Assembly (NCBI GenBank): GCA_002269645.1
Contig: NIVC01000928.1
Location: 62,001 to 126,000, forward strand
DNA: 64,000 nt
Direction of reading: 5' to 3'
DNA from: Macrostomum lignano
Taxonomy: Eukaryota
Shown: piece by piece, positions 1 through 64,000 of the stretch
Layout: every line of letters begins with the position of its first letter
How positions within the stretch are numbered: the first letter of the stretch is position 1
Program-made: the position numbers and the translations under genes
The notes under the pieces: model-generated
What the model was told of the DNA's origin: nothing
The model's input: only the letters and a program-made list of their open reading frames with translations
The model's database searches: none

Positions 1-365
1 TTGGGTAATCTCTGAGTCTCATTGGAGTCAAATTGGGTAATCTCTGAGTCGCATGGGAGTCAAGGCGGGTAGCCTCAGAGTCGCATGAGAGTCAAGGTGG
101 GTAGGGTAGCCTCAGTCTCATGAGAGTCAAGGCGGGTAACCTCTGAGTCTAATGAGAGTCAAAGTGGGTAACATCTGAGTCTCATGAGAGTCAAATCGGG
201 TAACATCTGAGTCTCATGAGAGTCAAGGCGGTTAACCTCAAGAGTCTCTGAGAGTCAAAGCGGGTAACCTCTGAGTCTCATGAGAGTCAAAGCGGGTAAC
301 CTCTGAGTCTCATGAGAGTCAAAGCGGGTAACCTCTGAGTCTCATGAGAGTCAAGGCGGGTAACT
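1..365. repeat. 32-bp minisatellite (CTGAGTCTCATGAGAGTCAAAGCGGGTAACCT) in the ADAR intron downstream of the deaminase exon; truncated by the window edge
   Basis: About 11 tandem copies are visible directly; each unit contains the palindrome TCTCATGAGA. Confidence 0.95.
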
Positions 366-418
366 CCTCAGTATGGAAGCGGCAACCCCCCATTTTCTAA
401 GAAACTGCTCTCGCTCAC

Positions 419-3400
419 CAAAACTTGGAACCGTTGGTCGCCAGTTGAAAAATGGATTCGGAGTTGCTCTTGATGGCGGTGGCCAGCTGGTGATGAAAAA
501 ATCGCAGCAGGCATCTCCGGCTGAGAATCTCGGCGTGACAGTCGAGGAGGCAGGAACCGCTGGCGTCCAGGTGCTGGCCGGAGAGGCACTTGGTCCCGGT
601 GGTCACGCACACGACGGTCAGGTCTGCGCTGGGGTCCAGGTCGGGTCCGCGGCTCATGACGATGCCGGCCAGGACTTTGCGGCGGGCCAGGCGCTCCGGC
701 AGGCCGGAGGCGAGCTGCTCAAACTGGTCTCGAACCAGGCGCTGCACCGAGTCGGCGAACGACTGCTCGGTCGGGGTGGCGGCCGGCGCTTGGCAGGGCG
801 AGGCCGAGTCGCCGCTGCCTGTGAATATTGGCGACGGCGAGAATGAGGATTGAGGCGATTGACTGACCGAGTTGTACGAGGGGGAGTGCGGGTTTTAAAG
901 GCAGAGGGCGGATTTTGGTGAGGGCGGATTTTGATGGTGAGGGCGGATTTTGATGAAAAGGGCGGATTTTGATGGAGAGGGCGGATTTTGATGGAGTGGG
1001 TGGATTTTGATGGAGAGGCGGATTTTGATGGAGTGGGTGAATTTTGATGGAGAGGGCGGATTTTGATGGTGAGGGCGGATTTTGATGGAGAGGGCGGATT
1101 TTGATGAAGAGGGCGGATTTTGATGGAGAGGGCGGATTTTGATGGTGAGGGCGGATTTTGATGGAGAGGGCGGATTTTGATGGAGAGGGCGGATTTTGAT
1201 GGAGAGGGCGGATTTTGATGGAGAGGGCGGATTTTTAAGAATGGGGAGGCGGATTTTTAAGAATGGGGAGGCGGATTTTTAAGAATGGGGAGGCGGATTT
1301 TTAAGAATGGGGAGGCGGATTTTGATAAAGAGGGCGGATTTTGACGGTGAGGGCGGATTTTGATGGAGAGGCGGATTTTGATGGAGAGGGCGGATTTTGA
1401 TGGAGTGGGTGGATTTTGATGGAGAGGCGGATTTTGATGGAGAGGGCGGATTTTGATGGAGAGGGCGGATTTTGATGGTGAGGGCGGATTTTGATGGTGA
1501 GGGCGGATTTTGATGGTGAGGGCGGATTTTGATGGAGAGGCGGATTTTGATGGAGAGGGCGGATTTTGATGGAGAGGGCGGATTTTGATGGAGTGGGTGG
1601 ATTTTGATGGAGAGGCGGATTTTGATGGAGAGGGCGGATTTTGATGGTGAGGGCGGATTTTGATGGTGAGGGCGGATTTTGATGGTGAGGGCGGATTTTG
1701 ATGGGGAGGGCGGATTTTAATGGTGAGAGGGGGACTGTAAGAAAAACGCCACCCTTTGCCCCAGTGAGCAGTTATCTTTCGACCAGCGTCTATCACTTGG
1801 CCAGCCATTCTGATATTGAAAGATGCTTCAAAAAAAACTATGAAAACCGGGCGGAAGCTTCAATCCATCCAATCTTCGCCCTCCGCTCTTCCCAATCCCT
1901 CCTCACCCAGCCCAACTCTGCATCGCGTGGCGCAAGTTGCGTCACTCAAAAGTCAACACTAAGCTAGAATTTACTGAGCACTCTCAAAGATGGCGACTTT
2001 TTAATGTTATTGAGTATACATATTTATCATCAACTTGATGATATCAACATGATATTTATCATTTCGTTCAACTATTGATTCGAGAACTAGAATGCATAAT
2101 GGACTTACTAGGAGAATTCATCGAAGACATGACACAAGCCTTGTCGAAAATAAATTTAACAGCAATATTTTTACCACCAGCATTTTGTTATTATTCTTTC
2201 ATTCGTTGTAATAATTAATTCAATAAAATACGAGTGTAATATCATAAAATATGAAATTCATCACCCTTGCTGTGCGCCTATAATAATAATCAGCAATCTT
2301 TAATGTACATTCCTACTTGCTTTCCAGAAGGACGCGTTCTTCTCTTAAAAAGCCCTCGTCTATGCAAATTTATTTGCTATGTAACAAAATGGCAACACGC
2401 TTTACAGAGTAGCTCATTTCTATCTGCGCTCGCTTGATATCTAACTGAATCAGTTCATTTAAATAAATTGATTAAATTTCTGCCCAGCAATACAGAGAGT
2501 CTAACCTTCAGCAGTTCTCCCAAATAAATTTCATATCTTTAGATTTACACTTGAAATTTCACGGAAAATCAGTCACACTGTTCTCGTTTCGAGGGACCTT
2601 TGAGGTTAAAAAAGGGCATAGTGATAGCTATTTTTCAGCATCTCGACATTGAATTATACACTGATGTCGCTTATTAAAACAGCCTACAATGTACACACAT
2701 AGCAATACGATTCCGACAGTACCGCGTCATGTTTGTTTTAAATTTCAGCTTAATTAGCCAATCCTTAACTCTCGCGGCTTTTTTAAATCCAAAGTGCCTC
2801 TGCCTTTAAGTCTATAGTGACTCCAACGCCAAAACTTGACGTAGCTCAGAGTTAGGGTTAAGCCATGGCTCTAAGGCTTTGATGCCAAAGCTTAAAGAAG
2901 TGCTGATATCTTGAGCTACATGGCTGGCTTTTAGGGCGGATGCATTTTTGCTTTCAACCTAGCTTTCCTCGAGAAACGAACAATAGTGACTGTGCAAGGT
3001 GAAAAGCTACAATGTAGTTTCTTTTAAAATAATATTTTCTTTGTTACCTTCTCAACGGGGGCGCAGGAGGCTAGTCTATTGTATAACCAGTTACCTATTC
3101 TATATATATTTTCTCTAGATTTCTATGACTAGAAATTAATGCCTGGAAAATGGGAGTGGTCCCCTACTCAGCCACCTATTTTTTGCGTTGCCTGTTAATT
3201 TTCGAGCTCTGCAGATGGTTCATGCCTTGTTAACGAGTAGTCCTAAAGATCAGAGTGCTAATTATGCCATTGAAGAGGAGTGTCTCCTTTAGTTGCTTTT
3301 CTGAACCACTTCTTTGCAGCAATCTTGACGAAACTGGAAAACGACGTCACTGTACAGCAATTGACATTCAATGAGACGCGACAATTAGTACCTTTGTATG

Positions 3401-6400
3401 TTTTAAGGCAACGCTAGAACAGTGTCGGACGCTTAAATTTAGACCGATCCTGACGCTTAAAAGCCCTCCTGCTAATACGCTTATATTATCAACGTCTGAT
3501 TGGAGCTTTTTGCAACTTGTAAATTGTTAGCACTGACAAGTTGCTTATAAATCACCCAACTACGAGTAATAAATGGATATAAAATGTATTGCATGCCTCT
3601 AAATGACGGCGACAAGAAGTAAAAACCGGAAACATTACGTTAGTTATAATAAGGCCTACATGGATTGCGTGTCCATTTTAAGTACACATAGTTCGATACA
3701 TTCATTCTACTCAATCAAGCTAATTAAGGGAGTCCGACAGTGGGAACAAAATTAATTCTGGATACTCGGATGGCCTTTACAATATATAGCCTCATATTTA
3801 CTACTTGTTTTGCACGAATTTCGCTTGCACTGATGGCTGACGGACTTACTAAGTATTTGACCGTTAACTGAGCTGGCCTTTTGGGCTGTTTGTTACAGAC
3901 CCCATGAAGAAGTGCTCATATTGTTTTCCATGCTGTTATTCATGATTAACTTTAAAAATTTGAATCTGGGGATTTTAGCCTTATGTTAGAGAAGGCGATG
4001 AACTAAGCTTTGCGAGCTACAAACACAAACTCACTGATGAAAGACAAAGCTTATGCATTTTATGCACTCATTAAAACACTCATTTTGGCGTCGCAGGCGC
4101 TATACCTTTAGCGTCCTGAAGCAAAACTGTTTGATTTCCACAACGAGGGTGGGGGACAAAGCATTTTGGCATGTCCCCCATCTATTTTGCCCCCCTCCCA
4201 GTGGAAGCCTTTGAGTTGACAGTGCGCAGTAGATTCTAGCTCAGTATTGACTTCTGAGTGACGCAACTTGCGCCACGCGATGCAGAGTTGGACTGGGTGT
4301 GGAGGGATTGGGAAAAGCGGAGGGCGAATATTGGATGGACTGAAGCTTCCACCCGGTTTTCATTGTTTTTTTAAGCATCTTTTAATATAAAAATGGTTTC
4401 CCAGGTGATAGACGCTGGTCGAAAGATAACTGCCCACTGGGGCAAAGGGTGGCGAGTTTTCAATGTTGATGAGTATACAAGTTTGGCTTAGAAGCCTCTG
4501 AATAAACTAAGCTCAACAATTTGTATTGGCAAAAGAGATGCTGTAGGACAAAAATCAAGCTTGGAACTTTTCTCCAGCTAAGTCGTTAAGTCACCCCAAC
4601 GGAAGTTTCATCACGTTCGCTTGAATTTTGCATCTATCTACGCTCAAAAGCGGTATCGTTCTGAAGGCTTGCTTTTTTGCAAAAGAAGATTCCCAGCCCC
4701 TTGTGGAAATTGGATGCCTTGTAGGAAACAGAAGAAGCTTTTTTGATAAGCCAAGGGCTTGCAAGCATACTATAGCAAAACTGAAGCAGCCCAGGGAGAA
4801 AGTATACTAGGCCTATCCGATACATATAGCCACTATAGCCTATAGTTCAGCTGGCACAAATTAAGGAAGCTTAATCTCAGCATAACCAACCTGTTCAAGA
4901 CTGCGCAACGCTACAATTAAAGACTGTATGATTAGTGCTAATATTCGATATTCCGACTCAGTAAAACTGTTAATTAAAGAGTTCTACGTGTCAATAAGTG
5001 TCATACAAGGACGAATTCATGTAATACTGTTGCGATGCTTTGATACCCTTCTTGAACCTTATTAATAGAGACATTAAAGTCCCTCTGATCTATATCCAAT
5101 ATACTAAAAATGAGTTGTCTGTATGTGGGTAGGTATGCGATAGATTTCAGAAAAAATGGCTCAACCGATTTTCTTCAAACTTGCACCATTTGATCAGAAA
5201 TTTTCCTGGGACGGTACATGCATCTTGGCTAAAAAATTGCTCAATTTTAAAGGGATTAAATATTCGAAAAACCTGCTTTTTTGCAAAGGTCAAGCAGCTC
5301 TTTCAACCTAAAATTCATTGTAAAAATGCTAGAGAAAAAACTGACTGGCTGAATTCCGATTGTGATAAAGATTGCATCACAACAAGTTGAAAACAGTGCC
5401 GAAGAAATGCACACACGACTTGATTTAAATTGCGTAACCAATATTGCTAACTTAAATTGAGACTGATACTGGCTGACTGAGAAATTGATTATGTCATTAC
5501 TTTTTACTTCAATTGACTTGCTGTAAGAATTGAATTATAAGGGCCACAATTCACGTTCTCCAATTGAAAAGAGATAGCCAAGATGCGAACAGACTGGAAT
5601 GCTAATGTAGCGACCTGGGTTCGAATCTTAGTAGTGCAAAAAGATTTTTTTATCAAAACACCTTAAAAACACAACAAAACTGCTAAACATAATAGAAGCG
5701 CAATGTCAAACATAGAAGAGCCACCATGTCGAACATTTAAGAGCCACCATCTCAAACATATATATGACTTTATGTCAAACTTTAAAGAGCCACCATTTCG
5801 AACATTAAATAGCCTCTTTGTCAAACACTAGAGAGCCGCCGTGTCAAACATAAAAGAGCCACCAGGTTAAACATTAAAGAGCCACCAGGTTAAACATTAA
5901 AGAGCCACCAGGTTAAACATTAAAGAGCCACCATGTCAAACAATAAAGAGCCACCATGTCGAACATTTAAGAGCCACCATCTCAAACATATATATGACTT
6001 TATGTCAAACTTTAAAGAGCCACCATTTCGAACATTAAATAGCCACTTTGTCAAACACTAGAGAGCCGCCGTGTCAAACATAAAAGAGCCACCAGGTTAA
6101 ACATTAAAGAGCCACCATGTCAAACAATAAAGAGCCACCATGTCGAACATAAAAGAGCTACCATGTCAAACATTTAAGAGCTACCATGTCAAACATTTAA
6201 GAGCTACTATGTCAAAACATAAAAGTGCAATCATGTCAAACCTAAAAGAGCCACCATGTCAAACATAAAAGAGCCACCATTTCGAACATTAAAGAGCCAC
6301 CATTTCAAACAGTAAAGAGCCACCATGTATAACATTTAAGAGTCACCATATCAAACATCAAATAGCCACTTTGTCGAACATTAAAGAGCCACCGTGTCAA

Positions 6401-9400
6401 ACATAAAAGAGCCACCATGTTAAACATAGAAGAGCCACCATGTCAAACATAAAAGAGCCACCATGTCAGACATTAAAAAGCCACCGTATCAAACATAAAA
6501 GAGTTACCATGTAGAACATTAAAGAGCCACTATTTCACACAGTAAAGAGCCACCATGTCAAACATAAAAGAGCCACCATGTCAAACATTAAAAAGCCACC
6601 ATGGCGAACATTAAAGAGCTGCCATGTCAAACATTAAAGAGCAATCATGTCAAACACAAAATAGCCACCATGTCAAACATTGAAGAGACACTATGTCAAA
6701 CGTATACGTGACTCCATGTCAAACATAAAAGTGCCACCATGTCAAACATAAAAGTGCCACTATGTCAAAAATTAAAGAGCCACCATGTCGAACATTAAAG
6801 GGCCACCATGTCAAATATAAAAGAGCCACCATGTCGAACATAAAAGAGCCACCATGTCGAACATAAAAGAGCCACCATGTCGAACATAAAAGAGCCACCA
6901 TGCCAAATATAAAAGAGCCACCATGTCGAACATTTAAGAGCCACCATGCCAAACATAAAAGAGCAACGATGTCAAACATAAAAGAGCCACCATGCCAAAC
7001 ATAAAAGAGCAACGATGTCAAACATAAAAGAGCCACCATGTCAAACATAAAAGTGCCATTATGTCAAAAATATACGGGACTCCATGTCAAACATTAAAGA
7101 GCCACCATGTCAAACATTAAAGAGCTATCATGTCAAACACAGAATAGCCACCATGTAAAACATAGAAGAGACACTATGTCAAACGTATACGTGACTCCAT
7201 GTCAAACATAACAGAGCCTCCATGTCGAACATTAAAGAGCCACCATGTCAAACATTAAAGAGCCACCATGTCAAACATTAAAGAGCCACCATGGCGAACA
7301 TTAAAGAGCCACCATGTCAAACATAAAAGTGCCACCATGTCCAACATTAAAGAGCCACCATGTCCAACATTAAAGAGCCACCATGTAAAATATAAAAGAG
7401 CCACCTTGTCAAACATTAAAGAGCCATCATGTCAAACATAAAAGAGCCATCATATTCATGTGAAACATATACGTGACTCAATGTCAAACATTAAAGAGCC
7501 ACCATGTCCAACATTAAAGAGCCACCATGTAAAATATAAAAGAGCCACCTTGTCAAACATTAAAGAGCCATCATGTCAAACATAAAAGAGCCATCATGTG
7601 AAACATATACGTGACTCAATGTCAAACATTAAAGAGCCACCATGTCAAACATTAAAGAGCTATCATGTCAAACACAAAGGAGCTACCATGTCAAACATAG
7701 AAGAGCCACCATGTCAAACATTAAAGAGCTATCATGTCAAACACAAAAGAGCTACCATGTCAAACATAGAAGAGCTACCATGTCAAACATTAAAGAGCCA
7801 CCTTTTTAAACAAAAAAGAGACTTCATTTCAAACATAAAAGAAGTGTCATGCCAAACAAAATGGAACCACTATAAAGCTAAGGAAATTGTTGCACTAGCC
7901 ACTTGTTCTCTGGTGGATGCTTGCTTTTTAAGGATGGATTCTTGCTTACAGGGGGATGCTTGCTCTTGTGGGTGGAGGGTACTTGCTATCTGAGAGGGGG
8001 TTGCTAGATATCTATAAGGTATCTTTGTATCCAGGTTATGCTTGCTATCAGGGGTTGCTTGCTGTCTGGGGTTGCTTGCTATCGGGGGGATGCTTGCTAC
8101 CTGGGGGATGCTTGCTACCTGGGGGATACTTGCTATTTGGGGATCGATGCTTGAATGCTGTCTGAGGATGCTTGCTGTCTTGGGATGTTTTGTTTTTAGA
8201 GGGAATGTCTGTTGTTGTTTTTTGAAGGTTTTATTTCGCTGTCTATTTGTTATTTGTAAAGAACAAGGATTCTATCCAGATGTCCCCCATCGGGGGGCGA
8301 AGATTGCTAGTCTAATATACTAAAAATGAAATTTTCAATGAAAAATGATTTTCTCCCGAACGGCTCAACCGATTTTCTCCGTTTCTTCGCCAAAACATGT
8401 CAAATGTGCCCGGGACGGTACATGTAATTTTATTAGGCTCTAGCTCAATGCTAAGGGGATTAAATATTCGAAAAACTGTTTTAAATGGGCTTTTTCAATG
8501 CAAAATTCTATCAGCGAGAAACTTCACTGCCAATTTTAATGATTGCGCCAGAGCCAACTGATAAGAAAACTCACTCCGCCCCACTGCCCAGATAATTACT
8601 CTATTTAACTTGCGTAACCAATTAAGGGGGGGGTATAATAAAAATTCTGGATGCTGGCAGACAGCCTACCCCTGCTAGTCCTATATACTAAAAATGAGTT
8701 GTCTGTGGGTATGCGATAGATTTCAGAAAAATTGGCTCAACCGATTTTCTTCAAACTTGCACCATTCGATCAGAAATTTTCCTGGGACGGTACATGCATC
8801 TTGGCTAAGAAATTGCTCAATGTTAAAGGGATTAAATATTCGAAAAACATGCTTTTTTGCAAAGGTCAAGCAGCTCTTTCGACCTGAAATGCATTGTAAG
8901 AATGCTAGAGAAAAAACTGACTGACTGAATTCCGATTGTGATAAAGATTGCATCACAACAAGTTGAAAACAGTACCGAAGAAATGCACACACAACTTGAT
9001 TTAAATTGCGTAACCATATTGCTAACTTAAATTGAGACTGATACTGGCTGACTGAGAAATTGATTATGTCATAACTTTTTACTCCAATTGACTTGCTGAA
9101 AGAATTGAATTATAAGGGCCACAATTCATGTTCTCCAATTGAAAAGAGATAGCCCTGATGCGAACAGACTGGAATGCTAATGTAGCGACCTGGGTTCGAA
9201 GCTTAGTAGTGCAAAAAGATTTTTTTTATTAAAACACCTTAAAAACACAACAAAACTGCTAAACATCAAAGAAGCGCAATGTCAAACATAGAAGAGCCAA
9301 CATATCGAACATAAAAGAGTTACCATGTCAAACATAAAAGAGCTACCATGTCATGTCGAACATTAAAGAGCCACCATGTCGAACATTAAAGAGCCACCAT

Positions 9401-12400
9401 GCCAAACATAAAAGAGCCACCATGTCAAACATAAAGAGCCACCATGTCAAACATTTAGGAGCCACCATGTTAAACATATATGTGACTTTATGTCAAATAT
9501 TAAAGAGCCACCATGTGAAACATTAAAGAGCCACCATGTCAAACATTTAAGAGCCACCATGTCAAACCTAAAAGAGCCACCATGTCTAACAGTAAAGAGC
9601 CAGCATGTCGAACATTAAAGGGCCACCATGTAGAACATTAAAGAGCCACCATGTCAAACAATTAAAAGCCAGCATGTCAAACATAAAAGAACCACTTTGT
9701 TGAACACTAAAGAGCCACCATGTCAAACATAAAAGAGACAACATGTCAGACATTAAAAAGCCACTGTATCAAACATAAAAGAGTTACCATGTAGAACATT
9801 AAAGAGCCACCATGTCGAAAATTAAAGAGCCACTATGTAGAATATTAAAGAGCCACCATGAAGAACATTAAAGAGCCACCATGTCAAACATTTAGAAGCC
9901 ACCATGTCAAAGATTTAAGAGCCACCATGTCAAACATTTAAGAGCCACCATGTCAAACATAAAAGAGCCACCATGTTAAACATTAAAAAGCCACCATGTC
10001 AAACATAGAAGAGCCACCATGTCAGATATTAAAAAGAGCCACCATGTCGAACATAAAAGAGCCACCATGTCGAACATTAAAGAGCCACCATGTCAAACAT
10101 ATATGTGACTTTATGTCAAACATTAAAGAGCCACCATTTCAAACATTAAAGAGCCACCATGTCGAACATTAAAGAGCCACCATGTCAAACATTAAAGAGC
10201 CACCATGTAAAACATTAAAGAGCCACCATGTCTAACAGTAAAGAGCCACCATGTCGTACATTAAGGAGCCACCATATTGAACATTAAAGAGCCAGCATGT
10301 CGAACATAAAGAGCCACCAAGTCAAACATAGGAGACACAATTTCAAACGTAAAAAGAAGCGTCATGCCAATCACAAAGGAGCCATTATAAAGCTAAGGAA
10401 ATTGTTGCACTTGCTACTTATTGTCCGGTGGATGCTTGCTATTTAGTATAGGATCAATACTTGCTATCAATTGGTTGCTTGCTATCTGGGGTGCTTGCTA
10501 TCTGGGGGTGCTTGCTATCTGGGGGTGCTTGCTATCTGGGGGTGCTTGCTATCTGGGGGTGCTTGCTATCTGGTGGTGCTTGCTATCTGGAGGTGCTTGC
10601 TATCTTAGAATGTTTTCTTTTTGCATTGCACTTCATCTGAGCAGTTTTTCTATTGACTATGTGAAGGCTTTGTTTGGCCATCTTATTGATACTTGTAGAG
10701 AACAGAGATTCTATCTAGATGTCCCCCATCGGGGGGCGAAGATTGCTAGTCCTATATACTAAAAATGGTCTGTCTGTGTCTATCTATCTATCTATCTATG
10801 TGATCGATTAGAGAAAAAATGGCTGGACCGATTTTGTTCGAACTTGCACTGTTCGATTAGAAATTTTCCCGTGACTGTACATGCATCGTGGCTAAGAAAT
10901 TGCTCGATGCTAAAGGCATTAAATATTCGAAAAACATGCTTTTTTGCAAAGGTCAAGCAAACTTTTTGACTTGAAATGCATTGTAAGAATGCTAGAGAAA
11001 AAACTGACTGGTTGAATTCTAATTCTGAAATAGATTGCATCATAACTGAATTGTAACTCCGACTTGAATTGAAAATGCAGTGTGGAAGCGTAGCACCAGA
11101 CTTGATTTAAATTGCGTAACCATATTGTTAACTGATACTGACTGACTGAGAAACTGATTATGTCATAACTGCTTCGTGTGATTTACTCTATGCTTGGATT
11201 TTAAAGTGTTGAATTATATAAGTGCAAAATTTCATGTTATCAAAACGATGAGAGCTAGCTTAGAGGTAAACAGACTGAACTGCTAAATTCAGAAACGATG
11301 GTTCGAACTTTCATCTCTTATATCTAAAGCTGAGTGGATCGATCGACCGGCCGGGTTTAACGCGTATCTCCTCCTAGACGACTGCCAACTCAAATGCGAG
11401 ACTTATATATATCAATGCAGAATTTTCCTACGCAACAAATAGGCTATTTTAATGTTTAAATTTAAAAGTTGGGTCTGTTAAAAAAGCAGAAAACTGTTTT
11501 CTTAACCTTCTTTGGCCACTTTGCCTCTCCAGTGGAGGGGTAGTGGCATAGTTGTAAAAACAACCACCCCAACCTCCCCCGCAGGTCGCTGTGTATTGGA
11601 GGGGTGGGTGACGCGTGTTCTGGGTTCAATGCTAATAAAAACCCCGCGTGTTGGGGGTGCAGTAAAATTTAATGATTCCCCCGGAATAGGGGGGGGTTGG
11701 TTTGGGCTGAGTGTACATAGCAAAGTACATTGTAAGCAGATAGATAGGACTGTGTCGAGATTCAATTGGTTTTATTATCGGCGTCTTTCAAAAGGCAGTC
11801 CTGTGTATTAGCTGGGCAGTGAAATTCAATGAATAAACTTGCGAGCCTCTTACTGTAGCAGGCAGTGAATGTACACTCGATACTTCAATGCTTTAAATCA
11901 GGAAGTTCAAAGGCTAACTGTTCCTTGAGTTTTAAGCTTTGAGAGGAGAGAATTATATTGCTGGAAAGATCTTGCAACGCTGAGTTTGGGGATATAAGTT
12001 ATTTGCTTTAAATATGAAAACAAAAAGCACAGCATTGAAAAAACGATTTCCGAGTAGATAGATAAGCGAGTAGAGATAAGAGATGAGAGAGAAGAAGAGA
12101 GAATTGAGAGAAGACAGGAGAGAAGAGATAAGAGAGAGAAGCGAGAAGAGAAGGGAGAGATGAGAAAACATGCTATGATATTTCAGAGGTTTTATGGAGG
12201 ATTTGGAAGATTTGGAAGATTTTTTGACGTATACCCAGACAAGTAAAAAGCATATTTTTATAAACTTCAGTTTCATAGTCTTGATTGACTGAAATTTGAT
12301 AGAGATGATATTTTTTTAAATTGATGGATTGTAGCTTGAAGGAGATGATATACGATGGATTGCAGTTTAACGAAGAGGATTTTGTATCTGTTTCATGGAG

Positions 12401-15400
12401 AGGATGAAATGGCTAAATGAAATGGAATAGAGAAAAGAGAAAAGGAAAGAGAAGATAAAATATTAGATGAAAGAGAAAATGAACAGAGAGAATTAAAAGG
12501 GACAGATTAGAGAAAAGAAAAAGAGAATAAAGGCGAGAGAAGAGATGAGGGAATTGAGAGGAGAGAGGAGAGGGGGGTAAGAGAGGAGAAAGAGGAGACA
12601 GGAGGGAGTAGAGCCGAAAGACGAGAGAGAAGAGATAAATGAGTAGAGATGAGGGGAGAGAGAGGAGAGAGAAGCGAGATTATAAGGGAGAGAGGAGAGG
12701 GGAGAAAGTAGAGAGATGAGTGAGCAGACAGGAGATAAAGGAGAGGAGAGAGAAGAGAGAAGAGATAAAAGAGGAGAGAGAAGAGAGAAGAGAGAAAAGA
12801 GGAGAGAGAGAAGAGAGGAGAGATAAGAGAGCGAGAGAGAGAGATGAGAGAGAGATGAGAGATGAGAGAGAGATGAGAAATGAGAGAGATGAGAGCAAAG
12901 AGGGAGAGAAGACAGGCGAGAGTCAGTCTGGATGATGGCAGGCAGTCAGTTTTTGCAAACAGGTAAAACAACATGGTTTTTGGGAGCTTAATAGAGGATT
13001 TGGAGAGGATTTGGACGATGGGATTCGTGTCATTGGATTCAGCTGATGGATTTCAGAAAATGAAATTCTGGCGTTGGGAGTTCTTCCCCTTACTCCGCCA
13101 ACGGAGGAGTTGGCCTCGTAGAGTATAATTTTTTTTAATTAAAGCTTTTTAACGTCAGGAAAACTAAAAGACTTTTTAAAAAGAATCGTCATGTAAAAAT
13201 CGTAGAAGCGTTATATAAAAATCATAGAAGCGTCATGTAAAAAATCATAGAAGCGTCATGTAAAAAATCATAGAAGCGTCATGTAAACAATCATAGAAGC
13301 GTCATGTAATGAATCATAGAAGCGTCATGTAAACAATCATAGAAGTGTCATTTAAAAAATCATAGAAGCGTCATGTAAACAATCATAGAAGTGTCATGTA
13401 AAGAATCGTAGAAGCGTCATGTAAGCAATCATAGAAGCGTCATTTAAAAAATCATAGAAGCATCATGTAAACAATCATAGAAGCGACATGTAAAAAATCG
13501 TAGAAGCGTCATGTAAACAATCATAGAAGCGTCATTTAAAAAATCATAGAAGCATCATGTAAACAATCATAGAAGCGACATGTAAAAAATCGTAGAAGCG
13601 TTATATAAAAATCATAGAAGCGTCATGTAAAAAATCATAGAAGCGTCATGTAAAAAATCATAGAAGCGTCATGTAAACAATCATAGAAGCGTCATGTAAT
13701 GAATCATAGAAGCGTCATGTAAAAAATCATAGAAGCGTCATGTAAACAATCATAGAAGCGTCATGTAAACAATCATAGAAGCGTCATGTAAAAAATCGTA
13801 GCAGCGTCATGAAAAAATCATAGAAGCGTCATGTAAACAATCATAGAAGCGCCAAGTAAAAATCATAGAAGCGCCATGTAAAAAATCATAGAAGCGTCAT
13901 GTAAACAATCATAGAAGCGCCATGTAAACAATCATAGAAGCGTCATGTAAAAATCATAGAAGCATCTTGTAAAAAATCATAGAAGCGTCATGTACAAAAA
14001 TCATAGAAGCGTCATGTACAAAAATCATAAAAGCGTCATGTACAAAAATCATAAAAGCGTCATGTAAACAATCATAGAAGCGTCATGTAAACAATCATAG
14101 AAGCGCCATGAAAAAATCATAGAAGCGTCATGTAAACAATCATAGAAGCGCCATGTAAAAATCATAGAAGCCTCATTTAAAAAGTAATGAAAGTGTCATT
14201 TAAAATATTAAGAAGCATCGTGGTAGAATAAAAGAAGCGTCATGTCAGACATGAAGGGTGTCATGTAAAAATTAAATGAAGCTATAATGCTGTGCTGGGG
14301 AGAATTACTGAGACGTCAAGGCTCTCAGAGAATAACTGAGATTACGAGGGGGGGGGGTTTCTGAGATGTCAAAGCAAAAGTCAGAGGCTACTTCAAAGTT
14401 TATGTACTTTACTCAATTTTTTATTGCATTCTTTGTTGGCTCGCCACGGGGGGGCGCTGATAAAAAAAGCGTAATGTAAAAAATAAAAGAAGCTTCATGT
14501 CGAACTTAAGAGATTCATTTGGGAATCCCTACGATGTCGAGGCTTGCAGGGAATCGCTATAATGCTGTAGTAGTGCTATAATGACTCTCAGAGAGAATTA
14601 CTGAAATTTCAATGCTTTAGGGTTAGGTTAGGGTTAGGGTTAGGGTAGGGTTAGGGTTAGGCTAGGGTTAGGGTTAGAAGGTTGACAGATATTTTTAGAT
14701 TTCCAAGGCTTATTGGGGGCATTGCTGAGATGTCAAGGGGGGAAGTTGATGTGTTAAAGCTTGTGGGGGGGAATTATTGACATGTCAAGGCTTACAAGGT
14801 TTGACAGGAGATTTTTTAAGATTTCAAGGATATATGTAGCTTATTAAAAAACGTGTATTGCATTTCTTTGGCGCCCCAACGGGGGGCGTAGATTGCTAGT
14901 TAATTCTAAAACTAAAAGCCAAGCTGCACTAAAATAAAGACAGTAACACAACTTAAAACTCAAAAAACATTGATAAAACAAATATATTTCGATGCTCGAA
15001 CCGGAAAACGAAAAACGAAAACAATGCAAACAAATTCACAAGCAATCAGTTGCTCAATGACGCTTGGTAACCTTTGTTTCGTACATGTACTCGTGTGGAC
15101 GCAAGACTCAAAAGTTTAAGGCTGTCCAATTCTGAGAACATGTGCGGAACAAAAGCTTCCACACTTAATTATTAAGCAATTCTCATCAGCTACAACAGAA
15201 AATCGCAAATGAATTTCAGTGTTGTAAATGATGAGAGTTAAAAAATGCGTCACATTTTCAACATACTACTGACAGTCAGTAGCAAAAAAGTAGTACGATA
15301 ATATCGGAGAGGCTAATTTTTCTAAAATCTAGAAGCTAGCAAAATAAGGAAAAAATCAGGTCTACCCACCGCTGTAGGTGCTCATCAGGTGAAATGCTTC

Positions 15401-16145
15401 GCGTAGAGCCACTTGAGCCGATCTCATTTTTGCCACCTTTTTGTTATTCGCTTCAGCCTGAAATGAACAATTTGAATTAGATTCTAAAAAAATAGACAAA
15501 GTTGAGAAATACATATTCCAGCATAGGCGTAACCACCGTATAAGCGTAGCCATCGACAACGCATTGCATAACGAATCTCGGCGTCCTGCCTGGCGCTTCC
15601 TTAGTATCCACAAGATGAAAAGTGACCCCGTTCGGCCGGAGCTCGTTAATAATTGACACAGGATTTTTGGTGGCAAGCTCGGATGCGCTGGGCAGACCTT
15701 TCTGCTGCTGCTGGGAGGCTGGCGGAGTGGGAAGAGCGGCCAAGAACGAAAGCTGAGGTCGAGTAGCAGGAGCAGAAGGAGCATGAGGAGCAGGAAGAGG
15801 AGGCGGAGTCCAATGGTCTGAACGCGGCTTCTTGGCTGGAGATGAGCCAGACGTGAACGCATCCGCAGCTGACCTCTTGGAGCCGGCGGCAACCCGTGCG
15901 GCAGGGGGGGCTGCAGGAGCGGAGTTCAAGAGAGCAGCCACAGCCAGCCTCGCAGCCTCCTGCTTGGCCTCCTGTTTCGAATGACCATTGGCTCGAAACT
16001 CGCGGCCGTCAACTCGGCAGGCCATTTCAAACACGGGACAATGCGGGGGGCCGGACTGGCTAATCAAGACGTAGGCTACCTGGCCCTGGCGCAGCTCGTT
16101 CAGTTGCGTCACGGGCGTCTTCACGGTGAAGCCGCTGTCTGACAT
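419..16145 (-). CDS. ADAR2: ADAR2-type double-stranded RNA adenosine deaminase (partial; 3' end lies beyond the left edge). Exons 16145-15537, 15457-15370, 818-419
   Basis: dsRBD1 KTPVTQLNEL...GHSKQEAKQEAARLA. dsRBD2 KNPVSIINEL...VDGYAYT|AEANNKKVAKMRSAQVAL is split by a 79-bp GT-AG intron. The phase-1 donor at 15369 (G|GTGGGT) matches the phase-1 acceptor at 819 (CACAG|GC). The deaminase exon reads ADSVQRLV...RKVLAGIVM...TTGTKC...DCHAEILSRRCLLRF with the zinc-binding/catalytic CHAE motif intact. Donor GTGAGC at 418. No Z-alpha domain seen. Confidence 0.93.
903..1730. repeat. 19-bp minisatellite (GAGGGCGGATTTTGATGGA), ~43 copies, ending ~85 bp before the acceptor of the ADAR deaminase exon (in transcript direction)
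   Basis: Direct tandem periodicity of 19 bp. Confidence 0.95.
1741..4461. repeat. Long inverted repeat pair: arms 1741-1989 and 4209-4461, ~2.2-kb spacer
   Basis: The reverse complement of the left arm aligns to the right arm at roughly 88-90% by manual alignment, with perfect runs of 37 and 29 bp. No TSD found. Confidence 0.9.
5700..7810. repeat. 23-bp minisatellite (AAACATAAAAGAGCCACCATGTC), ~90 copies, internal to Helitron-like unit 1
   Basis: Direct tandem periodicity. Confidence 0.95.
9280..10330. repeat. Same 23-bp minisatellite, ~45 copies, internal to Helitron-like unit 3
   Basis: Direct tandem periodicity with the same flanks as unit 1. In both units an 18-bp G-rich repeat follows (TGCTTGCTA(C/T)CTGGGGG; ~7930-8170 and ~10430-10600). 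Confidence 0.95.
12030..12930. repeat. Degenerate GA-rich (polypurine) microsatellite tracts
   Basis: (GA/GAGAA/GAGAT)n runs at ~12030-12170 and ~12430-12930. Confidence 0.85.
13190..14200. repeat. 22-23-bp minisatellite (AAA(A/C)AATCATAGAAGCGTCATGT), ~44 copies
   Basis: Direct tandem periodicity. Confidence 0.95.
14617..14677 (+). repeat. Interstitial telomere-like (TTAGGG)n, ~10 imperfect units
   Basis: TTAGGGTTAGGTTAGGGTTAGGGTTAGGGTAGGGTTAGGG... read directly. Confidence 0.85.
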
Positions 16146-17453
16146 TGCGGTTTCTGAGCTGCAACATAGAATGAAGCAGAGCACTTCTCAAATTACTTAG
16201 GTTACTGTTAAGCCTACATGTGCCTATAGTAGAGATGCCTAAATCCCTAAGAGATCCCTAAACAGAGCACGGGAGGGGGGAAGGCGGGGAAGAAGTTCCA
16301 TTTCCAATGCCCGTTGAACAGTCGGAGTCTATTGCTGCAGTGAAGTCGAGCCCATCTGGAAGGAGCTGACAATAGAACCAGCTGCAACAGACTCCGCCAT
16401 TCAATGCGACAGAAAGTAAGTAAAATAAAATTTACTGCGGCAAACCTGACGTGTAGAAGAGACGAAACTCAATGGAAATAAAATCACCACCCTCAAGTCG
16501 ATTAGTTGAGTCTTATTTATACCTGAGGCGGCAGAGACAAAATTGGGGGGGGGACCGCCCGTCCAACCGGAGGGCGCAGCAATCAATAACGCCCCAGCAA
16601 AAACTGCAGCAGATTGTAGCGAAGCAGTTTCAAACGAGTTTTGGACCAGCTAAGCTTTCTTCCCTGACGAAAGCTATTGGGCTCGGGACCCACCTCCAAA
16701 ATGAGTCTCTTAGTTGATACTTGGACTGCTCAAAGGGGGGGGGAACAGAAAAACATTTTTTGCAAAAAAGAAAACGTGACTGGAGATTGAGCGAGCGATC
16801 GAAATTCTACTAAAAGGAATTTTTGGAATAATTGAAACAATAAATTTCAAAGCAGAAATTATGAAAAGATTAAAGCGATCGCTGTGTTTTGCAGTTGTTT
16901 GTTGAGAGTTTTAAGCAGGTATGAACCAAATTTCGGACACAGACTTCAATGGGAGCTAAGCTGAAACAAGACTCCAAAAGAATTCTCAGCGGCCCCGAAA
17001 CTTCCCCGCTGCATTCTTTGATAAGAGAAACTGGAGAATGCCAGACAAGAAAAACTTATCCCAGTATTGAACAGCATGTCGCTGGAATGCCTATTTTGCT
17101 ATGATCAAAGCAGTGATTAAAGAATAAAGCCAGGTAAAACAAATTGAACAAGCTGAGTGATATAACTCACTGACTCAACTACCATGCTTGCAAAAAAGCA
17201 TTCGACAGATGATCACTATCATCGCCTGTTGTGCTATGCGAAATTTATTGTTTTAAAGAAAAATTTCGCGCTAAATTTGATAATAAATTGATAGATGCGA
17301 CAATATTATTTGGTTAAAACACAATTTTTGCTTACATAAATTAAACAAGAGACTTAAAACATAACTTAGAAAACATAGTAGCATAATGTGTAATGAGCTA
17401 AATAAAATAGGAAACTTAACAACAGAGGTTTGCATGCAAGCTGACAGACAGAC

Positions 17454-17484
<31 letters not shown>

Positions 17485-17755
17485 TAGGCTGACACACACA
17501 GAGCCTACAATACGAATGCCATACATATTCATAACAATATACAACATTCGTTTCCTTAGCTGTTTACATACATGTATAATAAAAACCGTACCTAATTACA
17601 CAACAGAAATTATTGTTGACTGCCGCTAATCAATCAATAAGGAAAACACGAGACGCAACAATGCATGTAGTAAGTGTAGGTCAGTTTAACAGCAACTATA
17701 ATTCACCTGGGACATGGTACAGAAGTTGCCCGCAAAGCCGAACAGCTACTGAGAC

Positions 17756-17788
<33 letters not shown>

Positions 17789-17928
17789 TATATTATAACA
17801 CTACGAAAAAATGGACAATGGGGCAGTAGTCTGAGACAGAGAAAACTGAAAATATAAAATATAAAAAACACACCGAGAGCTGCGCCCACAACAACTTGAA
17901 TCATGATCGAGTCTCCAGTCCAGCGGCC

Positions 17929-30511
<12,583 letters not shown>

Positions 30512-30944
30512 TTAGTACCAAAATGTAAAGAAAAAAAGCGGGAGAGATGTATTAAGTCCGAAGTGAAACAAGATGTATTTAGTGAAACAATAGTTTTGTT
30601 CAGTTGCCCTTGAGTCTTCAAACGTCAGATTGTTTTAGATGTCTAAGAAAAACGTATAAAATGGAGATTGAAATATTGATAGTAAGATATTCTAAACATT
30701 CTAGATTTTAAATCAATTTAAACAAAATGATAGCAAATACAATACGTTTTTAGTCAATAAAACTCTTTTAAAGAACTATTTAGTTATAAATTTAAAAAAT
30801 CTGTTGCTTTGCATTATACAAATTAACAACTATATTTTTGCAGCTTTTTAAATTTGTAAATATTGACGATTATTTCGTCCCTAAAAAACCTTACACTGCC
30901 GACGGATTCTTAATTACGGCGATTTACTTTATACGCAAATAAGT
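30512..30944. promoter_or_regulatory. Probable bidirectional promoter and 5' UTRs between the divergent hnRNP R/Q and CPSF6 start codons
   Basis: 433 bp separate ATG 30511 (-) and ATG 30945 (+). Promoter function is inferred from geometry; TSSs are not determinable from sequence. Confidence 0.7.
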
Positions 30945-33900
30945 ATGAACGACACAGATCAGTTGGATCTGTATAATATCGGCGAGGAAGAAGAGTTTAA
31001 GTCAGAGGTAAGCAACAAAGGAATTATCAGTTAAACTAGGCGGTAGGCCATAGGCGTAGGTAGGAACATTTCATTTCAAAGAGGTGGGAAAGGTTTTAAA
31101 AAATGTTATAAAATCTAATACAAAAATTATTCCTATTACAATTAAGAAAGTTAAACGCTAACAGTATTTCTGTGGTTTTTTTGCAATAATATCAGTAGAT
31201 GTTATGTCCTATTATATGTGAGTAGGCCCTAGGCCTATGCAACTAGGGGCCTAGCCAAATTTTGGTTGGCTGTAGTTTGGCTATGGGGTAAATGTACATT
31301 AACCTAATATATATTGAGTGATACAGTAACAATCCACTTTGGTAACAGCAACTTTAGTATAGCCACTTTGGTAAAAAATGACTACTTTGGTAGGCCTAAC
31401 AGCCATTTTGCCTTTTGGTAGGGACTTCAATAAGGCAAAATTATCCCGTTCAAATTTGTAAAAATGGCAAAAAGGGCCTATCTTTCTACACTTGTAACTA
31501 TTGAAAGGAGTAAAGTGTGAAGTAAAGTTAATATACTTTGAAAAGGCAACATTTTTTTCTTTCAAATAAGACCAGCTTTATTAAAAACCATTGATTTATT
31601 ACAAAGCTATACTTACTCAAAGTTTTGCTTTTTTTTTCAAAAAAATTGTATGTGTGACGGTTGCAAAAAATGCACATGTTTCGGAATTTGAATTTTTCTA
31701 AGAAATGCATCATTTTTTACACAATGAAATGATTGTAATACAAAAAGAATACATTAGAGAACATTTTAGACTTTTCAGCCATATTTGTTATTATGCAAGT
31801 AGGAGAAAAACGTGTTTTTTTAGTTTTTATCATTTTACTCACTGAAGCTCCATAGCGCTGCAGTTCTCCCATAGCTAATCAGACGCCCACATTTGTTAGC
31901 TACAAGACAAAAAAAGAATCATGAAAATCAGTTGCTGCGCAATGCTGTGCGAGCAGTTTAAAGTCAGCCACCCCATTTGTGATCAAAGTAGGTTTTGCCC
32001 TTGAATCATTAGTTTGTCATTTGGCTGTTTTTCTACTTGACCATTATGATTATAACTGATGCTTGCGTTTTAGGCAGCTTGCACATGCTTTCGTGCATTT
32101 CAGAAGCGATCAGGTTTCGGGGATTAATCGTCATCCTCTAGCATGTTCAGATCACCAGCGTAGAAGTCCGAGTACAGGTTGTACTTGAATCTTTCTCCAG
32201 GGAAATTGTTGAACTCGACCTCAAACATCCTGGACAGGATGTCCAAGTTCCGAGCTGTCGGCAACTCGCGGATGACGGCGCCCTCTTCCCACTGCTCCCC
32301 ATCGGCATACAAGAACTTCACTTCAATTCTTCGTCCAGGCAGCTCTGGGCAGGACTCGAGCGTCCGAACTGTGGTTTCAGGAGCCTCGTCTGCAGCATCG
32401 TCATCGTCCTGAATTCTCCATCCTCGTCCCCTGCCTCTACCGCGTCCTCGGCCACGTCCTCGGCCGCGTCCTAGGCCGCGTCCTCGCTGAGGCGCCGGCG
32501 GCTGGACCTCACGTGGCTTCTGCTTCTTGGCCACCAGCTCACGGACTCTTGCGCTACATTCTTGGGGCGGCAGAACGTCTCCAGACGCAGAAGTGGAGGC
32601 AGAAGAGACGAGCTCCTGCTCTTGAGCATTCAGGATGTCAAGGAGCTCCCCCAGCTGATCCTGAAGCCGAGCTGTACTATGCTGCCTGCCTCTCCGAGAA
32701 GTGCAGCAGCGTAACCTTGTCTGGTGGCAGCGGAGCCTCTAAAATGTGTTAAATAAATTGCTTAGAATAGATAGCAAAATAGTCCCATGTATTCGTAGCT
32801 TATGCATGGCCTTGTGAAGTCAAAGCTGGGCTTTCACAGCCTGCTCGACGCTGTTGGCCGCGAGGGATGGGATGACCGCATACATCTTCTCGCAAGTCTT
32901 CCAAAGGCCGCCGTACTGAAGTACGATGCGCGACTGTTTCCGGAGATTGGCGGCCTCCTTCTCCTTCTTGCGATGCTTATTGTCCAGTCGCTGTTGCAGC
33001 AGCTCCTGTCGAGTATTCTGTATGCTCGCCATCGCTTTTCCATCAGCGGAGCCAGCACGCGAGCCCTTGCAAAAACAGCATCGCGCTCCTCGGCTGTCTT
33101 CTGCTGAATCCACTCACTGGTTGCGTTCTGGCCGAATAGTACCAGCACTTCACAAGCGAGCGGCCTCATGTTTGGCTTGTCGCGCACGCCTTTGTCAAGG
33201 ATGCCGAAGACTCGCTCACCGGGAACGTTGTCCTTCGGAGCGCCTGCAGCGTGCTGCAAATCCTCAGCCGACAGCTGGCAAAGCTGACCTCCTGGCAGGT
33301 GGTCCCGGACCTCTCGCTCAGCCAGTACAACCATGGAGGCGCAGATGGTCTAAAGGAAATGGATAAGTGAAATATGTACATATAGGTGTAGTTATAGACG
33401 CTGCGAAATTCAACAGGTCAAAGCTGCAATCCACACAAACTTACCTGAACTGCAAGCGTCACCAAAGCATTGTCAGTGATCGTCACCTCATCGGTCGTCA
33501 AACTCTCCCACACAGTTCGAGCCTCCTGATCCTTCAGTATGCTCTCCATGATGTCCGGGAACGGGCCGGTCGATGAGCTCGACACCACAAACGCAGAAGT
33601 CGCGACAGACCGCAGCCACTGACACGCCGTCTCGTAATGTTTGTTCATGTCGATGATGCTGACCTGCTGATGCCGGAGCAGCACCCACAGCGGCCGGACA
33701 AAGAGGAAGTCGATCAGCCCAAGTGCGCGGCACCCGCACAGCAGCAGTCGAGCGAGCATTCACGTCGGCATTGACTGCAAGCAGAAGCCGGTACTAGCAT
33801 AGAAACGATGCGATCATATCTCGTTGCCAGAAGATGAAGCCTCCATTCGGGAAGATTATGTAACTGCGGTTACCACGGAAATCTTCCATCCGGAATTGGC

Positions 33901-36900
33901 CACCATCCATCTCGGACCTGACGAAGGTTGCAAACTGCGAGGCGACACCAGCCTGCTTGTCGCCCAGTGGGTGTAGCGCCTTGCACGCCGTGCAAATGAG
34001 GCGCTGTGTGCCGGATTCTGCCTTCGATGGGCGGAAAGCGCCCAGAGCAGCGGCACCGACAGGACCTGAGGCGACAGACTTCTCAAAGTCACGCAACGCT
34101 GACTCAGCCACAGCAGCCAGATTGACAATTAAGTGCATTCCGCAGTAAAGAGCGATCACCGGCGATGGTGCTGACATCCCGAGATTCTGGGCGAGCGGCT
34201 CGCGTATCTCGTCCAACAGCAGGCGAAGGCTGCGATTCACAACGTGGCAATCGGTCATCATGAACTTGATGCGGAGCAGCACACTCGCCTTCAGTCGCCG
34301 ATGCTCCTGCTCACGCTCAGCATCAGTCCAGTCGCTAGCTTCTTGGCTGATGAGGGACACGAAGGCGTCAATCAACTCATCCATCGAGGAGTCCATCTCA
34401 CGAGCATACATCTGTGTGGTGCCGCCCTCCATCTCTCGGAGACTCAAGGTCACTTGGCAACCATTGCCAGTGTCAACCTGCGGTTTTGGGAATGTAAGAA
34501 ACTATATGAGTTTCAACCCTGACAATTCCATACTAGTACATGCACACAAGCTATTTACCTGGTACTCGGCAAAGTGGCGACCCTTCTTGGAAGTAGCATT
34601 GGTCATCATCGACGGCCTTCAGGATCTTCTCCAGCGCCGCAGCCTTAGCCAGACTGCTGCCGATGCTGTAGGCCAAGGTGGTCACCAGGGTAGTAGAAGG
34701 CAGGCGCAGCTGCTAGACAGCAAACCCTCCCAGTGTGCCAAGCACTGTGCTGATGGTTGGACTGACCAGTTGCACTGGCACATGGCAGTCCAGTACGAGA
34801 CGCACACAGGTCTCAATCACTGGCCGGGTGAACTGCAGGCCACCTCGCTCCGGGCAGGTCTCCATTGTCTTGAGCACAGTAAAGTGAGGCTCTGTGCTCA
34901 TACATGCGCAACCTCCAAAATTCGGTCAGCCGTGCGACTTAGTTTTAACAAAAATGCAACATAGTTTTTGGCCAAAAATGCAACTTACATGTAAAAAAAA
35001 CCCTAAAGCAAAATTAACGCAACTGTGGGTAAACGGCAGGAGTAACTATGACTGTATTATTAAGCCAAAATGACTCGTCAGCTACTTAGTACTACTACTT
35101 GGGTATTTTTTCGGGTGGGCATTTTTGCGACTTCCTTTTTTGGCCGCCAAATCGGTCGGCCGGATCGGCCGACTTGGCCGACTGTTGCGCATGTATGTCT
35201 GTGCTCCAGCAAATGGTATCGTGGGCAGCATGGACCTCTCGCTGCAATGACGCGATGGTCTCCCTCGCCTTGGTCAGATCGGGCGTTCTCCGTAGCAGAA
35301 GCTTCCTCTGATCCTGCAGGCGACAATTCTGTGCACGCAGCGATTTCGACAATAGGTCAATTCTGGTGCTGTTGGAGTCATCCCTAGATGCAGTGGCAGC
35401 AGCAGCAGAAGCCGTGGAAGCTTGTACTAACTTCAAACGCTTCTGGTAGCGCCTGACGCATTGCGACCAGACGCGAGTCGGCGGCTGACAGCGAAGCTGG
35501 CGCCTCAGCTTCTCCACTTCTGCATCCTTTAGTGCCACTTTGGCCTCCAAGCACTCAACATAGGTTGTCAGCTTGTTCAGCTGGTCTTGCAGTTCAGCAG
35601 CAGCAGCCTTGAAAGCAAAGGATAAGAATTGGCTTGGCACTTCAACTGCATTCATTGGCATGTTTCGATTTTCTTAGAAACTTACCTGTATACCAGAAAT
35701 CTCCTCCATTGAGATGCTCTGTCCAGTGGCATGTTGTTTTCTGCTGGTCAGAGGCTTGACTGGAGTGCTAGTGCTTGGATCAGCAACTGATCCTGGTCCA
35801 GTAGGCTCTGCATCTGACACAACTATGCCATGATCATGTTGAGCAGGAGGTTCAAATGGACTGTCAAGAAAGTCCTGTAGTACTTGTGCAGATCCAGGTC
35901 TAGAGGCTGACTTTGATAATGTTTGTGCCTTCTGCTTCAGCCTTACCAAGTACTTGTATAAGGGCCAAGTTGCTTCTGTCTGCTTAGGAGCAATGGCAGC
36001 CTCAATGACTCCAACTTCCAGCTGCTGCTGGTTGAGGGCAGCCTGAACAGTCATGCGGCCACCACTCTTAAACAGATCAAGAGCAGCCCCAATTGTCATG
36101 GAAGCTGGTAGGTCAGACATGCTGCCAAGTGCTAGGCTGGAAAGTAAACTTAAGGGTAAAGCCAAGGTATATCAAACAAGACTATGTAAGCTTTTAAAAA
36201 AGCATTATCATTAAGACATTACAGTTGTATGTCAGTTGAATTAATTCTGAATGCTGAAAAGTTGTTACATCTTATCATTTATATATAAATGCAATATTAC
36301 TGCAATATTAGGTAGTGGCTATGTCATATGCATTCATGGATTATATGTATTCTTATATCAAAAAGTGTGCCCAATGAAAAGTCTTTTTTAGCTATAAAAA
36401 TTTGAAAAAAATGGGAAAAAATAAGACCTCTGGCAACAAAATCCATCAAGAAATAAAAAAATTATAGCAAATTGATTTTCAAAAGTTATATAATCTTGGA
36501 AAAATGATCACAGTGCCCTATGGAAAAAATACATTACAAGCTAGTACAAAAAATGTAACACAAAATGTACCATAACTTTTTTAATACCCAACCAATTTTT
36601 ATAAATGAAATGTCACCATGCTCATAAAGCATGGATCTATATGATGAAGTACAAAAAATGGCCTAATTTTTAGTTTTAAAAACCTCACTGAAGTCCCTAC
36701 TTTTGGTAACAGCCACTTCTGTAACAAATAGTGTTCTACTGCCATCTGTCTCTAGGACTAACTGTAACCATAACCAATCTTTTGGTTGCCTAACTATACT
36801 AATATTTTATTGCTATTATAGTGTAGAGTCAAAGTCAAAGTAAGTCAGTAGAGGTTAAACGGGATTGAAATCTTTAGGCAGGATCGGGATTGGGAATAAT

Positions 36901-39900
36901 TTTTTTCTTGGTATTAAGATCGGGATTTGGAAATTAGGATCAGGTCTTTTAGTGTATTCTAGCTTATAAATCTATATAAAGTTAAACAAAATTGATTTAA
37001 AATGTCAAGATCAAAAAGTAGAATACAACAAAACTGATGCAAAGTTTTGTAACCAACAAATTAATAATGTAATAAGTATAAGGTAAAACAAAATATATTC
37101 AAGTAATCACTAATTCTATAAATTTTAATCAAAAGACCTGTTCCTAATTCTTGTGTTTTTAGGGTCAGGATTCTAGTCCCGCGGGAATCCAATTTTCCTT
37201 GGGATCCCAAGATTTTGGGATTGGGATTGGGATCCTGTCTGACCTCTATTACAGTGCCCATTTCTCTATAATCCTATAGTTTCCTGTAACCATCACTATA
37301 ATATAACAAAAATTGAAAATAGTAAGGAAAACAATATAAAAAACACAGATTTGTAACATGTACCACCACACTCTGGATCATATAGTGTATGCTCAAAAAT
37401 TTGGGTATGCATTGGCCTTGCATGCCAAAATTAGGCATGCACAGTTGGCATGCATCACGCTTAAAAAATAGTATATATATATATATATACCTGGTATGAA
37501 GTATAAATTTCAAGCTTTCCAGTTTTTTAAGCTTGTAAAAAGCATTTAAACAAAATCTTGCATGTATTAATTTTCTGCTATAAATAGTTTTGCTAAAAAA
37601 GCATAAAAATCAACCAAATTTTTTGCTAATAAATAAGGGTCTTTTATGCAATTTAAAAAAAGTCATTTATTGTTGCAACATTGGCATATTTTTGAAAATA
37701 GGTATGCATTACATTTTTTATGGTGTGCATTTGTAATTATTCAATTTTTGTTCAGGAATGCACCCAGCATGATCTAGACTATAGTGTACTGCAAATATAA
37801 AAAACTACCTTCCTCTAGATTGTTGAGATATCCTTGAAAACTGGCAATTTTATATCTATTTAATTTTCAATATGCAATATAAACACATGTCATATTATGC
37901 TTGTGTCTAAAAAAAGATGATACAAAAATAAAAACTCCAACTATAAATCAAATCAAATCAAACAGATAAAATAGCCAATGCTCAATTCAATAAATAATGT
38001 CACATTCATCATCTATTCATGTATTGCATTCAATTGTTCATTGAAAGCTTAAAGTTGAAAAATGAAAACAAAAAATGTAACAAAAATTACTTTGAAATAG
38101 GAGCATAAGACCCTCTAAGAGCACTAGAGCAATGACTCTCTTATCCTAGTAATGCTTAGGACTGGAGAGAGAACACATGCAGTATATATACCAGTAGACC
38201 ATATACTGCTCAGGCCAGGATAATAGAAGAACACACTGTATGGTTTAAATATACTGTATGTGCTAAGCAAAAATCCAAATCTAATATTATTGTAAATATA
38301 ACCCAGTTTCAATTAGATATACTTCTAAAAATATATAAACAAAGTTGTAACACAAATGACTAGAAAAGAAAAACATAAGATCAAAATAAATATAGCTTTA
38401 TATATGCATATCTAAGCTTATATATTCATTCTAAAAGTAATACCAAATAAAATTCAATTATTGCAATAACAATAGCAACAATGTTATACTTGCCCTTTCT
38501 ATAAAAATTAGGGATTGGCTCAATGCTTTTTATTTACAAGTTAGAAAAAATAGCAGGGCTTAAAATTAATATTTTTAGTTGATAAAATGACTTTTACTGT
38601 AGTGTGCACCTTAGGCGAAGGGCTATTCAGAAGTTAAAATAGATGGTGGTTTGCAGTGCATTCACAATGAAGCATTGTCAGTCAGCTTCCATTGATAAAT
38701 CATGAGTTGATATAAGTTCTGACAATCATAGGCAATGCTAGACAGTGGCTGTACACTTTGTCACAACACCCAACCTGCTCCTAGGAGGTTGACAATGATG
38801 ACAACGATGGCGGCCAGGTTTTGGTGCCTCCCAGTGGCAATGGCAGCAAAGCCAACAGTGTCACTGGTGGCAGCGGTGGCGGTAGCAGCGGCACCATCAA
38901 GCTGTCCGGCATTAAAAGTGAATCTGGCGACTCTAGCCAGGTGGCAGCATCCACCAATGGCCAGCAGCAGCAGCAGTCATCGTCCTACAGTCGCAAGGTG
39001 GCCATGTACGTTGGCAATCTGACCTGGTGGACAACAGACGAAGACATCCTGGCCAGCATGCAGGAATTGGGCGTCAGCGATATTGTTGAGATCAAGTTTC
39101 ACGAGAACAGGCAGAATGGCCAGTCCAAGGGCTTCTGCGTGCTGGTTGTGGGCTCCGAGCAGTCCAGTCGCACTGTGATGGACCGCCTGCCCAAGATGGA
39201 GCTGCACGGTCAGCAGCCCATGGTTACTCACTGCAATAAGCAGACTCTGCAGTATTTTGAGCAGCAAGCCGGCGGCGGCAGAGGCGACAGGGACGGTGGC
39301 GGCCAGAGTGGCTCGGGTGGCCGGTCTGGCGGCGGTCGCGAAGACCGGGATGGCGTCGGCCAGCAGGGCATGCAGCAGCGGGACGGCTACCGTGGCGGCG
39401 GCGGCGGCGGTGGCATGCGGCAGTCGGGCGGCCAGCAGGGCGGCTCGCAGTTCAATAACCGGCCTCAGCCATTGATGGCTTCGTCTGCGCAGCCGCAGAA
39501 TCAGCAGCTGGCCCAGCAGATGGCTCAGCAGATGCAGCAGCAGCAACAGCAGGCTCAGATGCTGGCCTATCAGCAGCAGCGCATGGCCATGGCCGCCCAG
39601 CAGCAGCCGCCTCAGTTCATGCGGCCTGGCATGCCGCCGCCTCAGGCTGGGCAGTTCATGCGACCCCCAGCCGGTATGATGCTGCCGCCTGGCGGGCCGC
39701 ACATGCCGCCGCAGCAGGGCATGCCGCCGGGCTCTCAGGCTGGCGGGCCGCCGCCTCAGGGCATGGTTATGCCGGGCGGCCGGCCACCAGGTATGCCCGG
39801 TATGCCGCCAGGTATGCCACCGCAGCAGGGCGGGCCGCAGCCGCATGGTGGCATGCCGCCGCCTGGACCGGCCACCACGGCTGCTCCTCACATCAACCCG

Positions 39901-40695
39901 GCTTTCTTTCCCAGGCCGCCGATGCCGCCTGGAGGGGGACCGCCTGGCGGCCCTGGCATGCCGCCACAGCAGCAACCTGGCGGCCCTGGTCAGCAGCCAC
40001 CGGGCATGATGCCTGGCGGCCCTCCCCAGCTGGACATGTTTGGCAGGCCAATCGCTCCTGGATCCTTCATGCCGCATCAGCAGCAGCATCCGCCATCGTC
40101 TATGGCCGGCCCGGGCGGACCTGGCGGAGTTCCCGTGTCCAGCTCTGGCGTCGGTATGCCTCCAGCCAGCGTCGCTGCAGCTGCCGGCCTGTCCGAGTCC
40201 GATGCCGAGGAGATGCTGGCCAGGAACAAGACGGTGTGCAGCTCGGCCATCAGCCGGGCGGTGCAGGATGCCGCGGCCGGTGACTACGCTGCCGCCATTG
40301 AGACCCTGGTGACGGCCATCTCGCTGATCAAGCAGAGCAAACTGGCCGGAGACGATCGGTGCGCCATTCTGATCAACTCGCTGCAGGACACCCTGCACGG
40401 CATCGAGAGCAAGAGCTACGGCACCAGCCAGAAGGCAGGCGGTCGCAGCGGCGGCGGCGGTGGAGGCGGCGGCAGATCCAGCAGTCGGCGCCGCCGGTCG
40501 TACAGCCGGTCTGGCAGCGAAGAGCTGGATGACCGGGTGGTGAGCGCCAGCAAGCGGTCGCGCAGTCGCAGCCGAGACGGCGGCGGCAGCAGCAGCAAGC
40601 GTCGGCGAAGTCGCGACCGCGGCGACCGCTACGACTACGAGAGCGGCGGCGGCGGCGGTAGTCGGCGTCACGGCGACCGCTCCTACAGGCACTGA
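30945..40695 (+). CDS. CPSF6: Cleavage and polyadenylation specificity factor 6 (CFIm68)-like. Exons 30945-31007 and 38785-40695
   Basis: Exon 1 MNDTDQLDLYNIGEEEEFKSE|GTAAGC resembles the CPSF6 N-terminus (IDIY...GEEF.QE); phase-0 acceptor CTCCTAG|GAG. RRM KVAMYVGNLTWWTTDEDI...KFHENRQNGQSKGF...LPKMELHGQ, a Pro/Gly/Gln-rich region, the conserved NKTVCSSAISRAVQDA...IETLVTAISLIKQSK...LINSLQDTLHGIESKSYG block, and an RS tail. Confidence 0.95.
32124..36120 (-). pseudogene. Multi-exon DDE transposase pseudogene with C-terminal RG repeat and Spin/Ssty (Tudor)-like domain
   Basis: Motifs (N)ATSKKGRHF, IKFMMTDCH, LYCGMH (CxxH), ESGTQRLICTACKAL, FRGNR, GCRALGLID, DHLPGG and KDNVPGERVFG. GT-AG introns. 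In-frame stops at ~34713, ~33794 and ~32820, several frameshifts and a MITE insertion. Confidence 0.85.
34899..35197. mobile_element. 299-bp MITE with perfect 14-bp TIR CATACATGCGCAAC and 8-bp TSD TCTGTGCT, inserted in the transposase ORF
   Basis: TSD at 34891-34898 and 35198-35205. Removing it restores the frame HDTICWS-TEPHFTVLK. Confidence 0.9.
36848..37250. repeat. Dispersed MITE-like repeat rich in GGGATT; a second partial copy lies at ~63385-63550
   Basis: Imperfect terminal inverted repeat TAGAGGT(T/C)A(A/G)AC(G/A)GGAT; the first ~170 bp match 63385-63550. No TSD found. Confidence 0.55.
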
Positions 40696-42606
40696 GGGCG
40701 GCGGCGGCGACGAGGAACTGAAAAAGCATTAAGTAGTCTGCCGTGATCCGTGAGTTGCATAAATATTTCTGCATTTCATGCCTGCATTTCTGCTCCCAAG
40801 AGTTTTATTTAGTTTGTTTTATTCATACCTTTGGCATAGAATTAATCTGATTATTTTTCACTGCGTGTGTCGCATTGTGCCAAAAACCAGTGTTGAGTCC
40901 TTCAATTAGCAGCTATCATTTATCAATTTTGATTTGTTTGCTAAATAATGGGAGATTATAAAAAATGCATTCTGTTGTGTTCCAAAGTTCCTTACTCCAT
41001 GTGATGATGGCGTCTTAGTTTAAGGGACGAGTTTTTATTCAACTTTTTAATGCTCAATTTGCTGCATTTCATCGGGCATTTATCTGCTTATTGTATTGAT
41101 CTTTCGGGTTGGTTATTCAGTAATTTTACTAGTATTGTTGTATAATAGCAGTGAAATACATAATCCATGGGTTTAATCAGTATATCCACATACTAATCCA
41201 AATTATTGTGCTCAAGTGGAATTTGGGTCACGAGAGTGTTGGTGACCCCTCAGCGTGTTTGCTGACAATTTTGTAAGTCACTTGTGCAAACTATATTGGC
41301 TTGAAGTCACTTTGTTGGCCTACTACTAAGTAGTATGTCGATGCTAACAGCTTTAACCTCTTTAAGCAGCTCTTTTAATCTGCTTCTGTTTAGTGTCCAA
41401 AGTGTCTTTTTTAAAAGTCTGTGTACCTTTCTTTCTGTTGCGAACACCTACTAGGGATCTGGTCTGGCAGGATGAAATTACTTGGTTGCTACCCACACAG
41501 TTAATAATTGAGTTGTCTTTCACTAATATTTTGCACTTCTACGCTTGTTAATAGAAAGAGTGCCATCTGGGGCTTGCACAGGCTGTGGTTCAGTGCTAAT
41601 GTCAGTTATAGAATTGAAGATGCTGTGTGTTTCTGAGCATTTGCTTGTAAAGTATAAACACCCCAGTTTTTATTGGTGAGTATGAGCACACCCCATCCTG
41701 CTCAGTTGAGTCAGTATTGCTTGTACGCGCTGGCAGGGCAAGTGTTTGCCTCTGGGATTTAAATTTGGTACAATTATATATGAGACTTATTTGTCCGTTT
41801 AACCTATAGTGATTATGCTAATGTCTGTACTTTTAATTGCACACTATTTTCTAGTGCGGTAGGTTCGCAGCGAAATTTATTATAAATTTATTAGCAATCA
41901 GAAATTTAGAATTATAAAATCCCAGTTTCAAGCTGTCAATCTTTTTTCGCTTCTTGATCTCCACACCCTGTGCTTGTGTTGGGGAAATATTTATAAATAT
42001 CTGCATATACCCGTACATACTACTGTTCTCTTACTGTTCATAGTAGTAGTACTATAGTAGGAATACTTGACTATTGTCTCCAATTTTCCGGAAAAATTTG
42101 CTGCGATAAAATTGCGGAATTAATTCCCATGCCAGAAAAAGTTATGTTTTACGGTAAAAGTAGCATCTGCTTTGTCTGTACCAAATTAATTAAACAAGCA
42201 GTTTGGCAAGCGGAGGATCTTCCAGTGCATCGCAGTGCGCAGACATGCAAAACGGTAGGAATTGGCATTGTCAATATTGCGTACCTGTGACCCTAATTTA
42301 AAACTGCATTGAATCGAAATAATATTTATACTTTTTTGTGTTGCTTTTGCATTGTCTGCTCGGAAAATTATTTGTGCGTTTGTGTTGCCACCCTCTGCTC
42401 ATTTTTTCTAGGTCAGTCTGTGCCGCTCATTTCTGCAATCAGCGGCCCCCACTGCTTTCAGCACGGATTTTAAGCGACTGGCATCATCTGTAACTGAAAC
42501 TGAACAGCTCCTCACCTGTTGCTGTCTTTTGCGGTAGCTTTTTTTATTTGTCTGCGCACCTCTGGTTATTTATATTCTGCCTAGTTAAGCCCTTGCTAAT
42601 CCCCAC

Positions 42607-43050
42607 CACAGATTCTAAAATAATAGATGGGCCAATCAGCACATTTGCGTGTCAGCTACTTTCAGTTCAGTAGTAAGTTAAACTGAAACATTTATTAGTA
42701 TTTTTAAAGCCAAGGCTCATTCATTGGCTCTTACTCCCAGCCTAAATCCTCCAAACGCGCCTTTCCACTCTACCCCCCCACCCCACTCTAATTTTTATTG
42801 CCTTTCTCGGAATTCCAGCCAAAAGCTGCCATGTACATTTCAGTGAACTGGCCAATGTACATTACTGCTGAATCAATTAGCAAGCTGTTTACGCCTGCAA
42901 GCTTTGGGTTTTCAAACTTATTAAAGTCAATTTCAGCTGCCATTTTTAAAATAGCTTATGTATTCTTCTTTACTACTGAACTGAAAGTAGAAAGCTGTTT
43001 TACTAAGTAAATGTGCCTGAGTGGCCCATCTAGTTATTTTAGAACCTGTG
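42607..43050. mobile_element. MITE (444 bp) with ~40-bp TIR and near-perfect 8-bp TSD
   Basis: CACAGATTCTAAAATAATAGATGGGCCAATCAGCACATTT is mirrored at 43010-43050; flanks ATCCCCAC / TTCCCCAC. Confidence 0.7.
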
Positions 43051-43879
43051 TTCCCCACATTTGTGTTCTCTGTCAGCTTTGCTGCGTTTATTTTTCACTT
43101 GGTCGGAAAATAATCAATATTTTTTTTGTTTGAGCATCTCCAGTTTATTAAATTATATCTTAGTTAAGTATGTAGGAATGTAAACTCGTGTCTTTTTTAT
43201 TATTATTAATAATAATTCCGTTAGCTGTTGTGCTGCGCTTGGCAACTTGCATCTGGTGTGGGTGGGAGTGGAATTAAAGAGCATTTTGTACTTTTTATTT
43301 AGCAAAATTTGTACCTTATGGGGTGTAGGAGTTTGAGCTGTCAAACTCAAATCATTTCTCAAAATCATTAAATTGCTGCATTTAGAGTTGCTAACTAGCT
43401 AATCCACCTATTGAGTCCTATATGATTTTGTTAGGACCAATTTAAGGCTATTAAGAAGTTTAGAGCCATCAGAATTCGATCTTATCATTGCACATGCGGG
43501 GTTCCCGGTTTGCGTTGTATCTTATAATTATAAACATTGCTTCAAGCGTGTTCCTTTTCTCCTGTTGTTATTCATAGTCAATGTAATGTGACCTTGTTTG
43601 TAATCAGCTATGCTAATCCCAATTCAAATCCCAAACCAATTAGTAGTTTTTACTATTTTAAATGCTGTTAGTTGACTGCTATCTGTTGAGTTTTGCTCTG
43701 CGTTGTAAACAACAATTTGACCTATATTGCAACTAAAATAATTCAGCCCAAAGCAAAACAAGGCAAAGCAAATCCTTTTTTGCAATTCGTGAGAAAAATA
43801 AAAAGAAGTTGTTAATATCTCTTTTAATTTCTGAATTGTAAAAAAATTATATTGTAACTCTGGGATTGGATGACGGGTG

Positions 43880-44005
43880 AATGTCTGGGGCCGATGGTGT
43901 GGGGATGTCTGGGGCCGATGGTGTGGGGATGTCTGAGGCGGCCGGTGTGGGGATGTCTGGGGCGGATGGTGTGAAGGTGTCTGGGACCGATGGTGTGGGG
44001 ATGTC
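43880..44005 (-). repeat. 24-bp tandem repeat, ~5 copies, encoding (DIPTPSAP)n on the minus strand
   Basis: GATGTCTGGGGCCGATGGTGTGGG units; in frame with the restored WSC ORF. Confidence 0.85.
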
Positions 44006-44240
44006 TTTATTGTACCCTACCGGCGAGGACAGGCGCGCACTTGGCGTTTCGTCAATTGCCCGGTGGCTGATGCCATGGCGCCCCGGACACTGCCGGCGGC
44101 GCGGTCTCGTTCGCGCCCAGGCCTTGAAACGAGCTCTGTGACGTTGTCTTTGCCTCTCATGAATCGCTTGACTGGCTGACACGTGTTTTGTTGTTTTGGT
44201 TGTAATGTGAAAAGCGACCCCAAGGAGACTGTAGACTAAA

Positions 44241-47200
44241 CCCTCTGGTAAATGAACCAGATAACACCACAAGATAATTTGCGAATCTTGTCAGATTCAC
44301 TACCGATTTCCTTGTTTGAGGTGCGAAACTGGTGAAACCACCAGATTCGTCACCAGGTAATTTTAGTGTTATCTGGTTTGACTGTTATCTGGTAAGTTAT
44401 CTGAATTTCACCAGATAACATGGCCCGAATCTTGCTTAGAAATCAGATTACATGACAAGATTCGCCACCAGATAATTTTTTGTTTTCTTGTTTGACTGTT
44501 ATCTGGTGAGTTATCTGAATTTTACAATATAACATGGGTCGAATCTTGTTTTAAAAACAAATAATAGTACATGATTCACCACCAGATAATTCTCTTATCT
44601 TGGTTGATCGAATCTTGTTTGAATCGGAATTTTACAGGATAACATGGTGCGAATCTTGTTTGAAAAACAGATAACAGTACAAGATTTAAATCAAGATAAC
44701 TGTGTGTTATCTGGTCTGTAAGAAGCCTGTGTGGTATATGACCTACGTGTGTCTCTCTTTTCGGCCATAGACTTATTTTGTTATGATTCTGCTCTGACAC
44801 TTTCTTTTAAGTACTAAGCTGCGAGCTGCCTTGAAGAAAAGGGAAAAAGGAAGAAATATACTCTCGCGCAAACTCTAAACGAAAGAGCATTCCTGGAATT
44901 CATTACGGAAACCGGATGCTACACTGTGAATCTGAAATTTGCCGGATAACATGATGCGAATCTGGTTTGCAAACCAGATAATGGAAAAAGATTTCAATCC
45001 AGATGCCTTTGTGTTATCCGGTCTGTAAGAACCTGTTGTACTTTTCACCCATAATTTTTTCCAGAATTTCGGGATCCGGGCCCAATTTATTAATTGATTT
45101 CCAAGTGAAGGCTTGGATCAGCATTTTTGGTCCGGAATAGCCCCTTTTTCCAAAAAATGTGACCTGCAAAAGTTCAAGAAAAAGGAAAGCTGTTCGGCTG
45201 GATTTTCCTTCTGGTCTTCGCGTCTGTTGTGGCTTAAGGCAGCTGCTATGCTGACCTGCGATGGATAATCAATCCTCGCTTCTTTTGGGACTCAAGGCAG
45301 CTGCTATGCTGACCTGCGATGGAAAATCGATCCTCGCTTCTGTTGGGACTCAAGGCAGCTGCAATGCTGACCTGCGATGGATAATCAATCCTCGCTTCTG
45401 TTGGAACTCAAGGCAGCTGCTAAGCTGACCTGCGAGGGGTAAAGTGCCATTATCAGCAAACGCTAGCTCTCGTAATGTGAGGCCGTGCCCACCCTCCCTG
45501 CAGGTGATAGCTTTGTTGGCTCCGACAAACTATTGCATTCTTATTGTGCTGGAGAGGTTTGACTCCCAATGGCATGTAGTCTGTCGCGGTTACTTAGTGT
45601 ATCAGATTACCCTGTCTGGTGCAGCTGGGTGTCTAGATGGAGCTGTGGCATGGTTCCAAAAACTCCTACTGGCCCAGTTCTAAGGTAGCCTTTTCTTTTT
45701 TAAGACAGACGTTATTCTAGCTCTTGCTAGAGCATGCTCCATTGGGTTGTCTAAAGCGTCTGCAGTGTTGGTGTATGGCCACCAGCGAGGGATAATGGAA
45801 CGCCGCTTCAACCGATGAATCAGAGTTGAGCAGTTGACTGAAAATGCTGACCTGCGAGGGGTAATCAATCCTCGCGTCTGTTGTGGCTAAGGCAGCTGCT
45901 AAGAGTAGTCACTTTTATTTGACTACGCGGGTCAATCTTTAATCCGAGGGGTAATAAAGCCTCGAAATTGCAAGGTGAATTGATCTGCTTTTCGGAGGCA
46001 CTGTAGCGTCCGTAATGTGAGACTGAGCCCATCCTCCGTACAGGTGACAATTGATAAATTGTTGCGCCCTGATTGTGTGCGAGAGGTTTGACTACCACTG
46101 GCATGTAGTCTGTCACAGCTGCTTAGTGTGTCAACGGGCTGAATGATTCTATCGTCATATTTGACGCTTAGAAGCATGAGTCAGCCAGCCATATTGTTTG
46201 GCACAGCTGGGTGTCTAGGACTCTAGACGGAGACTGGCATAGTTCCAAATAGCTCTAACTGGCCCAGTATGCAAAGCAGCTTTCCTATTAAGATAGACGC
46301 TAATCCGATTATTGTCGATGCATGCTCCATTGGTTTGTCTAAGGCGTTTGCAGTTGCAGCAGCCGTGAGCAGATCAAGTCAAGAGAATAGTGTTGGTAAT
46401 CTTGTCGAGGGTTAATAAATCCTTGAACAAGTCAAGAGAGTAGTCGTTACAGACTCCGAGTAACGGTAATCTTATCGAGGGTTAATAAATCCTCGAACAA
46501 GTCAAGAGAGTAGTCGATACAGACCATGAGTGTCGGTAATCTTGTCAGCCACTTATTTTCGGAGGGTGTGTCACTGCTTCGAACGACGCAGTTGATGACG
46601 CCTTTGGATGATCGTCCGTCGCACTAGCGACATCTGCAACGCCAAGTCGGTTGGATATTACCTTTGGTTCACGGGATTGCGAAGACAACCAGGTAAGAGT
46701 TTCCAGCGTAGTCGGCATTTCGTGGACGCAACTGCACGAGACGAAGCCATCGCCGCGCGAGCCGGCGCATCAGATGATGCGCCATTCACTTTGTCGATCC
46801 GGTCTACGAGCAGCTGATCAACGAAAGCCAGTTGATTCCGGATGACGACTATGCTACGAATGATATTCTATCGACGCAGCTGACATTACTAGTGAACAGT
46901 CGTACAATCTGGCAATGATTGTCGGCAAACCGTCGCTGTCTGTTAGAGCTAGACGATCGAGTGTGTATGTACATCACTGTTTCTTTATAACTGTGTATAT
47001 TTCGGAGAAACTGCCTTTCATCGCCATTTAATTCAACTTTAATAATGCAGAGTCGTTCCATTGCGCCGGCATATAATGCGAGCCCCCGTCAGTGGTCTCA
47101 TTAATCGCCGTCCGCGCGCGCGACCCGATCTTTCAAACGTCTGGCTCACGCGTCGACTGCGGTCAGAGTCGCGTCCGAGTACAGCAGGTCCGACCTCGCC

Positions 47201-47733
47201 AGCGAGGACACCAGCTCGCAGCAGATCACCAATTCAGTAGTATCAATTGGTATACACAGTATAAGTAGGTCTACTTATAACTGGACTCCCGAAACTCAGA
47301 CGTATGCCACGCTGTTCTCCAGAAGTTTCCGTTCCTGTTGAGCTACTGTTTAGTCTGTACGCTCGTATAAGGCGCTTACAAATGACGCCTCTTTACTGCA
47401 AAATTTGATGCCATTGCCTTCCGGATTTTTTCGCATGAATTATCCGACTGTTACCTGGTCAGCGAATCCTGTTTGTCAGACAGGATAACAAACAAGATAA
47501 CAGACAGGATAACACGATGTTTCCCTGCAGGATTCGCATGAATTACCCGACGCTTACCTGGTCAGTGAATCCTTTTTGAATCTGCAGTTTGTAACAGGGA
47601 AACGTAAGATTTCGTCACGCAAACAGGATTCATACAAGATAACATTTTGCATAACCGGAATGGGGCATCGGGCATGTTATCTTGTTTGAGCGAAAGTTAT
47701 CTTGTGGTGTTGTCTGGTTTATTTACCAAAGGG
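44241..47733. mobile_element. 3493-bp non-autonomous CACTA/EnSpm(CMC)-like element, CCCT termini, 2-bp TSD AA, many subterminal repeats
   Basis: TIR CCCTCTGGTAAATGAACCAGATAACACCACAAGATAA vs CCCTTTGGTAAATAAACCAGACAACACCACAAGATAA. CCAGATAAC/GTTATCTGG and GAATCTTG motifs recur in both orientations at 44.25-45.03 kb and 47.4-47.7 kb. No recognisable transposase. The superfamily assignment is inferred from termini and TSD. Confidence 0.75.
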
Positions 47734-48003
47734 AAGCGAACACGGAGTTCCGCCAGGTGCCGCCGCACCTCTGCTCAGGGTTGCCAGTGCAGGCGCCTCG
47801 GCAGTCGCTCTCCGCGGCCACACCGTACCGCCCGAGTGCCCGCAGGAAGAGCCGCAGAAGCAATGAGACCTGTACTGCACGCCGAAGAATGGCGAGCCCT
47901 TCTGAGAGCAGAAGCTGCTGCAAAACTCGTGCGACATCTCCCTGCTGCTGATAGATCGGGCGTCTTTGAAGCAGCCAATGGGAGCAGAGTTCTTGCGGGA
48001 CAT
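47734..48003 (-). pseudogene. WSC-domain (carbohydrate-binding) coding relic, frameshifted and interrupted by the CACTA-like element
   Basis: IGCFKD...MSHEFCSSFCSQKGSPFFGVQYRSHCFCGSS / (frameshift) GRYGVAAESDCRGACTGNPEQRCGGTWRNSVF shows the full WSC cysteine pattern. 5' end unresolved. Confidence 0.75.
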
Positions 48004-48127
48004 TTGGTACCGTTTGCTGTTGGCGAAGGTTGCTCAGCGTTCCTGCTCCTATACTCACCGTCATTGAAGGCAGCTTGTTGAAGATTTCTCAGTGTACTAC
48101 TTATAGTAGAAAATCTAAGCATAAACT

Positions 48128-48440
48128 ATGTTGTAGTCTAGTGGGTTAGAGTGGCGGACTCACAACTGAAAGTTCGGAGCTTCGATTCTCTAACACTCCG
48201 AACTATTTGTGTCTGTGAGCAAGACACTTAACTCTGCATTGCTTCAGTTCACCCAGCTGAAAATGGTACATGAGCAATGGGCATTAAGCTGGGGTAATTG
48301 AAGTTGTACGAGGCGAACCCCAGTCCTTGAAATGAGCAGCTGTACGCGGCTTTCAGTTCAGATGCGCCGCGCAATAGCTGCGGCTGGGCTGTCGGTTTCA
48401 ACTCAGCCCATTAGGGCAGGTGTATTAAAAATCAAGCAGA
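48128..48440 (+). mobile_element. tRNA-derived SINE with a CORE/Meta-type central domain
   Basis: A-box-like TAGTCTAGTGGG and B-box-like GAGCTTCGATTC, followed by GTGTCTGTGAGCAAGACACTTAACTCTGCATTGCTTCAGTTCACCCAGCTGAAAATGG, which resembles the conserved CORE-type SINE domain. 3' end approximate. Confidence 0.7.
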
Positions 48441-48656
48441 AAGATCGCTGCATTTGCTCACAGAAGTTGGTGCTATTTCTTGTCGGGTTTGTATTTTCAT
48501 CAAGACTAATGTTTTAGCTGTTAGATTTCTTTTATAAACTATTTTCAATGTGATAGAATTGGACTCTTGTAGTGTGAATCAATAGATTTCACTATCTAGA
48601 TGCTCTTAAGTATTGCAGTTTGACAATTAGTCAATAGAAATTCCAGCGCCTAATTG

Positions 48657-49295
48657 TTACAAAACCAGCATCTCGAACTCCATCAGTGAGTAGTAGTAGC
48701 CGAAGTACAAGCTCCAAATCACACCCTGAGCATAGGGATCTCCAGTGGCAACAGAGGCATCTCTGTAATATCCATTCGGGTGCGTGCAGTGGCAGGCGGT
48801 GAACCACCAGGCTCCTCGAAAAAACGCTGCGCAGTTACCAGAGTGAGTGTCGTGGTCGGCGTCCTTTGTGGTGAACTGCTGCCCGTTTCCACCAGCGAAG
48901 CAGTCGCCGATGCCGGCGCTGCCGGAGAAGCCGGAAACGCTCAGCCGGTAGTTGTCGGACTCGGGACCCACGGAGAAGCTGGAGTACTCAGCCCAGTACT
49001 CAGAACCGTTCCAGGCTTTCATGAGAAACCGCACCTTGTGACTTCCATGCAGCGTGATTTCGTGAAGAGCGTTCAGTCCTGAAATAGCAATTGCCAAACC
49101 ATTAGCAATAGGCATTTGAACATTCAGACATTAGAAAGTTACATTTGAGCAATGACTTTTTGGTCCTCACCGACCCAGTAGTTTCCGTCGGGTCCCTCGC
49201 CGAACTCGCTCTGGTACTGAGTCCAGCTGCGGTAAAAGTCCACTGAGCCGGACACCCTGTGCTGCACGGCTGGTCTAGCAGTCGCCGTTTGATGA
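48657..49295 (-). CDS. Fibrinogen-related domain (FReD; ficolin/tenascin/angiopoietin-like) protein, last two exons 49295-49171 and 49078-48657; 5' exons unresolved
   Basis: [23 protein letters not shown]...YWVG|LNALHEIT...[28 protein letters not shown]...FTTKDADHD...[21 protein letters not shown]...[11 protein letters not shown]; phase-1 GT-AG intron. Confidence 0.88.
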
Positions 49296-50238
49296 CTGCA
49301 AGGAGACAGTCACGCATTCTAGCTCGTAAATGAAGGCATTCAGAGAAACAACGAAGAGCTAATTCATTATCTTACACATAAACCACGCGGAGCTGCTTTG
49401 TTTAAATTGCGGCACTTCCGGCCAGTTGTGCAATTCGTTGCGACCAGAACCGGGCAGCGCCGTTGCTCCATCGGAGTTTCTGGCTCAAAACGGACCCAAT
49501 GTGTTCAGCTGTGGCTTCGTGTGCAGCCTGAGGCCGGGCTGCTTCGGCTTCACTGGCTACTTAGAGGGTGTCCGCGGTTGTTCAACTTGCAGGCGCTTTT
49601 CACAACCAGCTCCAGCTGGGTCAGCGTGGAGAAAAGCGATATGCGACGTTTGCTCTGGGTAATTATTTGGAAATTTGACGTCTGAATTGCAAGTAACATT
49701 ACCACTAGCGGTTCTGTGGGTCAGATATTGATGCAGCTGTATGTTTTAACATGGGTTTAGCCAATCTCACAATGTTGTCTTACAGGGAATAAAATAAGGG
49801 AGGTGTTCCAAATAAGAAGCTCGACTAACTCAAGTTATATTAAGTTCTACTCGTATTTATTCCGATGAACCAAGGGTTCGGTTTACTGTAGAGAAAGGGT
49901 TCCGTTGTCGATTTATATTCAGTGGGTCAATTTGTCAGTTTTGTTAATTAGGATAGAATACTATTTCTTACAATCAAATGTAACTCTTAAGCAACGAATG
50001 AGCTGGGAGGTGAGAGGGCGAGCGAGCAAGAAAAAGACGAGCTTCTTGGTTGGTTTCCGGTGAGACCGACAATTGACCGCCGGCAATAGCGTTAATAAGC
50101 GATTTTTTCATTAACGCTAACGGACTGCCATTACGAGCGTAATATTTTTTTCACTAATGGAGTAGCTACCGAATTTACGGTAAAATAATTTTGTAATTTA
50201 ATGGCTAATATTGGCTAATCAGAAGCAACAAGGATGTT

Positions 50239-50694
50239 CTAAGGACAACTAAAGCAGCGTATATACAGGACGCGACAACACACATTTCATGGAAAAAGTT
50301 TTGAAGGCCACTTTAGACAAATACGAGTATTTTTCTGGATGCTACCGCTTTGCAATTAGTATTTATTTATATTTTTTACAGATTCTAGACGGCTAATTGA
50401 ACTCTTCGAAGACTTAGAAATGGGGTTTACGAGCTAACTAATTTTAGATATAGTAAAGGCATACCTATCCGAAAAAAACGGGTTACCTTTAGAAAAGCGA
50501 AATTAAAAGATAATAAGTTAAGCCACAACCGCAAATACAATTTTATCTTAAAGGGGAATAAATTTCGAAGGATCCAGCAAAATCCACGTGCATCCATTCA
50601 GAAGTGACATTGTTTGGAAAAGTGGCCTTCGAAACATTTTCCATAGATTTCGAGTGTTGTGTCCTTCTTCTACATGTACTTTAGTAGTCTTTGG
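50239..50694. mobile_element. MITE-like fold-back (~100-bp imperfect TIRs) just 3' of the kinase; same family hosts the Gypsy at 59864-61808
   Basis: AGGACGCGACAACACACATTTCATGGAAAAAGTTTTGAAGGCCACTTT is mirrored at 50605-50665. Homologous sequence flanks the Gypsy insertion. Confidence 0.6.
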
Positions 50695-50878
50695 ATTGTT
50701 CAACATCAGCAGTCTTTGAAACATCTGACACAAAGGATCGACGCACATTGAAAGTAGAGCAGATATGTTTTCGTTTGTTTTTTGAACCCACACATGAATG
50801 TTTTATACATAGAGCAGTTTCCAGTAGATGAATTAAAGATACATGGTATTAATAACTTGTTCCTCGTCTTGGATTGGC

Positions 50879-52575
50879 TCATTGATCAAAGCTGAGTATA
50901 GTCCTCCTGGTCAGCAAGAAACTGTGGCTGAGCAGTCTCTCAGCCGACCACCTGTCTTCGCGTTTCCATGCGGTGCACCTGCTGTAGAAGTCCCTCAGTG
51001 CGTTTCTTATCCCGTCTCCATCTGGAAGATCAGGGGCGCTATGTTTGGCCGCCAACGTACAGGCCATAGACCCCATATTCGGACATTTAGCGTGAGGTCT
51101 GCTTCCCGTCACCATCAGGTACACTGTGCAGCCAAACGCCCAGATGTCCGACTTGGCGCTGTACCGCGCTGGGTCCTGCTCATTCTCAGGCGCAAGCAGC
51201 TCCGGAGCCATGAAATTCAGTGTGCCCTTCGGATACGCAGAGATGGTGGAGTGGTGACTGGCTGCCTCTTTCAGCTTCATCGACAGTCCAAAGTCGATCA
51301 GCTTGACGATCGGTCCATCAGTTTGCTGTTGTTCGTGCGTACCGCGCAGCACCATAATGTTCCAACCGTTGATGTCTCAGTGGATCACAGGAGGCTGGCG
51401 GGTGTGGATGTACTGCATGGCACTGCAAATCTGCAGATGAGGTGAAGGAACGTGTAAGGTTTTATTTCTAAAGCATCTGACTAGAATCTATTTTGTTTTT
51501 TACCTGTCCACAAATCGACCTCATCTGAGATTGGTCGGTCATCGGATTGCCTCCGATGATGCTCTCCAGCGTGTCTCCATCCAGCAGCTCCATGAATAGG
51601 CAAACCTTGAATTGATCTACTGTTTGCACAATACCCAGGAATTGTACTATGTTTTGGTGACTCAGATCGCACAGATTCTGCTCTCCATCCACCGCCCGTC
51701 TGATGCCAGTTGTGCAATCCTCGCAGCCATCAGCTCCAGCTTCCATTGGTAGTCTTATCACTTTGATGACGCATCTCTGCCAGTCAGCTGAGTTTAGTTG
51801 AACTGAACCTCTGAACACTGAGCCACCACCGCCTCGAGCCAGCAGTTTGTCTTTGCGCCATCGCATTTGACCACCGCAGTTTAGCGAGCCGTCCAAACTC
51901 AGTTGCGACTCCCACTGATTCATTGGTTGATCCCGTTCGATAGTGTCATCGTCTTCCACAAACTGGGATGCAGTGGACCTCAAACTCAAAGAAGGCTTTC
52001 TAAAACGAATTGAAGAAGATGGCTGACTGGCTTCTGGCTGATTTGTAGCACCATGTTGTTCTGCAGCCATGGGTGGGAACTGTTGCTGTAAGGATCCTGA
52101 AGCCTGAACCGCTGGCATGTTCGGCTGCTGCTGTACGGCATGCAGTGACGCCAGCAGCGCATCGTGCCATTTTTTGAATTGAAACGGATCCTTGGTGGTC
52201 AGTCGCAGTGATGAATTACCGGTGTTCATCTGTGATGGTGGTAGCAGGGCAGATGAGACTTCTAGCACTTATAGCAGGGGTTGGCAAACTCCGGCCCTCA
52301 GGTCCCATAAAACTTCACAATAGCAATCCGGTGCAATCAATGCTTGTGTCTCTTCTAAGCTGTCTTTTCTCTCTCCTCTCCTCTCACATCTCCCCCTCTC
52401 CTCCTCTCGATCTCTCCTCTCCGCGCCCCTCTCCTCTCTTCTCACTTTGGCATATGGCGGCGCTGAATGCTCAACTCACCTGCATGAAGCTTCTCTCGTC
52501 ACTATCGTGTGCCTCCACTACTGAGCACCCGTCACTTTGCAGCAACACGGAACAAATAGTCTTTTCTTGACGAGT
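50879..52575 (-). pseudogene. PH-domain + STE/MAP3K-like Ser/Thr kinase with a premature TGA at the HRD arginine. Exons 52575-52480, 52229-51504, 51430-50879; 5' end unresolved
   Basis: PH-like C-terminus (SLRLTTKDPFQFKKWHDALL), LLARGGGGSVFRG, CVIKVI, LSHQNIVQFLG, IH*DINGWNIM (TGA at 51379-51377), KLIDFG, GTLNFMAPE, SDIWAFGC. Splice phases are consistent. Confidence 0.8.
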
Positions 52576-54355
52576 CTGGTTAATAAATAACAGAGAGTGG
52601 GGATTAATTCGATTCTAACGTAAGAATTCACCGGTTTCTCGATCTATCAGATTCCATTATTGGACTCGCACTGAGGACAGAATCCAGGTTCGCCAGGTTC
52701 GCAGGCGGAGGTAAGGTGCATGTGTGCCTTGATCAACCGCCCCTCCCATGGGGGCTTGCTTTTCTTTAGGGCCTACATGGGGCCTTAACTATGGGCGTAC
52801 CATGGGGTGTTGAGCGAGAGGCGCGGCAGGGTGAGGGGCAGGACGAGATGCAGGATGGGTTTTCAGCCAATGGGAGTTGCGGTGATCGGACGCCCACCTC
52901 ATCTCCAAAAAGGGCCCTTATCTGCGTTCTTAGTAGTCACGCACAAAATCGCTCAGATTTCGATGGAGGCCGGTGGTTGTTGCAAAATGCTTGAGCCAGA
53001 TAGGAATTTTTCAGTTTTTCAACGCTAAAATCCCAATATCTCAATTTCTGCGCAATATCTCTGAATTTCAAATGAAGCAACTGTTGGGGTTTCTAAAGAT
53101 AAAGATATGTTTGAGGGTTTCAAGATTTGTTTTAGATATTTACTTTTAGATGGCCTTTTCTTCAATATAAGAATTTAATCCGTAAAAATCCACGCTCGAA
53201 AAAGTACTCTCGAGAGACAAGAAAAACAGAAATTTCTACAAAACTATGCTAGATTAGATTGTCCGTGTCCCGGTAGCACTTTGTCCGGTCCCTTGAGTAG
53301 CTAACTGGTAGTTGCACCTACCTACACAAACACATGCTTGCTTCATTTGCAGCAGTTTAGAGAGATCATATTGTCAATCTAGTGCTCAGAAAACTGAAAA
53401 CACTTTCTGTATTATTTCATGCAGCGAAACCGCGGCCTCCAGCAAAACTGGCACGAGTCGAGTGCACGTAGCGTCCTTGTACGTCAGTTGTCCATGACTA
53501 TTTTGCCATTCCAAAAGTGGAATCCGACAGAGAAACCGCAGCTCTGATATACTGATTTTTCGGACTATATAGTATGATTATTAAAAATACGTACCTTTAA
53601 AAATGATCAACTTGTGGGACGCGTGCAAAACGGCGTATCGCTTTTTCCATTTGCGATTCCCCTGCAAGCAGAATGATAGAAAGCTGACATCTCTCTATCA
53701 CACCCGAGTGAACTGGTTATTAACCATTGCTATAATATTAAATATCCATAACTATGTTGAGTACAATTATCGAGGTATACTCTATACTCACCTGATAGAG
53801 CAGTACGTCACCTTTCTTAATAACTTGCATTTTACTTGATCTTTTTTATGGCAAACAGAGGCAACAAATATTTGAAGCGATTTGCTTTTGATTTGAGTTT
53901 TCAATTTTTTTGTAGTTTTATATCCATTATTTATTTATATTTTAAGTTCTGACGCAAAATTTCTCTTTCCTCACACCTAGCTATAGCTGCACATTCAGAT
54001 TCTTTGAGATGCTCTTGAGATTTGCTACTTGTGTTGTGTGCAAATATTTGGAAAGAAAAGTTTCACACAAGCCAATTGTTCGTCTGGTTTGCTTTTAGAG
54101 TACTGTATGTCATAGCGCACAGCTAACGCACACTATGGCATTAGATGTTCTGTAACGTTAAACTTAATGTACTGTTGAGGGAGTATAGTCCATGAAAATT
54201 TGCAAACTATGACAGTGTGTGAATGTCTAACAGAAACGCATGCAAAATAACCATTAAAACCGATTGGTTAGGCGGCCGGATCTCATTATATGCACTGCTG
54301 CCTGTATTATTACTCGTACTATAGTTAAAATAAAAGGCGCTAAATATATATCACC

Positions 54356-54883
54356 TGCGGCGCTCGAATGAGTGCCTGTGCGACGCTAAAATGAGTGCTT
54401 GTGCGGCGCTAAAATAAGTGCCTGCGGCGCTCAAATGAGTGCCTGCGGCGCTCAAATGAGTGCCTGCGGCGCTAAAATGAATTTCTGCGGCGCTAAAATG
54501 AATGTCTGCGGCGCTAAAATGAGTGCCTGCGGCGCTAAAATGAATTTCTGCGGCGCTAAAATGAATGTCTGCGGCGCTAAAATGAATGTCTGCGGCGCTA
54601 AAATGAATTTCTGCGGCGCTAAAATGAATTTCTGCGGCGCTAAAATGAGTGCCTGCGGCGCTAAAATGAATTTCTGCCGCGCTAAAATGAACTTCTGCGG
54701 CGCTAAAATGAATTTCTGCGGCGCTAAAATGAACTTCTGCGGCGCTAAAATGAATTTCTGCGGCGCTAAAATGAATTTCTGCGGCGCTAAAATGAATTTC
54801 TGCGGCGCTAAAATGAGTGCCTGCGGCGCTAAAATGAATTTCTGCGGCGCTAAAATGAGTGCCTGCGGCGCTAAAATGAGTGC
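54356..54883. repeat. 21-bp minisatellite (TGCGGCGCTAAAATGAATTTC), ~25 copies
   Basis: Direct tandem periodicity. Confidence 0.95.
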
Positions 54884-56705
54884 TGAAAACAGCCGACTCT
54901 CAAAATAATGTAGATGTAGGAATTCAGTCATTTACATGTAAAATTATTTGCTTTGTACCCCCACCATAAAATCCATGGCGACGCCTTTGGTAGTAAAGTT
55001 TGCAGTACGATCAACTGCATAATATTTTAATTTATGGTTTCGATAGTTAATGTTAGATAGTTAGAGCGCATGATCCGTACGTCTGGCTGAAGAACTTTAC
55101 ATGCATGTACTCGGCGGGAATTCGTAGTTTATCGCATGAATTCACAGCAATTGGCTGTTCGAAGTTCCAGGGGGAATATCGATCACTTTATAGTGCGAGA
55201 TGTGCATGCATGTACATGCAGTTTAGGGGAAAGAATAGTTTAGGAGATTGTATATATGTAGATCAAGAGATGTTCAGCAGTTCTCTGTCAGCGGCCGGAA
55301 GAACGTCTAGTAGGTTGAGTTTTGACGCACAAAACACTGAGCATGATCGCACGAGCCTGAATGAGCCTGAGGTAACTTGACTCTTACTTAGCCTTAGCCA
55401 GTTATTGGGAAAATTCTGCAAGGGAACTCGAAGGTTCAACGCAATTCCCTGTAGACATGTGACGACGGCTGGGGCTCTGCATGCTTTAATATGGGCAACA
55501 GGTCAATTAAGTATATCGCGTGTATACGTGACGATCGAGTGTCAGATGTGACTGTCACCTGTTCTTGAACCGTTTTGCTGCCAAGCAAACCGAGGGTCGT
55601 CTATGGTAGCGCCAGTCCTACTCCTGATTGGCCAATGCACGCCTCCGCACTTATTTGCACGATTCCAAAGGAATTGCCGAGAGTAGGGCATCTAACATTT
55701 GTGTAGCAGCCCCGCGGGGCCCTGGATTCCGACTGTCAAAAGACCAAGAGGGCACAAGAATGGAGAAAATAATTAGGGTTGAGAAGCGAAGTCAAGAAAA
55801 TAATAAGGGCTACTGTTGCATAAGTCGTTCTATTTCTCAAATATTTTCTGCTTCAAAAAACTAAAAGTAGGAAAGAATTTAAGCAAATCCATTTACTGTT
55901 GCCTAACCAAAGTACTTTGTGAAGAAAACAATTTAGAAAATTTTCAAATCTGCCAGAACTGATCTGACAAAATCCAGCAGAGATATTTGAAAACCTAATA
56001 GTTCAAGTCTTGTTTGTGATTAGTTGTGTGAGAGAAGTAGCAATTTTACTTTCCTCTCTTTGCTTGATTTGTATCTTTTGAAAATCATAAAATGTTTTTA
56101 TGTACCACCGAGCTAAAAAATGCTTGTGAAAACTCGTAAGATCTTACAAGGCGAAGCAGACAGCAAATCTGGTAAGAAATTTAGGTAAGAACAGATGTCA
56201 AGAATGAGTGAACAGATTGTCAACTAGGGTCTTGGTGGGCGCCCCCCCCCCCTGTTTCTCTTGGTGGGCACCCCTGCTACTGTCTTAGAGAAGAGCAATT
56301 TGGGTGCGATTGTGTGGAGATCACAGCCCCTCCTGCCCCTCCTCTGCGTACGCCACCAACGTCGTATAGACGTACATGCAGTGTACGCGGTGGTAGAGAA
56401 GATTTTGCAGCCCTCGACTGACACAGCCATGACACGTCACAGGCTGGTCTGCCTGGGACAGACGTTCATTGACAGAAGAATACTCAGGAAGGTATTATTC
56501 ACGCAGAAATAAACACCGCAGGGCTTAACCGTACCGTACAGACACTTTCGTGTACAACTAGATTAAGGGAACGTTTTTCTCTGTCACTATAAAACCTGCT
56601 AGCAGACCTTGGGCTGTCATCTGCAATTGTTAGATAGCACCAGTTAGTTAGTTAGAGCAGAAAAGCAAAGCTTACACACTGCTACCACAGATTGCAGCTG
56701 AGAGA

Positions 56706-59041
56706 ATGGCAGTTTCATCTAGCTTAGTGTTAGCCGGCGGTGCCGCAGCCCTGGGACTGTACTGGTACGGCCGGAAGCGGCTGGAGGACGCCAGGGAGCC
56801 TCCATCGGTTGGTCGCTACCCTCTGGTTGGCAGCATGCGCCACATCCACGAGCCGCTGTACCTCTGGCTGTACGAGAACTTCGGCTCGGAGCCCGTCGTT
56901 CGGGTGCACTTCGGCACCCAGTGCGTCTACGTGTTTAACAAGTGGTCCGCATTCAAGGAGGCCATGGTGGACAACGCCGATCAGCTGTCGGGACGTCTGA
57001 GCCAGAAACTCACCGCTCGTCTGTTTGGCGACGTCGGCGGCATTGTGGCCTCCGACGGCGAAGTGTGGCGCGACTACCGGCGCTTCACATTGAAGACACT
57101 GCGCGACTTCGGCTTCGGCAGACGCGGTGCCGAGGAAATCATTACCGTTGAAGCGGAGCACCTGCACCAGACGCTCGACGAAGCGGCTGGGAAGCCGGTG
57201 GAAACTTCGGTTCTGTTGAGCACGGCGACCAGCAACATCATCTGCCAGCTGGTGTTCGGCTCCCGGCTGGCCTCGGAGGACGAGAAGTTCGGAGAGATTC
57301 TCGAAGTGTTTCGCAAGATCACGCACAACGAAGACTCGAACTCGACTAACGCGATGTTTATGACGATTATTCCTCTGATCGAGAATCTTCCTTTCATTGC
57401 CGATCTGTTTTTTAAAACGCCGGCTTCCAAGGCTGCCATTGATGACTTTTTGAAACTGCTGGGCTACTGCAACGAACAGCGGGACAAGCACATCGCCGAG
57501 ATGGAGGGCGTCGATACAGCCAGGTAAGCTTATGGAGTGATTGAGGTACATGTCTTACAGTGAGGTACATATCTGGCAGTGACGTATATATCTGACAATG
57601 AGGTACACGCCTGATAATGAGATACATCTGACAGAGATGCAGAGTCAATAACAGGGCATATAAACATGCACATGTTCCGTAGTCCGTAATTGTGGCACAA
57701 AACACAGTATATCTGACTTAGGATTTTCAAGAAGTATCATACTTTAGTTACATTTACTTTCATGTACATATTTACCTGTACTTGTACTTCTCCCCTGTGA
57801 CAAAAACGCTACGACACAGAGACTACATCGAGGCGCACCTGCTGTACCAGCGCGACCAGCCCGAGATGTTCAACGACACCCGTCTGACCATGGCTGTCAG
57901 CGACCTGTTCATCGCTGGCACCGACACCACTGCCAACACGCTGCGCTGGGCGATTCTCTACATGATTGACAACCCGGACGTCTGCGAGAAAGTGCACGAG
58001 GAGGTGGCGAAGGCCATTGGAAACGACCGGCTGCCCACTATGCAGGACAAAGCGAGACTGCCATACACTCAGGTTGGGAGAAAATTAACTCTATGTAGAG
58101 GCAATATTATCCGCACAATACCGGTATATTTTATCCTGTGGATGACTGCGTTTAACTACACATGTAATTTCCTTTTGTTAAATGGCAGGTGACGTCTGTG
58201 TACCTGTGTGTATGATATATTTAATATTTTGACAAGGTGATGGCGGTTGGCAGATATGGTATGCCCTCAAATATGCAATGTCAGTAAGTCAAAAAGACGA
58301 TGTCTTTGACCGAAGTCTATACACGAGCTACCAATACTTAATTGTCCGTGACCACGTCCTCTAGCAATGTCCTCGTTTCAGTTGATGTTCTCTAAGCAGA
58401 CAATGTCCTCGTTTCAGATTATGTTCTCTAAGCAGGCAATGTCCTCGTTTCAGATGATGCTCTCTAAGCAGGCAATGTCCTCGTTTCAGATGATGTTCTC
58501 AGGCAATGTCCTTATTTCAGATGACGTTCTCTAAGCATAGTCAATGTCCTCTTTAAACAATGTCCTTTAATTTATTTTCAAGGCCGTGATCGAAGAAGTC
58601 CACCGCAAAGCCAGCCTCGTCCCAATGGGAGTTTTCCACCGAGTTGTGGACGAAGTCACTCTGGCCAATAATGGCGGCTGGAAGCTTCAGCCAGACAGCA
58701 TCTGCACCTTCAACACGTACGCCATCCACCACGACCCGGAGGTGTTCCCGCAGCCGGAGAAGTTTCTGCCGGAGCGGCACCTGAAGGAGGACGGGCAGTT
58801 CGCGGCCAGCCCGCACCTGTCCACCTTCGGCCTGGGCAAGAGGGCCTGTCTTGGCGAGAGTCTGGCCCGCATGGAGCTGCTGGTGTTCTTCGTGACCCTC
58901 GTGCAGCGCTACAGCTTCAGCCTGGACCCCGAGGACAGCCGGACGATGTGGCAGCTCACAGAGGATCCGAGCTTCTCCAAGGGCACCGTGCTGAGGTCCC
59001 CGCCGCTGCACAAAATCGTGTTCAAAGCTAGAAACATTTAG
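56706..59041 (+). CDS. Cytochrome P450, CYP2 clan, 509 aa. Exons 56706-57523, 57820-58072, 58583-59041
   Basis: N-terminal anchor plus PP hinge, WxxxR (WRDYR), I-helix AGTDTT, ExxR (EEVHR), PERH and heme motif FGLGKRACLGE. The exons total 1530 nt with matching phases. Confidence 0.95.
58365..58550. repeat. ~36-bp tandem repeat (CAATGTCCTCGTTTCAGATGATGTTCTCTAAGCAGG), ~5 copies, at the 3' end of CYP intron 2
   Basis: Direct read. Confidence 0.85.
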
Positions 59042-60000
59042 CCAGGGATCATAAACTGTTCTCTTAGATTGCACGTTAAAATTCTGAACAAAACTAACTA
59101 TTGGAAGCATGCAAGAAGACAGACTTTTGTGGAAATTTCAATTTAAAATTTTGTTGTTTTGATCTACCATAAATTTAGTAGCTTTACTGTATCGCCCCAA
59201 CCCCTCAAGGTAATATGACTCCGTGCACGTGTGTGTAAAAATAGACATGTAAATGCATATACCTTTTGATACTTTTTGCAGTAAAACGTGTGTTATGCAA
59301 AACAAAAACAAAATTTTATTTTTTAATCTCCATTCCCTGATCTCAGTTATTGTTTGTGAAGTTTACATGTAGAGGGTTATACTACAATTTTTTGTATTTT
59401 TAGGATGAAAGCATAACACTATGGAAACGATGCTTTGTACTAAAAGTAGTTCGGACAGACAGTAGAAATAGATTTTCAAACGTTTTAATATATATAAAAA
59501 TATTATCCAGTGCAGAAGTACAATTTTTCGAAATAAACTTTCCTCTGGAACTCTTTTATGATTCCCGCGTGACAGAAGATAAGTCAGCTGCAGCTATGTG
59601 AGCTGAAGCTGCAAGCGATTCCTACTAAATTATTGATTATATTGGAATCGGCCGTTTCGTTGCAACCATAAAAATATTATTAAGCTACTACAGTGGGATA
59701 TAAAAGCATATACGAGTATTGTTATAGTCGTCTAAGACGCAATTTGTTCAGCAAGCAATTCCTAAGCAATATTCGATCACAAGCAAGCTAGCTTTTCCTT
59801 CATGGATCCATGAATCGTGCAGAATGAAAATTCATCATTCATCTTTTTTCGAAATTAGAGATGCAAGGACAACCAAAGCAACGCACCGACAGGACGCGTC
59901 ACGCGACACTCATATTTCATGGAAAAAAATTGTGACATTATTTGGAAAATTATATTGGCCCTTCAAATAAAACATTTTCATAGATTTCGAGTGTTGCGTC

Positions 60001-61749
60001 TGTCGTAGTTTGAACACAGCTGTCGGCAGAGTTTATTTAAGCATAGAAAATTATTATAACATAAGTGAGAGGCTGAGAACGAAAGCTTAAGAACATATAG
60101 CTGGTTGCTACCATAGACATAACGAGGATATGGGTAAAGTGGGTAGGACAGTCAAACAAACAAACTTTAAGAACTAGCTAGTAAACTTCGAAAAGTCAGT
60201 GATCACGCGATCACGGTTTACTCAGTCTGAGCCTACGGCACAAGGCGATTTGGGGGATTCCTCACCCTAGTGCTTCTTCTTGTCGGAGCGATCTCTGGGG
60301 GAATCTCAGGCATATTAGTTTGTGGTTGTTGGTGAACTTCCTCTTCTTCCTCATCGACTTCAGAGGCAGGAGCCAGCGGGCCGAATTGATTGTTTGAAGC
60401 CAGGTGTAGTTTGGCGCCCGTCAGTAGCCAAGAGGTGTTGTGCCCTTGCGACATCAGGAACTCAGCTCGAGAGCTGGTGGTGTCGCCGTTGGCCTTGAAC
60501 TGCACCGGGTCGCCCTGCTGGAAGGTGGAGACCACCGAAACCCGAAGTCGCCGTCCTAGCACGAGCTCGGCAGGCGTTCGTCCGCGTGAAGTTGAAGAAT
60601 TGCGATGATGCAGCAGAGCCTTCTGCAAATAAGCGATAAAGCTGCCATGTGTTAGACGCTGTGTCCATGCCTGCAAGGCCTTCTTGATAGTCTGAACGGC
60701 TCGCTCAGCTGCACCATTAGATTGAGGGGAATATGGAGGGCTCTCCATCTTACGAGCACCGTTCTTTTCCAACCAGGCCAATAGTGGAGCTGAGGTGAAC
60801 TCCGCTGCGTTGTCCGAAACAACCAGCAGCTCCGGAACGCCAAAGCGAGTAAAAACCGTTCGCAGCGAGTTGATGATGCTGTCTGCTGATCTGTCCTTTG
60901 CGGGGAAAGCTTCTATCCAGCCCGAGTATGCATCAACCACGATGAGAATGTTGCCGACGGCTGGTACAAAAGCCCAGTCCATGTGCACTCTTTGAAATGG
61001 AGCGGTGGCAGGTGGCCAAGTGTCCCGAGTTTTTTGTAGACGAGGTCTTAACTGAGTGCACGCCTGGCATTGATGAACGAATTGCTCCACGTCCCTCTGC
61101 ATACCGGGCCACCAACAGGTCTGTGCAAGCAACTTGTGCGCTGCGTTGGAACCCGTATGAGTGTCGTGCACTGCGTCGAAGACCTCGTCTGAGCCTTGGT
61201 GGAATGAATGCTCGGCGGCGCATGTAGATCAGGCCATTCTCTAAGGTCAGGCATTCCGCGACTTTCTTAAAGGCTGCCTCTGCTTGTGTGCAGTCTCGCC
61301 AGTCACCCGACCGAATGCGGCGAACTATTCGTTGAAGGAGTCTGTCTGACTCAATTTCGGACGTAAAGTCGGTACACGTCTGATGCTCATCTCTGGCCTG
61401 CAGAACCCAGAAGATCAACGACGCATTCTGGGAGCCATGCAAACGAAAGACTTGAAGATCACCGAAATCGTGGATATAGCCAGGACTATCGAACAAGTGT
61501 CGAAGTTCGTAGACAGCAGCGATCTTCGAAACGCTGACACAGAGAGCCTACCCAAGAAGGACACTCCATCAACTTCGCAGGGAAGGGAGCTCGGCAGCAT
61601 CGAGGCGGTAGCGTGACCATGTCCGATGAACGGCACATAGGCGACTGCAAGTTTTGTGGCAGATCTCACCCAGCTGGCAAATGCCCGGCTTACGGCAAGA
61701 CATGCAATAAATGCAACAACGCTAGCTCTAGCTAGCAGCTACTACAACA
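60001..61749 (-). mobile_element. Internally deleted and inverted Ty3/Gypsy LTR retrotransposon (1749 bp), TG...CA ends, 5-bp TSD GCGTC
   Basis: Ends TGTCGTAG and CTACAACA; TSD at 59996-60000 and 61750-61754. Integrase on the minus strand; gag fragment with CCHC knuckle (CKFCGRSHPAGKCPAYGKTCNKC) on the plus strand. No protease, RT or RNase H. Confidence 0.88.
60233..61380 (-). pseudogene. Gypsy pol remnant: RNaseH-integrase linker plus integrase (frameshift at ~61185; 312 uninterrupted codons 61171-60233)
   Basis: HDTH...WWPGM...CQAC zinc finger, VHMDW, IVVDAYSGW, VSDNAAEFTS, SPQSNGAAER (D-D-E). Confidence 0.9.
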
Positions 61750-62727
61750 GCGTCCTTCTACTTTAATAGTTTCAAGGACCGCAGGAATATGTAGTCTAGT
61801 AGTCCTTGAGTAGTTCTAGTTCTAGTAGAGATGGAGTTGGAGTCGGAAAACGGGTGGATCATTCATTCTTTATTTTAAACAAAAGAACAATAGGAACGAG
61901 ATAAATGCATAAATTTAGCTGAAAAATAAATGTAATTTAAAAAGCAATAGTTTTTATCATTTGGTTAATTAAATTCTAGACATATACGGTTAGCCTTGCC
62001 TTTGTTGGCAATGAAAATTTGTTTATCTTTGATGCATCTAGAGTTAAAATTTAAAGTCGGTTGCATTGCGTGCCAGTACAGACAATTCAGACTGGAGACA
62101 ATTTTGTCTATGGCTAAACCTGCGTCGGTGGCAGAATGCTTTGAACTGGGGTTTGTTTCTATTGATTTTCTGTAAGCGTTGCCCCAGTCTGAATTGTCTG
62201 AATTGAATTTCTGCTAGTTTTTTTAGAACTGGACTTTGGTCAAAATTAGAGGTGAAAAGGTGTAATATTATAATATATTAAGCCTATTGAGCCTATTTTT
62301 AGGGATTACAGTCATTTCGGTGACAAGACGTTTTAGTGACAAGCAAGTCATTTTGGTGACAAGAAAAATCCCTTTGGTGATGTCCATTTTGTTTTTCAAC
62401 AGTAAATTACCTTGCAACTCTTAAGGGATATCAAACCCTAACTTTTTAATAATTTTCTGAAATGGTTAAGTAATTAGCTAATTGCTTAACTACTAATTGC
62501 TTAATTATTGCTTATTGCTTATTATTATTAGACCTTAATCATATGAAAATAGAATGAAGTGGGCCTAAGCATTTAAAAAATATATTTATAGATCAAATTA
62601 GGTCTAACTCTAAGGCTAAGCCTAAGCCTAAGGTTTAGTTTAATCACAATAATTTTTTTAAATCAGTTTTTAAGCTAAGGTGTGCCTTTTATTAGTCTAG
62701 GTTAAGGCTAGTCTATACCTACCATAG

Positions 62728-63258
62728 GGGTGCCAGTCATTTCGTCTACTGACAGTTTGTCTGCTGAGCAGACGAAAAGTTTTCTCTTTTTGGGGTGGGA
62801 AGCTGCCCAACCCGCAACTTCTTTATTCATTAACATTGTTAAACTGCTGTAGGGATGGTTGATCTCTTCAAAATGAATATCTTCAAAATATGTCATGTGT
62901 GGATTATAGTGCCTACTGGAAATTTTGTCAATTTAAATAATTTTGAATAACTATTCGCCGATATTTTATCTTTTTCAAATTTTTAGCAGTTTCCTTTACT
63001 GTTTTAAGTTAGGCCTAAACTTTCTTATTTTAAGTGATTGTAAAATAGTTTGTTAAAATTATAAAAGACCAGGCTATATGCAGCACTGTATAACAATGTT
63101 AATGGACAAAGGCAGCTCCCCTAGTCCCTCAGCTCCCTAGCCCCCTACCCCTACTCTTTATCCCCACCCCATTTCCCAGCAAACAAACAGTTTTAGAAGG
63201 AAATGGTGTTTCATCTACTCAGCAGATGAACTGTCAGCAGACAAATGAACTAGAAACC
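62728..63258. mobile_element. MULE-like MITE (531 bp), 9-bp TSD CTACCATAG
   Basis: ~40-bp imperfect TIR GGGTGCCAGTCATTTCGTCTACTGACAGTTTGTCTGCTGAG; TSD at 62719-62727 and 63259-63267. Confidence 0.8.
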
Positions 63259-64000
63259 CTACCATAGCTACACAAAGCTACATGATTGCACTAGGCCTAA
63301 CATAAATTTTATATTAGGCCTATTAGTAGGAGCTAGTAGGGTTAGGCCTACCTATGACTATATTTAATATATATTATGAAATAAAGGTTGGACAGGATTG
63401 AAATCTTTGGGCAAGATTTGGATTGGGAATAATTTTTTTTTAGGATTGGGATTCGGGAATTGGGATCAATACTTTTAATATATTGTAGCTCGTAGGTCTA
63501 TATAAAGTTAAACAAAATTGAGCAAAAATGTCAAGATCAAAAATTAAAATATGTTGTAGGGCTCTTTTATTATTCTTAAAGTTCTATTTTTGCTACTAAT
63601 GTTGTCAAAGGCTTACTTCTGCAGGTCTATTAAGTTTCTAATGTTGGTAGCTGCTACCAAGACTATTCTATTAATAAATTATGAGTTTATTAACCTTATA
63701 ATAAGTCTTGTAAGAAGCGTGAATGTTTTTGCTGTTGTGTGGTTGTTATTGGGTCGGAGTTATTCATCTGCAAATAATCGCGATGTACATTGATTGGTGT
63801 ACATTGCAAATATATAAATCGTTGCGCGTGGCTTTAGCCACTTCGTGTGTTTTTGGTCTCGCTTAACTCTCGCCTTCTCTCAGTTTACATTGGTGGCAGC
63901 GGCCTCAGTTGCAAACCGGCTCACTCATGGCGCACGCAAATGCACTTTTACCGCCAAAGTTTTCTGGCTCAGACGATACTGATATCAACATGTGGCTGCA

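What the first reader, a model, noticed from the sequence alone, without database searches (positions are those of the whole stretch)
1741..4461. ~250-bp fold-back inside the ADAR gene's own intron: candidate self-editing feedback substrate
Seen: two ~250-bp arms at ~89% identity in inverted orientation, the nearer arm ending ~920 nt upstream (transcript direction) of the deaminase-exon acceptor. It is the only long inverted pair I found in the 14.5-kb intron; the Helitron copies are all direct. Of 13 transition differences I count, 9 give G-U pairs and 4 give A-C mismatches (a preferred ADAR context) in the transcribed orientation. That bias is not significant on its own. Known: mammalian ADAR2 edits its own intron to alter splicing, and Drosophila Adar edits its own mRNA. 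Inference: an independent, repeat-derived autoregulatory duplex could modulate splicing of the catalytic exon. It may equally be a neutral TE fold-back.
Basis: partly seen in the sequence, partly recalled or inferred. Interest (0 to 1): 0.72.

Follow-up and report, generated by a model that had tools for sequence, protein, structure and literature searches.

The report
Inverted repeat pair in flatworm ADAR intron
Two roughly 250-base copies of a non-coding, transposon-like repeat lie in opposite orientation inside a long intron of a flatworm RNA-editing (ADAR) gene; they could pair into double-stranded RNA, but nothing in the sequence suggests more than an ordinary repeat fold-back.

Summary
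Arms 1741-1987 and 4216-4461 are 223/248 identical in inverted orientation, with 13 transitions (9 G-U and 4 A-C in the transcribed strand, p=0.27). The nearer arm ends 923 nt upstream of the acceptor of deaminase exon 818-419. It is the only long inverted pair in the 14.55-kb intron. The gene is an ADAR2-type editase of Macrostomum lignano or a very close relative. In the pre-mRNA the arms are predicted to form a 231-bp duplex (-428 kcal/mol, z=-47) closing a 2.2-kb loop.

The arms look like two truncated copies of a ~300-bp non-coding element with ~37-nt terminal inverted repeats:
- a third copy of the terminus lies at 1985-2020;
- arm GC is 48-49% against 38% in the surrounding intron;
- there are no ORFs and no RNA-family match.

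The duplex contains no splice signal, and no exon or splice site has a complementary partner. The arms (90%) are only slightly less diverged than other repeats in the same intron (85-86%). Unrelated fold-backs occur elsewhere in the window.

The most likely reading is a neutral repeat fold-back that would be a generic ADAR substrate. Self-regulation is unsupported. Genome-wide copy number, conservation and actual editing could not be tested here.

The parts
1741..1987 (-). Arm 1 of the inverted pair. It is the 3' arm in the pre-mRNA and ends 923 nt upstream of the acceptor at 818. I read it as a minus-oriented copy of the repeat unit that has lost the outer 18 nt of one terminus.
   Evidence: 223/248 identity to arm 2; GC 0.49 against 0.38 in the intron.
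4216..4461 (-). Arm 2 of the inverted pair. It is the 5' arm in the pre-mRNA, 10.9 kb downstream of the donor at 15369. I read it as a plus-oriented copy of the repeat unit that has lost its other (inner) terminus.
   Evidence: (GC 0.48).
1985..2020 (+). A 36-nt segment in direct orientation with 4443-4479 and inverted relative to 1741-1758. I infer it to be the intact terminal inverted repeat of the arm-1 copy (consensus TGTATACTCAWYAACATTRAAAASTCGCCAYC(C)TTTG in unit orientation).
   Evidence: 31/37, E=5e-6; 30-nt pattern: 2 matches, 0 expected in shuffles.
4443..4479 (+). The terminal 37 nt of the arm-2 copy. It runs 18 nt beyond the end of the inverted homology, so 4461 is not a true element boundary.
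1988..4215 (.). The 2.2-kb stretch between the arms, which forms the loop of the fold-back. It is AT-rich intron sequence with no coding capacity and is not repeated elsewhere in the window.
   Evidence: no ORF above 56 aa; no Rfam match above noise; no tRNA; no other copy; GC 0.38.
884..1727 (.). A 19-nt satellite array (44 copies, with a 22-nt variant at 1218-1323). It fills nearly all of the space between arm 1 and the acceptor.
   Evidence: sequence.
419..818 (-). The first deaminase-domain exon of the ADAR2-type gene (400 nt, carries the DCHAE zinc/catalytic motif).
   Evidence: frame, acceptor ttcacag|GC, donor TG|GTGAGC; A_deamin, E=9e-18.
15370..15457 (-). An 88-nt exon encoding the second half of dsRBD2. 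Its donor at 15369 opens the 14,551-nt intron that holds the fold-back.
   Evidence: sequence, splice sites; phase match to exon 818.
15537..16145 (-). The exon carrying the start codon, dsRBD1 and the first half of dsRBD2.

Best explanation
The pair consists of two copies, in opposite orientation, of a ~300-bp non-coding repeat. The repeat is most likely a MITE-like element with ~37-nt terminal inverted repeats, and each copy has lost one end. The copies sit 2.2 kb apart in the 14.55-kb intron between the dsRBD exons and the first deaminase exon of an ADAR2-type gene of Macrostomum lignano or a very close relative. When the intron is transcribed from the minus strand, the copies can pair into a ~248-nt imperfect duplex (231 bp, helices up to 67 bp) that closes a 2.2-kb loop. 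A duplex like this is a generic, promiscuous ADAR substrate of the same kind as inverted repeat pairs in the introns of other animals. It would probably be hyper-edited wherever ADAR is active and then removed and degraded with the intron, with no dedicated effect on ADAR expression. Shown: the pair, its geometry, its predicted stability, the absence of coding or known-RNA content, the absence of splice signals or exon complementarity, and the gene identity. Inferred: TE origin, editing, and neutrality.
For: Pair and statistics. Predicted fold: 231 inter-arm pairs in the 2.8-kb MFE; duplex -427.8 kcal/mol against -150.4 +/- 5.8 when shuffled. TE-like anatomy: a third copy of the terminal 37 nt lies at 1985-2020. 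It is direct with 4443-4479 and inverted to 1741-1758, so the unit carries terminal inverted repeats and the homology break at 4461 is not an element end. Arm GC is 0.48-0.49, against 0.38 for the loop and flank. There is no ORF above 56 aa, no Rfam match and no tRNA. Nothing marks the locus as special. Arm identity is 90% (K2P 0.096), against 85-86% for other repeat copies in the same intron. Unrelated fold-backs with ~250-nt and ~150-nt arms lie at 29058-30051 and 24275-25269 in the same 64 kb. The G-U/A-C bias has p=0.27. No feedback architecture: nothing is complementary to the acceptor, donor or exons, and the duplex is 923 nt from the acceptor, behind a satellite. Background: nearby inverted repeat copies are the conventional source of long dsRNA for hyper-editing across metazoans (PMC9989829).
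Against: Only two copies of the repeat exist in 64 kb, even with an nhmmer profile, and both are in this one intron. A multi-copy TE family is therefore not demonstrated. Neither copy keeps both ends, so no target-site duplication could be read. No genome of this species or a close relative was reachable, so copy number and conservation are untested. Two copies only 2.2 kb apart are unlikely by independent insertion unless the family is very abundant, which points to a local event (local hopping, aberrant transposition or inverted duplication). Neutrality is a default assumption, not a result: no RNA data were available.
Confidence: 0.8

Rival explanations
1. The fold-back is a self-editing sensor: ADAR protein edits the duplex in its own pre-mRNA, and editing changes splicing of the catalytic exon (for example AA to AI acceptors, cryptic exons or retention), giving negative feedback.
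For: The duplex is on the transcribed strand, is very stable, and is the only long inverted pair in the intron that precedes the catalytic exon. Four AA dinucleotides preceded by pyrimidine-rich tracts exist in the arms, at 4308, 4288, 1827 and 1816. Precedent: mammalian ADAR2 creates a 3' splice site in its own intron by editing (PMC4761006). The two UniRef M. lignano models of this gene show aberrant exon joining around this intron, although those models are riddled with frameshifts.
Against: No splice signal, branch region or exon lies in or pairs with the duplex. The duplex is 923 nt from the acceptor, against 47 nt in ADAR2. Candidate AA acceptors are expected by chance. The only donor-like GTGAG in the arms (1906) lies upstream of the 3'-arm AA sites, so no exon can be defined within an arm. 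The arms are as diverged as neutral repeats nearby, and the G-U bias has p=0.27. The anatomy is TE-like. There are no conservation or expression data.
Confidence: 0.04
2. On origin: the pair is a local inverted duplication, or the product of an aberrant or local transposition event, rather than two independent insertions of a dispersed family. The function is the same neutral fold-back.
For: There are exactly two copies in 64 kb, 2.2 kb apart. Each copy is truncated at a different end, as expected from aberrant transposition or repair.
Against: A simple inverted duplication of 4216-4461 does not explain the extra direct copy of the terminus at 1985-2020, which spans the 4461 homology boundary. 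The foreign GC content of the arms suggests that the source was an inserted element.
Confidence: 0.3
3. On origin: the whole 1741-4461 (or -4479) block is one non-autonomous fold-back or long-TIR DNA transposon with ~248-bp terminal inverted repeats.
For: The arms would be the termini of a 2.7-kb unit. Another element with ~250-nt inverted arms exists at 29058-30051, so the genome harbours such elements.
Against: No target-site duplication flanks the unit: the flanks read ...GGGACTGTAA| and |AATGTTGATG. Homology to the inner repeat at 1985-2020 continues 18 nt past the supposed right end. The interior is not repeated and has the GC content of ordinary intron. The left end abuts a satellite.
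Confidence: 0.08
4. The intronic hairpin is processed by Dicer into endogenous siRNAs (an hpRNA-like locus) rather than, or as well as, being edited.
For: There is a long, nearly perfect duplex with helices up to 67 bp.
Against: There are no small-RNA data, no identified target, and no match to the arms elsewhere in the window. It has the same neutral-repeat features as above.
Confidence: 0.05

Closest known systems
Intronic inverted repeat pairs that form long dsRNA and are hyper-edited by ADARs (e.g. inverted Alu pairs in primates; nearby inverted repeat copies in other metazoans, PMC9989829)
   Same: Two copies of one repeat lie in opposite orientation within a few kb in a single transcript. 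The predicted duplex is about 250 bp and about 90% paired, is non-coding, and lies in an intron.
   Different: Editing has not been observed here. The multi-copy nature of the repeat is not shown (two copies in 64 kb). The host is a flatworm, for which I found no editing literature. The host gene happens to be an ADAR.
Mammalian ADAR2 (ADARB1) auto-editing feedback (Rueter et al. 1999, as summarised in PMC4761006)
   Same: There is an intronic dsRNA inside an ADAR2-type gene, upstream of an exon whose correct splicing is needed for active enzyme.
   Different: In ADAR2 the edited AA is itself the new 3' splice site, 47 nt from the normal acceptor, and lies inside the duplex. Here the duplex is 923 nt or more away, contains no splice signal, nothing pairs with the acceptor, and the arms are repeat copies.
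Drosophila Adar self-editing of its own coding exon (from my own knowledge: Palladino et al. 2000)
   Same: An ADAR transcript would serve as substrate of its own product.
   Different: The Drosophila site is exonic and recoding. Here both arms are intronic and no exon has a complementary partner.
MITEs (miniature inverted-repeat transposable elements)
   Same: The unit is about 300 bp, non-coding, with inferred ~37-nt terminal inverted repeats, a composition distinct from its surroundings, and an intronic location.
   Different: The TIRs are reconstructed from two truncated copies. No TSD is readable, no autonomous partner is present in the window, and copy number is unknown.

Membership tests
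ADAR2-type auto-editing splice feedback | The duplex contains the intronic AA that becomes a new 3' splice site close to (47 nt from) the regulated exon | tested here: not met
   The nearest arm ends 923 nt from acceptor 818, with satellite 884-1727 in between. No inverted match to 760-900 or to the whole exon plus or minus flanks at E<=1-5.
ADAR2-type auto-editing splice feedback | Editing of the site is observed and depends on ADAR, and it yields a frame-shifted mRNA | not testable with these tools
ADAR2-type auto-editing splice feedback | The duplex is conserved at the orthologous locus in related species | not testable with these tools
   The only close relatives found were two frameshifted UniRef M. 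lignano models with no DNA on record.
Exonic self-recoding (Drosophila Adar type) | A coding-exon adenosine is paired with an intronic complementary sequence | tested here: not met
   Both arms are intronic. Exons 380-900 and 15330-16200 have no inverted match in 1-16300 apart from a 16-nt match at E=0.26.
Intronic inverted-repeat pair / promiscuous ADAR substrate | Two copies of one repeat lie in opposite orientation within a few kb in the same transcript | tested here: met
   1741-1987 and 4216-4461, 90% identical, 2228 nt apart, both inside the intron 15369-819.
Intronic inverted-repeat pair / promiscuous ADAR substrate | A long stable intramolecular duplex is predicted on the transcribed strand | tested here: met
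   231 inter-arm pairs in the MFE of 2.8 kb; -427.8 kcal/mol; z=-47.5.
Intronic inverted-repeat pair / promiscuous ADAR substrate | Clustered A-to-G RNA-DNA differences in the arms | not testable with these tools
   No transcriptome reads are available.
MITE / non-autonomous TIR element | Terminal inverted repeats | tested here: inconclusive
   A 37-nt terminus is present at 4443-4479 and again at 1985-2020, inverted to 1741-1758. The full TIR pair is only reconstructed across two truncated copies.
MITE / non-autonomous TIR element | Target-site duplication | tested here: inconclusive
   Each copy keeps only one intact end (2020|TATTT and 4479|AGTTT), so TSDs cannot be paired.
MITE / non-autonomous TIR element | Small and non-coding | tested here: met
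   The unit is about 300 bp. The only long ORF in the arm region (88 aa, from 1701, running from the flanking satellite through arm 1) is broken in arm 2, and its arm-derived 75 aa have no homologue.
MITE / non-autonomous TIR element | Many dispersed copies in the genome | not testable with these tools
   Two copies in the 64-kb window by blastn and nhmmer. Exact-word scans of metagenome and prokaryote collections found 0. No flatworm genome is reachable.
Single fold-back / long-TIR transposon spanning 1741-4461 | A target-site duplication flanks the two outer ends | tested here: not met
   The flanks are GGGACTGTAA| and |AATGTTGATG, and homology to 1985-2020 runs past the right end.
ADAR family (host gene) | dsRBDs plus an A_deamin domain with the HAE motif | tested here: met
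   Pfam dsrm x2 (E=1.9e-21) and A_deamin (E=8.9e-18; only the first 65 profile positions lie in the window). DCHAEILSRRC is present. The best named hits are ADARB1/Adar.

The most novel reading that the evidence does not exclude
A flatworm ADAR2-type gene has independently acquired a transposon-derived hairpin in the intron upstream of its catalytic exon. The hairpin would act as a sensor of nuclear ADAR activity: editing, or ADAR binding to the duplex, would alter splicing or processing of that intron and so feed back on enzyme level. This would be a convergent, repeat-born analogue of mammalian ADAR2 auto-editing.
Probability: 0.04. Interest if true: 0.65.

Novelty: new member of a known kind. 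Interest (0 to 1): 0.15.

Why it matters
As it stands it matters little. Inverted repeat pairs in introns are the commonest source of long dsRNA in animal transcripts, and one of them lying in an ADAR gene is expected by chance in a repeat-rich genome. It is a convenient, well-defined candidate locus for asking whether Macrostomum ADAR hyper-edits repeat hairpins at all; I found no literature on this. Only if editing-dependent splicing were shown would it become an example of convergent ADAR autoregulation.

Tried and rejected
1. Protein search with the 75 arm-derived residues (of 88) of the ORF that runs through arm 1, hoping to pick up spurious ORFs from other genomic copies. No candidate was found.

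2. Exact-word scans with the two best-conserved stretches of the arms. There were 0 hits in metagenome contigs and 0 in prokaryote genomes. This is uninformative for a flatworm.

3. The look-up of encoding contigs with the M. lignano homologue P0001 and with the dsRBD-exon ORF of the window. Neither is on record, so no homeologous or orthologous intron could be fetched.

4. An nhmmer profile of the two copies against the window. No further diverged copies turned up.

5. Rfam and tRNA scans of 1-17000. The only result was a sub-threshold SCARNA7 match (18 bits against a gathering score of 65), so there is no SINE head or known ncRNA.

6. The idea that the adjacent 19-nt satellite (884-1727) derives from the element's terminus. 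Local alignments were no better than shuffles: best 15/500, the other three orientations 112-337/500. Rejected.

7. The idea that the 5.7-7.8 kb satellite is the reverse complement of the 0.9-1.7 kb satellite, which would make a larger palindrome. The monomers are different. Rejected.

8. A search for an ADAR2-like complementary sequence pairing with the acceptor, donor or exons. None was found.

9. A scan of the arms for AA-to-AI acceptors. Four AA sites sit behind pyrimidine tracts, but no partner donor defines an exon. This is not evidence either way.

10. A literature search for ADAR or RNA editing in Macrostomum. One incidental paper was returned and nothing relevant.


Full report
**Observation**

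The repeat finder gives two abutting inverted segments. Gapped alignment merges them into one pair, 1741-1987 against 4461-4216, with 223/248 identities (90%), three gap columns and 2228 nt between the arms.

In RNA transcribed from the minus strand, 9 of the transitions become G-U wobbles and 4 become A-C mismatches. On the other strand the numbers swap.

It is the only inverted pair of any length in the first 16 kb.

**Host gene and organism**

On the minus strand there are three exons:
- An exon with a start codon, dsRBD1 and half of dsRBD2 (16145-15537).
- An 88-nt exon completing dsRBD2 (15457-15370).
- After a 14,551-nt intron (15369-819), a 400-nt exon (818-419) that opens the deaminase domain and carries DCHAEILSRRC.

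The splice phases agree. Pfam finds two dsrm domains and the start of A_deamin.

The best database hit is a Macrostomum lignano "A to I editase" entry. It is identical to the window's protein over long stretches, for example 47 consecutive residues around dsRBD2, and is otherwise broken by frameshifts. The next hits are ADARB1/Adar proteins at about 35% identity. The window is therefore from the flatworm M. lignano or a very close relative, and the gene is ADAR2-type.

The nearer arm ends 923 nt upstream of the acceptor. A 19-nt satellite (884-1727) occupies 844 of those 922 intervening bases.

**Structure**

The MFE fold of the 2.8-kb minus-strand RNA (4500 to 1701) pairs the two arms through 231 base pairs, with uninterrupted helices up to 67 bp. 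The two arms alone co-fold at -427.8 kcal/mol, against -150.4 +/- 5.8 when one arm is dinucleotide-shuffled (z = -47.5). The plus-strand version is 22 kcal/mol weaker, which simply reflects the 9:4 wobble split. The fold-back is thus thermodynamically credible in the pre-mRNA.

**What the arms are**

- The 2.2 kb between the arms has no ORF above 56 aa, no Rfam match above noise, no tRNA and no second copy in the window. The block is therefore not an autonomous transposon.
- The arms are 48-49% GC inside an intron of 38% GC.
- The last 19 nt of arm 2 plus the next 18 nt (4443-4479) recur in direct orientation at 1985-2020, on the inner side of arm 1 (31/37; 30-nt pattern: two matches, none in 100 shuffles). 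That segment is in turn inverted relative to the outer end of arm 1 (1741-1758).

The simplest reading is a unit of about 300 bp with terminal inverted repeats of about 37 nt. The minus-oriented copy (2020 to 1741) keeps one terminus and has lost the outer 18 nt of the other, next to the satellite. The plus-oriented copy (4216-4479) keeps the other terminus and has lost the first. This is MITE-like anatomy.

Because each copy keeps only one end, no target-site duplication can be read. The alternative of one long-TIR element spanning 1741-4461 is disfavoured for two reasons. There is no flanking duplication, and homology continues past the supposed right end.

The family has only these two copies in 64 kb, even with a profile search. 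A local event therefore remains a serious alternative to two independent insertions; candidates are local hopping, aberrant transposition or inverted duplication.

**Is the locus special?**

Several results say it is not.
- Other repeat copies in the same intron are 85-86% identical (5095-6750 against 8679-10330; 5134-5383 against 10797-11046). The arms' 90% (K2P 0.096) is in the same range and gives no sign of constraint.
- The same 64-kb window contains unrelated fold-backs: one with 253-nt arms at 29058-30051 and one with ~150-nt arms around 24275-25269. Inverted repeat structures are therefore common in this genome.
- Nothing in the gene is complementary to the acceptor, the donor or any exon. 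The only hit is a 16-nt match at E=0.26.
- The duplex holds no splice signal, and both arms are in the same intron, so pairing only loops out 2.7 kb.
- Four AA dinucleotides behind pyrimidine tracts occur in the arms. The only donor-like motif lies on the wrong side of the 3'-arm sites, so this is what chance would give.

**Comparison with known systems**

In mammalian ADAR2 auto-editing, the edited intronic AA is itself the new 3' splice site. It lies 47 nt from the normal acceptor and adds a frame-shifting 47 nt (PMC4761006). That architecture was tested here and is not present. Drosophila Adar self-editing is exonic (from my own knowledge), and here no exon is paired.

What the feature does match is the general class of nearby inverted repeat copies. 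These are the conventional source of long dsRNA for ADAR hyper-editing across metazoans (PMC9989829). Membership is met for geometry and predicted duplex. It is untested for actual editing and for genomic copy number.

**What could not be done**

- No genome or transcriptome of Macrostomum was reachable.
- A protein search with the arm ORF found nothing.
- Exact-word scans of the metagenome and prokaryote collections found nothing.
- The M. lignano homologue and the window's own exon ORF are not on record for locus retrieval.
- I found no paper on ADAR or editing in Macrostomum.

**Verdict**

The best explanation (about 0.8) is a neutral fold-back made of two copies of a small non-coding, transposon-like repeat. 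It would be a generic ADAR substrate if transcribed in ADAR-expressing nuclei. A dedicated self-regulatory role is possible but has no sequence support (about 0.04). The feature is a new instance of a well-known kind and is of low interest unless RNA data show editing-dependent splicing.

Noticed in passing
window 29058-30051 (related fragments at 24199-25427): An unrelated fold-back element with ~253-nt inverted arms (87-97% identical) and a 487-nt AT-rich loop. The arms are built from sub-terminal repeats of a CGACACTTTTT-type motif. Partial copies of the same family lie around 24.2-25.4 kb, including a second, weaker fold-back at 24275-25269.
   Followed up: partly
window 15370-15457 (minus strand): Both UniRef M. 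lignano models of this gene (P0001, P0036) join ...DGYAYT directly to the start of exon 818 and omit the 88-nt exon that completes dsRBD2. This shifts the frame (AAATRPRPAKRRPPP...). It could be a non-productive skipped isoform, or simply poor gene models from an indel-rich assembly, since the models switch frame repeatedly.
   Followed up: partly
window 14617-14677: A short interstitial telomere-like array (TTAGGGTTAGGCTAGGG, 3.6 copies) lies inside the ADAR intron.
   Followed up: no
window 5095-7842, 8679-10605, 10797-11046, 13182-14245: The intron is largely composed of composite direct repeats. A ~590-nt unique head is followed by a 23-nt satellite (93 and 46 copies) and then a 17-18-nt TGCTTGCTATCTGGGGG array. 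The copies are 85-86% identical. A different 23-nt satellite lies at 13182-14245.
   Followed up: partly
window 3-364 and 884-1727: A 32-nt satellite (11 copies) lies in the intron downstream of the deaminase exon, and a 19-nt satellite (44 copies) lies immediately upstream of it. The catalytic exon is therefore bracketed by tandem arrays. The long ORFs overlapping them (e.g. 1257-1808 minus) are probably artefacts of the repeats.
   Followed up: no
window 17929-23304 (minus) and 38821-40695 (plus): The neighbours of the ADAR gene are also RNA-processing genes: an hnRNP Q/Syncrip-like gene (acidic domain, RRMs, RGG tail) and a CPSF6-like gene (RRM plus RSLD domain). This is probably coincidence.
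   Followed up: no
window 60233-61171 (minus): An ORF with integrase zinc-binding and rve core domains, indicating a retrotransposon fragment. A P450 fragment lies at 56706-57527 and a kinase-like ORF at 51468-52268.
   Followed up: no
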